This document shows positions 1-64,000 of a stretch of 64,000 bases of DNA, piece by piece. Source of the DNA: Raillietiella orientalis. Lineage: Eukaryota. The notes below the pieces were generated by a model. The model was not told where the DNA came from. It made no database searches and saw nothing but the letters and a program-made list of their open reading frames with translations. Positions within the stretch are counted from its first letter, which is position 1. The number at the start of each line of letters is the position of its first letter. A program made the position numbers and the translations under genes. Location of the stretch: assembly GCA_036172245.1 (NCBI GenBank), contig JAYWIR010000009.1, positions 1,240,001-1,304,000 on the forward strand, in the 5' to 3' direction.

Positions 1-2560
1 ATGTCGAAGTTCCTAGAGACGGTGAGATCTTTTTGTTCGAGGACCACCTGAAGGCAAGGGGGTGGTCTTGGTCTGCTCATGAGATGGAATCGCGCCGAAG
101 GCAGCAGCTTCCGTAAATTCCGTCCGACTTGGTGGAGTCGCTCTCCGCTCTCAGCCTCCGTCACACAGCCGCGGATGGTGACTGCAGTGAATAGCGGCAT
201 TGCTCCTCAGATCTTTTCAGACGAAGACGCTGGCGGGAGAGAGCGAAAGGGTGTCCGTCATCTTCGCTCACCTGCGCAGGCAGCTGTTGAAGAGGTCATC
301 TCGCAACCGCCCGTGTCTTTGGCAGGTAGTCTCCTGGCTACTCACGGGTGCACAGGCTGCTCCATGAACGGCTGGATCGTCATCCAGGCGTTCGCGGGAG
401 TGTCTTCTCTTCCGGTTCGCTTTCTCCCGCCGCCTTCCTTCACCCTGTCGGCAAATGGAGAGGGCAGCCTGCGGGGGAATGAGCCGAGCAAGCGGGCCGG
501 TCGACTTCGTTTCCGCCCTCTTCGTCGCGTGCTCGAACAGCTTGCTGATGAGCGCACGCGCCTGAATGTTGCTCCTTATAAAGATGACTCCATCCTATGC
601 TCCATTGTTCCTCATTCCTCTTTCCGATGTGATGATCGATGCAACTCGAATTTCATCCTGAAACTGCCAAAGGGATTGTTCCACTTACCAGGGGGTAGCT
701 TGGAGGAACAGCTTCTCCTGAAAATCTCCGCCATCTTGTGGTCGGCACAGCAGGAGCCCCCAACTCATGTCCGTTCCTACGAGCGGATGTTGGGCTCGTT
801 GGCGGTGGTGCAACCGAGAAGAGCGCATCGGAACAACACGATCGTCCCTCGTATTGCATCCAGGCTCTGCCTGCATTCACTTCGCTGACAACCGTTTCCG
901 TGGCCCTAGGACGCCTGATTTTCCCCAAGTTCAGTCCCTCTTTTCGCACTCTACACTGAGGATGGAAACTGGTTCCGTCGTTTGATCCCGTTAATGCGGG
1001 ACGGTATGTCAGTTCCATCTGTTTATCTCGCTGCTCTTGGATCCTTGTCATCAAAGAAGGCGCGATCCGGGAACTCGATGGCTCCCTCCACAACTCGTCA
1101 CGAGGAACCTGCTGGCTAGTCTGCGCTCAAGGAAGGCGGCCCCAAAGACGGATAAATACGGAATTCGGTGTGAATGGGCAGTCGCACTGTCGGAGCGGAT
1201 CCATCGCAAGGACAAGAAAGCCGCGCTCGGATCGGCAGTCTCGCCGAAGTGCGCACATGGAACACAGGGGAAGCTGAACGGTCTCATTGTGGTTTCCCAC
1301 GTTGGCAACGCCTGCTGCATCCCCAAGGGCCAGTTTGTTCGAAAAAGAGGGTTTGGCATCGTGAAAACACGGAGGAACAGAGGACTGAAACTGTGGGAAA
1401 ACAAATTTCCTACCTACGCATTCACCACATGCGGAAGGATGCAAACACAGAATCGAATCGCATGGCCACGAGCGCCACGAAGTGAAGATTATGAAAAATG
1501 GATGATTCACTTCTTCGTGGAGGATGGATGCGTAGCATTTTGGACGGATGAAAGTGGTCCTTGAAGAAGAATCAAAGGCTTCCATTACTCCACGTTCCCA
1601 TGCTAGTAACGAGATGATGATAGGTGATTTGGTAAAGGACTGCAAGGAAGAGCAACGCCCATATGTACGTTGAAAGAGATTCTAATTTATAGCTACAGAA
1701 GCTGCTTAGTGTATGCTTTGTATGATTTGTTCAGCGAATGGAATGCTATGCCTTCTTGCCAAACATCGTTGTTACGACAAGAACGCTCTTGAGTGTCGAG
1801 ATGGTTTAGTGCAGCTGTGATCCAAATTCTGCATTGGTCCATTCCCCTGGGTCAGGATTGTCTGCTCACCCTCCCGAGATTCCTGCGAGTTTGAACCGCA
1901 TCGTCCGTTTTCCCACCTCCTTCTCAGAAAATTTGCAGACAGTTTTAGCCGTTGCCCCTCTTTCCTTCTCGTTTTGCCTTTCTCAGACCTGCCCGAATGG
2001 AGCTTTCCCAAGCAACGGTGACAGAAGGTTACGGCAGGAAAGCGCTGACAGCGAGGGAACTGTTCCTGCTTCAAAAACACGACCTTTCCTCGACATGCTG
2101 CACCTCACTGATTATGGGGTTTTTCTAGGACGCAAAGATTTATTCCCTGAAACCGCTGCCTGAGACTCGCCCTAATGAGAAGAGCAGTCTAAAAGACTCG
2201 CAAAACACCATTCAGCGTGTCTCAGGATTACTCTTGATGCGATGCTTAGGATGATTCAGATGCTTCAGATCTCGGAGATGGGAGTCGTCGAGAGCATCGG
2301 ATGAGCGAACCCACGCAAATCGGGGAGAAATCACCGCACGGCGGAACGCCTTTCCTTCCCTTGGAGATGGTGCTTTCCCTGTTTAGGGAAAGAAAGAAGG
2401 GAAACATCTGCAGCATCCACCGCGCAGGAGCGCGCGTATTGCATGGGAGCGCTCGAGAGTCGCGTGCCAACAAAATCGCGTCTCTTCCTTCGTGGCTGCA
2501 TCCCGAGTTCACAGATTCGCAACCAAATCTCGCCTCACTCACTTTTTCCTCATGGGCCCC
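1..2560 (-). mobile_element. Decayed BEL/Pao-like LTR retrotransposon remnant (gag knuckle + RT/RNase H), interrupted by a Tc1-like piece
   Basis: Minus-strand fragments occur in BEL order: FCHRCLGKLH (gag knuckle, ~1950-2030), HPQCRVRKEG..KIRR, LFRCALLG, AEIFRR..LPPGKWNN, GSFPRRLPSPF..W, SSEKI*GA (like DASEKAYGA). There are many stops and frameshifts, and the boundaries are approximate. Confidence 0.5.
1290..1765 (+). mobile_element. Degenerate Tc1/mariner transposase fragment
   Basis: RRNRGLK..QNRIAWPRA..W..VAFWTDES resembles the first catalytic Asp motif (W(T/S)DES). DLFSEWNAMP near 1725-1750 resembles the Tc1 C-terminal L..EW..IP motif. Confidence 0.5.
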
Positions 2561-2570
2561 GTTCTCACCG

Positions 2571-3595
2571 TCTTTATTTTTGTTTTTTTTATTTCCTTTA
2601 AAGGCCAGTAGCGACCCCACGAGGAGATCGTTTGGCCTAGGATGATGGAAATCCTTGGGTTCTTCTTTTTCTTCTGTCTTCGCTTTTTTTTTTTTTTTAA
2701 AGTGTTTTTTTTTTTTTGGTTCGCTCAGAGCCGGTCGCGTGCCTCGCGGCGCACGTGGCTCTTTTTAAACACACTGTTTTGTTTCCACGCCACTCCGCCT
2801 GAGGCAGCCCGCAGGGGGGCGTGTAATTCTTCAGTGTAATTCTTCAGGATAGGGGGCACCCCGGAAGAGGTCCGCCCTATGAATCCCGGAAGGGCTCGGA
2901 GTCCGTTTCTCCCACGCTTGGGGAGAGATCCCCCCAGATGGGGGGATCGCACCTCCCACCCTGGTTGTCTCCGAAGGGGAACTCCGAAGGGAATCTCCTT
3001 CCTCATTCTCTCCGGAGGGACAACCGGAACCCGGAAGGGGGGTGATCCTCTCCATTTGATATACTCCGGAGGGAACCCGCAAGGGAACCTCTCCTGTTCA
3101 CTCCTCTGAAGAGAACTCCGAAGAGACGCTTCCGAAACTCAGAAGGGGCGCTGCAGCTTCCCGCAGGGAATCGCCCTCGCTTGCTTCCTTGTGCACACTC
3201 TGTGAAGAGGCAGCGACTCGGAGGGTCCCCCCCGCAGCAGGGGAGTCCGCCCCTTTGGACAGCTGGGGAAGTGCCCGTGAGGGCTCCTGCTCCATCTTGA
3301 AACCGGAGGGGTCCCCGGTGAGGGGGGTCTGCTCTCCGTTGCACGACCAGAGGGGGAACTTCCCACCCCTTTATTCCTGGGAGAACCCGAAGGTCGACTC
3401 CCATTGTTCCGGCCTTCATCGGGAGGCCTCCGGCTTTATCCACCGCCGGGGCCACGCCCGAATGTCTCGGCCAACTAGCGCCATCGCAGGAGAAAATCGG
3501 AACACAACGACGCAGTGATGTCAGTTTCTGCCGGAGTATTCGAACCCGCGACGCATGGTGCCACACGCGGAAGCCTCAACCACAAAGCCTCCGAT
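2571..3595 (-). mobile_element. ~1-kb tRNA-derived SINE, copy 1
   Basis: Collinear with 45835-46807 and 62243-63269. The minus-strand head has A-box-like GGCTTTGTGG and B-box-like GGTTCGAATAC, and the tail is A-rich. Degenerate TSD gttctca at 2561 and 3596. Confidence 0.85.
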
Positions 3596-4199
3596 GTTCT
3601 CATCTTTTCGAGGCTGCCTGACTCCCCTGCAGCGTCGTTTCTATTTGCCTCCAAGGGAAACCAAGGCCGCCATCTCTCGCTTCAACAACAGCGAAAGGAC
3701 ACCTGTTCTTTCGGGAGGATGGACTGCAGAGAACTCGGCGTAACAAGCAGCTGCCGCATCCCTCTAGCGGGCCTTGGAGAAAACTCTGCACTCCGAACGA
3801 AGAGAGCGTGCGGCGTCAGCTGCCTCTTCGCGCAGCCGCTTCTCCGTGGAGCAGCCTATGGCTAGGACAAGGAGCTTCAGAACTGCCTGCGTGCGTCCAG
3901 ATCGGAGTGAAAAGGACGTTGATGCACGGTGTGTTGATGAGCAGGGCCGACGGAGTTCCGTCTGCTCATCTTGGAATGCTCATGCTCCAGCATTAAATGC
4001 ATGTATGGCTCTCTCGATCGAGAGGGCTATGCGAACAGCGGGCTCTTCCCTTGTTTCCCTCTTTCCTGAATTCTCGCGGGAAGCGCAGGGAGAGGAAGCC
4101 AGCTGGAAGAGGCGGCAGCAGCATCCCAGAAGCCTGCAGCCTTGAACGATCGCAGATTCTCATCATGAAGTTGCTGCGCTTTCAAATCAACGTATAAGA

Positions 4200-4930
4200 A
4201 GACTGTGCTGACTTTTCTCCTTCTACACGAAGAGGTGAAGGAGGAGCTTTCCTGCCCATCCAGGGAAAGCAACACGGACCTCACGCGGAGGAGCGTTCTG
4301 AAAGAGCATATGCAAAGCAGCGTGGTGTTCCACTATCCGGGCATGGAGAGGAGCGAGACACCCTTCGGAGCCACTTTTCTGCAGGAAGAGGAGCACTGCA
4401 CGGTCGTCCCGTTGCAACGTCATGGACTTTTGGTTTCTTTCGAGAAGACCTCCAAGCATTCCAGCGCCATCGAGAATATCACGCCTCGCTGCCGACATCG
4501 TATCAGATCTTTGACTACTTTTCATGCCAGGAGCCTAAAGACATTTCTTGAGGAATCTTTGAACAATTGCAGCATCTTTTGTTTTGAGCCTTTCCTAGAC
4601 AACTGGCTATGATTACAATCACTCTGGCCGACATAACAGTGCTGCGTTTTTTCTGTTTCTCGGAAGCAAACACGAAATAAACAGGAAAGAGTGGACGCAA
4701 ACAGATTGCCAGAGGAGGTCCAGAGATGGAAAACGACAGTGTACAGAAATGCAGGCGATTCACTTCGGGATTCTCTTTTTCTTCCTCGAGAAGAAAGGAT
4801 TCGGATGTCGCTCGTTTCCCTGGAGATTTCCCAGCAGCGTGGCGCGTTCAGCATGCCCATGGTCGTTGGGGTTCTCAGAAACAGGCACTTCCCTGGGGTT
4901 GAATACTGGCTTACAACATTCCCAACCCTC
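4200..4930 (-). mobile_element. Decayed Ty3/gypsy-like pol fragment (RT/RNase H)
   Basis: TPGKCLFLRTPTTMGMLNAP resembles TP.G.YEF..MPFGL.NAP. ILDGAGMLGGLLE..RAVLLFLQK resembles the RNase H DAS..GLGAVL.Q motif. Confidence 0.4.
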
Positions 4931-6259
4931 AAACTCCATCACGTTGATCATCATCATCGTTTAGTTTACAGTACCAGAACTGCATCCGCGGAATTGTGGT
5001 GGTGTGTAGCGGAGCTAACAAAAAACCGAATCGCGGGAGGTGTCCTCTTGGCGGGAGAGCGCTGATGCCACAGTTCCCGGAGGGCACTACAGTTTTAAAG
5101 CAGCTGCGGGATCGACTCCGCCAACACGCACCTGGAACAGTTTGGGGATGCAACCTCTGCGAAAACACGCTGCCGGAGATCATCTCACTGCAGTCCCCAG
5201 TAGAGGAAGACCAGAACGGCCTGTTCCAGGAGAGCGGGACCGCAGAAGCACCCAGGAACTGGGGAGGGACCACAAGCTCTTCGGGGGCTAACCTCAAGGG
5301 TTCACTCCACCGAAAAGGTCCCGTCGCCACAGAACGCAGAGTGGCAGCATCCATCAACTCCCACGTCTTCCAGCCTCCAAGGAGTTTTGTTCTTCCAGCG
5401 ATGATGAAGGATAACTCCCACCTGGCCGAAATGCTACTGTTTTTGTTTGCCCTGAGGGCAGATTGCTCGGCGGCAAGAGGTGTGGTGGCCATGGTCGAAC
5501 ACTTTGCCGTTTCGTGATTCATCACTTTCACGAGACGCGGTCAAAAATGCGTCAACGTGCAAAGTTATTGAAGACACATTTCCAGGAATAAACCTCAGGA
5601 CTCATTAGTCCCCTAGGTTGAGGCCTTAAAGTTCAATGAAAAACAGAAGACTCACGCTGCGGCTTTTACTAGAGAGGTGAGGGGCCTCAGGGAACAACCG
5701 AATACCCATATTCTGTAACGATTGCTCGCCAGTAACGAGAACAGTCCTTCGCTGCAAGTGCATCTCCGCTGGATGAGCCGTGCAGACCCACAGATCAAGA
5801 AAGTCCACCTCTTGGCGCAAAGTGCTGCATCTGCACCTTCATTCTCCCCAGCGTCCTTAGCCTCTGCCGCCATACCGACGCGGAGCAGTTGAATCTTTGA
5901 AGTGGATCCTAAAACTCGCATGTCCTGAGGGTCAAAGTTCGCTTGACAGGAGCACGGCAGATGCGGCAGATCTTCAGTAGCTGCAGGAGATCGTCAGCTG
6001 TAGGCTCCGTTACCCGCCTTCAACTCAGCGCTACCCTCTTTCAGAGCAACCAGTAAACCGGTGGGCACCGGCACGGTGGGAAACGAATCTTTTACAGCAA
6101 GGACTTCGAAACCTCTTGACGGATGATCGACACGAGGACCAGGACCTGCAGACGCTGAGACCCGAGTGTCCCACCTGATGACTTCAACGCGGACGCGAGC
6201 TGTTGGCAATTCCTGCAGAATGCCTGGTGTGACCACCAGTCCTGCAGGACACCCGCATT

Positions 6260-6830
6260 CTCCCTCTCCAGTCCTGCATTTGGGATTTCTGTGCGAAGTG
6301 CGCCTCCACCGCTGGACCAGGACGACGGTAATTGCGGTGGCCGACAGGTGGGCCAAAAGGGACACCATCCCTCACCTGCTCCTTGACTTTGCTGCCCTCC
6401 GGCACCTCCGAGAACGTCTTACCGCGGCACTTCGTATTCTCGGGAGGAGTGATCCCAGCGCCACTTTTCCAGCTTCTCTGCATGCGTGAGCCGCGTGCTT
6501 AGCAACCGTGTGCAGCTTCACGCGGACAGTAGTGGCGGCATGCTTCAATGCCCCAACCGGAGACCAGCCGGACGTGGATGCCAAGCACTTCATGAGGATC
6601 TCCGCAAGATGGCCCCCCTCCATCTGCGAAACGATAATTGCCAACTTGCCAGCACTTGCCAAGGAAGGGCGGGATGGCCTTCCTCGTGATCCCTTCCTGA
6701 TCCTCCATGCCTTCCTCGAAGAGACAATCTTCAATCTTTTTTTCGCTTTCTTTTTTTTAATCATGCTTTTCCCAGTGCCCGTTTGCTCGCATGGAGCCCC
6801 AAATGGCGAGTGGGAGAGAACTTCCGCACC
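6260..6830 (+). mobile_element. Old 3' fragment of a Tx1-like family A element
   Basis: LHLGFLCEVRLHRWTR..DTIPHLLLDFAALRHLRERL matches the ORF2 C-terminal CCHC region of the younger copies (LHWGLPCNARRFHWTR..ESLPHLLLDCAALRPLWERF). A T-rich 3' UTR follows. Confidence 0.7.
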
Positions 6831-7559
6831 GAGTGGAACCGACAGTCCAGCCAAAACGGTGCGTTTCTTTTCTGAAAAGAAGCGCACACCCCAGCTCAGG
6901 CTCAGGTTGAAAACCCGGACGAAGAAGATAAGTGGGGGGTCGAGGACATTCCGCACTCTTACTGTGCAAGGACAAGCGTCTCCAGTCCCTGAAACTTCCT
7001 CCCCCCTTCCCCCTGCATGACCTTTCCGTTCCTTCGAAGCGGATCACCTCGTTTGCTTCCGCTTCCGGATTGAGCTGCAAGCGCCGCGGGCGTCGATGAA
7101 TCTTCCCTTTCCTCTCCTTCTCCTCTCCGTTCCGTTGGTTTCCGGCACCGGGATGGATGCCCACTTGCTCGTCTGCTCTCCTCACTGGGTTCTCGCAGTT
7201 GGTTCCCTAATCTGGAAATATCTAGCCAATTTACATAAGTCCACTCCATAATGAACCTACGTACACATGCTTCATAATCTTTACCACATTTGTGGATAAA
7301 ATACATCGGTCTATATGCACAATCATCAGCGTGTTTGTCAACACAACCTTGTATTTTTATCCGTACACTCATGTATATGTGAACTTCTCCATATGTGTAA
7401 AAACGTAAGTCAATATTATTCTTTACGTCTCCATCGCACCTATTAACCTGTATAGCAATTTACACATAGGCATCTATAACAATCATATTATTCATTGCAA
7501 GAACACTCTGAGTACACACGCACACATACACAGTGTGTATACAGATTCTGTAAATATTG

Positions 7560-10500
7560 CGTTAGTCCATTTTCACCGTAGTGTACAAAGAGTTGAAATG
7601 AGCTGAAAGAGCTGCTACTTGTAGATGCTGGACAATTTGGGGAACCCACGTTTTGGAAGTCAGCCTTCCCTTAAACTGGAAGTGCCAAGAACAAAGGAGT
7701 CTCCGGGAACGGCATGAACGTCTGTATGGGGCCATTCTGCTTCTGGTTTCACTTTTGTACTTCCGGTTCATTTTCGCTTTTGATCTTTATCGGGACATCT
7801 TCCTGGATGATTGCCATTCACTGTATCCGTTTCCGTTTCTTCGAATGCACGCAGTGGATTGCGATGCTTCTGCGGAGCTGCAAGGCAATGGAGTTGCCCT
7901 AATAGAGTTGTGCTTGTGAGCCCGGAATCCAGGACCTTCTTCTGACTTCTCACAGTAGTTGCACGCCATTTGCTATCGGACGGTTGTGCCAGAGTTGGTG
8001 ATCGTGAAAGCATTATCCCGATAGTGTCCTTGGATGCACAAGTGACCTATAGTGGTAGGAAGCATCAGACTTGCTGGTCGAGTTCCATCGTATCGCCCAT
8101 ACAAACAGGGCCTAAGGATCAGTTCTAAGGGAGCCTTGATTTTATTTTGGATGGACGCAGTCATCCACACGTATCAGCTTTGAGGAGAATCCTTCGAAAA
8201 CACATTCATTGAAGTACTTCTGGATATTTTAGCACGTATTTTATCCTCATTCTTGGTGAAGATTATGAGAAAAAAATTCATATTTACTCATCGTAGGTCA
8301 CCAACTTAAACTCACACACATCGCAAATGCACAAGAAACCTCTACCGAAGCATCAAATTTCAATCCTTTCCTTTGCATACGCACCCGGAATTGCGATGCA
8401 TCCGGTCACGAATAAGCGCACATTTACATTCATCTTTCACATCCATGTGCGATGGGTGCAGGATCTTCCTTCGAACAGCCTCACATGGGCAGTTCCTCAA
8501 CGTTTGCTGGCAAGGCCCTCGCAGCGTGTCATCGTTTCGTCGGAACTCCTTTCTAGCCTGCAAAGACAACCCGCAACCGGAACTGAGAATTTCAGCTTCC
8601 GCAGACTCAATCCCTCGTTACTCTTGAGTACTTGTTACTCTAGAGTATGCCCATGCTCTATGCGTGTAAAGAAACTGCGCGTTCTTCGATTTTCCGAGAG
8701 GTTGAGATGAGTCCTCCTGGCATTCTTGCAGCTGCCCGAGGAGGTCCATGGAGCGGAGAGGCTAGCATATTTTCGGAAAAGGCAGCGCCTTTGAATGTGG
8801 GTAGAGATAGGAACGGTGCCCTCATCTTACCAAGTATAAATCCAAGAAATGCTTCTGCTCAACTGGATAGCACAAGTCCTTCGTTCGGAACTGCTGGTTC
8901 CTCAGCATGGACTTGCGAAATGGCAGCCTATCCTGGATGCTAAGTTGAGGGACAGATAGGAGTTTCGGACTGTGAGCGGAGTGCACAATCATTTTCTGAC
9001 ATACCAACGGTAACGCTGCCTTATTGATGGACGGCTTGCCCCAATCCCCTCAGCTTTATCACCAGTAGGCAATGCAATACTCGAATTGCACACTTTCTGG
9101 AACGGCAGCAGCAGTAGTCATATAGAGATCACTGCAATCTCCGAAGGAAATGCAACGTGATGCTCTGCTTCGCTGCGCTCGCTTACTGCTCCCTTTTGGA
9201 CGCCATCATCGGAAGGAAGAGTTTCTGAGCGTGGTGAGTAGCAGCAGGCAAACGGACTGAAAGTGAGAATGGGAAGATGCAGAGGGAGGTAATCATAAGA
9301 GCGGACGGAAAATGGATCAGAGGAAAGGAAGGTAAGTAGGTTGGTCTCAACGTGCACCCAGCCCAATCGGCGCAAGGGGAGAAGAGAGCGCGCACAGGGA
9401 GCGGAGAGCGCGGGACAGGAAAAGGGTGCAAGAGAGCAGCCAGGGGAGAGGATGGCCACAGGAGGCGGCGGCGGGGGAGGGAAGGGGTGAAAATCCGGCG
9501 CCAACGCTCACAAGATGAAACAATTCCGGAAGCCCCGCTCGCTCAGGAAGGCGTGCGACTGTCAACGACTGCATGCAGATGATGCAGCTCGTCCTGGAAA
9601 CGAGCAAGTGTCGCGGATGGCGACCAATCTGCCATTTCTACGGAAGAAGCCATTTTCACTCGGGGCAAGTTCCTTACGATCCCGGGGAAATCTTGCTGAT
9701 TCAGCTGGAGTCGATGTTCCCTGTTCCGGCGCCTCATGGCGAAGAGGCGATGCGATCTTTTGTGCGATGGCGCGAAGGATACGTGTTGCAGTTCGAAGGA
9801 ATTCGAGAGCGAGACGGAAGCATCGCTGGATGATCCGGAAGCTCGCATGAGCAATGCCAGTAGTTCCCCTGTTTCATTTGATTTTCTCTTCTCATCCCGA
9901 AGGAACGGATTTCTCAATAGCCGTAGCCGTATGTTTCATTTTTCTTACGGCTTGCAAAGAGGGAAGTAACCAGTGCACCACGAATGGCTATCCATTCGGC
10001 TACTTCTCGCGGTTTCTCTGACTGCCCTCGAATGTTCGAGCTACGAAAAGTTGCAGAGGAAAGCGAGCGCGCTCCGAAAGCTCTGATTCCAAAGTAGTAG
10101 TCGCCAATCTCACGACGGGTTGCAGAACGAGGAGCAAATGGACAGGAACGTGGAGACTCCACCGGCCGGAGTCAGTGCTCTCGGCAGGTAGAGAAGGCAA
10201 TGCAAGCATTTCGAGGTGCGCCGGATGGCACGCCAGCCTCCTTCTTTAGCTTGGCAACATACCTGCTGGATGCGGGACAAGTTTCCTGGCGAAAGCAGCA
10301 GCGGTGCAGACAGACTCTGTCGCGCAGCCCTTGGACGGCATCCGACTCCAGCAACAGGGAAAGAAGGACTCGATCGTCCCGCACGGAGGAAACCTCGGGG
10401 ATGCCGGTTTTCCGGGCGAGAGATTCCGACGCGCCGAATATCCCGGAAACCCCGGGGAGAGAAGGGTTCCGCTTCGCACTTGCACGGAAGGGTCGGCGCC

Positions 10501-11800
10501 GGAACGACTACACAAAGGGTGAAAACCGCACGTTCTCCGCGACCTCTTCCATCGAAGCAATCTGACGGCCTCGGAACGCGCGCCTCCGTCGCCGTCCGGC
10601 AGCTCGGCCGCCGCTTGTCTGGGGCGCAGCCAAAGCGACTTCCACTGTCGGGAAGGTCTTCCGCCTCGCCGGTTGGCAGCTCTTGTAGCGCTCCCCTCGG
10701 GAGCTGCGGCAAGGAAGGCGACGCGCATCCGAATCAGCCGCAACGCGCGAAACCTTGGGTGGAGACGAGCATACCGCCCACCTCACTTTCCAGCCCACGC
10801 TCCAACTGGGAATCCGGAGAGCGGTTTCTTTATTCTTGCGCAACGCTTCGTCGGCGAGGCCAAGAAGCTCCGCACGGAAGCAGCCGCCGCAGGAACCTGC
10901 CCAAGCTCCTCTTGGCGGTGGCCACGAGGGATAGCAGGGCATTGTATCGAAGAAAAGAGCCTCCATCCGCGCTGCAGCAGTCGTCGAAGTTGGCTGATGA
11001 GTCGAAACTGCGGACCGCCGTCCCGCAGACCCTCCTCGCTGCAGTCGAAGTGCGTCAGTCTCCGCCACCGCTGCCTTACTTCTTCCTTTGCGAGCGCGGC
11101 AAATCTCGTTGAATCGGTGCGCCAACTGCCAGCGTGACGTCGTCCGGACGACCGTGGTCTTGCATCAGGCACCAACACGGCGCACGGACACCTGCCGTCT
11201 CCGTGTCCATACTCACGTTGGATCGAGACACAGGTGACGATAACAGGGAGCCAGGAACGGCAGACCACTGTAATAAGGAGAGCAGTCCACGGATCCATGC
11301 TTTTGCAGACTCCACCACCTCCCTCGGCCTCCGAGCGCCCACAGGGGTAACCACTTCCTGCGCCCGCAACGCATCCAGGGAAGGTGACTTTACTTCTTGA
11401 GGCGACCGCCACGTTTCTGCAGGCGCTATGATCTCCTGCGGCCTCCGAGCATCCACAGGGGCTGCTCGCACCCGCGCGCGCCATGCATCCAGAAGGGTGG
11501 CCACTCTGAGACCACCCCGGATTTAATAGCAGCGTTTCTTCCTGTGGCCTCCGCGCATCAGGAGGCGTACCCATCTTTTGCGCCCGCCAAGCATCCGTAG
11601 GTGATGCCACTCCCTGCGGCAGACACGCATTTGGAAGCGGCGCCAATTGCCACACTTCTAAGGGCAGCGTCTATTCTTCCGGCCACCACCCTTCTGAAGA
11701 CGCAACCACTCATTTCCACCTGAGCCCTCCAATCCGCCGTCACCTTCGGGCTCAACTCCCTTACTGCTGGCACGTTCCCCTGGCAAACTAGCTCTCGTCG
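7560..11800 (-). mobile_element. Heavily decayed LTR retrotransposon, probably BEL/Pao (gag to integrase)
   Basis: Minus-strand fragments: KCLHCL (gag knuckle, ~10200), ESAEAEIL, ILHPSHM..ALIRDR (integrase HHCC region), HYRDNAFT (like SDNATNF). Similarity is weak and there is no intact ORF. Confidence 0.35.
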
Positions 11801-11893
11801 CTGCTACACCAAGAAGACTTCGAGGTGTATAACAGGGATCAAAAAGTGATACTTTCAACCTCTCCTCGTTTTCCCAGGCGCTACGCTTGCTGT

Positions 11894-12496
11894 TTTCACC
11901 CGGTCAAGCCGGGGCGTTTATTTAAAGAACTTACAGTATTTGCAGTACAAGGCCCCGCTGCGGCCAATAGTTCTATGGAGCTGTCGGGTGGTCGGAGCGC
12001 AGACCGACTTGACACTCCACGTCAACGGATAGGGTTGGGGGAAAAGCAAAAATAAAAAAATAAAGAAAAAGAAAAACACTTGTCATTTGGAGGGCCGGGA
12101 AGGGATCACTGTCCGTTGCGTGGAGCTTCCATCCTTTGCAGGATGCCGACGAGGTCCTTCTGCAGATTTCCCAGGTGAGGCCATGGGGATGCTATTTGCA
12201 GTAAACGAGCTGCATACTCCATGGCATCCCTTCCGTTAACATCTTCTGCTTCGTCGGATCCACTCCAAGCTGCGACAATACCGCGTACGCATCAGAGAGC
12301 TGCTATTACAGCGGCTGGATGCAGGGCGTCCCGCACGAAGAGGAGCCGAAAAACGTCTCTGGAAAGGCTACCTTCCAGGATCCCTAAGGTGGAACCGAGC
12401 CGTTCCCACAGGGAGGGCAACACAGTCAACTAAAAGGTGCGGGAGGGCTTCCCGCTCCCTACACCGGGCACAGTTTGGGTTCACACTTCCCCATGT
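11894..12496 (-). mobile_element. Tx1-like family A 3' fragment (ORF2 CCHC + 3' UTR)
   Basis: GSVNPNCARCREREALPHLLVDC. The 3' UTR ends aataaacgccccggcttgaccgggtgaaa, like the other family A copies. Confidence 0.85.
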
Positions 12497-12592
12497 CGTT
12501 CTAGGGAGCGGACGTGGTTTGGCATCGCTCCACGGATTGGTTAGTGGGAAGCTTTTCGTTGGTTGTCTGGTGTGTGGGAGCACCGGTGTCCC

Positions 12593-14311
12593 ATGGCAGA
12601 AATGCCTGAGGACACTGCGATGGAAGTTGGAGAAGGAGAAACGACACGCTCTCCTCCACCAATCAAAGTGGGGGCATCCGCCCCCACGGAATCCGGGGCA
12701 CTTGCCCCATCGGAATCGGGGGCAACCGCCCCTTCGCGACCCTCTTCGCCATTGGCGAGGAGTTGGAGTGACGTCGTTGCTGCACCATCCCCGGATGCAG
12801 TAGCGGAGCAGACTGCCTACAAGGACAGCGGCTACAAGCCGTCTCTGATCTATAAGGTAGGCAGTGTGTTTGATGAAAAAATTGCACGCTCCTTCGAAAT
12901 GGAGCTGCAAAGGCTGAACGTGAGGGAGGAAGACCTTTTAGGCCTATCCGTCCTTAGTGGGGGCCAGCGAGTTGAGCTGACATGCAAAGAGGCAAGTCTG
13001 GCGCAGCGACTGCTGAACACCCCTATTACGGTGGACGGCCGCAGGATCTTCCCTGTGACGGAGGACCGCTCCGTCGTGGTCCACCTCACAGGTGTATCAC
13101 TCCGAATGGACAAAACCAGCGTCCATGAGGAGTTGTCGAAGCATAGTAGTGTGCACGCGTATTGGGCGAAACCCAATGTCTTTCGAACGTACGGAAGGCT
13201 ATTCAGTGGGATGGCCGCAGCCCGCGTCACCCTACCAGAGAATGGTGGGCTTTCCCACAAACTGAATATCGGAGAAGAAAAAGTCGATGTATGGTACGTG
13301 GGTAAGCCCAAGTATTGTGGCCATTGCGATGCTACAGGGCATCTAAAAAAGCGGTGCCCTAAAATCCAATGCCACTTATGTGGAAATAAGGGCCACATCC
13401 GTAAGGTGTGCCCAAGAAGAGAAATCCCGCCCCCATCCGCTGCAAAAAAGGCAAAGGGGAAACGCACGGGAGAGACGCATAAACAGAAACAGGCTGTAAA
13501 CACCCAGATGCCAGTCCCTAAGCCCTCACAGCAAACGTCGGTTGAGAACACTCCCGACGACGCTGGTGACGGCGAAGGCTGGCAGACGGTACAGCCACGA
13601 AGAAAACCCGGGAGTCCCGAACGAAACGCGGTGAAAACAAAAACGCAGCGCGAAAAACCGTGCCGCGAAAAGCTCCGCGCGTGTTCGGTAAAATTAGAAC
13701 GTGTGGAGGCACCCGATGCCGCCACCGGGGGAGCAATCCCCCCCCTCGCGTCCGCCGAAGCCGCGACGGTCGATGGTGAACCCTCTGGCGAAACAGAGGG
13801 GGAACCGCGCGCCACGCTCGACGCGATCGAGGAGGCCGCCTTCCAGCAGGCGGTGGAAGAACTCACGGCTGAACTGCAAGGCCGTGAGAAGAACTCCCGG
13901 AAAGGCTTACGAAGGCCGGCCGCGAGGAAGGCTCCGGATGCAGGTGAGGCCGATCCGGATGCTGGAAGTGCGTCCTCCTCAACGGAGGCGCCACCAAAGA
14001 AGACGGGACGCAAGTCCCAGAATCCCAGGAGGCGCGTACGGATCAAGAAGGAGGAGGATGAACTGGCACTCGAGGGGGAAGCCGGCAGCGTGGGAGGCGA
14101 GGGTGGGAATATCTCATTCCCCGACACCGTGCAGCTAGCGACCCCCATGGAGGAGGATGTGCAGGTGGGTGAACCCCTACTTCCTCTGCAAGGCCCCGAC
14201 GACGAATCGTCCTCCATGGAGGAGGGAGAAGCGGTGCGCGACGCACCTCCTCCTCCTAGCGTCCCGCCCGACAAGGTGGCGGGAGCCCCATTGCCAATTT
14301 CCCAGGATTAA
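12593..14311 (+). CDS. ORF1 gag-like nucleic-acid-binding protein with two CCHC zinc knuckles
   Basis: Uninterrupted ORF (track start 12563; first ATG 12593). Contains CGHCDATGHLKKRC and CHLCGNKGHIRKVC, followed by a long low-complexity tail. Confidence 0.88.
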   Translation: MAEMPEDTAMEVGEGETTRSPPPIKVGASAPTESGALAPSESGATAPSRPSSPLARSWSDVVAAPSPDAVAEQTAYKDSGYKPSLIYKVGSVFDEKIARSFEMELQRLNVREEDLLGLSVLSGGQRVELTCKEASLAQRLLNTPITVDGRRIFPVTEDRSVVVHLTGVSLRMDKTSVHEELSKHSSVHAYWAKPNVFRTYGRLFSGMAAARVTLPENGGLSHKLNIGEEKVDVWYVGKPKYCGHCDATGHLKKRCPKIQCHLCGNKGHIRKVCPRREIPPPSAAKKAKGKRTGETHKQKQAVNTQMPVPKPSQQTSVENTPDDAGDGEGWQTVQPRRKPGSPERNAVKTKTQREKPCREKLRACSVKLERVEAPDAATGGAIPPLASAEAATVDGEPSGETEGEPRATLDAIEEAAFQQAVEELTAELQGREKNSRKGLRRPAARKAPDAGEADPDAGSASSSTEAPPKKTGRKSQNPRRRVRIKKEEDELALEGEAGSVGGEGGNISFPDTVQLATPMEEDVQVGEPLLPLQGPDDESSSMEEGEAVRDAPPPPSVPPDKVAGAPLPISQD

Positions 14312-17300
14312 CACCTGGACTCGCCTGTCGCCGTAGGATACGCGTAGCCTGCTGGAACGTCAACGGGCTGCGCGATGACGGCAACAGGCGGGACACGGCC
14401 GACACCCTGCGTGACTTCGACCTGGCACTCCTGCAGGAGATCCACGTGATCACCGCGGAGAACGCCCAGGAGATCGAAAGGATCGCAGGGGGTCGTCTAT
14501 TTTGGCAATGCGGCGCTCGCAACACCTGTGGCGTCGCGTTTTTTATGAAGCCAGCAGTCGCTTCCTTCGTCAAGGACGTACGATTCGACAAGGACAGTCG
14601 GGTTGGCCAGCTTATCCTTAGGTGGTCCGATTCGATCGACCTTGTCGTGACTAATGTGTACGCTCCGAGCGGAGGACGCGGGTACGGGGAACGTTCCCGG
14701 TTCCTCGAAACCCTGAAGCGCGACTGGCTGGCGGATACAAACGTACGCAAGGCACAGCTGATCGGAGGGGATTTCAACATCCGCCTGCTCTCAGGTGTGC
14801 CTTGCAGGCAAAAAGACGCAACCAACGAGTTGTGTGCCGCTATGCGTACGCGCAACTTGCTGGGGGACCTACCGGAAATGGCCCAAAGCGTAGACCACGT
14901 CTTCCTTGACGCCGACCTGTGCCCACGGGTCGGCAGACGAGGGAAACTTCCGTCGACGCTATCGGACCACTTCCGGTTGATAATCGAGATTATGCCACGC
15001 GACAAAGGACCACCATCCAGGGCGTGGCGTATGCCAGGGGACTGGACGCGCATCTCCGGTGCGGCGGAACATCTCCGTCAGTTCCTGAGAGGCGTCATCC
15101 TCCGCAACCTCGAAGACTGGGACCGCATGAAGGTCTCGGTCCGCGAGTTCTGTGAGGATTTCCCTTTGCACCGCCTGCCCCGAGAATTTGGTGAAGGGGC
15201 CCGCAACGAAAAAGCGTATTTGCACGCCCGTCGTTTCGCAAGGACCCCTGACGTCCGTCGCTTGGCTGAATACAAAGCCGGGGCCGAGCGTCAAGCATGG
15301 CAAACCGGACCACCCAGCGTGCTGGACGATTTGGACCAGGAACACTCGGAGCCGGCTTCGATACGTCGCCTCGTGCGGGATTTTACTCCTCCCTTTACGC
15401 CAGGGCACCTGCGGAGTGGGACGCCTCGCGGCTCCTGCTTCCAGATGGAACCGCGGCCATAGATGAGGAGGAGAAGGAAAGCCTCGACGAGCCTTTTACG
15501 ACCGGGGAAATCATCAACGCGATTAAAAGGCTCAAAAGGAGTAAGGCGCCAGGGGAGGACGGCCTGCCGGCGGAGTTCTTTCAGTGCTTCGTCGCAGAGC
15601 TGACCCCCCTGGTGCTCAAATTGACATCGCTGATCCGAGACCAAGGCGAGGTTCCTTCCTCGTTTCGGTCAGCCAGGGTGAGGCTTCTCCCTAAGGGAGG
15701 AGACCTCAGGAAATTGAGCAACTGGCGTCCGATTACGATAGTGAACACGGACGCCAAGCTGCTGGCCGGACTGTGGGCTGCGCGACTGGGACAGGTAGCT
15801 GACAGCTCCGTCAGCCCGGAACAGACGTACGCTGTTCCCGGGCGAAGCATGGAAGTGAACCTGTTCTTCGCCAGCACATGGTTCAATCTACAATACGAAG
15901 AAAAAGAGAAGAAAAAAAACAAAATGACGACAAAGCTAATTTGGGAACGCCAGCGCGGCAAACAAGGGACTGCCGGGAAGGGAAGGGGGCTTTAGCGATC
16001 GCAGTCGATCTGCACAAAGCGTTCGACTGCGTGGAACAGGAACTCCTTCTGGAGCTCCTGGATCGCATGGGCTTCCCGGACACTTTATTGGCTTACCTGC
16101 GCGCCTGCTGGCGCAATGCGATCATTAACTTATTTTTTAGAGGACAGCATGTGTTCGGCGTACCGGTGAGGCGCGGCATACGGCAGGGCGACAGCCTGAG
16201 TCCCCTACTCTTCAGCACCTATTGCGAACTGGTGCTGAGAGCATACAGGGTGACATTGGCTGCCCTGCCAAGCTCGTGTCCAGGTACGCCGGCCGTGTCA
16301 GCGTACGCTGACGATCTTTTGCTCCTGCTGCCCATGTCCGCCCCGGCTTCGGCAGTCGAAGATTTCTTCGACTTGTTGAGCCGGGGACAGGACTACAGGT
16401 GAACAGGACGAAGTCGTCGCTGGTTGCGGTTGGTACAACATGGGCGGAACGACCTGATTGGATCCGCCTGGGGATCCCCACGGAGAGGTACTTGAAGTAC
16501 CTCGGCGTTCCGTTGGGGGATTTCTGTCAGTCAGAAGCCTGGTCAGGTCGTCTCCAAAAAGTGGAGTCAGCGATCGGCCCGTTCCTGGAAGGCAAGCTTC
16601 ACTTGCCGGAACGGGCCGCGGTGTGGAACGCGTTCGCGGCCCCCCTCCTTCGCCCCCTGCTTTTTGTTTGCTCCGTACCCCGTGAGATGAAAAAGAGAAC
16701 GAAGGACCTCCTGCGCATCGCCCTGTGGGGCGGCGGGAGGCCTCGTTTGCCTTTAAAGGATTTGTGCGCTCCATGTCGGGACGGAGGTCTTAGCGTCCTG
16801 ACGATGGAGCGAGTGGAAACACAGCTGCGGTGGCGTATCGTAGCCATCGCAGCGAAAATGTGGAACACCCCGTGGTGCGTACCGGCCCGCCTTCTCGCCA
16901 GACGTGTGTCCGAAACTGAAGGACTCGCGTCTTTTCTTCTGTGCCCCGGCCGGAAAAAAAGAAGATGCGGACTTCTCCTGAAACGCATGGCCACCCTGGC
17001 AAAGGAGAACGGGTGGATGGCCTGCAGCCCCGCCAACTCCAGCGCATGGCTATAAGAAACAGTTGGAACGTGGGCAAAGTTAAACGACATCAGTGGAGAA
17101 TCCTGCAACCGCCTGAGCACCGGCATCTACACCCGCTGCACGCTGCGGAACATGATGGTGTGTCCCGCCAGAAGCACATGGGCGGAGACGACCCCACTGG
17201 CCACAGCGCTGCCCTTCCTACGAAGGGCGCTTCAAAACAGCCGGAAGCCGAGGTGGCAAGTCTCCTGCCGGATAGCGGGCAAAGAGAAGGATCTGACTGG

Positions 17301-17405
17301 GTGGACCATGAGGGAACTGGCTGACGCCGCGACCCCAAGAGTTCACCCGCATGGACTACGGAGATGGGGCGAGCTGCTTGGCATCCCGGTGGATGACCTA
17401 AAGTG
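14290..17405 (+). pseudogene. ORF2 (APE endonuclease + reverse transcriptase), frameshifted
   Basis: APE motifs: IRVACWNVNGL, LLQE, NVYAP, GGDFN, VDHV, LSDH. RT motifs: KAPGEDG, NWRPIT, VDLHKAFD, GIRQGDSLSPLLF, YADD, YLG. Frameshifts near 15420, 15950 and 16385; stop at 17053. Confidence 0.9.
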
Positions 17406-18165
17406 AAACACGGGGAAGTTTTCACCCGGTCACGCCGGGGCGTTTACTCCTAAACAATTTGTTTTCGTGGTACGAGGCCCCGCTACGGCCAATAGTTCTT
17501 TGGACCTGCCGGGAAGCCGGCTCGCAGGCCGGCTTGACTCTCCTCGGCAGCGGAGGGGGTTAGGGGTAAAAACGAAAAAAAAATAAAAGAAATAAACGAA
17601 AAGAAACTATTTGGAGGGCCGGGAAGGGATCACAGCCCGCTGGAGGAAGAGACCATCCTTTCGAGGATGCCCTCGAGGTCCCTCTTCATTGTTCCCAGAT
17701 GGGACCAGCCGATCGCGATTCGCAGGTATCGATTAGCGTGTACGATGGGATCCCTGTCGCTGCTTCCTCTGTTGGCTGCGCTCCACGCGGCCACAATCCC
17801 TCGGAGGCAGCAAAGTGCTGCCAGGGCTGAGGCTGGTGTCAGGGCGTGCCAGGGCTGAGGCTGGTGTCAGAGCGTGTCGCACAAAGAGGAGTCTCATAAC
17901 GTCTCTTGGGGTGCTGCCTACCGGCATTGAAAGGTTCGTAGCAAAACGTTCCCACAAGGGCCGGAGGGCAGCGCAGTCCACTAACAGATGGGGGAGGGAT
18001 TCCTTCTCCCCGCACACTGCACAGTTATGTTCAACATTCCCCCACGTCCAGTGGTGGCGACGCGCGTTGCAGGGAAGACCCCAGTGCAACAACAACAGCG
18101 CCGTTTCCTGCCACTTTAGGGGGAGGATGGATGAATCAATGAACGACGGGGGCAAAGAGAAGGAT

Positions 18166-19125
18166 CCAGTCAGATCCTTCTCTTTGCCCGCTATCCGGCA
18201 GGAGACTTGCCACCTCGGCTTCCGGCTGTTTTGAAGCGCCCTTCGTAGGAAGGGCAGCGCTGTGGCCAGTGGGGTCGTCTCCGCCCATGTGCTTCTGGCG
18301 GGACACACCATCATGTTCCGCAGCGTGCAGCGGGTGTAGATGCCGGTGCTCAGGCGGTTGCAGGATTCTCCACTGATGTCGTTTAACTTTGCCCACGTTC
18401 CAACTGTTTCTTATAGCCATGCGCTGGAGTTGGCGGGGCTGCAGGCCATCCACCCGTTCTCCTTTGCCAGGGTGGCCATGCGTTTCAGGAGAAGTCCGCA
18501 TCTTCTTTTTTTCCGGCCGGGGCACAGAAGAAAAGACGCGAGTCCTTCAGTTTCGGACACACGTCTGGCGAGAAGGCGGGCCGGTACGCACCACGGGGTG
18601 TTCCACATTTTCGCTGCGATGGCTACGATACGCCACCGCAGCTGTGTTTCCACTCGCTCCATCGTCAGGACGCTAAGACCTCCGTCCCGACATGGAGCGC
18701 ACAAATCCTTTAAAGGCAAACGAGGCCTCCCGCCGCCCCACAGGGCGATGCGCAGGAGGTCCTTCGTTCTCTTTTTCATCTCACGGGGTACGGAGCAAAC
18801 AAAAAGCAGGGGGCGAAGGAGGGGGGCCGCGAACGCGTTCCACACCGTGGCCCGTTCCGGCAAGTGAAACTGGGCTTCCAGGAAGGGGTCGATCGCCGAT
18901 TCCACTTTCTGGAGACAAGCTGACCAGGCTCCTGACTGGCAGAAGTCCCCCAACGGAACGCCGAGGTACTTCAAGTACCTCTCCGTGGGGATCCCCAGGC
19001 GGATCCAATCAGGTCGTTCCGCCCATGTTGTACCAACCGCAACCAGCGATGACTTCGTCCTGTTCACCCGTAGTCCTGTCCAGAGGCTCAGCAAGTCGAA
19101 GAAATCCTCGACTGCCGAAGCCGGG
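18166..19125 (-). repeat. Inverted copy of family A ORF2 segment 16342-17300
   Basis: Antisense ORF 16599..17126(-) and ORF 18340..18867(+) translate identically except for one residue. The outer ~280 bp carries several substitutions. Confidence 0.92.
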
Positions 19126-21765
19126 ACACGTTAGGATATGTAACCTCGGATGGTCAGATAGCAAAGTTTGCACGTCCCAAAAACTTTGAATGCGATTCTC
19201 GATTTCTGCACTGTATAAGACATGGTCAATCGGTTCGTGGCTGGCTGTTCTCCACTGCAGTCCAAATTCGTCAGACAGCCTTTTGTATGCCGTCCTCCCT
19301 CTGGCGTCCTGAGAATGTGTGATTTCGTTCCGAATATTAAGATCTCCTGCAATAATAACGATGTCTTTGGTTGCCATTCTCTTGCGTAGTGCTTCTTGCA
19401 AGACTTCCGCACATTTGTGTTTAAATTTGTGTGGTCCGTATACGTTTATCACGAAGAGGTGGACGTTAGCAGGCCATGCTAGCCGTACGCCAATATTTCG
19501 TCCTGGCACTGGGCAAAAGGTTTCCAAGATGGCGTGAGCGAGCTAATTTTTAATCGCCACACCCAAGGTTTTTCTCTGTCCTTCGCTGACAAACAGTTGG
19601 CCATTCAAGAGTCGTTCCAGATCTGAAGTATTTTAGTATCCCATTTGATGGGTTTCTTGTAGGCATATGATGTCTTGTTGTGCGATCTTTCGTACAATTC
19701 TTTTTCTTCTCCTTTGGTCTGACAATCCATTAATATTCCAGGAGACAATATTGATCCTCCTGTTGGTTGATAGGAACGAGGCCATGAATGGTTGTTTTTA
19801 CTTTCTTACTTTCCTTCATTTCGTTTACCGGGGAGAAACTTTCTTTCTTCCAGAGACCACAGGCTTTTCGCTTCCTGCATTGCTTTCCGTGCCAGTGAGG
19901 TCGGTGGTCTCCGACTTCTCACCGGCTCAGACTGTAAGCTTCTCCAAGCTCACCCTTTCGCAGTAATCTGCTTCTGCTTTAAGAAGCTTGTTCTCCAGCT
20001 TCTCCCTATGGGCCACTTCCACCGTCTTGTTGATGTCATCTTGAACTTCGCAAAGTCGCCGGATCAGCCGTTCCTGTTCCTTCTTTCCTTCGATTTTTCC
20101 CTCTAAACGTCTTCCGCTAACTTTTCCAGACCTTCATCGACCTGCAGGATTTCTTCCGTAGCCGTGACACTCCCTATCTCTACGCTATCATCATCTCCCT
20201 CTTCTTCCGCCATCTCGCTTTCTTCACCTATTTCCTTTACTTCTTCCACCTCCTCGGGTACCTCCTGTTTCCTCGGGGGTGCTCCCTTTCTCCCCTTCCT
20301 CCTTACTTCCACAAAGCCATCTTCGGACACACTTGGGGCTACTCCCCTTTTCCTCGCCTTCTCTGCAACTTTCCTCGACACTTCTGCCGGTTTTTCTACT
20401 CTTTCCCTCACCGGGAAAAAACCTCGCATAGTACGCCACTTCGCGAACTTTGGACAGTTTGCATGCCCCGAAGTCTTGCAAAAGGCGCACGCCGCCGGCA
20501 TCTGGCACGACCTGACCTGGTGCCCAATGTTCCCACACCGGAAGCATTTGGACCTTGGACAAGTACTGACCGTATGTCCGAAGTACTTGCACCCTCTGCA
20601 GAAAATAGGCTGTTGTCTATATCGAACGTAGACCTCTTGGGAGTCGGCATCAATGTGCTGCAGCCATGGTATCTGAGCCCCTTCTCACAACTTCATTCTT
20701 GCCCTTACGTCTCCGGAAAATACTTTTCCGGCAATGTTCCTGAATTCTACATCCAAGACTTCACCGTATTTGGATAGGAAGTTGCAGATGGCTTGCTTGT
20801 TTGACGTTATGCAAACGCCCCCTAAGAACACTGTGGTGTATGGCATCTCACCGATGCCTCTCATCCATCGTCCTTGGATGTTAATTCCTTTTTCGATCAG
20901 ATCTTCAATTAAGGGTTCACTATCCGTGTATATGGTGAACCCTGTTGTGCTGGGTATTATTGTTTGCACTCATCAAAGTCTACATTAGCCTTAAAGAGGG
21001 CTAGGTAGACTTCTCTTTTGTTACTTATACGTATAAGACCAGTTTCAAACGTGACTGGCTTCACGTCTGCAGTTGTCCGGTTCATCTCTGTTTTCGATCT
21101 CTCTGGATTCTGGCTTACCGAAGTTGCGATTCTGTTGGGCACTAGTGCCCGCCGTCACCGTTGCATACGACTCTTGTTGACTCGTCGCGTTCACTTCCGA
21201 CGATGATCCACTTTCTGACTGCTCTACCTGACTCTGTCCCTGCACGTTGCCTTTGAACTGCCGTGCTTCCGACACTGCCGACCCACATACCTGTTGACTC
21301 TCCCTTTCCGGTCACAGATACAGCCGTGGGTGCTTTCATTGTACAGTGTCCCGACACTGTCTCGGTCGTCTCTCGTTCACTTGCATGTCCCTGCCTGATG
21401 GCGATGTATTGCTGGGCTCTTGCCGTCGAGGTCATAGACATGTCCGGAGGCATTCGCCCTACGCATTGTCCTGACGCTATCTGGGTCGACGCCCTTCCGA
21501 TCGGTCGCCCCTGCATCTTAGCAGTGGACTGCCGGTCTCCCGTCGTTGACGAGGGACACAGACCTTCCACTTTACTCTTGTTCTTCGGAGTTGATCAAGA
21601 TCTTTTTTTACTCTTTCTACACTGTTTTCTGGTCACAGTCTGAAAAATGCTATTTTTAACACTTTTAACTTGCCCGCTTGGGTCACGCAAAAATTGCCGC
21701 GGCAGTTATGTTACTCACTGCCTTGGAGGGGTATTGGGTAAAGTTTTCAAATAGCAATAATCGCG
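19126..21765 (-). mobile_element. Tx1-like family B element, 5' part (ORF1 + APE), 3'-truncated
   Basis: ORF1 pieces with three CCHC knuckles (FCRGCKYFGH, CFRCGNIGH, CAFCKTSGH). APE motifs INIVSWNING, NVYGP, AGDLN, IDHV, LSDH. The 5' terminus is shared with the element at 35127. Confidence 0.88.
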
Positions 21766-21989
21766 GCTCAGTCGCCTTCCTCGCCTACGATACTGCCCAT
21801 GCGTTAGCACCCACTTCGAACTGGTGCTGTGGTCGCACAGGTAAAATCCGAGTCGCCTGCCACGGGTATGCCGAGTTTTTGCTCCTGATATGCCAGGGCA
21901 TCTATAATTCAAATTTAACAAATAATATTTTATAATAAAGTCTATGAGTTTTTTTGATGCAGAAAACGTGGTTCCGGCTGTCCTTGTAA

Positions 21990-23260
21990 CGCTTGTCTCT
22001 ATGGACTTGCAGCTCGGTAAGGTCTTCGTCTCTGGCGCAGGGGATGGGAAAACCTCAGAACAAAAAAAAAAAAAGAGGTGGAAGGGAGGGTCAATGTTCT
22101 CCAACATGGAAAGGGAAGGGATCACTGCTCCCAGCGAGTGGTCCTCTGCATCCGGTTTGAAATGCGAACAAGTGGGGATCTCAAAGTTTGAAGCTGGCGC
22201 CCTCGAGAAGCTTTCTCCATGGAGATGGCTGCATGGTGAATGGCATTCCGGCTGTTGCTGCCTCTTCGCAATCCATTCCATCTATCCGGGATTCTGCGTA
22301 CGCAACAGGGTACTCTTACACACACAGCCGCCATCAAGGCGTCCTGCATCAGCAGGCGATGGAAAATGCTCTTTAGATCGGCAACCGCATTGTTTCAGCT
22401 CTATGAAAGTCAATTCCACATTGAATGGAAGGCGATACATTCGTTTCGCAGAGGAGGAAAGTTTTCCCTTTCTCCCCAGCCTGCAGAATTGGAATGCACA
22501 TAACCAATGTTCAGAGGGGAAAACGTGCTCTACAAAGGAGTCCCCAATGAAACACTAGCAACGCAGTTCCCTGCTATTCCAGGGAGAAGGTGTCGTTGTC
22601 CAACACCACCACCGTCCTCTGGGTGCCACTTCACTTCCTCCGGAGGAATGCCGAGCAGCACTCCCCTGCGCACCAGTCCTTCAGCTGAGAAACTGGGGCT
22701 ATGCCCAATTACACCAGCGGTGTCGGCTTATACCGACGATCTGCTGCTGCTGCACCCCATGTTCACCTCGGCATCGGCGCTCGAAAATCTCTTCGAGCTG
22801 CTACGCCGGAGGACAAGAATGAACAGAAGGAAATCCTCCGCGGTTGTAATCTGTTTGACGTGATCAGGGCTGTAGGACTGGTTCCGAATGAAAATTTCTG
22901 CGATCCTCTACTTCAAGTATCACGGTGTGCCGTTGAAGGGATGCGTGATCCAGCTGCCTCTAAAAGGCTGACACGGCGATACTCCCATTTCTGGATGGCC
23001 AACGTTTCTTGTCGGAACGGACTGCGGTATAGAACACGTTCATGGCTCCACTTTTGCATGCCTAGCTTTCTGTTTGCTCCTCAATCCAGAATAGTAAGAA
23101 AGAAAAGTAGAACCTCGAAGTGATCGATTTCTGTAACAAAAAGGGGTCGAGAGCCAAATTCGAGGACAAGGGCACACTACCAAGGGATGACGGCCACGGA
23201 ATCCCTATACCGGAGCGGCACAGCTTCAGCTCCAGATAGAGATTCTTTCTTTTGAGACGA
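21990..23260. mobile_element. Old family A-related fragments (minus-strand 3' end ~21990-22560; plus-strand RT C-terminal piece ~22700-23260)
   Basis: TPAVSAYTDDLLLL..ALENLFELL..MNRRKSS on + matches family A RT. The minus-strand segment resembles the ORF2 end and T-rich 3' UTR. Confidence 0.6.
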
Positions 23261-24231
23261 AGTTATGGAGCATCAAGTGCTGCGTTCAGGCGAAACAACG
23301 CTTGCACACTCCGAGAGATCCTGGAGGATCCCAGTGAAAGGGGGTGAGCAGTAAGAACTTTAATCTCCATAGCGCTGTCATCACTCAGGGAATAGCTCAG
23401 CAGCAGCATAGCGAAGAAATAAAGAGTGAAGATCATCACTTTCCGCGGACAGAAAGGACCGGGCGTGTGAAACAGGAGCAGCTCAACGACGCCTAAAGTA
23501 AGCCCTGTGGCGGAGAAACCTGTTAAACCAAAGAAGGAGACCAACAAAATCAGCCAGCCATTTTGGAAAACAGAACCCTTCAGTAAAAGATGGATTCGCC
23601 GTGGCTGCTGTTCAGAGCAGTTCTTGAAACTAAAAGAAAGATTTCCTATACCAATGAGGCAAACATCCGCACTACAACCAACAGACGCAAAAGAAGCCCT
23701 CAAATCATGGATGGGAAGGAGACGGCTGATGGAGGATGCTGATGGCTATGAAAGACGGGAAACCACCAGTTCACGTTCAAGTGGATAATTTCGAAAAGTT
23801 TCGACCACGACTTCTTTTTTTAAGAGGAGAAACATATTCTAGAACTGCTTTCATGAGTTCAATTTCGAAGAAGGGAAGCAAAATGGAGATCAGTTCTTAA
23901 GTAATACCAACGGTGCAGATTTTCGCAAACTTTCTGTGAATACAAATTAGAAGAAACACAAAACCAAATGTCGGCATAGGTAAATAAAAACAAGAATGAG
24001 ACATGCGAGAATAAGTGGTGGACAGACTTTCCTGTGGCAACAAGAAAAGCGAACAAAAATGCAGCATAACCCAGGAAACCAATTCAAAATACCTAACTTT
24101 ATTTCTCCGTTTCAGTCACATACTTAGTTTCATCTCATAGAAAATTCCTGATAAACGCTTTCAGAAAGGTAAACAACTAAATATTACAGAAACACATCCC
24201 TGAAAACCCTAAAATTGTAGGGTTTTCCACC

Positions 24232-24618
24232 ATGAACACAGAATTTCAGGAACTGACGCCCCTTCACCACACGACGATCCTCAAAGCAATAGACTTACTG
24301 GTCGACTGGGTAATCACAACTGAATATGTGGACGCATACAATAGCGAGGTCCTTTGGAGTTTCATCATTACTGCAAAAACAGATTACGACATTGGAAGAA
24401 TGACATTCATTTCTAACTATTTGAAAACAAAACTCCGGGACAGTGGAATAGCCAAAATGAGAGATCTGTACGTAATACTCAGCAATAATCGTTATAGAAA
24501 GAACCCGTTCTTAAGAATTTTAACCGCCCTCATAGACGATCGACGACCGCGCACCAACGATGAACTGAGACTTCTGGCATTAATACTGTACTACTGGATA
24601 CTATTCACAGGCCCGTGA
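24232..24618 (+). CDS. Orphan 128-aa intronless ORF of unknown function
   Basis: CCACCATG start context, an uninterrupted protein-like ORF, then AATAAA merging into an A-tract (~24634-24653). No family recognised. Confidence 0.45.
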   Translation: MNTEFQELTPLHHTTILKAIDLLVDWVITTEYVDAYNSEVLWSFIITAKTDYDIGRMTFISNYLKTKLRDSGIAKMRDLYVILSNNRYRKNPFLRILTALIDDRRPRTNDELRLLALILYYWILFTGP

Positions 24619-24693
24619 AAACCAAAATCTTCAAATAAAAAAAAAAAAAAAAATCCCATGTGGTGAATCTAAAATACACAAGAATATACCGAG

Positions 24694-24793
24694 TTAAGTT
24701 AGGCTAGGTTAGGTTAAATTGTGTTAGGTTAGGTTAGGTGGCATACGGTTAGGTTAGGTTAGCTTACATGAGGTTCGGTTCGGTTGGGTTCGG
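24694..24793 (+). repeat. Interstitial telomere-like (TTAGG)n tract grading into TTCGG/TTGGG variants
   Basis: ttaggctaggttaggtt..ttaggttaggttagg..ttaggttaggttag..ggttcggttcggttgggttcgg. Confidence 0.8.
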
Positions 24794-24819
24794 ACTGCGT
24801 GCGTTATTCTTTTTTTTCG

Positions 24820-27535
24820 TGGGTACGCCCGGAACGGGACGCCTTGCAACGTTTGCTTCCAAATGGATCCCGGCGATAGGAGAGAAGGAGAAAATAGAGC
24901 ACTACGAGCCCTTTACGAGCGGCGAAATTCTCGCCGGGATTAGAAGGCTCAAGAGGGATAAACTGCAGGGTTGGACGGTCTGCCCACGGAGTTTTATCAA
25001 TGCTTCCCGGCAGAGCTGATCCCTCTGGTGCTTCAGTTGACCAGGCTGATCCGAGAAGGAAGCGATGTTCCCGCCTGGTTTCGGTCAGCCAGGGTGATGC
25101 TCCTTCCGAAGGGAGGAGACCTCAGGAAGCTCAGCAACTGGCGTCCGATCACAATTGTGAATACGGACGCCAAGCTGATCGCCGGACTGTGGGCGTCGCG
25201 TTTGGGACAGGTGGCGGACTCCATAATTAGCCCGGAACAGACTTACGCTGTTCCCGGGCGAAGTATGGACGCCAACCTCATCTTCGCGAGCACATGGTTT
25301 TGCTGGCAGAGTAGTAAACATGATCGAGAGCGTGTGAATGGCTACCCCGCTTTTGGGGCGCCGGCCGGGCAGGGAAGGGACACCGGGGAGGAGAAGGGGG
25401 CCCTAGCGATCGCGGTCGATCTGCATAAAGCGTTCGACTGCGTGGATCAGGATCTCCTGCTGGAGCTTTTGGATCGCATGGGCTTCCCACCCTCCCTACT
25501 CTCCTACCTGAGCTCCTGCTGGCGCAGCGCGCTAATCAACGTTAATTTTAGTGGACAGGTAGCGTACGGCGTGCCAGTGCGGCGGGGCATACAGCAGGGC
25601 AATAGCCTCAGTCCCCTCCTCTTCAGCACCTACTTCGAGTCTGTGCTGAGAGAGTACAGGGGGACTCTGAATGCCTTGCCGAGCTCGTGCCCCGGCACGC
25701 CCGCTGTTGCAGTATGCGCTGATGATCTTCTGCTGATGTTGCCCATGTCCGCCCCGGCAGCCACAGTCGAGGATTTCTTCGATCTGCTAAGCCGTGGGAC
25801 ATTACTGCGGGTTAACAAGGCGAATTCGTCGGTGATAGCGGTTGGTTCGACGTGGGTCGGACGGACTGACTGGATCCGTTTGGGGGTCCCCACGGCCAGG
25901 TACCTGAAGTACCTGGGTGTCCCGTTGGAGGACTTCTGCCATTCAGAAGCCTGGTCAGCTCGTCTCCATAAAGTAGAGCTGGAGATCGGCCCGTCCCTGG
26001 AAGGCAAGTTCCTTCTGCCGGAACGGGCCACGGTGTGGAACGCGTTCGCGGTCCCCATCCTCCGCCCCCTGCTTTTTGTTTGCCTTGTCCCTCCCCCGTT
26101 GAAGAAGAGGACTGAGGACTTACTCCACATCGCCCTCTGGGGCAGCGGGAGGCCCAGAGTGCCCCTGAAGGACTTATGCGCTCCGCGTCGGGACGGCGGT
26201 CTTGGCCTCCTGACGCTGGAGTGCTTGGAGATCCAGCTACGGTGGCGCACCTTGGGCATCGCAGCGAAGTATTAGAGCACCCCCTGGTGCGTTCCGGCTC
26301 GCCTCTTCTCCAGCCGTGTTTCCAGTACGCGAGGACTTGAGTCTTATCTTCTGTGCCCCTGCCGGAAGGTCTGAAGATGCGACCTTCTCCTGGGACGCAT
26401 GGAAGCTCTAGCGAAAGAAAACGGCTGGATGGTAAGCAGCCCTACCAACTCCAGCGCTTAGCTGGAAGAAACATTTGGCACGTGGGCGAAGTTAGACATC
26501 GCAAGAAGCGAGAATTCGAACCGCCTGCGATTCGGCCCCGACGCCTGCTGCACCCTGAGGACCATTCTGGAGTGTCCCATCAGGAGCACGTGGGCGGAGA
26601 CCACCCCATTAGCTACGGCGCTGCCCTTTCTACAGAGGGCCTTCACCAGCGACCGGACGCCGAAGTGGCATGTCTCCTTGCGGATCTCAGGCAGAGAGAA
26701 GAGGATGAGCGGTTGGGCCATGGGAGAACTGGCGGATGCCACGACCCCGAATGCCCTCCCGCGTGGAGTTGAAAGATGGAGCGAGCTGCTCGGCATCCCG
26801 ACAGATAACCTGATGTGGCCCCCAGTGTTAATTGGAACCAGGATTCTTTCCCTCAATTGGCAAGAGTCGGCGCTGCTGCTGTTGCATTGGGGTCTACCCT
26901 GCAACGCGCGCCGCTTCCACTGGACTCGAGGGGGAGTAAATCCTGATTGTACCAGGTGTGGGGAGAGGGAATCGCTCCCCCACCTTCTTCTTGACTGTGC
27001 TGCCCTCCGACCCCTGTGGGAACGTTTTGGGACGACCCTCTGGATCCCTGTGGACAGCCAACCCAGAGACGTTTTCCGGCTCCTCTTCGTGCGGGACGCC
27101 CTGCAGCCAGCCGCAGCCGTGGCAGCACTATGCTGCATTCGAGGCATCGTGGCGGCTTGGAGTGATGCCCACGACGAAGGGGTGGATCCAAACGAGAGGA
27201 ATGTCATCCCGTATGCTCTTCGCTTCATGATGAGAGCCACAGGATTTTGCATTTGTCCCCGTTGAGGACAAATGCAGAAGGACCTCAAGGGCATCCTGCG
27301 GAGGATGGGCCCTCCTCCCAGTGGTCAGTGATTTCTTTCCCTCCCTCCAAACTTTTTGTTTTTCCTTATTTTTTATTTTTCTTTTTGTTTTTTTCCCCCA
27401 TTTCCTTCCACTGCAGAGGAAAGTCACTCCGGGCTGCGTTTTGGCAGGTCCGGTGTTGTGTGGCCGTTAGTGGGGCCTTATACCACGTCTTTGTATAGAG
27501 TTTGCTAATAAACGCCCCGGACGTACCCGAGTGGT
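24820..27535 (+). mobile_element. 5'-truncated Tx1-like family A element (RT, CCHC, 3' UTR)
   Basis: 434-aa RT ORF 24971-26275 (NWRPIT, DLHKAFD, QGNSLSP, CADD). CTRCGERESLPHLLLDC. Conserved family A 3' UTR. Confidence 0.9.
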
Positions 27536-28320
27536 AACCCCGAAACCCTCAGGTAGGCGGTGCAGAGGGAACTGGTCGCAGAACTCCTGGACCGACCGCT
27601 TCAAGCGGTCCCAGTCCTGGAGTTTCTGCAGCCTGAAGCTTCGTATGAACGCACAGAGCTGTTCCGTCGCGTCCGGGAGCTTCAGCCAGTCCCCTGGCAA
27701 ACGCCACGCTGGGGGGCTTCCTGTCGCGCGGATGAATCTGGAGCACGATCGGGCGATGGTCGTTCAACTCGGACGGTAACTTGCCGCACCTGCCCACGCG
27801 AGGGCACAGGTGCTGGTCAAGGAACACGTGGTCGATGCTGTCCTCCATCCCCGGTCCACTGTCCAACACATTACAGGTGTGCACCGCCGTGCACACCTCG
27901 TTGACCAGGTCTCGCTCGTGATTCGGCCCATCTGGTTTCAGGCGAACGTTAAAATCGCCTGCAACCAGATGAATATTCCTCACGCCTGCCTCGGTCATCT
28001 AGTCGCGCCTGAGGGCAAGGAGAAACTCTTTCCTCGCCCTCCTGTCCATCAGGTCCGCGCCGCTCGGGGCCTACACGTTCGTGACGATCAGGTCGATGGA
28101 GTCGGACCACCTGAGAGTCAGCTGGCCGACACGACCGTGATCGTCGAACCGCACGCCCCGCGCCGCGACCTCGACGGCTGGCCGAGGCAGCTAGGCAACA
28201 ACGCAACTTTTGGGTGTCTCATACCGATACCACAGCCGCCCTCCGGAGATCCGCTCGATCTCCTGCGCTCGCACAGAACAGACGTGTTTTCCCGTCTCTC
28301 CGTGTCCGCGATTGAGCATC
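27536..28320 (-). mobile_element. Family A-related APE endonuclease fragment
   Basis: VAGDFNVRL, SIDHVFLD..LCPRVGRCGKLPSELNDH and FCDQFPLHRLP match 14446-15200. Confidence 0.85.
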
Positions 28321-28344
28321 TTTGTGCGTGCGTTTTCGCTCGCA

Positions 28345-29627
28345 CTTGTGTGTTTCTGTGAAGTCGGACAAGCAGCGTAGTGCTACATGGCCAATTCTCA
28401 GAATAGTGTGGAGGAACAAGCCGCTAAATTCACTACACTGGACTGGAAGCGGACGCATCCTCCGTGACGGTTTCCTCGCCTTCGGTGAGGAGCTACGCCG
28501 CCGTTACCTCTCAGGGACCAGGACCCTGCGATGCGGAGTTGCAGGCCTATGTGGCATCCGGTTACATGCCCGCACTCCGTTATAAGGTCAGTGGGCCCCT
28601 TAACGGGAGAATCGGTCGTGAGCTCAATGATGAGCTCGTCCGGATCGGCGTTCGCGAGGAGGAACTCCTTGCCATAATGCCTGCTGGCAGGATGGAATAT
28701 ACGAAGATTCGGTGCAAGAACGCAGCACTTGTGCAGCGCCTTCTCCGTACTCCGCTGACCATCGGTGGCAAGGAAGTCCTGCCTTTCGTGATGGACGACT
28801 CGTTTGTCGTCCAATTGTGCGAAATCGAGCCGGAAATCTCCGACCGCGATGTCGTAAGTGTGCTGGCGAAGTTCGCCACCGTCCGCGCTCTGTAGAGGAG
28901 ACCAAATCCTCTAAAGGATTTCCCCTCTGTCCACATTGCCACCGATGGGGACAAGCCTCCGTGCGGATCACCGTCGCGAACAGGCGTGTTGTGCCCAAGC
29001 AGCTGCAGGTGAACGGCACGGTCGTTCACCTGTGGTTCATAGGAGAGACTCGCGCGTGCGAGCAGTGCGGCAAGGAGGGACACCGAATGAAGGAATGTCC
29101 CACCCCGAAATGCCGCTACCGCAAAGATTCCGGGCACGAAATAAAAAGTTGCCCGGTACTTGCAAAAAAAAGGACAGCAGCGGAACTTCGTCGCATCCAA
29201 GAGACCAATGCACGAAACTCCGCTGCGCCCAAGAAAAAACAGTGTCCGCGAAGTCTTGGCAAAAGCAATACGCGGCTAAACAACAGGCGTCCCCGCCCGT
29301 AACGCCCCGAAAGGGCGAAATCACGGCGGAGAAGCCAACTCAAAAGGGGCTCGACGCGTGCCGTGCCCGCCCTCGCTACCGAACTAGCTAGCACCTCTCC
29401 GATCCAGGAACCAGGAAACCTCCGGAAACCCCTGGACAGAAAGGTAGGAAAGCAGGAAGATGGAAACAGTGCGAGTACTCCCTGCCCCATTCCGTTGTCC
29501 CTTTCGAGTTCCTCAAAGCCCCGATGCAAAGAAGGGCCCTCTGCGACGGCTACGAAAACCGCCAAAAGCAGCGGCGCGTCCCGCAATAACACGCTGCATG
29601 CAGTCGCCTCTTCACTGACTCGGCAGT
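28345..29627 (+). mobile_element. ORF1 remnant of a third Tx1-like family (D), cut off by the adjacent element
   Basis: SYAAVT..GYMPALRYKV..LVQRLLRTPLTIGGKEV is homologous to family A ORF1. Knuckles CEQCGKEGHRMKEC and CRYRKDSGHEIKSC. Contains a stop and a frameshift. Confidence 0.8.
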
Positions 29628-32600
29628 TTTCCTCAAGTCCCACAAGGGGTGGGGTAAGTTCACTTTCAATTTTTAAAACACATTCATTCTACAATCACAT
29701 TCATACAACATGCCAACTTTTCATCACTTTGAAGTCCTTGGGGTGTCACAATTTCTGCACTCAGGGTGGGTTTCCAGATGTTTGGTCCCGGGAGTCGTCC
29801 TCAATCCTCTTCAGGATGAATCGGTACGTCCAGGCATGGATTCGTCCACAGTTCCTGATGCCGATCCTTCTCTTGATGAGTCCTTGAAGGATCTCCATCG
29901 GGGGTGCGGCTCTCCTGGCTTTCCTCATCTTCCACCACCGCACAAGTATGGCGGTGATGAAGTGGGCAATGGTCATCCTCACTATGGGGTTGTAACAGGA
30001 AACATTACCATCTCCCTGAAATATCCTGGCGAGGATTCCCATCACAGACTTGTTGTTTAGTCCTATGATCCTTTTCAGGATCAGCCAGTCGTGTAGCAAT
30101 GTGGGACACGTCAAGTCGTGAAGTCTCGTATCGATGTCTCCACATGCCGTGCAGTCTTCATCTTCCCGTTTTCTGGTGAAGTTCTTGAGCCTGGACCCGC
30201 TCTGGATTGGACTTCCATGATAGAACATCAGGAGGTCGTCCAGGGTGCCCGGCGGAAGGTCACTCCTCCATAGCATGTGTCGATCGCCAATAGGTTGATC
30301 CTGTCACTCCCGTAGCGATCGGCGGCTTCTTGGAGGGCACTGGTGTCTTGGTCCTGGTCCTTGATAATCTTCCGGAGGTTCATCTTGGTTACCCTAGACC
30401 ACGCGAAGTCGTTGTGGTTTATCCACACTTCACGGGTCTTAAGGGTGAGCCTACCTAGCATCATCTCCATATACCGAAGTATACGAGTGTGATGTAGGTA
30501 TCCTCCTCGTCTCCATTCCTGGATTCTTTGCAGGGTAACTCTGGGCCGCTGGTGGATCCAGCTTCTCGTGTCCGGCGGGACAGGAAGCATCCACGGGATC
30601 ACCAGGATGGATTCTTCCTGCCAGAGCTCCCTGCTTCTCGGCACGATCTTGATGTTGTGCTTGCGCACCAGCAGTTGCTTTCTCCTCCAGGTAGGGTCGA
30701 TGGTGTTCCACTGCCCTGCTCGGCCTAGCAGCGCAGTCATCAGGCCTTTCGAATGGTTCAAAAACAACGCGTGGGCCCTATGCGCCGCGTATGACCAGTC
30801 ATCCCAGTGAGTAGCGATATCTAGGATGTGTCGCGAATCCATGATTTCCATGGAGTGTGCAAGCGAATTCATCCCGGAACCGCCCTCTTCACTGGGACGA
30901 CACAGGGGTCTCAAACAAACTCTGGGGCGATAATGCCCCCACAATGTCTTTCTTTGCAGCTTTTCCACTTCTCTGGTGTTCTTTTTCTTCATTCTCGCGA
31001 AGGCCGCTCCGAAGAGAACCTTTGGAAGGAGTACTCTATTCCAGAGGTTGGCTTTCGCTTCATGCCAAAGTCCAGTCGGGTGTACTTCGCTGCTTCTTTT
31101 GCCGTTTTCCCCAGAATTTCCGTCCACAGCAGCTCCGACGCAGAGTCGTGGCCGATTTGGACTCCCAGGTACTTGTCCGTGCCCACCGTTTGGAACCCTC
31201 TCCCCGCGAAAGCGGAGAGATCCAGGATTCCAACGGGCAAAAGCTGGCTCTTCTGGGCATTGATCTTTAGGCCCAGTCCTTCTTCCATAAGCGTCAACAC
31301 ATCCAGGAACGCTTGCTGATCCCTCTCTCCCCTGATGAAGAAAAGGAGGTCATTCGCGTAGGCGAGATGGGTGAGCTTCTGGTCGTCGATGTTAATCCCA
31401 CGTAGTCGCCCGCTCTTCTCGATGAAAGAAGACAGAGCCTCCATGTAGATAACGAACAGCATCGGACTTAGCGAGTCGCCCTGCCGAACTCCTTGTTCCA
31501 TCAGGATCGCTGCTGTTTCTACCCCGTTGATCTTTATCCGGAAACGTTGATTCCGGAGGATCATTTCCACGAAGTTGCTGAAGTATTCCGGAAGTCCCAG
31601 CTTTTCCAGAATCTTCAGCAGCATCCCGTGATCGATGGTGTCGAAGGCTTTCTCCATGTCGGTGAACGCCAGCAACAGGTTCTCGCCGACGTATCGGCTA
31701 AGTCCCACCGTGGCTTGCACGCACTTAACATTGTCCGATATGTGGCGTCCGGGTACCGCACATGTCTGGAAGGGAGAAATCAGCCTCGACATAACCTTGC
31801 CTAAGCGGTTGGCTCAGATCTTTGCCAACCACTTGGTATCCGAGTTAAGGATCGAGATGGGCCTCCATTGGGCTATCCTGGATAGGTCGCCTCCTTTCGG
31901 CAACAATCTCGTCCTGCTCTAGTAGAAGGACTCCGGCAGTCGTCCTTCTTGACGGATGCAGAGGGTCAACTGGTGAAATAAACGCAGGAAGGCGTGCAGG
32001 TACCGCTGATAGTGACTGATGGGAACACTGTTAGGGCCTGCCGCCACATCCTTGCGTAATTCCTGGAACGCAGTCTTTACGTATTCCTCGGAAAAATCCT
32101 CCTCCAGTCTCTTTCACTAGAGATTGCGAATCTTTTTTTCCAGATGCCTCAAGAAGGTCCTCTGTATCGCCTGACACAGATGATCGCGCCGAAAGTGTCC
32201 CGTGTAATGCCTTTCGAATGCATCCACGATGTCCGCCGACGTGTGTCGGCTGTGGTCGCCGTACTGAATCCGAAAGATATCTGTATCCAGATTCTTCTTC
32301 TCCAGTACGCCGACTTCCCCTTTTATGCTATAGAACACGTACCGACTCTCGTACTGATCGAAGTACTTTGAGAGGAAGCGATCTTGGATGTTTCACACCC
32401 GGTACACCTCCTGCCTCAGTCTCTTGTCGTCAAATTACATATTTGCAAACAAATGGATCCTGTGCTCCAGGCTGCCCCAGTCGGCGACTCTTCGGATCGT
32501 AGTGTTCTTCAAAATCGCCTCCAGGACCTCCTGACGACAGAGATGGGTCTCGAACCAGGCGGGCATGCTGATGAGCGCCGCCCTGGTGCCTTGCGTCCGC

Positions 32601-35127
32601 CGAGGATTTTCCATCCTTACGGAAAACCGCACCAACGGGTGATCCGACAACGTGGTGAGCGTGTCGCGAAAATCTTGAATGCGGTTCTCTAGTTCAGTGC
32701 TGTGAAGAACGTGGTCGATCGGCTTGTGGGTAGCTGTTCGCCACAGCAGCCCGAATCCGTCGGACAACCGTCGATACGCCGTCCTTTCCCTAGCGTCCTG
32801 AGAATGAGTGATTTCGTTCCGAATGTTGAGATCGCCAGCGACGATCACGACGTCCTTGGGCGCGACCTTTTGCCGGAGAGCTGCATGCAGCGCCTCCGCA
32901 CACCGATGTTTTAGTCTGTGTGGCCGTACACGCTCACCAGGAAGAGGTGAACGGTACCGGACCACGCCAGTCACACGCCGATGATGCGTCCCTGCAAGGG
33001 ACAGAAGACTTCCAGAATGGTGGGGGCCAGGTGGTTCTTGATCAAGACTGCCACACCTTCCGTGTTCCGCTGTCCTTTGCTGACGAACATCTGCCCATCG
33101 AAGCGTCGTTCCATTTGCTGTATGATCTGGAGACCCAACGTGTGGGTCTCCTGCAGGCACACGATGTCTTGTTGTGCGATGATCCGCACAATTCTTCTTC
33201 TTTGAACCTGGTTGATCAGACCGTTTACATTCCAGGAGGCGATGTTAATCCTCCTGGCGGTCGATAGAGACGAGGCCATAAAGGGGAAGACCTACTTCTT
33301 GGCCTTCCTGAATTTCTTTTGTCTGGGAGGTTGTGATCTCCCAGACGAAGAAGAAGCAGCGGGCTTCTCGCTGCCAGCGTCACTCTCCGTTTCGGTGAGG
33401 TCGGTAACATTGGCCTCCTCGGTGGAGTGCTCGGCTTGTGTGACGAGTTTACGTAGAAGTACTTCCAACGCCACACTAGCTCAGAAGTTTGCCTTCACGT
33501 CGAGAAGCTTGTCCTCCAGCTTCTCGCGCTCGGCAGTTTCCACCACCTAATTGATGGTTTCTTGCGCATTGAAGATCTTCTGCAGTTGTTCCTGCTGGGC
33601 TCCGCTCTGCGCCTCCGCCACTGCTTCTGCAAGTTGTTACACCACTTTGGTGGTCTGCAGGGCATCCTGCGACACCGGGGTGTGCTCTGGCGTTCTCGCC
33701 ACCTCGCCTTCCTCAGTGACTTCCATCCTGTCGGCCTCCTCTGCCACTACTTCCGGGATAAGAGGAGTTTCCTGCTCCTTGACGAGCATCTTCCTCTTCC
33801 CCTTCTTAACAACTTCTACGAAACCGTCCGCCGAGACCGGATCGGCCTCTTTCACCTTCCTCTGATTTACTGGTTTTTGAGGTTTCACAACCTCCGCCAA
33901 TACCCTCTCCCGCACGGGGGATTGGCCACTCATGGTCCGGTAGTTGGCAAACTCCGGACAGCACCACTTTGCATGTCCTGGCTGCTTGCAAAATGAGCAG
34001 ACTTCGGGCATGTCGCAGCCACGCACCTGGTGTCCCTGCTTCCCACATCGGAAGCATCGAGACCTGGGGCAGGCGTCCATTCGGTGCCCAAAGTTTTTGC
34101 AGCCGGTGCAAAAGACCGGCTGCTACCTATATCAAACGGAGACCTCTTAACAGTCTTCGTCGATATGCACAATCCCAGGAATCCGTGCCTCCCCGTTCAA
34201 TTTCATCTTGGCGATGACTTCTCCCGAAAATATGTTTCCGGAATTTTACTTCCAGACCTCACCATATTTGGACAGAGAGTCCCATACCGTCTCCTGCTCA
34301 GTGATGATGCCTATACCGCTCAAAAAGACAGTCGTGTACGGCATTTCGCCGATACCACGCACCATCCTTCCCTGTAGGTTAATGATCTTCTCAATTAGGA
34401 CCTCTCGCAAATGTTCACTATCTGTATATATTGTGAAACCCGATGTACTCGGGATGATCGCCTGAAGGCGGTCGAAGTCCACATTTGCCTTGAATAAGGC
34501 CAAATACACTTCTTTAATGTTATTGAACCGAATCAGTCCGGTTTTTAAAACAATCGGTTTTGATACCAGGCTAATCCAGACAATATGTTCTTTCCATCTA
34601 GTGATGTTCCCTCTCTCGGGCATTCCAAATTTTCTATTTGGCTGGGCACTAGCCTGGCCAGCCGTCACCGCCGCGTACGAAAAAGGCTGCACCACCGCAG
34701 CCGAACAAGCTGGCGTCGCGTTTCTGCACCCCGTGAGCCACGCGGACGCCCGCGGGTCCCGCCTGGGATTCCGCCGTCGCCGCGGGAGTGACCGTTGTCG
34801 CCGCGGGCGCGATCCTTGGCGTCGCCGCCACCTCGCCAATGCCGTACGTTACCTCCATTGCCATGGGGACGTCGGCCTCTCCACTTCTCTTGCTTCCTGC
34901 ATCCTCGCGGCTAGCACGGCCGCTAGGGAAATTGGCAGGGCTTCCACCCTGGACTCCTCGGAGCTGCTGCTGCAGATGCTGAAGATGGTCCTTGGCTGCA
35001 CTGTCGCTTCCACACTAACTTTCACCTTCACTTGCCCTCTCGGGGCACGCAAAAATTGCCGCGGCAGTGATGTTACGCACTGCCTTGGCGGGGTATTGGG
35101 TAAAGTTTCCAAGTAGCAATAATCGCG
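29628..35127 (-). mobile_element. Full-length but disrupted Tx1-like family B element (ORF1, APE-RT-CCHC ORF2)
   Basis: ORF1 ends at 33292 and has three CCHC knuckles. ORF2 starts at 33279 (MASSLSTARRINIASWNVNGL) and includes DMEKAFD, GVRQGDSLSP, YAND and CTACGDIDTRLHDLTC, ending at 29761. Several stops and frameshifts. Confidence 0.9.
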
Positions 35128-35224
35128 CCTCCCTTTAGATCAGCGGCGGCTATACTGTACGTGCGCGAGGCTAACTGACAGTCCTCGTCTCAGCAGGAGA
35201 GGAGCGATCTCTACCTGACTCTGT

Positions 35225-35362
35225 TTTCCCCAATTCCCACAAGGGGTGGGGTAAATTTGTTTTTCCAATTTTACATTACATTCATACTACAATCACATTT
35301 ACACTACTGATACTATACTACCACTTCGAAGTCCTTGGGGTGTCACAAGTTCTGTACGTCAG
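35225..35362 (-). mobile_element. 138-bp severely 5'-truncated family B insertion
   Basis: Matches the 3' UTR at 29628-29762. 17-bp TSD tctctacctgactctgt at 35208-35224 and 35363-35379. Confidence 0.88.
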
Positions 35363-35770
35363 TCTCTACCTGACTCTGTCCCTGCACGTTGCCTTTGAAC
35401 TGCCATGCTTCCGACACTGCCGACCCACATACCTGTTGACTCTCCCTTTCCGGTCACAGATACAGCCGTGGGTGCTTTCATTGTACAGTGTCCCGACACT
35501 GTCTCGGTCGTCTCTCGTTCACTTGCATGTCCCTTCCTGACGGTGTTGTATTGCTGGGCTCTTGCCGTCGAGGTCATAGACATGTCCGGAGGCATTCGCC
35601 CTACGCATTGTCCTGACGCTGTCTGGGTCGACGTCCTTCTGTCTGGTTGTCCCTGGAGCTCTTCCATCAAACGGTGGCCCGCCGCTATCTGGGTCGACAC
35701 CCTTTCGTTCGGTTGCCCCTGCATGATAGCAGCGGACTGCCGGTCTCCCGTCGTTGACGAGGGACACATG
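35363..35770 (-). mobile_element. Family B ORF1 5' fragment
   Basis: Near-identical to 21222-21560, with one extra in-frame ~63-bp repeat unit. Confidence 0.85.
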
Positions 35771-35961
35771 CCTGGCCTGCCAGGCCGCACCCGAGACACC
35801 GGCGAATAATGCCGAAAAGGTCGAGCGAAACGGTCAGGTGCCTGGCTGGCAGGTGGCAACAGTCAAAAAATCAAAGGAGAGGATGGAAGTCAGGAGAATC
35901 GCCTACCATCAGAAGAAAGAGCAGGCAAGCGAGCTTATTAAAGAATGCAGCGCCGTCGTTT

Positions 35962-37810
35962 GTTACTCGGTTGCGCCGGGACGTTTATTAATAAAATCAT
36001 CTGGGAACTGTGTTCCCAGGCAAGGGAACAGAAGATAGGAAGCAGTGTACCCGACACGCAGGCCGGGCACACTGAGTTCGGAACGGAGGGAGGGGACAAT
36101 AAATAAATAAATTTGGTGGAAGGGTAGGGATATGGAACTGCAGTTCCATCCGTTCGTAGTCTCAGAACCGGCGGTGAATGCCGGCAATCTCCGTCCTCAC
36201 TTCTGCGTTAAGGTGTGGCCACCCGGCAGCCAGTTGCAGATTGCAGACTGCACTGTCGGGGACCGATGTTGGGACCGCTCGCAGCTGCAATATGTGATGG
36301 GCCCTGACAATGGCGCGGACAAAGCAGATCATTCCGTCGATTGCTCCCAGAGATAGATCGCCACGCGTGAAGAAGCGGCGCATCCAATCCATTGTGGTGT
36401 GTCCGAGGTGCAGGAGCGCTGAAGACAGCTCCTGGAGGGAACCGCATTTAAAAAACAGATGAGGAAGCGATTCCACTGCTCCGCATTTTGCACAGTTCAG
36501 GGACGCGACTCCCCCGGAAACCAGGTGTGCGCGCTGGTTGCAATACCGACCCCAATGCACCAGCAGAAAAGCGTCCTGTTTCCACCGAAGGGGGAACACA
36601 GTCGCGACCAAGCACCAAGAAGGGACTACAAGTTCTTCGGGGGGCACCCCGAGGAGCTCGCTCTACCGGAGAAGTCCCTTGGCACGAAGGCGAGGCGTGG
36701 CAGCGTCTGCCAGCTCGCGGGTCCTCCAGCCGCCCAGAAGTCGGGTTTCGCCTGCGATAGCGCGAGACCTCCCACCTCGCCGGTAGGACATTGTCGTCTC
36801 GCACCATCAGGGCAGACAGTGCTTCGGCGAGGGGTGTTGCGGCTAGGCGTGTGCACTTGTCCTGGTCTTGCAACACCTCCCCCAATGGACAGTATGGGGA
36901 AAGGTTCACGCAACGGAGTTCCAAACGGAACACATCCTGTTGCGCTGCCCAGGACGATAAGGCTTCCTGCTTTCAAGCGTTGAGGTTTGTCGGCCGGCAG
37001 GAGATCCACGAATGCGTTCCCAGAAGCGAGGCGAGCTGCCTCAGAGGGAAGCCTCCCATGGCGCGCTCCGTACGCAGGTGCAACGAACGCAGTCCGTCGC
37101 CACCCGTGCAACGCCGCAGCAGCAGTCGCGCTGGAGCACACCAGGGAGTCGTCCAAAGCCGGGGCGCAAAGTGCCAGCATGCGCAACTGCACTGGCAGTC
37201 CGATCCGCTCCAGCGTCAGGATGCCCAATCCTGCATCCCGCCGAGGAGCCTCCAAGTCTTTGAGGCGGATCCGGGACCTCGCCGGTCCCACAAGGCGTGC
37301 CGCAACAGGCGTTGCGCCCGGCGCTTAGCCGAGTAGGGAGGGGGACAAACAAAAAAGAGGGGACGAAGGAGGGGGGCAACGAAAATGTTCCCCACGAAGG
37401 CCCGTTACGACAGGAGGAACCTGCGGCCTTGGAACGGGCCCAGAGCACTTTCGGCCTTGAGAAGGCAGTCCGACCACGCTTCTTCTGGACAGAAGGCGCC
37501 CAAGGGAACGCCAAGGTACTTAAGGCACCTGCCCGTGGGGATCCCCAGGCGGATCCAGTCGGACTGTCCCTCCCACGTAGAGCCAACCGGTACAACGGTG
37601 GTGGATTTCGTCCTGTTGACGCTCACGCCCGCTCACCGACGAATGAGCTCGAAGAAACTTCGAGCCTGGACTCCGGGGTGGACATGGGCAGCAACAGAAG
37701 TAAGTCGTCAGCATAGGCAGCCACGGCCGGAGTTCCCGGGCAGGAGCTCGTCAGGTTGGCCAGCCTCAGCCTGTACCTGCCGGCATGTCTCCGCGGCGCT
37801 CCCGTAGGTG
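35962..37810 (-). mobile_element. Divergent family A-related 5'-truncated element
   Basis: PGTPAVAAYADDLLLLLPMS, WIRLGIPTGRCLKYLGVPLG, NCAKCGAVESLPHLFFKC. The 3' end reads aataaacgtcccggcgcaaccgag. Confidence 0.85.
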
Positions 37811-38304
37811 ACACCTGAATTGTGAAATTCGTGAAATTTTCTCGAAGCTTTTGCGTTTATATTGTATTCAGTGTATCTTATAGATTTATTTTAGTTGTTC
37901 ACCCGGAATCGAGGTGATACAGTGATTATTGTGGTAAACGAAAGGGCACTCATTCGGCTGTGCGCAGCTGGTAGAGTTTCACAAGAATGCTGTTGGTTGG
38001 CGAAGGTAAGGCTTATTCCCATGTTCCTTTTGACCTTAATGTTTTGGAAGTCTTTTCGAAAATGTTTTTTTATTATTATTATTTTTTTGGCACTGTGTCG
38101 GCAGCAAAATTATCAGAGCAACGCTTGAACTGATTCACAATAGTTACTGTCGCATAGCACCCCAGGATCTCAACTCTTAGTTTCGAGCTTCCATTCCCAA
38201 TACAAGCAACAACTAGCACTTTCTGTGCTTTCTGTAATATTGTGGAAACCTGAATTTTTGACCAATTAGTTGATTTTTCTTTTTATTTGCAATACTGAGA
38301 TTTA

Positions 38305-41300
38305 AAGATGGCGGGGCGACCACGTGTTGCGCATATGGCAAACTCTTACCGCGCGCAGCGTAGCTGCAGTTGCGCCTGCACCCCCAACGCCGTGCTCGCA
38401 TGCACTCCCGTACCTGCGTGCTTGCTCGTTTGTGGAAAATTCCCCGTTGCCCCGGTTACATGAGAGCAACCACTCCTTGAAACCATGGAAGTTCAAAAAC
38501 AAACTTTGGAACCCGCCTTTTTAGACGCCGACCATGGTTTATACAGTTGCATTTCGCTTCCACGTCCTTGCCCATGCCCTATTCCTGACTGTAAATTTGC
38601 ATCCTCAGCCGAAGAAAGGCACAATCGTTCCCGTAACCTGAAGCACCATCTGAAACGTATACGTGGTGTAACTCCCCAAAATTCCACTTGCTTTTGCGCC
38701 CGATGCGAATTTACGAGGGACCTGTTCCACTATTCCCCCGACTCTCATAAATGTACCCACTCAATTCGAAATGTGGAGCTTCCTCGTCTCCTGAAAAAAC
38801 TTATATATCCGTGCTCGTCCTGTGCATCTAGCTTCCACCGTTAAAAAACCTCTACGCAAAAGCGGACAACACACGACACATCAAGAACCAAGAAATCGTT
38901 ACTATACGAAGTCTTTGACGAAGAACCTGGCACTAGTAACTTGACAACGCACGAACACCCCATTGAAGACCAATCAGCGACTGTCAGCGAAATATCAAGC
39001 ACCTACCAACCACCTCTCGATGCGACTCCTCAACGTCAACCTGACAACAATGTGATTCCCGACCCACAACTTGTAACAACGCCTGGACTGCAGGAAGCAA
39101 TTGCAATTTTCCACCAACACAAAGATGCATTGCAACCTTTGCCTGCCGAAATTCTCTCAATGACTGATTCTTCCATCCCTGTGCAACTGGAAACACATCA
39201 CGATGCCCAATCACCCCTGGATTCGCGTCAAATGAATTCTACCTTGTCCTCTTCTTCACTGACATTTGCTGATGTTGAAAATCAGCATCGCGTGATGCTC
39301 GCGAAAATTCACGCCCCTAATGCGTCTTCTCAACGCTCCCCGCCCATCACCCAAACCTCCCTTACCATAAGCGGCAGTAGATCTCCAGTTAACCTGTGAT
39401 CCCTCGGGAACATTCCCGTATCGGCTGAAAGATCATGCCTTGTGGAGAATGCTTCACCCACCATGCATAGCACCACACAATCAATTTCTGCTCCAATACT
39501 TGACAGAAAATACGATCCTTTACGTCCCACCTCGCAACCATTGCATACTTCTGCTTCCTTGTCCCCTACATCTATACAGCGCAAAGGACCCTCTCCAAAA
39601 TACAACCACAACCAATACCACCTAGATTCCGTCGATCTCATCGTCAGTGTGTAAAGACCCCACCTCTAAATCGCGCCCTTGCTACCTCTATTGTGTCCTC
39701 ACCCCCCCACTTCCCGTCCTACTACCCACCCACTCACGGTCATTCCACTTCCGCCTATAGCCAACAACGATGTAGCTCTTACATCTAACAACGTCCTTTT
39801 AGTGCTATTTCCCGTATCCCTTACCCTAAGCTGCATAATACCTTTCTGTCCCTGGCGAACACAAACTCTCGATGCCAGCAACACGCTTCCATCTCTCAAA
39901 CGCCACTTGACCACTGCACACAAGCTACCTTTTCACAAGCACAAGTTGTGAGAAATCCAACTCGGATGTCTCCTATCCTACACACCACCACCCATGCTTT
40001 AAACACATCGCTCCCCCGCAGCTTCCCGTGGCACTCCTTTCCTTCGAATGCAGCATTCCCAACTGTAAAGTCACCTTTCCCTTAATACGTGGATTACACA
40101 GTCATACTCGATGGCACATGTGACTGCAAAATCAACGCAAGAAACCACTTCCTAAACCACGTGCTCCTCCTTCGATACCCACATTCAACCGTTTTGCTGC
40201 AGTAGCAACACACGAACCCGTTACACCTACAGCCCTAGAAATGACGGATCCCTTACCCACAGCAAACTGTTTTGACAGCCCCTAAACCTCTAAAAGTACC
40301 ATCACACTCCCGTTTCCCGAACCTCACAACAGGACGCGCCACTCATACATCTAACTTACCCTTATCCTTTGCACAAATCCAACGAACCCGCATCGAGTAA
40401 CCCTGAAGTACAACAGTTACTGCCCAATTTTCAGCATATATTACACACAAACACATTCTGTGCTCAGTGCTTACACCCCGAGTCTCACATCTCTCCTAAC
40501 ACAACCAAAGTGCAACGACAATTGGCAACGTACCATTGATATTCTCAACAAAGTCATGAATACGATGACTTCTACATTCAACATACGTCCCTTCAACCCT
40601 TCTAGAAGACACTGCTTCCTACAATGCTTTCGCCTGACCTCACCAAAGCATCTCCAAACCTTGTATCGACGCAACAGAAAGAGAGCCATCCGCACCCTTC
40701 TGAACCCCAATCTCATCCAAATCATCAGCTCTATCGACAGTTAAAACCATCTTTGGTGAGAAATTCTCAACAAAGAATATTAATACCGAAATTCTTCAGA
40801 AAAGCCCCTTAACTCCAGCTTCTTGGGAAGTTAATTGCACGAACATTACCCCTCAGGAAGTTGTGTCCACATTACTTAACGCTCAGGACACTACCACTAG
40901 AAATGACGGAATCCCCTACTCCTTCCTCCTAAAAGCTGATCCAGACGTATCTTGTCTTGCGGCCCTTTACAATGTTTGTATCCACCACTTGCTAATCCCT
41001 TAAGACTGGAAGAGTTCACGTACAGTTCCAATTCCAAAATGTGGAGCATCTGACCCCACGGACGTAACAAAATTTCGTCCCATCGCCATCTCCAACACCA
41101 TGGGCAGACTGTTCTGTAAAATCATCGCGAAACGGTCGCGAACGTGGATCCTGAACAATGGAATCGTTGGACATCATTAGAAGGGATTTCTTCCTTATGA
41201 TGGTGTTTTAGAACAAAACTTTGTCCTGACCACTCTAGTCGAGCGCTCCCGGGTATACCACAATGACAATGCCATCGTGTGGATAGACTTTAAAGACGCG

Positions 41301-42487
41301 TTTTTCTCCATCCCCACCATCTCATCCTAGACAGGTTGACTTTACTAGGGGCTGGTCATCAATTTCATTGTATCATCTCCGAAATGTATTCGGAATCTAC
41401 AACAATTGTAAAATCCGAAGCATCTACCTACCCAATTCCAATCCGTTCCGGAGTACTCCAAGGGTGCCCGCTGAGTGGTTTATTATTTAACATCGCGCTC
41501 GAACCCTTTATCAAAATTCTGAAGCACCACCACCCCTCTATCATTCCACTTGCATATGCAGATGATGTAGCGCTCATAGCAAGCTCTATAGACGAGCTAC
41601 AACTTGCCATCACCACACTTGCAGGTGCAACCCGTGCTGCAAACTTACAAATCAACCCCAATAAATGCGGCTCGTATTACTACGTAGCCTCCCCAACGCA
41701 TATGCAAAATACATCGCTGCCTGTGAATGGTGCACCAATTCCGTCGCCTTCCCTCCAAGAAACATAGCTATCTAGAAAAACCGATTGGTTTTGACCCCCT
41801 TATGCATGACGGAAACGTAGATACATTCATTACGCGCTTCAAAATTATTGCAGACTCCTCGTTAGCTCCATGGCAGAAACTAGATGCAATTAAAACCTTT
41901 TTCCTGCTATCTTGAGTACACGACTTACGCCTCGGTACAAAACACATATCGTCTTGGGCCAAGATCGACAAAATAATACGGAATGCATAACGTCATGTTT
42001 ACCCATTATGTCGAACTTTGAGGATGATAATGTGACTCTCTGCTTGTCCTTTCCTGAACATGAAAACCCTAAAATTCTATCGTTCCCGCAACGTAGACAA
42101 GTAGCACAAACGATACTTGCTCACTTTAGAGAGCAAAAACGATTATCAGCTCAAGCCAAGCCAGACCAAGGTAAGACAATGGAATGTGTATCCCTTCACT
42201 AAGCCTCCATGTCATTCCTGCCCTCATGTGAAGGATTCCGATGTGCAGACTGGCGTTTTGTACACAGCGCCCGCCTAAAGCAATTATTTCTTAATGAAAA
42301 TCGAAAAACACGTGGTGACCTTGAACAATGCCCAAAATGTAGCTACATAAAGGAAACATTGGTCCATTTCCTGTGTCATTGTCCAATCCAACTTGGAACA
42401 ACGATCACTCGAAGACATGACTTTGTTGTCGACAAACTGTACAAGATTCTCTCCCCTCGATGGCTCGTTGCTCAGAAAGATCGACCA
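38305..42487 (+). mobile_element. Decayed RLE-type non-LTR retrotransposon, NeSL clade (Utopia-like)
   Basis: Multiple N-terminal zinc fingers (CPIPDC..HLKRI, CARC, CPW..HLTTAH). RT motifs FRPIAISNT, KGFLPYDGV, GVLQGCPLSGLLFN, AYADD. Then SLAPWQKLDAIKTF, KPDQGKTMECVS, DWRFVHSARL, CPKCSYIKETLVHFLCHC and RRHD. Truncated before the PD..D nuclease core. Confidence 0.8.
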
Positions 42488-45003
42488 GTCTTTCACGATG
42501 GACGGGATCCTCTCGACCATCGGAAAGCTCAAGAAACGCAAGGCTCCAGGGGAGGATGGCCTGCCCGCGGAGTTTTATCGAACTTTCGCGGCTGAGCTTA
42601 CCCCTCTGGTACAACAACTCACCTTGCTGATACGGAAGACAGGTGACGTTCCCGCCTCGTTTCGTTCGGCAAAGGTGCGGCTCCTCCCTAAGGGAGGAGA
42701 TCAGAGGAGCATGAGCAACTGGCGTCCTATCACAATAGTGAATGCGGACGCCAAGTTGTTAGCGGAGGTTTGGGCAGAGCGTTTGGAATGGGTTGCAAAC
42801 ACCTTCATCATCCCGGAACAGACATATGCTGTTCCCGGGCGGAGCATGGAGGCAAACCTGTTCCACGCTTCCACCTGGCTAGAGCTCCAACAGGAAAGGG
42901 GCTTGGTGCGCAGCCGGAATTGCGGTGAGCCCGCCCGCAACGAGTCGGATGGTCGGGTGGGGAAGCGAGCCCTTGCGGTCGCAGTCGACTTGCACAAAGT
43001 ATTCGATTGCGTGAACCAGAATTTCCTGTTGGAGTTTCTGGAACGCTTGGGCTTCCCGGCCTCATTATTGGCCTATCTCGCCCCAGCTGGCGCGATGCGC
43101 TAATCAATCTTTCTTTCAACGGGCAGACCGTGCACGGTGTACCGGTGCGACGCATAATACGGCAGGGAGACAGCCTTAGTCCCTTACTCTTTAGCATCTA
43201 CTTCGAGTTGGTGTTGAGAGCGTACAGGGCGACTTTGTCTTGCCGAGCTCGTGCCCCAGCACGCCCGCAGTAGCAGCTTACGCCGACGACCTTCTGCTTT
43301 TGCTCCTTATGTCCTCTCCGGCAGCGGCAGTCGAGGATTTCTTCGATCTGCTAAGCCGCGGAACGGGACTGCTAGTGAACAAGGCAAAGTCGTCGGTGGT
43401 GGCGGTTGGTACGACGTAGGTTGGACGGCCTGACTGGATCCGCTTGGGGATCCCCACGGACAGGTACCTGAAGTACCTTGGCGTTCCGTTGGGGGACTTC
43501 TGCCCGTCAGAAGCCTGGTCAGGTCGTCTCCAAAAAGTGAAGTCGGCGATCGGCCCGTTCCTAGAAGGCAAGTTCCTTCTTCCGGAACGGGCCGCGGTGT
43601 GGAACGCGTTCGCGGCTCTTATCCATCTCCCTCTGCTTTTTTTTGCCCCATTCCCCCCCAGTTGAAGAATAGGACATAGGACCTACTCCGCATCGCCCTC
43701 TGGAGCAAGGGGAGGCCTAGAGTGCCTCTGAAGGACTTATGCGTGCCTCGCTTCGAAATTGTGGAGCGCCCCTTGGTGCATTCCCGCCCACCTTGCCAGC
43801 CGTGTCTCCAGGACGCAAGGACTAGCGTCTTATCTTCTGTGCTCCGGCCGGAAGATACGAAGATGCGGCCTGCTCCTTGGACGCATGTCCACCTTGGCAA
43901 AGGAGAACGGCTGGGTGGTCTGCAGCCCCGCCAACTCCTTCGCATGGCTGGAGGAGACCGCTGGCACGTGGGTGAAGATAAATGAGAAGAACCACGAGAC
44001 ATGGAACTGCCTGCTAGTCGGCATCTACGCCCGCCGCACTCTGCGTGAAATTCTTCAATTTCCAGCAGTTGCTTGTGGGCGGAAGGGACACCCCTTGCTA
44101 CGGCGATACCCTTCCTCCGGAGGGCGCTTCACAACAGCCGGAAGCCGAAGTGGCAAGTCTGCTGCCGTATCGCAGGCAGAGAGATGATGAGCGGCTGGAC
44201 CATGCGAGAGCTGACAGACGCTACGATCCCTAGTGTCCAGCCCAGAGGACTAAAAAGATGGGGCGAGCTTCTTGGCATCCGGTCGGATGACCTGAAGTGG
44301 TCCCCGGTTTTGATTGGATCCAGGATTCTTCCCCTGAAGTGGCAAGAGTTGGCGCTTCTGTGGCTGCATTGGGGTCTACCCTGCAACGCGCGCCGCTTCC
44401 ACTGGACGCGGGGAAGAGTAAATCCTGCATTTGCCAGGTGTGGGGAACGAGAGTCCCTTCCCCACCTCATAGTTGACTGCCCTGCCCTCCGGATTCGTCG
44501 GGATCGTCTTGGAACGGCCCTTGGGATACCGGTTGGTGGCAACCCCAGAGACGTTTACAGTCTTCTCTTCGTGCGGGACGCCCTAAATCCAGCCGCAGCC
44601 TTGGCAGCACTTTGCTGCATCCGTGGTATTGTGTCGGCCTGGAGTGATGCCGAAGATGAAGATTGCAACGTAACGGACGTCATCCCGTATGCTGTTCGCT
44701 TCCTGTAGAGAGCTACCGGATGGCTCCAGTTGGGCAGAATGAAGGAAGACCTCGAGGGCATCTTGCAAAGGATGGGCCCAATTCTCAGTGGAATGCGATC
44801 CCTTCCCGTCCCTCCAAACACTTTTTGTTTTTGTTTTTCTTATTTTATTTTTATTTTTGTTTTTTCCCCCATCCCCATCCAATGCCGAGGGGAGTCACAC
44901 CGTCCCGGCAGGTCCGGTGTTGTGTGGCCGTTAGTGGGGCATTGTACCACGTATGTTGTTGACCAATGCGAGGTTTTAATAAACGTCCCGGCGTACCCGT
45001 GAG
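42488..45003 (+). mobile_element. 5'-truncated Tx1-like family A element
   Basis: KLKKRKAPGEDGLPAEFY, NWRPIT, QGDSLSP, YADD, RCGERESLPHLIVDC. Conserved 3' UTR. Confidence 0.9.
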
Positions 45004-45093
45004 GCATCGGCGAAACCTGGTTTGGGCGGGCGTGTTTTTTGGTCGCTCCGTCAGCGACTGTCTGGGAAGCGAGTTCCCGTCTTTTTGTAAGGT

Positions 45094-45128
45094 ATCGCTT
45101 CTCAGCCTTTTGGCTAAGATCAAAGTGT
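45094..45128 (+). pseudogene. U2: 3'-truncated U2 snRNA fragment (first 35 nt)
   Basis: atcgcttctcagccttttggctaagatcaaagtgt matches the U2 5' end with one G>A change. It starts exactly at U2 nt 1 and stops inside the branch-point recognition sequence GUGUAGUA. Confidence 0.88.
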
Positions 45129-45834
45129 GTGGTGTGGATCGCTGGTGTCCGATGGCAACCTTGCCGGAGGACACCGCGATGGTGGTTGGCGTGGGGGAGG
45201 CAATTCCTCCCACACCACCTGCATAGTTGGGGGCATCTGCCCCAGGATCCTCTTCGCAGCCTGCGAGGAGCTGAAGCGCCATAGTGCCGCGCCTAGCGCG
45301 GAAACCATGGCAGAGATGGCTGCCTATAAGGACTATGGATACAAGCCTTCGCTTGTATACAAGGTAGGTCCCTTATACGAAGGCCAGACGGCACGCTCTT
45401 TTAGTAGGGCGTTGCAGGAATTAAACGTACGTGAAGATCTTGATGGTCTCACCGTGTTCAGAGGAGCGCAGCGAGTAGAGGTGGTATGCAAGGAGTTCAC
45501 CTTGTCTCAGCGCTTAATTAATACACCGCTGGTCATGGACGGCCGCAAGATCTTGCTGGTGACGATGAACCGCTCCTTCGTGGGCCATCTCACTGGCATC
45601 ACTAACCGCATGACGCGGTCTTCGGTTAGTGATGAACTCATGAAATATGGCGACGTACATGCACTCTGGCCTAATCCCACTGTTTTTGAGGGCTATAATG
45701 GCCTTTTCGGGGGCCAGGCTGCGGCGCGTCACCGTAAAAGAGGATGGTGGGCTCCCCCACAAACTGGAGGTCGGAGAGTCGATCGACCTCTGGTACGTGG
45801 GGCAGCCTCGGTATTGCGGTTACTGCAATGTAGT

Positions 45835-46807
45835 TTTTTTTTTTTCTTCTGTATTCGCTGTTTTCCTTCCAGCTTTTTTTTTTAAGAGTTTTCTTTTTTT
45901 TTGTTTGCTAAGTACCTCAGAGCCGATCGTGTGCCTCGCGGCGCACATGGTTCTTTTTAAACATCAACACACTGTTTTGTTTCCACGCCCCTTCGCCCGC
46001 GGCAACCCGCAGGGGGGAACCAGTAATTCTTCAGTGTAATATTCTTCAGGATAGGGGGCACCCCGGGATGGGGTCCGCCCTATGAATCCAGGAAGGGCTC
46101 GGAGTCCGTTCTCTCGCACCTCCCACCCTGGTTGTCTCCGAAGGGGAACCCCGAAGGGAATCTCCCCTTCCTCATTCTCTCCTGAGGGACCCCCTGGGAG
46201 GGGAGTGGTCGTCTCCATTTCAACTTCTCCGAAGGGAACCCGGAAAGGATCCGCTTGTATGAATTTCTTCTCCGGAGGGAACCCGCAAGGGAACCTCTCC
46301 TGTTCACTCCTCTGAAGAGAACCCCGAAGGGACGCTTCCGAAACTCAGAAGGGGCGCTGCAGCTTCCCGCGGGGAATCGCTCTCGCTTGCTTCCTTGTGC
46401 ACACTCTGTGAAGAGGCGACGACTCGGCGGGACCCCCAACAGGGGGTCCGCTCCTTTGAACAACTGGAGAGGTGCCCCTGAGGCCTCCTGCTCCATCTTG
46501 AAACCGGAGGTGGTCCCCCGGTGATGGGGGTCCGCTCTCCGTTGCACGACAGGTGGGGGAACTCCCCACTCCTTTATTCCTGGGAGGACCCGAAGGTCGA
46601 CTCCCATTGTTCCGGCCTTCATCAGGAGGCTGCCGGCTTTTTGCACCACCGGGGCCACGCCCGAATGTCTCGGCCAACCAGCGCCGTTGCAGGAGAAATT
46701 CGGAACCCAAACGAGGCAGTGGCGTCAAGTTATCTGCCAAAGTATTCGAACCCGCGACGCATGGTGCCACGTGCGGAAGCCTTAACCACAAAGCCTCCGA
46801 CGCGGGC
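45835..46807 (-). mobile_element. ~1-kb tRNA-derived SINE, copy 2
   Basis: TSD aatgtagt at 45827-45834 and 46808-46815. It splits an ORF1 zinc knuckle. The head starts GCCCGCGTCGGAGGC. Confidence 0.9.
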
Positions 46808-49800
46808 AATGTAGTAGGACACATTCGTAAGTGGTGTCCGAACATTCAGTGCCACCTGTGCGGAGAAAAGGGCCACGTTCGCCACGTGTCCCCTAAGCGC
46901 CCCTGCTCGGTTCCCCCTGCCGCCAAAAAAGCGCAGGGGAAACGGGCAAGTAAGGTCGTAAGACCAACTGTGGAAAATGGCCGGCACAAACTCCCGGCGC
47001 CTCAACCTCCGAAAGAGACGTCGGAGGATAAACCTTCTGAAGTGGTGGAAGGCGAAGAGGGCTGGCAGTTGTAAAGGCCAGGAAGGAAAAGAAGGTTCCA
47101 ACCGTGGAAAAAGAGAAGGAGAAAAAGCCGGCCGGTAAGAAGAAAAAAGCTGCGCCGCGCTTCAAAACTCTCCGTGAGTGCTCGGTGGGGGTAGGAGCAT
47201 ATGATGGGGTGAGGGCAGCAGAACGGCTGCAGCTATAGCATATTTTAGGAATGGTTCCTCAACATGAGATTACATTGCCCGTCCCGAGGGAGCTTCCCGT
47301 GAAGAAACAACAGCTTAGTATCTCTTCCTGCTCACGCAGTGGAAGCACTGCATTGCTGGTCGGTGGTTGCGGGATCTCGAGCTCCGTTATAAGGTTCTGG
47401 AGGTTTCGTCGTGAGAGCATCCGTGAGCTCCCCCGTGGTCCACTGATCTAGGGGTCGCGCGGCCCCTGCTGTGTTGCAAATATTCCCATGTTGCCTTTGT
47501 CTTCCCTCCGTAGAGCGTTGAGAGTGGCAGCTAAAGAGATAGCAGCTACGACCTTTCTCTTAGGAGGGTCACTCATGGAACGTTTGAGGGACTCTTCTCA
47601 TATTTTCCAAATAGCAAACGTCTTCAGGTAGTGTCAGTTGGATCCAGGGATCTATCTTTTTCTGTAGGTGGAGATCTTAGTTTGTGGGGCAGCAGTAGAT
47701 CCGGAATCACCTATTTCCTCAAGGAGAAACTGAGAGAATGCAGCATTGCTGTTTCGGAACCCGCACAACCAACTGCATTCTTTAGCATACATTTGACTGG
47801 CAGAGACTAAGGCACCATAGTCTGCGTGAGACTCAATTTGATGAATCCTTTTGAGTTTCAGAAGGTTCAGCCCTGCCTTCTAGCTCTAGGAAATGCTTTC
47901 CGAAAGGATTCATGACATGGAGATGTCCCATGGTTTGCAGCAGGTCATTCGACCCCTGATGGCCGATGAGATAGTTATGTGGCTCCACAATGCTTGATTT
48001 AATAGCTCCAAACATTTGTCTATATGAAAGATACTAATTCTGTCACAGGTCTTTAGTAAGTGCCCACCGGAACCACAAACCTCACTCCATGACCACATCA
48101 AATGTATCGGAGATCACAAAAATCGAAATCGATTGCACCTAAGGGTGTTCATCTAAATGGGAGAAACAAAAGCATCCTTGCAAACTGAAAGCATGAATCT
48201 CATTGATTCAAAGAGTCACTGCTGTCAACTTTATAACTCTATTATCTAAAGCATTTTTTTGTTCGACTTTTGGGACGGATCCATTATCGATAAACAATTA
48301 TACATTGCTTCAAAAAATGGTAGTTAAATAACTTCACTAAAACACTGGAACAATACAACGTGAAAAAAATTTTGCAAAAAGAGCAAAATCAAATTATCAT
48401 TAAGTAACGTTAGCATGGATTATTCCTAAAGTTAGTTTAATCATTCTTAATTAATCATTTGATCTGTGACTTGAAAATGCTAAACTTAAAGCTCAGTTAC
48501 CAAGTGCTGATGGTCATCTCCCTTCATAGAGTCTTATGTCTTCATTACAAATATGTAATGCATGCTTTCGAAATCAAGTCAGGAAGCCTCTTAGAAACTG
48601 ACTAATTGCAAGTAATTTTCACAACTTTCCAAGTCACCTTACAAAACACTCGAACGTCTGAAGCAGCTGAGAACGAATGTTTCCATGACAGCAGGACGGG
48701 ATGCGAGAACCTCAGCTTTTAGCCAGTCTGCATTTCTTAGTCTTTTCTCCCTTGTTCTCCGTTCTCCTGAAATTTCGTGTCACATGTACTTCTTCTACAA
48801 TTTGCAAATTACAAAGTGAAAGCACACCTTTTCCGTGGACTGCAGCAGATGATCGATGGATTTCAGAAGCTGCGGCTTCTCTGTTTTACGGAGAATGCTC
48901 TTGAGACCACATGCCCAGTGGTAGATATCAATTTCTAACTGGAGATTCACAGTCTCAGTTACAGCCGGTCCGTCCTCCTTTCCGGTTTGCAGCTCCAACT
49001 GGCACAGTACTGTACTTCCAATAGACTTGAACCGCTTTTGCATGCAGACCCGGGGCCGAGTTCGAGTACGTCACCCTTAGGCAGTTCTCGACTGATAAAA
49101 GTGCTTTAAAAAATGAATGCAGCAAACTGAATCCGCTCACGCATTAGTCTACCGAAGCAAAGGTGCCACCGAACAACTGCGATGACCGTCGAGCCGCTTC
49201 CTCGGTGTTGATTTTTAGCACTTTCTCATTCATTATCTCCGATCCGTCACGAACTGGTCGATAAACAAAATGGTCTCGAAAGTCATTCAAATCGCCATGC
49301 AACCGTCAGTGTGCACACATTCAGCTTTTTGCCGCTTTTTCGCGATCACTGCGCGGCTTTTTCTTTTTTTTCGCAAACGCTGCCGCTTTCGCTCTCGAGG
49401 AGAAACTCAACACGTTCATTCATCACCACTCACCATACAAGGAGGAAATCTCAGTTCAAGTACCCTACTTACAATGAAACATGTGCTAGATTATAAAGAT
49501 TAATGTATGCTTCTCACTGGGATCCATGAATGGAATACAAAGATATGTGATGCTCCGGATTCTGGATAACAAGCTGGAAAAACTTTACAGCAGAACCTTT
49601 CCAATATTTTTTTTTTTTTTTTTTTTTTTTTTGTGGCTATTTATGTGTGTGTGTTTTTTTTTTTTTCTCTCAAGAATGAATTGAATAACTTTGCGCTCTT
49701 GTGTCTTTTTTTTTTTTTTAGAGCTCTCTTTATAGGGCTATTACTCTCCTTTTGGGGAGTAATGCCTCTTAAACTCTTGCATTTTTTTTTCACTTTTTCT

Positions 49801-49873
49801 TTCTTTTGTTTTTTTCAGAAATAATTTTTTTCAAATGAGATCACAACAAAAGGCAGTTATCCACATGGGACTT

Positions 49874-52800
49874 CTATCGCCTCCAGCTGCGATCTTCAGC
49901 TTCCTCCTCCTCTTCCTCATCAAAAATATCCTCACTGAGCAACTCCTCTTCCAAAGTCTACAACACAATTAATACGATTTGATTTCCCAAATCATGTTAC
50001 CTCATCCACTGGCCCATCATCCACTGTAGGTTGCTGAATATTGTTAGCATTCTCTACAAACCAGCAAATGGAGAGAAAGCGTCCCTTAAAAATGGCACCC
50101 TGACTCAATGCTACTTCAGCATCTTTCCTTGTTTTGTAATGAAATATCGCACTGGTATCTTGGCATGTATGCTCTTCCAATTCACCAAAATGCTACCCAT
50201 CTCCATTAATACACTATTAGTTAAGCTTTCAATTACCATAAAATGATCTAGTGCATCCAGCATCTCATTAGGCTCAAGTCCAGTAACCAAAATTTTGCGA
50301 GGTCTCTTGTCAAGAGATGCTGACTGTGGAGGGACGAAAGGTTTGGAAGTTGGTCGGGCTTTAGCACCATGCCAGTGTTTGTTCTTCAGCTTAGATGCAA
50401 CTGGAGTCCCAGGAATCACACCCAGAAATTTTGCTTGGCGTTTGAGTAGCATAACCCGATGCTGCAATTCGGTAATGTCGCCTCCTTCTTTCTGGCATGT
50501 ATATAAATCCAGCTCTGCATCCAGAAGCTCCTTTTCGGCCTGAATTGAAGCATACTTTATTCTGTTTCTCGAATTTGCCTAACCTCCTTCCTAGTCCTTG
50601 CCAATGGTTTCTGAGTAGCCATTTCCAAACGTAAAGATTCTACACTTTCTTGTAAAGATCGGATGGTAGCCATAATCAGTTTCTTTTCATCGGCCTTCAT
50701 GGTAGCTTTGTTGCGCTCAACTTTTAAGATCAACAACTTTTGCTGCTGAATTTGCTTTTCAAGGAGTTCTTGCTTCCTCTTTTGAATGCTGACTCGCATA
50801 CGCACTGCCTCCTTTTTCCGTTCTTCTTGCTTTTTTTTCAAGGTTTCCTTCACTGCCAAATATTCCTGGTTCTTGTAAATAGCTTCCAAATTCTGGAGAC
50901 AGCTTGGATGTACATGGTAAATCTGAGTAAAGTACAAACCTTTGCTTTCTCATCTTCCTCATTTGGTGAAGTTTTCAGCAATTCTGGATACACCACTGTT
51001 TTAGTCAGATTAGATTCATTGAAAAGTACCTAGGAATAATATCAGCTTAAATCGCAGCATGTACACCAACCTTTTCCTCGACATATTCTTTTTTCTCTGA
51101 GGGAATCTTGGAACTAAACACTTTATTGGGATTGGGAGCAGTTTTAATGCCTAAACGTTCCTTGACAGGAAGCTTAGATGCAACCACTACGTTGTCTTTC
51201 TGGGCTTCTTCTTCTTTATGCCAAAATACTTTGATGAAACGATTGTTGAGAACTGCTTCAGTGCTCTTGTAGGCTGCATTAGCTTCAGCATGACTAGAGA
51301 ACGTGACCAGTGCTCCCTCAGGATCATCTTGAAAATTTACTTGAATGTTCACAATTTTGCCAAACTTGCTGAAGTGATTATTTAAATGGCTGATATCATT
51401 CAGCCCTCTAGGCACTTTGCGCAACTCTAGACAACAGTTTTGTGGATCATAACGGCGGTTTCCACGAGAAACTTCCAAAGAAGCTCTTTTCCTTCCTTGG
51501 TCCACCATATGTCCATTACTGCATGTATCTGCATTGCGTTTGCCTTTTCGTGAGTTTCCAGAGTCCACCATGGGAATGTTAATAAGTTCTCGTTGCTGCA
51601 CAGAATAAGTCTGGTGTCCTGAAAATCAGATAGTACTGCATAACATGTCGATCTCACACTGTACCTTGAAAACGAGGGCGCACAACACGGGCATGGTTAT
51701 TATGCATGGGTGGCGGAGTGAAGCCCCAAGTATCCATGCTAGGAGTAGCAGGATTATATGGTTCTATTAAAATTATGAAATGAAATTATTTTTTCTGATT
51801 ATGTAAACTAACCTGGTGGAGGTCTCCTGATAGGGGGCATACCTACAATAGGATGTGGAGGTATACTTGGTGGAGGCACAGATGTTGGAGGAAGTGAATT
51901 TGCAGCTGGCTGTCCAGAAAAACCAAGCACCTGTGGGAGAGCAATGTCTTCAAGCACCACAGGATCAGTACCATGATCAAAAGGGCATAGGTCTCCTCTC
52001 ATGCAGTAACCTTTCTCTAAAAGAAAGCAATCGGTAACTTTCCTGTGCTCTTTTACCATCAAAATCACGACATCGCTTTTTCGAACTTCCTAAATATGGA
52101 GTCATTTCCATGACGGTGCCCTGCAAAACTGGAGGAGCCACTCTTAAATCCACATCACCATGACTGGGTTCAGGTGTTGGACCAGAGTTGGATGGATTCA
52201 GATGATAATTACGTCCAGGACCACGGAATCGATCTACACTGAAATTTCAACGAGTATTGCTAGGGTCTTTGTATCACCTGAAGAACGGGACCTAGTCCGA
52301 GATTTCCCTTGATGAAAAGAAGGAGAAGGACTAGAACGCAACTGGGAATGTGACTTGGAGCATGACCTAGATCTAGATCGGCTCTTCCAATCTCTGATGA
52401 TACTTTTGCTTGAGGCTAACTTTCCTTAAGATACCCTTCCCACCTGCGATCTCTCTCCCTTCTTCCTGCAGGTTTTCGTTTGCGTTCATCTCTTCCTCTT
52501 TCTTTATCTCTTTCTCTGTCTCGAGAACGATCTGCAAACTTTCGTTCTCTCTCTAAACTTCGGGAACGGGACTTTCTGCCATGAAATGTAGTAGCTTTGC
52601 TGCGACGCACATCTTTGTCAAAATGATTCTCTTTGTCCTGAAAAGAAAAACAAATTTCAACACTTAAAGCACTGTAATTTGTACTGACATTTTCCAGTTT
52701 TTTGGAAAGATGGCTGCAAGAGTCCATTTTTGTGTTTTGTCCATGAGAGGATGATGTAGAACAAATTGGAGGGGCTACAGGAGGCACAATGCCTGTTGAT

Positions 52801-55745
52801 GGCAATGTAGAAACTCCTTGTGGAAGCACACTTTCTTCAAGATAATTTTTTTTGACCAAAGTTTCAAAAAGTAAGTCCACAAAAGACTTAGTTTCTAAAA
52901 ACACAACACATGTTTCATTCAAAGTCAAAAAAATAAAAAAGCATAAATCTTATTTTAAAATGCAAATGAATTGAGCTATCTATTCACCAAATTTATCAAC
53001 TGTTTGGTCTAAAACCCATTAAAATTCTTTATTCTAGTAGCATTGTAATTAGCTATATAAAGGAAGACAATCTGCATTTAATATTTATATGCATGTGAAT
53101 GAAAATTCAATCATATACACAAAACAGAAAACATATTACAAAAGAATACATCATCGTTTCCATCGATCACGAGACCAAAATTAAAGTACCACTATTATTC
53201 TTATCCAAAAGGTTTTTGCCTATTCTAAGCATAAATTTGCCTAACTTCTCTCCACTGTAATTGACATATGCTTTAAACAAGTACCATAGTTATTTGAAAA
53301 CAAATTTGCAAAGTTACAATTTCAGAAACAGTTACCTTGTTGCAAGAAAACATCTAACTGATCAATACATGTGTTTTTCAATTCTGCTTCTGGTTTGTCT
53401 TTCTTGACTAATGCTATTACATACTTAGCCAATGCAGCTGGATCAGCATCACATCTGCATACATCATAAAATTTTACAAATACAATATACATATTATCAA
53501 TAGCACATGATGCAATGTTGTCTAATCCTAAAAGTTTATTTGATCATTTTCATGCTCTAATTCAATATCATACATCTAACAGACTCACTTTAGTAACATG
53601 ACATTTTATCATTTTATAGAATTTATTTTAATTCTTCTATCTGCACCAACGGAGGTTGTCAATGTAAAAATTTTCAAGGAAATATTCTTAATATAGAACT
53701 AATTCCGGGAACAGCACTGTAAGAAATTCTTTCAATCAAACATAATAAAGAATTTCAAAAAGTAAAAATAAAATAAAATAAAATAAAAATAAGAAGCAGT
53801 ACGATAATCAGCTATGCTGAAAAATACCACTGAGCTACTATTAATTATTCATCACACACAACAAATGACTGTATTAAACAATGTTAAGGATGAACAGTTT
53901 GAAAACTATTTTCTTCTATCAGAATTCAAGGTTAACAGCATATTCTTTTAATAAAATGGGTATGCACCAAGTTTTGCACTTAAACTTACTTATGATGCAA
54001 TCAGTTTCACTAAGAACCATAAAAAGAATACAACAAAAATGTTATCATAAACATGAATGCTGTTAACTAATGTTGTTGTTAATTGTCCATGAATCAGAAA
54101 CATGTACAAGTTTAAAAAACATATACAGCAATCATGAACTCAAATCTAGTGACAAAAATGCATATGCTCCATATGTACAAATTCCTAAATCGCTTTACAT
54201 TCCCACAAAATGGACATAAATTTACTATCCAATCGCAATAGTTAACAATGATAAGCTACCAAGCTAAGTCAGTTCAAATGTTCAAATGCTTTTCATATCT
54301 ACATCGTGCACCAATGGTCCCACTATTATTTTACTGATGATGAAATATTTTTTTTGTGCACCTTAAACAATGCGAATTATTTCTAACTACATCACGTGAG
54401 TAACAACTACTGATTCAACATGCATTTAATCCACATGATATTGTTGCTTGTACAAAATTGGGAAATAATCGCAAAATAAAATGCCTATTCTGAGAAGTGC
54501 TTAGGACATAAAATGAAATGAACTGAAAACGCCATTTTAAACATGAAAATTTGATTTCTATGCCACAAGAAATTACAAACCTGATATTGAAGTTTTTTCA
54601 CAAATTAAGGAAAAACATAAAAATTATTTTAATACTGATGGTGTGGAACCTCAAAACAAATGCAATACCTCAAAAATAAAACAGCCACCCCAAGAATTAC
54701 TCAAACATCCAACAAATTTGAACTGTTTTTGTTAATGCTGTTTTCCTTTTAACTATGACTATTTAAGTCCTGATGTGTTGAAGGAGGAATAAATTTCACT
54801 TACGTGTCTAATCTGCTCCTTTTAAATCGATAATTTTTATGTCATTCCATATGATGGTAACTTAACACGACTATACCTTATCAAATATCTATCTCATTTA
54901 CAGATTTTCACATATATATGAACACAACTGTACAAGGCATGAAAAGCACAAAGAACTTGCAACATATATGAGAGTAAAATATGTTGCAATATATTTAAAA
55001 TATGTTCTTGAATTTAAACCAGTTTATCAAAAGGCAGCTAATCCTTCAGCACTTGCTATTACAGATATCGACTTGGTACTATCATTTAAAAAAAGATTCT
55101 GGAAGTTCTCATACAAACATATAACTGACTGCAAACCAAGTGTTTATGCTAGGAAAAACAATCAAATTTTTATGCATTTTCTTCTTTGACAAAACCAAGT
55201 TTATACAAACACGCAACTTCTTCTCATGACACTAACTTCATGACATGCAACAGCTAATTATCCAAATTGAAATTTCTAAAGAAAAGACGGCGGTGTAACA
55301 ACTGAATTTAACGTGCAGGAGTCATTCATATATGAAATTTGTTTTACACAGTCTAAGTTTTCAAAGGTTCATGAAATCATATGGTATGAATATTTAAAGT
55401 TCTAAAAACGAGGAAACAATGCTACTATGGTGCTCAATAAAAAGGCATAAGCTAAAAATTGGTCACAGTGAATTACAAAATGGACACTAAACAACATGAT
55501 AGTGTCTGGACATTGTGTACAATACATGAACAAGTAATCTAAACAGGAATCAATTTAGAACAAATTTACTTTCTGCAAAGGAAACAAAGTTATCTAGAAT
55601 TTCACAGACTAACTAATAAAGATACGTTAAATGTATCCACTTGCAAGATTTCTTGTTAATTTCCAAAAAATATAAAATTTACTTACAGTGGTTCCAAGAC
55701 ACCAGTAAGCCAAACTTTTAAGGATTCTTGGTTCTCGATTAACAT
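49874..55745 (-). CDS. RBM26: RNA-binding protein 26/27 (PWI, CCCH zinc finger, RRMs; swm-like), 14 coding exons
   Basis: Exons read by hand with GT-AG boundaries: 55687-55745, 53336-53454, 52689-52894, 52444(or 52435)-52637, 52278-52393, 52057-52233, 51813-52016, 51665-51763, 51071-51618, 50940-51029, 50584-50892, 50237-50539, 50001-50192, 49874-49957. Motifs: MLIENQESLKVWL..LEPLCDADPAALAKYV..CIDQLDVFLQQETKSFV, RCRDFDEKGYCMRGDLCPFDHG, LNNHFSKFGKIVNIQV..EAVLNNRFIKVFW. The C-terminus is EDRSWRR. Confidence 0.95.
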
Positions 55746-58700
55746 ATTTTTACTTTATTGAAAGGCAAATCACCTTACGGAACTTTCTTAACGTTGCTTC
55801 ATCTACTTAAAAATAAAATGCTACGTCAAAATTAAACATAGTGTTAATTTATCGTTATGTGAATATAGCAAACAATTCTTATGATTTACAGATTTTAAAA
55901 CAACCTAATGCTGCTGTTCACTGCTTTCCATGCTTAATCGAATACATGAAAATATCTGACACATGGCAAACTACAGTTGCAAGTGAAATGTACAAACTCT
56001 ACATGTACATATAATCTGATGAGTTTCGTTAATACCGCACAAAAACTAAATCCGTTGTATCAATGTTTATAATTTTTCGCTTACAATTATTTATTCAAAT
56101 CAGTGAGGAGAAAAACAACTGTACCAATATTTTCCTATGAAATATTCACGTAAAATTACCACGTTTAGAACTATAGTTTCAAGAATGGATACGCATGTTC
56201 GCAGCTAAATATTAGCGCTATTTAATTTGTTATGTATACTCTGTGGCACCAAAAAACGATTCTGCTATTACACTCCTTCCCTAAAAAGGAAGGAAAGCTT
56301 TCTTAAAATTGCAGCATTGCTTTTTAATATTGATAATGATAAATCTGTCGCAATCTTAATGACGAAATTAATGATGGCACCGTGGAGGAATCCATATTTA
56401 AATAAATTTAAGCAGTAGTGAATAAGTAAGGTGATTTGTTTATCGCAGCCGTGAGCTGCAGATAATTTTGAATAGTGAAGCAGTTAGGAGAAATAACCAT
56501 GGCAACGACGGAGTGCACACGATGATTTCGTTAATTGGGCTTAATGAGCTAAACAGGGAACGCGAATACGCCTAACGTAGTTAACTATGCAGCGATTCAT
56601 AATTGTGGCATTTGGAAACGGCAAGAAAAACGAAAAAAGTCTCGATTTTGGAACTTTGGACTTTTCCTACATTTGGCTTTTTACGGTAATTCTTCAAAGC
56701 GTGGTAGCGTGAAAATTTGTTTCGACTTTCGTTGCTGTCGTTCCGGGAGCTATGCTTGAAGAACAATCACTACAAAATGCTTGTGGAATTCAGCACGAGT
56801 CTGCTTACTTATTTGTGAATAGTCATTATGTCAAATGACATAATTGGGTTCCGAGGAATTCGGTTAATGAAGACGGTGCCACCTATCGTTCACACAGAAA
56901 CCGACATGAGACCACGGATATTGCACTTCACGTTAAAACACTCGTACTGCTTCAAATACTTGAGAATTATGATTTGCTGCAACCAAAGTCAGTTTTGACT
57001 CTCAAGTGAATTTCTCACAACCTGAATTTCAGATGGCCCGGTAATACGAGACATCGAAATTGCTATAATTAAATATAGGAAAAAAATATGGAAATGGTAA
57101 TTTCCATATTTATATATAGGGAGAAATATCATCAGCTATGTGATGAGTATCCAGCATATAGTTTTACCTATAATTATAAGAAAAATATGTTCTTTTATTT
57201 GTTATTTCTGCTTCCATATGTATTTAAATGAGTAAGTTGCCTACCCACATGCTGGATATTTTGTGCTAAACTGTAGAGCATGAGAATTTCAAATTTATGC
57301 ATTCATTTTGTTACAGACCCAAAATTTCATGATAGAAAACTCATGAAGCAATCAATGTTTAGTATTCTAAATCGCTTGTGCTTTGAATTTTTTCTTCCTT
57401 TTTACTTTTTATTAAATATTTCCTTGCAAAGAATGTAACTTATCTTATTCCTTTTTGTCGATTTGCGTATTCATCTTCACAAAAAAGTAGGCATGTAAAC
57501 GTGACTGCTGAGTAGAGTAGTTTGATGGAAAGCAAAAGTAGGTTTTGGATTTGATGCTCCAGACATTTCCATTGCCACCATAAAAATGACAAAGTATACT
57601 TTTTTTTTCTTTTTTTCTTTCATTTCTATCTGTGCAGAATGCATCAAGATTCTTGAGCCCTGCTTTTGGGAAGCTGTTTTCTTTAGTTACTATTCCAGTA
57701 AAATCGAAACTCTATTTACAAAGTATTTTTTCTTCAAGAGAGGAAGTGGCTGGAAATTCCTGGCTAGTCTTTTCTGATTCAGATGACCAAGTTGAAAACC
57801 CTCAAGATGGAGTGCGCAGCCTCCAGCTTTGATCTGCAAGAATAAGTGATTGCAAGTCCTGCCTAGCAGCTCATGTGTGGAATCTCACTTGCAATGTTCC
57901 ATAAAAGGAAGCTTTCTGATTCTTCTACATTCACATTTGTTTTTCAAAACAAGTGGGAAGTTTGGTTGGGAAGTTTACTGATATGTGAACCGATTCAGTC
58001 TTAAGCAGACAGTTACAAAGGAAATACTTTTTTTTTCTTTTGTTTAAACATCTTTGGGGGTTCGATTGCTTTTGTTTTAATTTCCTGGAGAAGGGAATTT
58101 TTCACTTCAAAGTAGTCGTTTTTATTTTTTTCCGTCGAGTGGCCATCTATTCCCATCACTCCATTCTTAAGTACATCATTTCAAGAGTTTTTTATTTATC
58201 TTTCTATTTAATCCTTTGAGAACTTCATTTTGAAAACTCACCCCACTCGAGTACTTTTATAATTTCCATCTGTGTTATAATTTAAGATGAGAGAAAAACA
58301 TGAAATCAAGCAATTGAAGCACATGTTAGACATTCCCATGTGACTGGTTGTTTGTGGTTACTAGTTTTCGCATACTACTGGGATTATTAATGGTAAGGAA
58401 ATGAGAATGTCTCTCTCTTTTTGCTGTTGTCCTTACCGTTGGTAACTTCCTACATTAAAAAAAACTCATTCCATATAATGACAGAATCTACGAAGAAGCT
58501 GCGTGTAGTGCACACAACCACATAAAGTATTTCAATGTCACTTCAATATGCAAGACGGGAAGCACAAAGATTAGATTAGCCTCCTGCTAAACCTGCCATG
58601 AATGTTACCTTGTGTTGAATGGACATCATGGAATGTGAATGAAATAATAATGGGAATTAGGATAGAAGAGACCAAACAAATGGATGATAGCCCCCCTAAA

Positions 58701-59557
58701 GTGAACACACCGCGCTAATGAAACACATAACCGGGAGGGTTCCCTGTACGCCGTTTTATGCAGCGGAAGAATGACGTCAGTCTACGTCACGTTACCACTC
58801 GATAACGTTTATTGCTTAACTTTACTATCGGTAGAAAAGATAGACAGAGATAAGCGTTACGTTTGGTTCTTCTATTCTAAACTGAATCCAATAGATTCAT
58901 AAAACTAAAGGATTTCCCTCGAGTTGACTCCTTTAGTTCAATCCTCATGATTGCTTTTAAATGTGAATTCCGATTTTCCCTAAAGAACTCATAGAAGATT
59001 CTATTTAATTTTAACACATTCTGTGTAAGACGCATCCTCGCCTGCCTTTTGGAGTGTGGATAGTTCATCTCTCGAGATATAATTTGGAGTGATCGATAGA
59101 TTATGAATGGATGGCATGGAATTAGCAGTACTAAAATTATGACTGGGTTCTATCCCTATGGAAACCACGATCTGTCGTTTTTAACCACGATCTTCGTACT
59201 TTGAGATGAAACATAAAGTGTGAAACCGCTATTCCAACAAGCAGATGTTTTTTAGATTGCACAAGTCATGACTCGAAAGGAGAACTCTTGTTGAAAAATG
59301 AAGAAATATGAAGTACAAAGAATTTCAGTGAATGCTCTTGATTTTTGTTGTTGTTCGCTCAACTGTTCCCCCAATTCTTTCAGCTTTCATCAGCCAGTGC
59401 AGCTGAAGAGAGACATTTCCTCTCTTTCAATCTCGGTTTTTCAAATCGGTAATCACTACAAACGATTCTGTGGTACAAAAACTGAAAATTACGGTACCAC
59501 TCTTCCTCATTTTCTGGTTCATGGTTCCCAGAAAACAATGAGGGAGCTTATAATACC

Positions 59558-59560
<3 letters not shown>

Positions 59561-59630
<70 letters not shown>
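59561..59630. repeat. (AT)n microsatellite
   Basis: Perfect AT dinucleotide run of 70 bp. Confidence 0.98.
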
Positions 59631-59633
<3 letters not shown>

Positions 59634-59739
59634 TATACATTGCCATCGATGGAAACTGTCAAAGGTGACTTATACCGATCAGAGATCAGTTTCGGGAATA
59701 TCTGAGGTTCTCATTTGCATTTGTGCATACAATCTATTA

Positions 59740-62200
59740 GGAAAAGTGCTTCTCTGTGCTGCGAGGAAATCTAAGAGGGGATGAAAATGACACGGGGTTG
59801 TTTGAACAGACGCTAATACCGGGGAAATCTGGCTTCAGAGAGAAAGCAATACTTTCGAAAAAAGGGAAGAGGGGAAGGATTGAGATTCTGCGACACGCTT
59901 TGAGAAGCAGTCTATGCTCGTGTTTTTTTTGTAAAGTTCTTTTCCAGAAAAGAGCCGAAGCAGATGTTCTCAGTCGAGGTTCGGTCCTGAAGATCATCTT
60001 CATAAAGCTAAGGCGTGGGGCTCCGTACACACTTGCTGCTGCCTATAAAGAAACATTCCTGTGCGCCCACGATGCCTGTGTAAGAATAACAAGGTGTGTG
60101 GGAAAACACTGGCGAGTTTGCTTTCAACAGGAAGTCTCTCGCCGATGAAGCACTGGAGGAGACAGTTGGGAGAGCTTTTGTAACCTTTGAAAGTTTTTTT
60201 TAATGATGTATGATTGAAAAGAAAACTATTTTACAGGTTGCAGGTTCCTTTAGCGCCATGCCGAATCGAAATGCTTTTGAAAATGGAAGGGCTCGAAGTC
60301 GACCTTTCTGGAAAAGGAATCGGGGAAGACGGGACGGAACGCATCCCACGGAACTTCAGCTTTCAGTTTTCTTGCTTTTCGGCTCATTTGAGTTTATAAA
60401 AGACTACTGATAATTATGTGCTTATCTATTTTAAGATCTAAACAGCTTTTCAGTGGCTGAAAGGATTTATTGTTTCCTGATACAAGGCACTAGAGCTTCG
60501 TATCAGGAAAACGAATGCACCAACCTCTCCAGATTCTGCAGACGTTCAAAAGTGCATACTTTCAAAATGAAAGCATAAAGTGACCCACTGGATGTTCACA
60601 TCTTCTATTTTGGACCACTGACCATACATGCTAATTAAGTGCTCCTCCACATGAGAGCTGCTGCTATTTCTCAATTAGCTCTTTGTATCCTTTGCTAGAT
60701 GGTAATCGGAGGCAATTACCAGATGTATTTGTAATCATTGAGGACTAAATAGTGAGAAAGAAGAGGAAGATTTTTTTCTTGTGACTGTAAAGGGAAACTG
60801 TCCTCATTTCTCGGAAAGTGGATTTGAGATTATGCCTGAAATCTGTGATTCAAGAAACTTTGGCGACATTTATGTTGAAAGGGGAAACCAAATAGCACTT
60901 AAACGACACAAGTATCACGATTGAGTTCTACCAACACTATCAATCCTTTGTAGAACCCATTATTTGAATCCCAGCAAAAGAACTGTCCAATTCCCACATG
61001 CTGGACACCTCCCTTCCCATTCTCATTTGCTTTCTCATCGCTAGGGAGAGACTGCCTCCAAGAAGCTGATCCAAACCGTAAAGCATGAGCTGCAAATTTT
61101 GCCCTGCAAATTTCCCAAACTCTGTCTTTCACAGAGTCTCATGAATTCCGTGTTGCATTAAAAACCATTTTTTAGAAAGTTGTTGGATTCTATTCGTTGA
61201 CTTTGGAGGTATGCAAAAATTTAATGACCTGCTTCATAATAAGCTTTCTAAAGAAAAGCTCGTATTGATGAGCAGCATGCATCTGCTGCTGTATGGACCA
61301 CACAAACACGTTACAAGCGCGGGATTGCGTCTTATCTAGGAAATTTAGTCTCAGTTGTCAAGCAAGCGCTGTTTTGGCAACTGTTGGATTCAGTTCCTAA
61401 ACAAAGACAACTGTAATTAACCATGGACAGTTTTCAGTCAATTAAAGTACTGCATTAAATGGAACACACGAAATTCGTTTACGCAAAAAGGCATTCAAAA
61501 TCACAAAATGGATTTCCTACTGTTTATTTTAATCCCCCGAGATACGGCATTTCGAGTTTTCTTGTCCTTCTTGTCTTTACATTGATGTGTGCGAAGATGC
61601 TCTGATGAAAATCAGAGCAAACTCTTCTTCGAGCCAAATTGTTTTCCGCCGGAAAGGTTTTTATTTCAGGGATACGGCCAGCATCCGAGTGCGGATGATG
61701 TTCGGGTTCTGCACTGCATCGAGATTTCTCGATTCTGTGCGAGCTCTTGAGCTTGTTTCTCCTCTGTACCACAACTCTGCAATCCAGCATGTCAGCGAGA
61801 CTGCGAGTTGAGATACGAATTGGATAAGTTTTCCACCGAGTCCAAAAGCCTCCGAGAAAACCAGGAACTCCATGGTTTTTCCATAGATCAAAAGAGAAGG
61901 AGACTTTTGAGAAAATGCCATGTTCTTTCTACACATCTCCTGCAGATGTGCAGCATTATTTTGTAAGGCTAAGAAAATACCTGGGGGCTCGGTGGAGACG
62001 AGTTTACATTCCCAAACACAAGCGATCTCGTTTCGATCTCATGTGTGTCAAAAGACCGGTCCATCGGATGATATCTTCCAATGCTTCGTCCTTGCCTTGT
62101 TATTCCATTGAAACGCTGTAAATAAATCATCTGACTGCTGCAGACACAGGAGAGACCCGTTTTCCCACCCTGAATTCGGACACCTTGCATGCAGCCACGT
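59740..62200 (-). mobile_element. Possible decayed BEL/Pao-like pol remnant
   Basis: Weak minus-strand echoes in the expected order: SLLIYG, INVKTRRTRKLEMPY, AHALRFGSAS, GQWSKIEDVNIQW. No intact ORF. Confidence 0.3.
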
Positions 62201-62242
62201 TCACAAGGTGTTGGAGCTCCTGCAAGAAATGCAAATGCTTAT

Positions 62243-63269
62243 GCCCGCGTTGGAGGCCTTGTGGTTAAGGCTTCCTCATGTGGCACCGTGAGTCGCGGGT
62301 TCGAATACTCCGGCATGAAACTGACGCAACTGCGTCGTTGGGTTCCGAGTTTCTCCTGCAATGGCGCTGGTTGGCCGAGACATTCAGGCGTGGCACCGGT
62401 AGCGGTTCAAACCGGAAGCCCCCGATGAAGGCTGGAACAATGGGAGTCGACCTTCGGGCCTTCCAGGAATAAAGGAGTGGGGAGTTCCCCCTCCGGTCGT
62501 GCAACGGAGAGCAGACCCCCCTCCCCGGGGACCCCTCCGGTTTCAAGATGGAGCAGGAGCCTTCAAAGGCACCTCTCTGGTTGTTTAAAGGAGCGGATCC
62601 CCCTTTGTTGCGGGGGGGAACCCTGCGAGTCGCCTCCTCTCCAGAAAAGTGCAAGGAAGCAAGCGAGGGCGACCCTTCTGAGTTTCGGAAGCGTCCCTTC
62701 GGGGTTCTCTTCAGAGAGGTGAACAGGAGCGGTTCCCTTGCGGGTTCCCTCCGGAGAAGAAATTCCTACTAGCGGATCCTTTCCGGGTTCTCTTCGGAGA
62801 AGATGAAATGGAGAGGACTGCCCTCCCCATGAGGGGGGTGTCCCTCCGGAGAGAATGAGGAAGGAGATTCCCTTCGGGGTTCCCTTCGGAGACAACCAGG
62901 GTGGGAGGTGCGATCCTCCCCGTCCGGGGGGGATTCCTTCCCAAGCGTGAGAGGAACGGACTCTGAGCCCTTCCTGGATTCATAGGGCGGACCCCACCCC
63001 CATCCCGGGGTGCCATATCCTGATGGTTTTCGCAGGCGGAGAGGCGTGGAAACAAAGCAGTGTGTTTAAAAAAAAGGGCCACGTGCGCCGCGAGGCACGC
63101 GACCGGCACTTAGTGAACCAAAAAAAAGAAAACCGAAGAAAAAGCACACACACACAAAAAAAAAGAAAACCCGAAGACATGGCAGAAAAACCCTAGGATT
63201 CCCATCATCAATAGTAACGATCTCCTCGCGGGATCGCTACTGGCCTTAAAAAAAAAAAGAAAAGAAAAG
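62243..63269 (+). mobile_element. ~1-kb tRNA-derived SINE, copy 3
   Basis: 10-bp TSD aaatgcttat at 62233-62242 and 63270-63279. A/B-box-like head, terminal hairpin and A-rich tail. Confidence 0.92.
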
Positions 63270-64000
63270 AAATGCTTATCGACTGGGTGATAAACTGCTA
63301 TGTGGTATGTGGTGGTTTTACTTCTCGGGACAGGGTGGGGCCCGAGCTGTGAACATCATCGCTCAATTTTCTAATTCGCTGGACTTTTATCGTGTGGATC
63401 TAGAAGAGGAGGCATTCGTGCTCAAGAAAGTGAACACCACAAGGCGTTTGTGGAATCCAAGATGTGGGCATCATTAATGGACATCTGAAACTTCATTTCA
63501 GATGCCAGCAGCGATACACATCACAAGTTGCATCTGCTAGGACAAGTAGGAACGGACGCTGTGCGATATATGGAGCAAAAATCTGATGATGACCGTTCCA
63601 TGCAATGATTTTTTACTCCGTGCATTGCTCCATGTATCTACAGAATTTCGTATATCTTTCGAAAGTCTTGTGCAGATCCGAAAAACAAGTGGACTTGGTT
63701 CAAGCTTGCAACGGAAACAACCTGAGCAAAGATGAGCAACCACGGATCTCTGTGAGGTGGTTCCAGCAGGTGAAGGAGACGCGCCTCCTTGGAGATACGT
63801 GCCTCCTTCACGCCTGTTAACGAAGAGGCTGCCTGGGTAGCTGAGCGAGCTCAGCAGCCTCATCTCAGTCGGTTGGGCGTGCCCACTTCTATTGCAGGGA
63901 TAATAAGGCAAATGGGAGCATCACCTGAAAAAACGTCTGCCCCATTGCAAAATCCGAGTTCTTCCTGCCATCCCTTCATCAGGTGATTACGACACCGGCA

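What the first reader, a model, noticed from the sequence alone, without database searches (positions are those of the whole stretch)
45094..45128. First 35 nt of U2 snRNA embedded in a Tx1-like 5' UTR
Seen: U2 nt 1-35 lie ~25 nt upstream of the ORF1 ATG. Removing them makes this UTR collinear with the family A UTR at 12500-12595, which lacks them. There is no TSD or poly(A), only gtgt microhomology at the 3' end. Known: 3'-truncated U2 retrocopies are described in mammals. Keno (Tx1 clade) and Utopia (NeSL clade) both target U2 genes near this region (exact site recalled, needs checking). A Utopia-like element lies ~2.6 kb upstream. Inference: this is either a one-off capture of a cleaved U2 RNA, or a subfamily carrying a U2 piece (stem I/U6-pairing region) in its transcript.
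Basis: partly seen in the sequence, partly recalled or inferred. Interest (0 to 1): 0.75.

Follow-up and report, generated by a model that had tools for sequence, protein, structure and literature searches.

The report
Tailless U2 retrocopy inside dead LINE
The first 35 bases of the U2 splicing RNA sit as a single insertion in the leader of a broken LINE jumping gene; it is one of hundreds of such scattered U2 stubs in this non-vertebrate animal genome, likely pasted in by a LINE reverse transcriptase, a by-product well known from mammals.

Summary
Confirmed: 45094-45128 is U2 nt 1-35 (34/35), 23 nt before the ORF1 ATG of a broken L1-group LINE. It is a one-off. 0 of 29 other family copies carry it, and the junction occurs once in the genome. 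The genome holds 283 exact matches to U2 nt 13-28. Of 148 examined, 33 have strong 8-19-bp target-site duplications (0.75 in shuffled controls). Almost all have unrelated flanks, none has the U2 gene's upstream flank, and the U2 match ends mostly at nt 34-37. These are tailless U2 retropseudogenes, as in mammals, where the commonest length is also 35. The window copy itself has at most a 2-bp duplication. The subfamily idea and a link to the Utopia-like element upstream are not supported. The wider point is modest. The host is not a vertebrate, yet the estimated density (~260 per Gb) matches human (233). The cut-off at nt 37-38 is sharper than in human and lies in the range of the junctions at this genome's four interrupted U2 gene loci. 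Earlier scan notes reported single tailless U2 copies elsewhere in this genome.

The parts
45094..45128 (+). U2 snRNA nt 1-35, tailless 3'-truncated copy (one CpG-type change at nt 11)
   Evidence: Rfam RF00004; comparison with 148 genomic U2 heads
45092..45093 (+). Left copy of a possible 2-bp target duplication (GT); the right copy coincides with U2 nt 34-35 (45127-45128). Equally readable as a blunt insertion
   Evidence: Empty-site comparison with L034/L217 and L060/L218
45007..45151 (+). 5' UTR of the host L1-group LINE copy, split by the insert
   Evidence: Alignment with 29 family copies and the 12.5-kb UTR
45152..45829 (+). Host ORF1, first part; stop at codon 25 and frame changes
   Evidence: translate; tblastn with the 12593 ORF1, about 58% identity
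45835..46808 (.). Unrelated ~970-bp repeat interrupting host ORF1 (other copies near 2600-3590 and 62240-63270)
   Evidence: window self-BLAST
46808..47089 (+). Host ORF1, second part (zinc-knuckle region); no ORF2 match follows
   Evidence: tblastn; Pfam zf-CCHC weak, E 6e-4, below cut-off; self-BLAST
42524..45006 (+). 3' half (RT to tail) of a related LINE lying head-to-tail before the host copy; the same tandem junction occurs in other family loci
   Evidence: self-BLAST; RVT_1; alignment rows L032, L039, L052, L054, L057
41294..42523 (+). Decayed RLE-type (Utopia-like) element, RT to endonuclease region, cut off by the LINE at 42524; no link to the insert shown
   Evidence: RVT_1; 38% identity, E 8e-14, to the U2-flanked Utopia of L005
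12500..14311 (+). Reference relative: UTR without U2 plus open 572-aa ORF1 (ATG 12593)

Best explanation
This is a single dead copy of U2 snRNA nt 1-35 sitting in the 5' UTR of one broken LINE copy, most likely made when a LINE reverse transcriptase working in trans primed on U2 RNA at its branch-point-pairing segment and copied back to the RNA's 5' end. SHOWN: identity to U2; start at U2 +1; no tail; single-copy junction; empty sites in relatives; a genome-wide class of such heads with target duplications and 3' microhomology. INFERRED: target-primed reverse transcription; an APE-type L1/Tx1-group enzyme as driver (7-19-bp duplications, no fixed target); priming by 1-5 nt of pairing between the nicked target strand and U2 nt 33-37; insertion after the host copy had integrated. 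The source RNA is most likely ordinary U2 snRNA primed in the exposed branchpoint-interacting stem-loop region (about 65%), otherwise U2-headed transcripts of interrupted U2 genes (about 25%). The insert has no apparent function.
For: 283 exact matches to U2 nt 13-28, against 0 for the reversed control and 25 for nt 40-56. In the first 100 listed matches, 58 start at nt 1-2; exact ends are 34 (28), 35 (11), 36 (11), 37 (18), 38 (1), 28-33 (31), none beyond 38. 148 non-duplicate heads: flanks unrelated apart from one trio sharing both flanks (L193/195/200) and one short Utopia-tail match; none has the U2 gene upstream flank (one weak 4-edit hit, L164). Duplication score >=8 in 33 of 148 vs 0.75 in flank-swapped controls, lengths 8-19; scoring only bases outside the insert, >=7 in 22 of 148 vs 0.2. 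3' microhomology >=2 nt in 8 of 19 such copies, P 9e-6 against chance. Human tailless U2 copies: modal length 35 in 119 rows of Table S2 of PMC5322556. Host: 0 of 29 family copies carry U2; junction unique; ORF1 broken; family RT closest to L1 ORF2p among solved structures, E 1e-25 vs 4e-9 for R2. 19 of 30 compared UTRs hold the 7-mer equal to U2 nt 32-38 in this region, a ready priming patch.
Against: The window copy has no duplication longer than 2 bp, so it fails the >=8-bp filter of Noll et al.; 115 of 148 heads also score below 8. The responsible enzyme was not identified. Long truncations common in human (24 of 119 at >=41 nt) are nearly absent here (2 of 100; Fisher P 1.4e-5; methods differ), which plain internal priming does not explain. 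3 of 148 heads (L083, L113, L125) continue into Utopia-type tails, so not all heads are head-only insertions. Two duplicate family copies (L045, L046) begin at this same UTR position, so the spot may be a break hot spot.
Confidence: 0.85

Rival explanations
1. Template switch during LINE integration: a LINE cDNA that had reached 23 nt upstream of the ATG jumped onto U2 RNA, gained a U2 head, and landed at the matching position of another family copy's UTR.
For: U2 heads on LINE or Utopia pieces exist in this genome (L083, L113, L233, L240, L254) and in crocodilian Tx1-11_Crp (PMC4494074). The family forms tandem arrays, and L045/L046 start at this position.
Against: It needs base-exact collinearity by coincidence: deleting the 35 nt gives the empty site of L034/L217 with no gain or loss. 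Both sides align to the same relatives (L037, L038, L060, L032).
Confidence: 0.07
2. A LINE subfamily carries the U2 piece in its transcript, for example as a structural or regulatory module.
For: The 35 nt fold into U2 stem I (z -2.7). Tx1 families with snRNA heads are published.
Against: 0 of 29 copies carry it. The junction pattern with up to 2 mismatches finds only the window and one unrelated head on C28. The host is broken. Published heads are at the 5' end, not inside the UTR. No special fold of the whole UTR (z -0.3).
Confidence: 0.03
3. The 35 nt are the left-behind 5' flank of a U2 gene into which a Keno-like or Utopia element inserted.
For: At the four true U2 loci the head ends at nt 33, 36, 38, 38. 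Utopia is abundant here: the top 30 Rfam U2 hits all lack the U2 head at the junction, and several abut RLE ORFs.
Against: Upstream of the insert is LINE UTR, not the >=160-bp flank shared by the four true U2 loci. No U2 3' part exists in the window. The host family's copies are not U2-flanked at their 5' ends. The Utopia-like element lies upstream, the reverse of head-element-tail order.
Confidence: 0.03
4. Assembly or library artefact (chimeric read).
For: No reads could be examined.
Against: The copy has a CpG-type substitution of the kind common among genomic heads. Hundreds of similar inserts carry target duplications.
Confidence: 0.02

Closest known systems
Tailless U2 retropseudogenes of therian mammals (Noll et al. 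2015, PMC5322556; Schmitz et al. 2004 and Van Arsdell et al. 1981 as cited there and in PMC4494074)
   Same: 5'-complete, 3'-truncated near nt 33-37, no A-tail, dispersed, target duplications, short 3' complementarity to the target; similar density (about 260 per Gb estimated here; 233 human, 241 mouse).
   Different: The host is not a vertebrate (Noll et al. screened vertebrates and three plants only). Targets are not A-rich TT/WAAAA sites; duplications often begin with U2-like GT/TG/AG. Almost no ends beyond nt 38. The window copy lacks a long duplication.
U1/U2 heads of crocodilian Tx1-Mar families and SINEU (Kojima 2015, PMC4494074)
   Same: A short U2 5' piece joined to a Tx1/L1-group element.
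   Different: Those heads form the 5' terminus and are fixed in family consensus sequences; here the piece is internal to the UTR and single-copy.
Utopia (RLE) and Keno (Tx1 clade, APE), U2-gene-targeting non-LTR retrotransposons (Kojima and Jurka 2015, PMC4640811)
   Same: They split U2 near the same region; Utopia-type elements are abundant in this genome.
   Different: They leave U2 nt 39 onward (local nt 40) at their 3' end and sit in U2 genes; neither holds for the host LINE or this insert.

Membership tests
Tailless retropseudogene (Noll et al. 2015) | 5'-complete copy of a cellular RNA, >=30 nt, 3'-truncated | tested here: met
   U2 nt 1-35, 34/35
Tailless retropseudogene (Noll et al. 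2015) | No oligo(A) tail | tested here: met
   Sequence after 45128 is LINE UTR
Tailless retropseudogene (Noll et al. 2015) | Flanking target duplication of 8-35 nt (their filter for perfect cases) | tested here: not met
   Window copy: 0-2 bp. Met by its class: 33 of 148 heads; 19 of 99 pass a Noll-like filter. The copy works like the class but would not pass the strict filter.
Tailless retropseudogene (Noll et al. 2015) | 3' end complementary to the target (2-18 nt) | tested here: inconclusive
   Window copy: 2 nt at most, within a GT repeat. Class: >=2 nt in 8 of 19, P 9e-6.
Tailless retropseudogene (Noll et al. 2015) | Truncation in a single-stranded region of the source RNA | tested here: inconclusive
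   Ends fall within the BSL segment, nt 23-47, whose loop extends branch-pairing bases (PMC13019295 passages). The protein-free fold of L092 did not reproduce that stem-loop; the exact loop positions are recalled.
Tailless retropseudogene (Noll et al. 2015) | Mobilised by relaxed L1 machinery | not testable with these tools
   L1-group APE-RT elements are present; which enzyme acted is unknown.
Keno / Utopia target-site product | U2 nt 39 onward at the element's 3' end | tested here: not met
   No U2 3' part in the window; the neighbouring family tails end in an AATAAA plus hairpin tail
Keno / Utopia target-site product | U2 head still attached to the U2 gene upstream flank | tested here: not met
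   Flank of the four true loci is absent at 45094
snRNA-headed Tx1 family (Tx1-11_Crp type) | U2 piece shared by multiple copies at the 5' terminus | tested here: not met
   0 of 29 copies; internal position
Tx1 clade (host LINE) | Two ORFs: zinc-knuckle ORF1; APE plus RT ORF2 of the L1 group | tested here: met
   Shown on relatives in the window: Exo_endo_phos, RVT_1; best solved matches are L1 ORF2p
Tx1 clade (host LINE) | RT phylogeny placing it in Tx1 rather than L1 clade | not testable with these tools
   No clade-labelled references; named homologues are only 22-28% identical

The most novel reading that the evidence does not exclude
In this invertebrate the U2 stubs are fed by Utopia. 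All four assembled promoter-bearing U2 loci are interrupted, so their transcripts carry a U2 head that cannot run past nt 33-38. These chimeric or cleaved heads, rather than mature U2, would be the templates that LINE enzymes have pasted hundreds of times, at mammalian density, together with head-plus-Utopia-tail-plus-U2 composites. One target-specific element would thus supply the raw material for a SINEU-like repeat class.
Probability: 0.2. Interest if true: 0.55.

Novelty: new member of a known kind. Interest (0 to 1): 0.3.

Why it matters
The insert itself is genomic debris. The class it belongs to has modest value. Noll et al. (PMC5322556) tie tailless U2 copies to the relaxed L1 of therians, with some in Anolis and eight in maize, and did not screen invertebrates. 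A 210-Mb non-vertebrate genome with an estimated ~260 duplicated-site copies per Gb, ending at the same U2 positions, suggests that the U2 branch-pairing segment is a general priming hot spot for LINE enzymes and that relaxed trans-mobilisation is not special to mammals. The copies are also usable presence/absence markers and possible raw material for snRNA-headed SINEs. I found no paper on invertebrate tailless U2 copies in five searches; the library lacks most subscription and older papers.

Tried and rejected
Read support: no sequencing run was listed, so no reads were laid; this says nothing either way. Intact U2 gene: a junction-spanning pattern gave 2 hits, both fragments, and the top 30 of 46 Rfam hits lack the head; intact arrays are probably missing from the assembly. 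Looking 10 kb upstream of 12 U2-tail loci found no same-strand U2 head, so no full-length Utopia 5' junction came from there; it did expose one promoter-bearing locus on the other strand. Downstream flanks of the 148 heads against the inserts at the four true U2 loci: only L083 matched, through its U2 tail region; this gives no direct support for the Utopia-source idea. A recalled U1 5' motif found nothing; uninformative, so other snRNAs were not compared. Homologue search for the family RT gave no clade label. The RBM26/27-like gene near 50-53 kb was checked as a possible processed pseudogene and rejected: it keeps introns. The bioRxiv paper 10.1101/2025.02.02.635956 had no hit for four U2 terms apart from one reference title. 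Rows dropped: from 152 matches examined, L134 and L169 (segmental duplicates) and the second match in L143 were left out, giving 148 after L-id de-duplication; about 135 or more of the 283 matches were never fetched.

Full report
OBSERVATION. Window 45094-45128 is U2 snRNA nt 1-35. Rfam aligns it to RF00004 from model position 1, weakly only because the rest of U2 is absent (31.9 bits). Against the majority of this genome's U2 heads it has one change, G>A at nt 11 in a CpG; a 34/35 match has a chance of about 1e-14 in 64 kb. The organism's U2 has one more A than the Rfam consensus at nt 29-31, so local numbers past nt 30 are human numbers plus one. The ORF1 ATG is at 45152, 23 nt downstream. 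No A-tail follows.

HOST ELEMENT. A search of the own genome with 44990-45400 gave 46 matches from 40 scored of 608 candidates; 30 loci were fetched, one being the window. None of the other 29 holds the U2 piece in the aligned UTR; 28 align better once the 35 nt are removed and one, lacking that region, ties. The empty site is seen exactly in L034/L217 and with 2 mismatches in L060/L218. Deleting the 35 nt gives that site with no gain or loss, so the insertion is blunt or has a 2-bp GT duplication overlapping U2 nt 34-35. A pattern across the 3' junction with up to 2 mismatches finds only the window and one unrelated head on C28. The host ORF1 has a stop at codon 25 and frame changes, is split by a ~970-bp repeat (45835-46808), and is not followed by ORF2. 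Relatives in the window encode an APE and an RT whose best solved matches are L1 ORF2p (E 1e-25; R2 4e-9). That places the family in the L1 group; Tx1 versus L1 clade could not be tested. The 12.5-kb element is a diverged relative, about 58% identical in ORF1.

GENOME-WIDE CLASS. The genome (G000, 210 Mb) has 283 exact matches to U2 nt 13-28, 136 to nt 14-35, and 25 to nt 40-56. I examined 148 non-duplicate heads: the window, 89 and 58. Their flanks are unrelated apart from one trio sharing both flanks and one short match between two Utopia-type tails. Four loci share a >=160-bp GC-rich upstream flank and are taken as true U2 genes; that flank is absent from the 148 (one weak 4-edit hit). In the first 100 matches listed, an unbiased set, 58 start at nt 1-2 and exact ends are 28-33 (31 copies), 34 (28), 35 (11), 36 (11), 37 (18), 38 (1); with mismatches allowed, three run to 39, 44 and 61. 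Target duplications scoring >=8 occur in 33 of 148, against 0.75 per round when flanks are swapped; lengths are 8-19 bp. Scoring only bases outside the insert gives 22 of 148 at >=7 against 0.2. Among 19 of those whose duplication abuts the U2 end, 13 share >=1 nt and 8 share >=2 nt with the U2 3' end (P 8e-5 and 9e-6). 19 of 99 unbiased heads pass a filter modelled on Noll et al.; scaled to 283 this is about 54 copies, 258 per Gb, a rough lower bound because only exact 16-mer matches were counted. Against my reading: 115 of 148, the window included, score below 8, and 3 of 148 run on into Utopia-type tails.

MECHANISM. Start at U2 +1, no promoter flank, no tail, target duplications and 3' microhomology are the marks of target-primed reverse transcription of an RNA in trans (established for L1; PMC5322556, PMC2912911). 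I infer that a LINE endonuclease nicked the target, the free DNA end paired over a few bases with U2 nt 33-37, and cDNA ran to the cap. These bases belong to the branchpoint-interacting stem-loop (nt 23-47, with branch-pairing bases extending from its loop; PMC13019295 passages); my protein-free fold did not reproduce it. In this LINE family the UTR region often holds the 7-mer equal to U2 nt 32-38 (19 of 30 compared), which would favour priming there. The enzyme is unidentified; variable 7-19-bp duplications fit an APE-type L1/Tx1 enzyme better than arthropod Utopia, reported to make none.

KENO AND UTOPIA. PMC4640811 states that U2 sequence downstream of Utopia starts at nt 39 and that Keno's 3' flanks are identical; that is local nt 40. 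This genome agrees: 23 of 25 exact matches to nt 40-56 follow an A-rich element end, and several such elements end in an RLE ORF. The window insert ends at local nt 35, 4 nt short. The element at 41294-42523 resembles Utopia (38%, E 8e-14) but lies upstream, is cut by another LINE, and has no U2 flank in the window. No link is shown.

COMPARISON WITH MAMMALS. Noll et al. list 666 human tailless U2 copies (233 per Gb), mouse 241, dog 338, Anolis 61, maize 4, chicken and platypus 0 per Gb (file S1); no invertebrate was screened (Table S8). The hot spot is thus the same, and no Utopia is needed to explain it. The long tail is nearly missing here (2 of 100; P 1.4e-5), though lengths come from different methods. 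All four true U2 loci are interrupted, with heads ending at nt 33, 36, 38, 38, and head-insert-tail composites occur outside gene context (L083, L113, L233 with a 12-bp duplication, L240, L254). This keeps open that U2-headed transcripts of interrupted genes supply some templates. Against it, head-only copies show no shared downstream sequence and do not match the inserts at those loci. The host is not a vertebrate: a COX1 on contig C282 has 11 in-frame AGA codons, stops under the vertebrate mitochondrial code, and is open under table 5; this assumes the contig is the organism's own, which similar nuclear copies support.

WHAT I SAW OF THE PAPERS. PMC5322556: whole main text, supplementary files 4 and 5, part 4 of 10 of file 2 and search passages; figures not held. 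PMC4640811: parts 1-2 of 5; Fig. 1 alignments not visible. PMC4494074: passages and part 3 of 5. PMC2912911 and PMC13019295: passages. 10.1101/2025.02.02.635956: term search only; its supplements are closed. Keno's original paper and the 1981-1984 human U2 pseudogene papers were not read. Five searches for invertebrate or older tailless-U2 reports gave nothing specific.

EARLIER SCAN NOTES. Other windows of this genome yielded single U2 heads read as tailless copies or LINE chimeras. They are unchecked AI notes and not independent support; one pointed me to PMC4494074. None of those shown gave a genome-wide count.

VERDICT. Real, single-copy, non-functional. A new member of a known kind: it works like a tailless U2 retropseudogene, though this copy lacks the long duplication of the strict definition. 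Interest 0.3, resting on the class's abundance outside vertebrates and on the unexplained sharp cut-off.

Noticed in passing
window 21672-21810 (-) and 35034-35172 (-): Two U4 snRNA-like copies above the Rfam cut-off (79 and 75 bits) with divergent 5' ends; each is followed about 600-750 bp further on by a LINE ORF1 remnant on the same strand (20912-20466, 34410-34000). Fits earlier notes on U4-associated LINEs in this genome.
   Followed up: partly
L256-L259 (G000 C30, C389, C482): All four loci with the shared U2 upstream flank are interrupted at U2 nt 33-38; no intact U2 gene was found in the assembly.
   Followed up: partly
L083, L113, L125, L233, L240, L254: Composites of U2 head, 25-800 nt of Utopia-type 3' sequence and (most) a partial U2 3' part, away from the U2 promoter; L233 has a 12-bp duplication. 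SINEU-like raw material.
   Followed up: partly
L001-L030: Dispersed, decayed U2 3' parts with a shared ~60-nt trailer behind short element tails; 29 of 30 have no U2 head within 1.5 kb, which suggests read-through Utopia transcripts copied to new sites.
   Followed up: partly
L212:246-1586 (G000 C282): COX1 has 11 AGA codons, no AGG and no AGT; by recalled COX1 motifs about four AGA sit at usually glycine positions and the rest at serine positions. Could be lineage-specific substitutions, a nuclear copy or an unusual code.
   Followed up: no
window ~49900-53500 (-): RBM26/27-like gene (name from recalled motifs) with introns, several stops and frame changes; likely a duplicated pseudogene or assembly errors.
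   Followed up: partly
L143 and L150: L143 has two U2 heads in tandem separated by the same duplicated target; L150 has a second U2 head in reverse just upstream.
   Followed up: no
window 44978-45020; L032, L039, L052, L054, L057: The host family forms head-to-tail tandems with a constant junction (AATAAA, short hairpin, next 5' end); other copies start after a short shared motif, hinting at a target preference not identified here.
   Followed up: no
window 16342-17300 vs 18166-19125: A 960-bp inverted duplication, 97.8% identical, of LINE ORF2 sequence.
   Followed up: no

Follow-up and report, generated by a model that had tools for sequence, protein, structure and literature searches.

The 64-kb window, by which we mean the whole stretch of DNA analysed, carries three copies of an element that behaves as a SINE yet exceeds the stated size limit for SINEs, and this SINE is the landing site of an L1/Tx1-type LINE. 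We favour, with moderate confidence for the reading as a whole, a non-coding tRNA-headed retroposon of ~1.05 kb whose body consists of ~14 hairpin units grown by slippage, whose fold is weakly selected in source elements only, and which serves the LINE as passenger as well as landing site. Under this reading, Pol III would make the SINE RNA, the short interrupted hairpins would give a 1-kb RNA the compactness and stability needed to enter a LINE particle, and the LINE ORF2 protein would bind near the terminal hairpin. Reverse transcription would have three possible starting points, namely the A-tail, internal A runs and the heptamer ATC(A/G)TCC. The LINE endonuclease would also cut this heptamer in SINE DNA, so that the SINE would be landing site and passenger at once. 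The reading implies no function for the host.

A SINE of about one kilobase

The flagged element, copy C, is a ~1.03-kb retroposon with a tRNA-like head and an A-tail, flanked by a 10-bp target-site duplication (Table 1). Three ~1-kb copies had been predicted in the window and all were located, copy C on the plus strand and copies B and A on the minus strand; the four module strings quoted with that prediction (62691-62718, 62729-62756, 62774-62802 and 62864-62893) all lie within copy C. The predicted loss of whole blocks was likewise recovered, as copy A lacks M9, copy B most of M12 and copy C half of M6. A target-site duplication was sought around copy A and none was found. Dense decayed LINEs with endonuclease and RT domains fill the left three-quarters of the window, and BLAST of the SINE consensus against the window LINEs gave homology for neither body nor tail.

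Table 1. Positions of SINE copy C, its parts and the two other copies in the window
Feature	Position	Strand	Remarks
Target-site duplication, left	62233..62242	+	10 bp; two occurrences of the 10-mer in the window, at 62233 and 63270
SINE copy C, entire	62243..63269	+	young subfamily; ~93% identity to its own consensus over aligned bases
tRNA-related head	62243..62316	+	box A-like 62260-62270; box B-like 62299-62309
Units M1-M6	62442..62678	+	62442-62464, 62474-62494, 62506-62538, 62550-62578, 62590-62626, 62655-62678; predicted bulged hairpins; half of M6 deleted
Units M7-M11	62688..62887	+	62688-62712, 62726-62752, 62769-62795, 62810-62847, 62860-62887; array of the original prediction
Units M12-M14	62903..63018	+	62903-62941, 62952-62975, 62982-63018; predicted folds
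Hairpins M15 and M16	63024..63107	+	little or no similarity to the units; M15 partly deleted in copy C
Internal A-rich stretch	63119..63190	+	end point of several copies with target-site duplication, e.g. copy B
Heptamer site ATC(A/G)TCC	63204..63209	+	copy C lacks the last base of the heptamer and the next six
Terminal hairpin, then short T run	63210..63247	+	T2 in copy C
A-rich tail	63248..63269	+	copy C
Target-site duplication, right	63270..63279	+	matches the left 10-mer
SINE copy B	45835..46808	-	stops within the internal A-rich stretch; 10-bp duplication 45825-45834 / 46806-46815
SINE copy A	2597..3594	-	tail complete; first 8 nt absent

In the 210 Mb of genome searched for copies, a single 30-mer of the SINE had 289 exact matches on many contigs and its reversed control had none; a family 30-mer had no exact match in metagenome contigs, a set from which records of this genome itself were perhaps left out. 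Besides copy C, 40 copies were scored, with 78-89% identity to it. Rows L031, L061, L091, L099, L102 and L128 were dropped as duplicates, and the further loci L045, L052 and L090, as well as L022 and L029, were dropped from the sets. A consensus built from 32 copies is ~1.06 kb long and runs from the tRNA-like head through the body, the A-rich stretch, the terminal hairpin and the T run to the A-tail. Full-length young copies (n=25) measure 739-1105 nt, with a median of 1033 nt, and older subfamilies at 70-78% identity have the common layout with other unit content. Target-site duplications of at least 9 nt flank 8 of 30 copies, compared with 15 of 870 mismatched pairs, and were found for 16/26 full-length young copies against 30/400 controls.

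By hand count, tRNA-Gly(gcc) and tRNA-Arg(cct) of the same genome match the head at ~63-64% identity across 75-79 gapped columns; the comparison covered 30 of 62 tRNA hits, none of them His, and Gly, Arg and Glu score similarly as candidate parents. The head contains one box A-like and one box B-like motif. ARAGORN reports no tRNA anywhere in the window, head included. The first 44 nt of the head (consensus 1-44, window 62242-62285) are predicted to refold as one long hairpin of ~20 bp, with no cloverleaf, and pairs changed between subfamilies are still paired there in four of five cases. Transcription by Pol III is hinted at by the box A/B-like motifs, by sharp 5' ends and by the absence of an internal T5 in 25/25 full copies; internal T4 runs occur in 9/25, and a scripted test placed a T4 after the terminal hairpin in 10 of 25 full-length copies.

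Set against the criteria of SINEBase, the family exceeds 100 interspersed copies (289 matches of the 30-mer), its head lies marginally above 60% tRNA identity over at least 60 nt, and its duplications, A-tail and lack of a protein (the consensus has no open frame above 167 codons) indicate non-autonomous retroposition. Its median length lies above both the definition of <700 bp and the working criterion of <1 kb.

The expectation of a long, structured and modular SINE body outside known RNA families held up: the element has head, duplications and A-tail, is longer than the 75-662 nt of SINEBase, and has no match in Rfam at the gathering score, with a best E-value of 0.6 in a permissive scan. 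This result argues against a ribozyme, a piece of rRNA or another known structured RNA as the origin of body or tail, which we consider very improbable. A sharp 3' end just before the terminal hairpin, as described below, would fit self-cleavage; the tail folds as a plain hairpin and, inspected by eye, shows none of the downstream elements of an HDV-type fold. The only Rfam matches in the window at the gathering score are two full-length U4 snRNAs, at 21672-21810 and 35034-35172 (-), with 79 and 75 bits, in a duplicated stretch amid LINE fragments.

Body units and their predicted fold

The module-like pattern of the original prediction occurs seven times in the body of copy C, compared with a mean of 0.03 and a maximum of 2 in 300 shuffles. 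The prediction had counted about five modules; we find ~14 related units instead (M1-M14, 62442-63018), of which M7-M11, the array first noticed, are the five most similar to one another (pairwise z 3.9-10.9 against shuffles). The units are 30-45 nt long, are spaced 30-63 nt apart and follow one plan, i.e. a GGAG-like arm, a short 5' bulge, an inner stem with a small internal loop, a variable loop and a CTCC-like arm. A single long hairpin has a probability of 0.89-1.0 in 12 of 16 segments, and each of the ~14 units is predicted to form one bulged hairpin (GGAG...CTCC). The proposed double hairpin with UUCG loops is not supported by the predicted fold: its second hairpin has a probability of 0.0 in M8-M11 and 0.14 in M7 (0.31 in copy C), and across copies of M8-M11 the second pair of that hairpin is almost always a C.A mismatch (paired in 0-3 of 47-53). 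What had been read as a second hairpin consists of the 3' arm and the GGAGA after it. Of the 14 units in the young consensus, just three (M1, M7 and M11) have UUCG as their inner loop.

The array folds better than shuffled controls. Local folding of the sense strand at 62660-62960 gave z -3.4, with 0/60 shuffles equally stable, and unrestricted folding of 62640-62980 gave z -2.5, with 1/100 shuffles as stable. Unrestricted folding prefers a long rod spanning M8-M13, and in the model these units can thus pair as one rod rather than as unit hairpins. The outer stems are paired at 57 of 60 positions over 15 segments, compared with 40.7 when the arms are permuted (0/20000 permutations as high), in a test that is partly circular because the unit borders were picked by eye from the fold; the outer arms occur as GGAG/CTCC, GAAG/CTTC, GGAA/TTCC and AGGG/CCCT. 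Tandem Repeats Finder detected only the A-tail and not the array, and a MAFFT alignment of 12 units is poor across the variable middle. A deletion of 43 nt at M8/M9, exactly one period, occurs in 9 of ~54 young copies. Microhomology of at least 4 nt borders 7 of 21 deletion clusters, compared with 4% of random ones. The recurrent one-period deletion and the microhomology fit gain and loss of units by slippage, and the body has likely grown from one self-complementary unit of ~40 nt that slippage duplicated again and again.

Whether the fold matters had been made to depend on stems being more conserved than loops across many copies. For private changes they are not, with 0.0266 changes per G/C cell in stems and 0.0282 in loops; inserted copies decay neutrally in stems and loops alike, with no constraint on the fold. 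For variants shared by at least 4 of 59 young copies they are, with 53 variants in 202 stem G/C columns versus 34 in 67 loop columns (p=0.014). Differences between subfamily consensuses fall in stems versus loops at 25/300 versus 33/212 (p=0.016) in one comparison, 27/294 versus 42/213 (p=0.0009) in the second and 28/262 versus 30/172 (p=0.06) in the third. In most of these tests, stems receive shared changes, whether among copies or among subfamilies, at roughly half the rate of loops, and CpG effects on the comparison are small. The old subfamily (55 copies) shows no difference between stems (113/158) and loops (63/82; p=0.76). The bias for G.U over A.C is weak (young 23:15 versus 76:86, p=0.15; old 49:39 versus 54:77, p=0.04), compensatory cells are barely above expectation (19 versus 15.7 and 63 versus 46.5), and pairs changed between subfamilies are kept in 10/17 cases in one direction and in 7/21 in the other. 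An RNAalifold check suggested with the original prediction gave 0/48 compensatory pairs for the three window copies and is of little value, as the interval taken for copy A overlapped only partly. Taken together, these data suggest that the fold is likely under weak or modest constraint, and in source elements only.

The same data can be read as neutral. In that case the array would be a by-product, in which slippage duplicated a GC-rich palindromic unit, template switching or inheritance keeps its arms complementary, and the fold is irrelevant to spread. This agrees with both strands folding about alike (z -4.9/-4.9), with the neutral private variants, the old subfamily without signal and the compensatory cells near expectation, with one subfamily comparison in which 14 of 21 changed pairs are broken, and with the tolerance of whole-unit deletions bounded by microhomology. 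It does not readily account for stems having only some half the frequency of shared variants and subfamily differences in spite of the faster mutation of G/C sites, nor for the 5' bulge and the internal mismatch that persist across units, both of which palindrome correction would tend to erase. We therefore regard neutrality of the array as rather unlikely, if still to be reckoned with.

A stronger role for the units has also been proposed, namely that they form a multivalent binding array for one protein, either the LINE ORF1 protein with its two CCHC knuckles or a host factor, so that more units would give better mobilisation. CCHC knuckles can bind GGAG; the window LINE ORF1 has two CCHC motifs, an unpaired GGAG is predicted after each of M8-M11, and ~14 units share a common shape. 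The loops vary freely, however, many copies lack some of the units, unit content differs among subfamilies, and the predicted fold places most GGAG motifs in stems. On balance such an array seems doubtful to us, and weak constraint on the fold in source elements remains our preferred reading of the body.

The 3' end of the SINE and an L1/Tx1-type LINE

Many 5'-complete copies stop 40-52 nt short of the tail end, at the heptamer ATC(A/G)TCC before the terminal hairpin. This applies to 8/32 young and 17/56 old copies, to 7/20 copies picked solely by the M7 30-mer and, judged by eye, to 27/91 young-type and 11/14 old-type pattern matches, the young and old heptamer patterns capturing only about three-quarters of exact matches. 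The idea that a long insertion has split what were full copies was rejected, since a sense LINE follows only 2 of 26 (L112 and L119) and no displaced tail lies within 9.5 kb downstream in 20/20 copies checked. A third LINE junction behind a heptamer-ended SINE is complex.

Target-site duplications are scarce in heptamer-ended copies (1/22), and the one match among a further seven belongs to a tandem neighbouring copy. For young copies, the comparison is 1/7 heptamer-ended versus 16/26 full-length (p=0.04), and young copies with other internal ends have duplications in 7/16 cases. The scarcity of duplications, together with a stopped fraction that grows with age from young-type to old-type matches, would fit a post-insertional origin of the hot spot. 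Here the LINE endonuclease, or a cruciform of the terminal hairpin, would break the heptamer, and repair would remove the tail and the right flank; for this LINE the SINE would then be no more than a target, and mobilisation of the SINE would be due to another LINE of the poly(A) type. By eye, a fold-back inverted repeat at the heptamer in two copies and a tandem repeat of the site in one (among C1:6831738, C14:3006407, C23:1305214 and three places on C26) also point to such loss. On the other hand, the heptamer-ended copy at locus L002 has a perfect 14-bp duplication, at a target that resembles the heptamer; the duplications at other internal ends indicate that internal priming does occur; and the tail is present on two LINE copies that have no SINE upstream. 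We consider post-insertional loss a genuine possibility that falls short of probable. Within the same set of places, three identical copies pass from the heptamer straight to an A-tract without the hairpin.

A tail-like match led to an L1/Tx1-type LINE, a putative member of the Tx1 clade. Its endonuclease and RT parts match the window LINEs, and among relatives with an informative name the best is a 149-kDa TX1 protein from alligator (E 1.3e-12, 32%). Using only the 3' region of the LINE, free of tail and SINE sequence, as the query, we found 29 distinct loci. Most LINE ends have a small hairpin followed by the heptamer; LINE end plus heptamer has 50 matches genome-wide, ~18 of which, by eye, continue into the SINE tail. 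At 17 of the 29 loci, the 1.5 kb upstream of the LINE contain a SINE that stops at the heptamer, and the truncation points of the LINE are variable. Longer LINE copies starting behind a heptamer-ended SINE were found at three of four extended loci, which brings the total to 20/29 and indicates a target-site preference of the LINE. The flank after the heptamer is duplicated on both sides of the LINE in 8/17 cases versus 7/272 controls, and in 4/11 versus 1/110 when only unique flank is counted. As the LINE starts at the heptamer and the flank is duplicated, the LINE inserts into DNA at this site.

The SINE is likely a passenger of the same LINE too, as suggested by the common end point, the duplication at L002 and the two tailed LINE copies without an upstream SINE. 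Eight of 30 LINE ends carry the 50-60-nt tail of the SINE; a SINE lies upstream of most, so the tail may be a remainder of the target there, and two of the eight (L127 and L149) have no SINE within ~5-7 kb upstream, the pattern that a tail carried on LINE RNA would produce. The site-targeting LINE copies are old, with 74-79% identity to the query, and lie behind old-subfamily SINEs, a point against this LINE as driver of the young subfamily. A derivation of the SINE tail from the LINE was considered separately and downgraded once the LINE was found sitting inside SINE ends.

Passenger and target could also be joined more tightly, in a closed SINE-LINE loop. The heptamer would then be both the site where the Tx1-type endonuclease cuts DNA and the start of reverse transcription on RNA, the LINE would live in the 3' end of the SINE that it mobilises, and a selected array of ~14 bulged hairpins would act as a multivalent scaffold, through which a Pol III RNA of a kilobase could hold its own in the competition for LINE proteins. 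We think this complete version unlikely.

Several LINE ends lie elsewhere. LINE 3' ends are found reversed inside SINE copies, at L029:3255-3300 and 3500-3530, where the front part of the SINE is hit (around position 158), and at L089 and L090, just after the SINE. Five LINE ends (C10:7028, C10:17942, C10:1845687, C37:2209251 and C94:27625) pass from the heptamer into another common sequence, which is perhaps a second target or SINE tail. In the window, a 5' fragment at 45090-45125 (+), directly before a LINE start (ORF1 start near 45153), is presumably U2 snRNA-like; such a fragment before the LINE start is as in Keno-type Tx1 elements. A similar U2-like fragment lies 5' of the SINE copy at locus L018.

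Relation to described elements

SINEBase lists 175 SINE families of 75-662 nt (PMC3531059, Vassetzky and Kramerov). Like the tRNA SINEs described there, the present family has a tRNA-related head, a body of unknown origin, an A-rich tail, dispersed copies, subfamilies and duplications; unlike them, it measures ~1.0-1.1 kb, above <700 bp and, narrowly, above <1 kb (PMC3531059). The closest body is that of CHRS, a quasi-oligomeric SINE in which a degenerate ~20-nt motif is repeated more than 10 times, with variants by repeat number (PMC3531059). Both bodies consist of a degenerate repeated motif whose number varies, whereas the unit here, compared with CHRS by description only, is 30-45 nt plus linker and self-complementary (PMC3531059). 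The original suggestion of an undescribed SINE class is overstated, as quasi-oligomeric bodies are known.

Tx1-clade LINEs that target transposons have been described for Tx1L in Tx1D and for Tx1-Mar in Mariner-N4_AMi, the latter with SINEU passengers (Kojima 2015, PMC4494074). The likeness lies in a Tx1-type LINE at a fixed site in a mobile element, with a SINE that probably uses the same machinery. In the Tx1-Mar/SINEU case a third element is the common target, whereas here the LINE targets the 3' end of the SINE itself, and the heptamer is where SINE and LINE both end (PMC4494074). For the 3' ends, tailless retropseudogenes offer a parallel, since they are 5'-complete and 3'-truncated copies, defined by their duplications, with preferred end points in unpaired regions (PMC5322556). 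Heptamer-ended copies share the completeness, the truncation and the preferred end points, but most of them lack duplications. Internal priming by a target-like RNA sequence, as proposed here, is described for SART1Bm (PMC7265360). The LINEs in these two precedents are mammalian L1 or R1, while the host LINE here is L1/Tx1-like (PMC5322556, PMC7265360).

Our literature search, run mostly outside subscription journals and repeat databases, found neither a hairpin-array SINE nor a LINE targeting the 3' end of a SINE. What sets the family apart from the closest kinds is its length, the self-complementary unit and the use of the SINE's own 3' end as LINE target. If the fold is selected, the family would provide a natural series, with at least two subfamilies and variable unit number, for testing the role of the SINE body, which is unexplained for most families; the series bears also on why SINEs are normally short. 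At the 3' site, a Tx1-type endonuclease has a concrete candidate target, in a case where one element may be passenger as well as target. With a neutral array, what is left would be a long SINE specific to one lineage, mainly of interest for repeat annotation.

Two further features of the window were noted. Exons of an RBM26/27-like gene lie at 50111-53543 (-), with best matches to insect proteins at ~45-55% identity over most of the exon, which suggests an arthropod as host. An inverted duplication of 960 bp, 97.8% identical, links 16342-17300 and 18166-19125 and consists of LINE ORF2 sequence amid decayed L1/Tx1-type copies.
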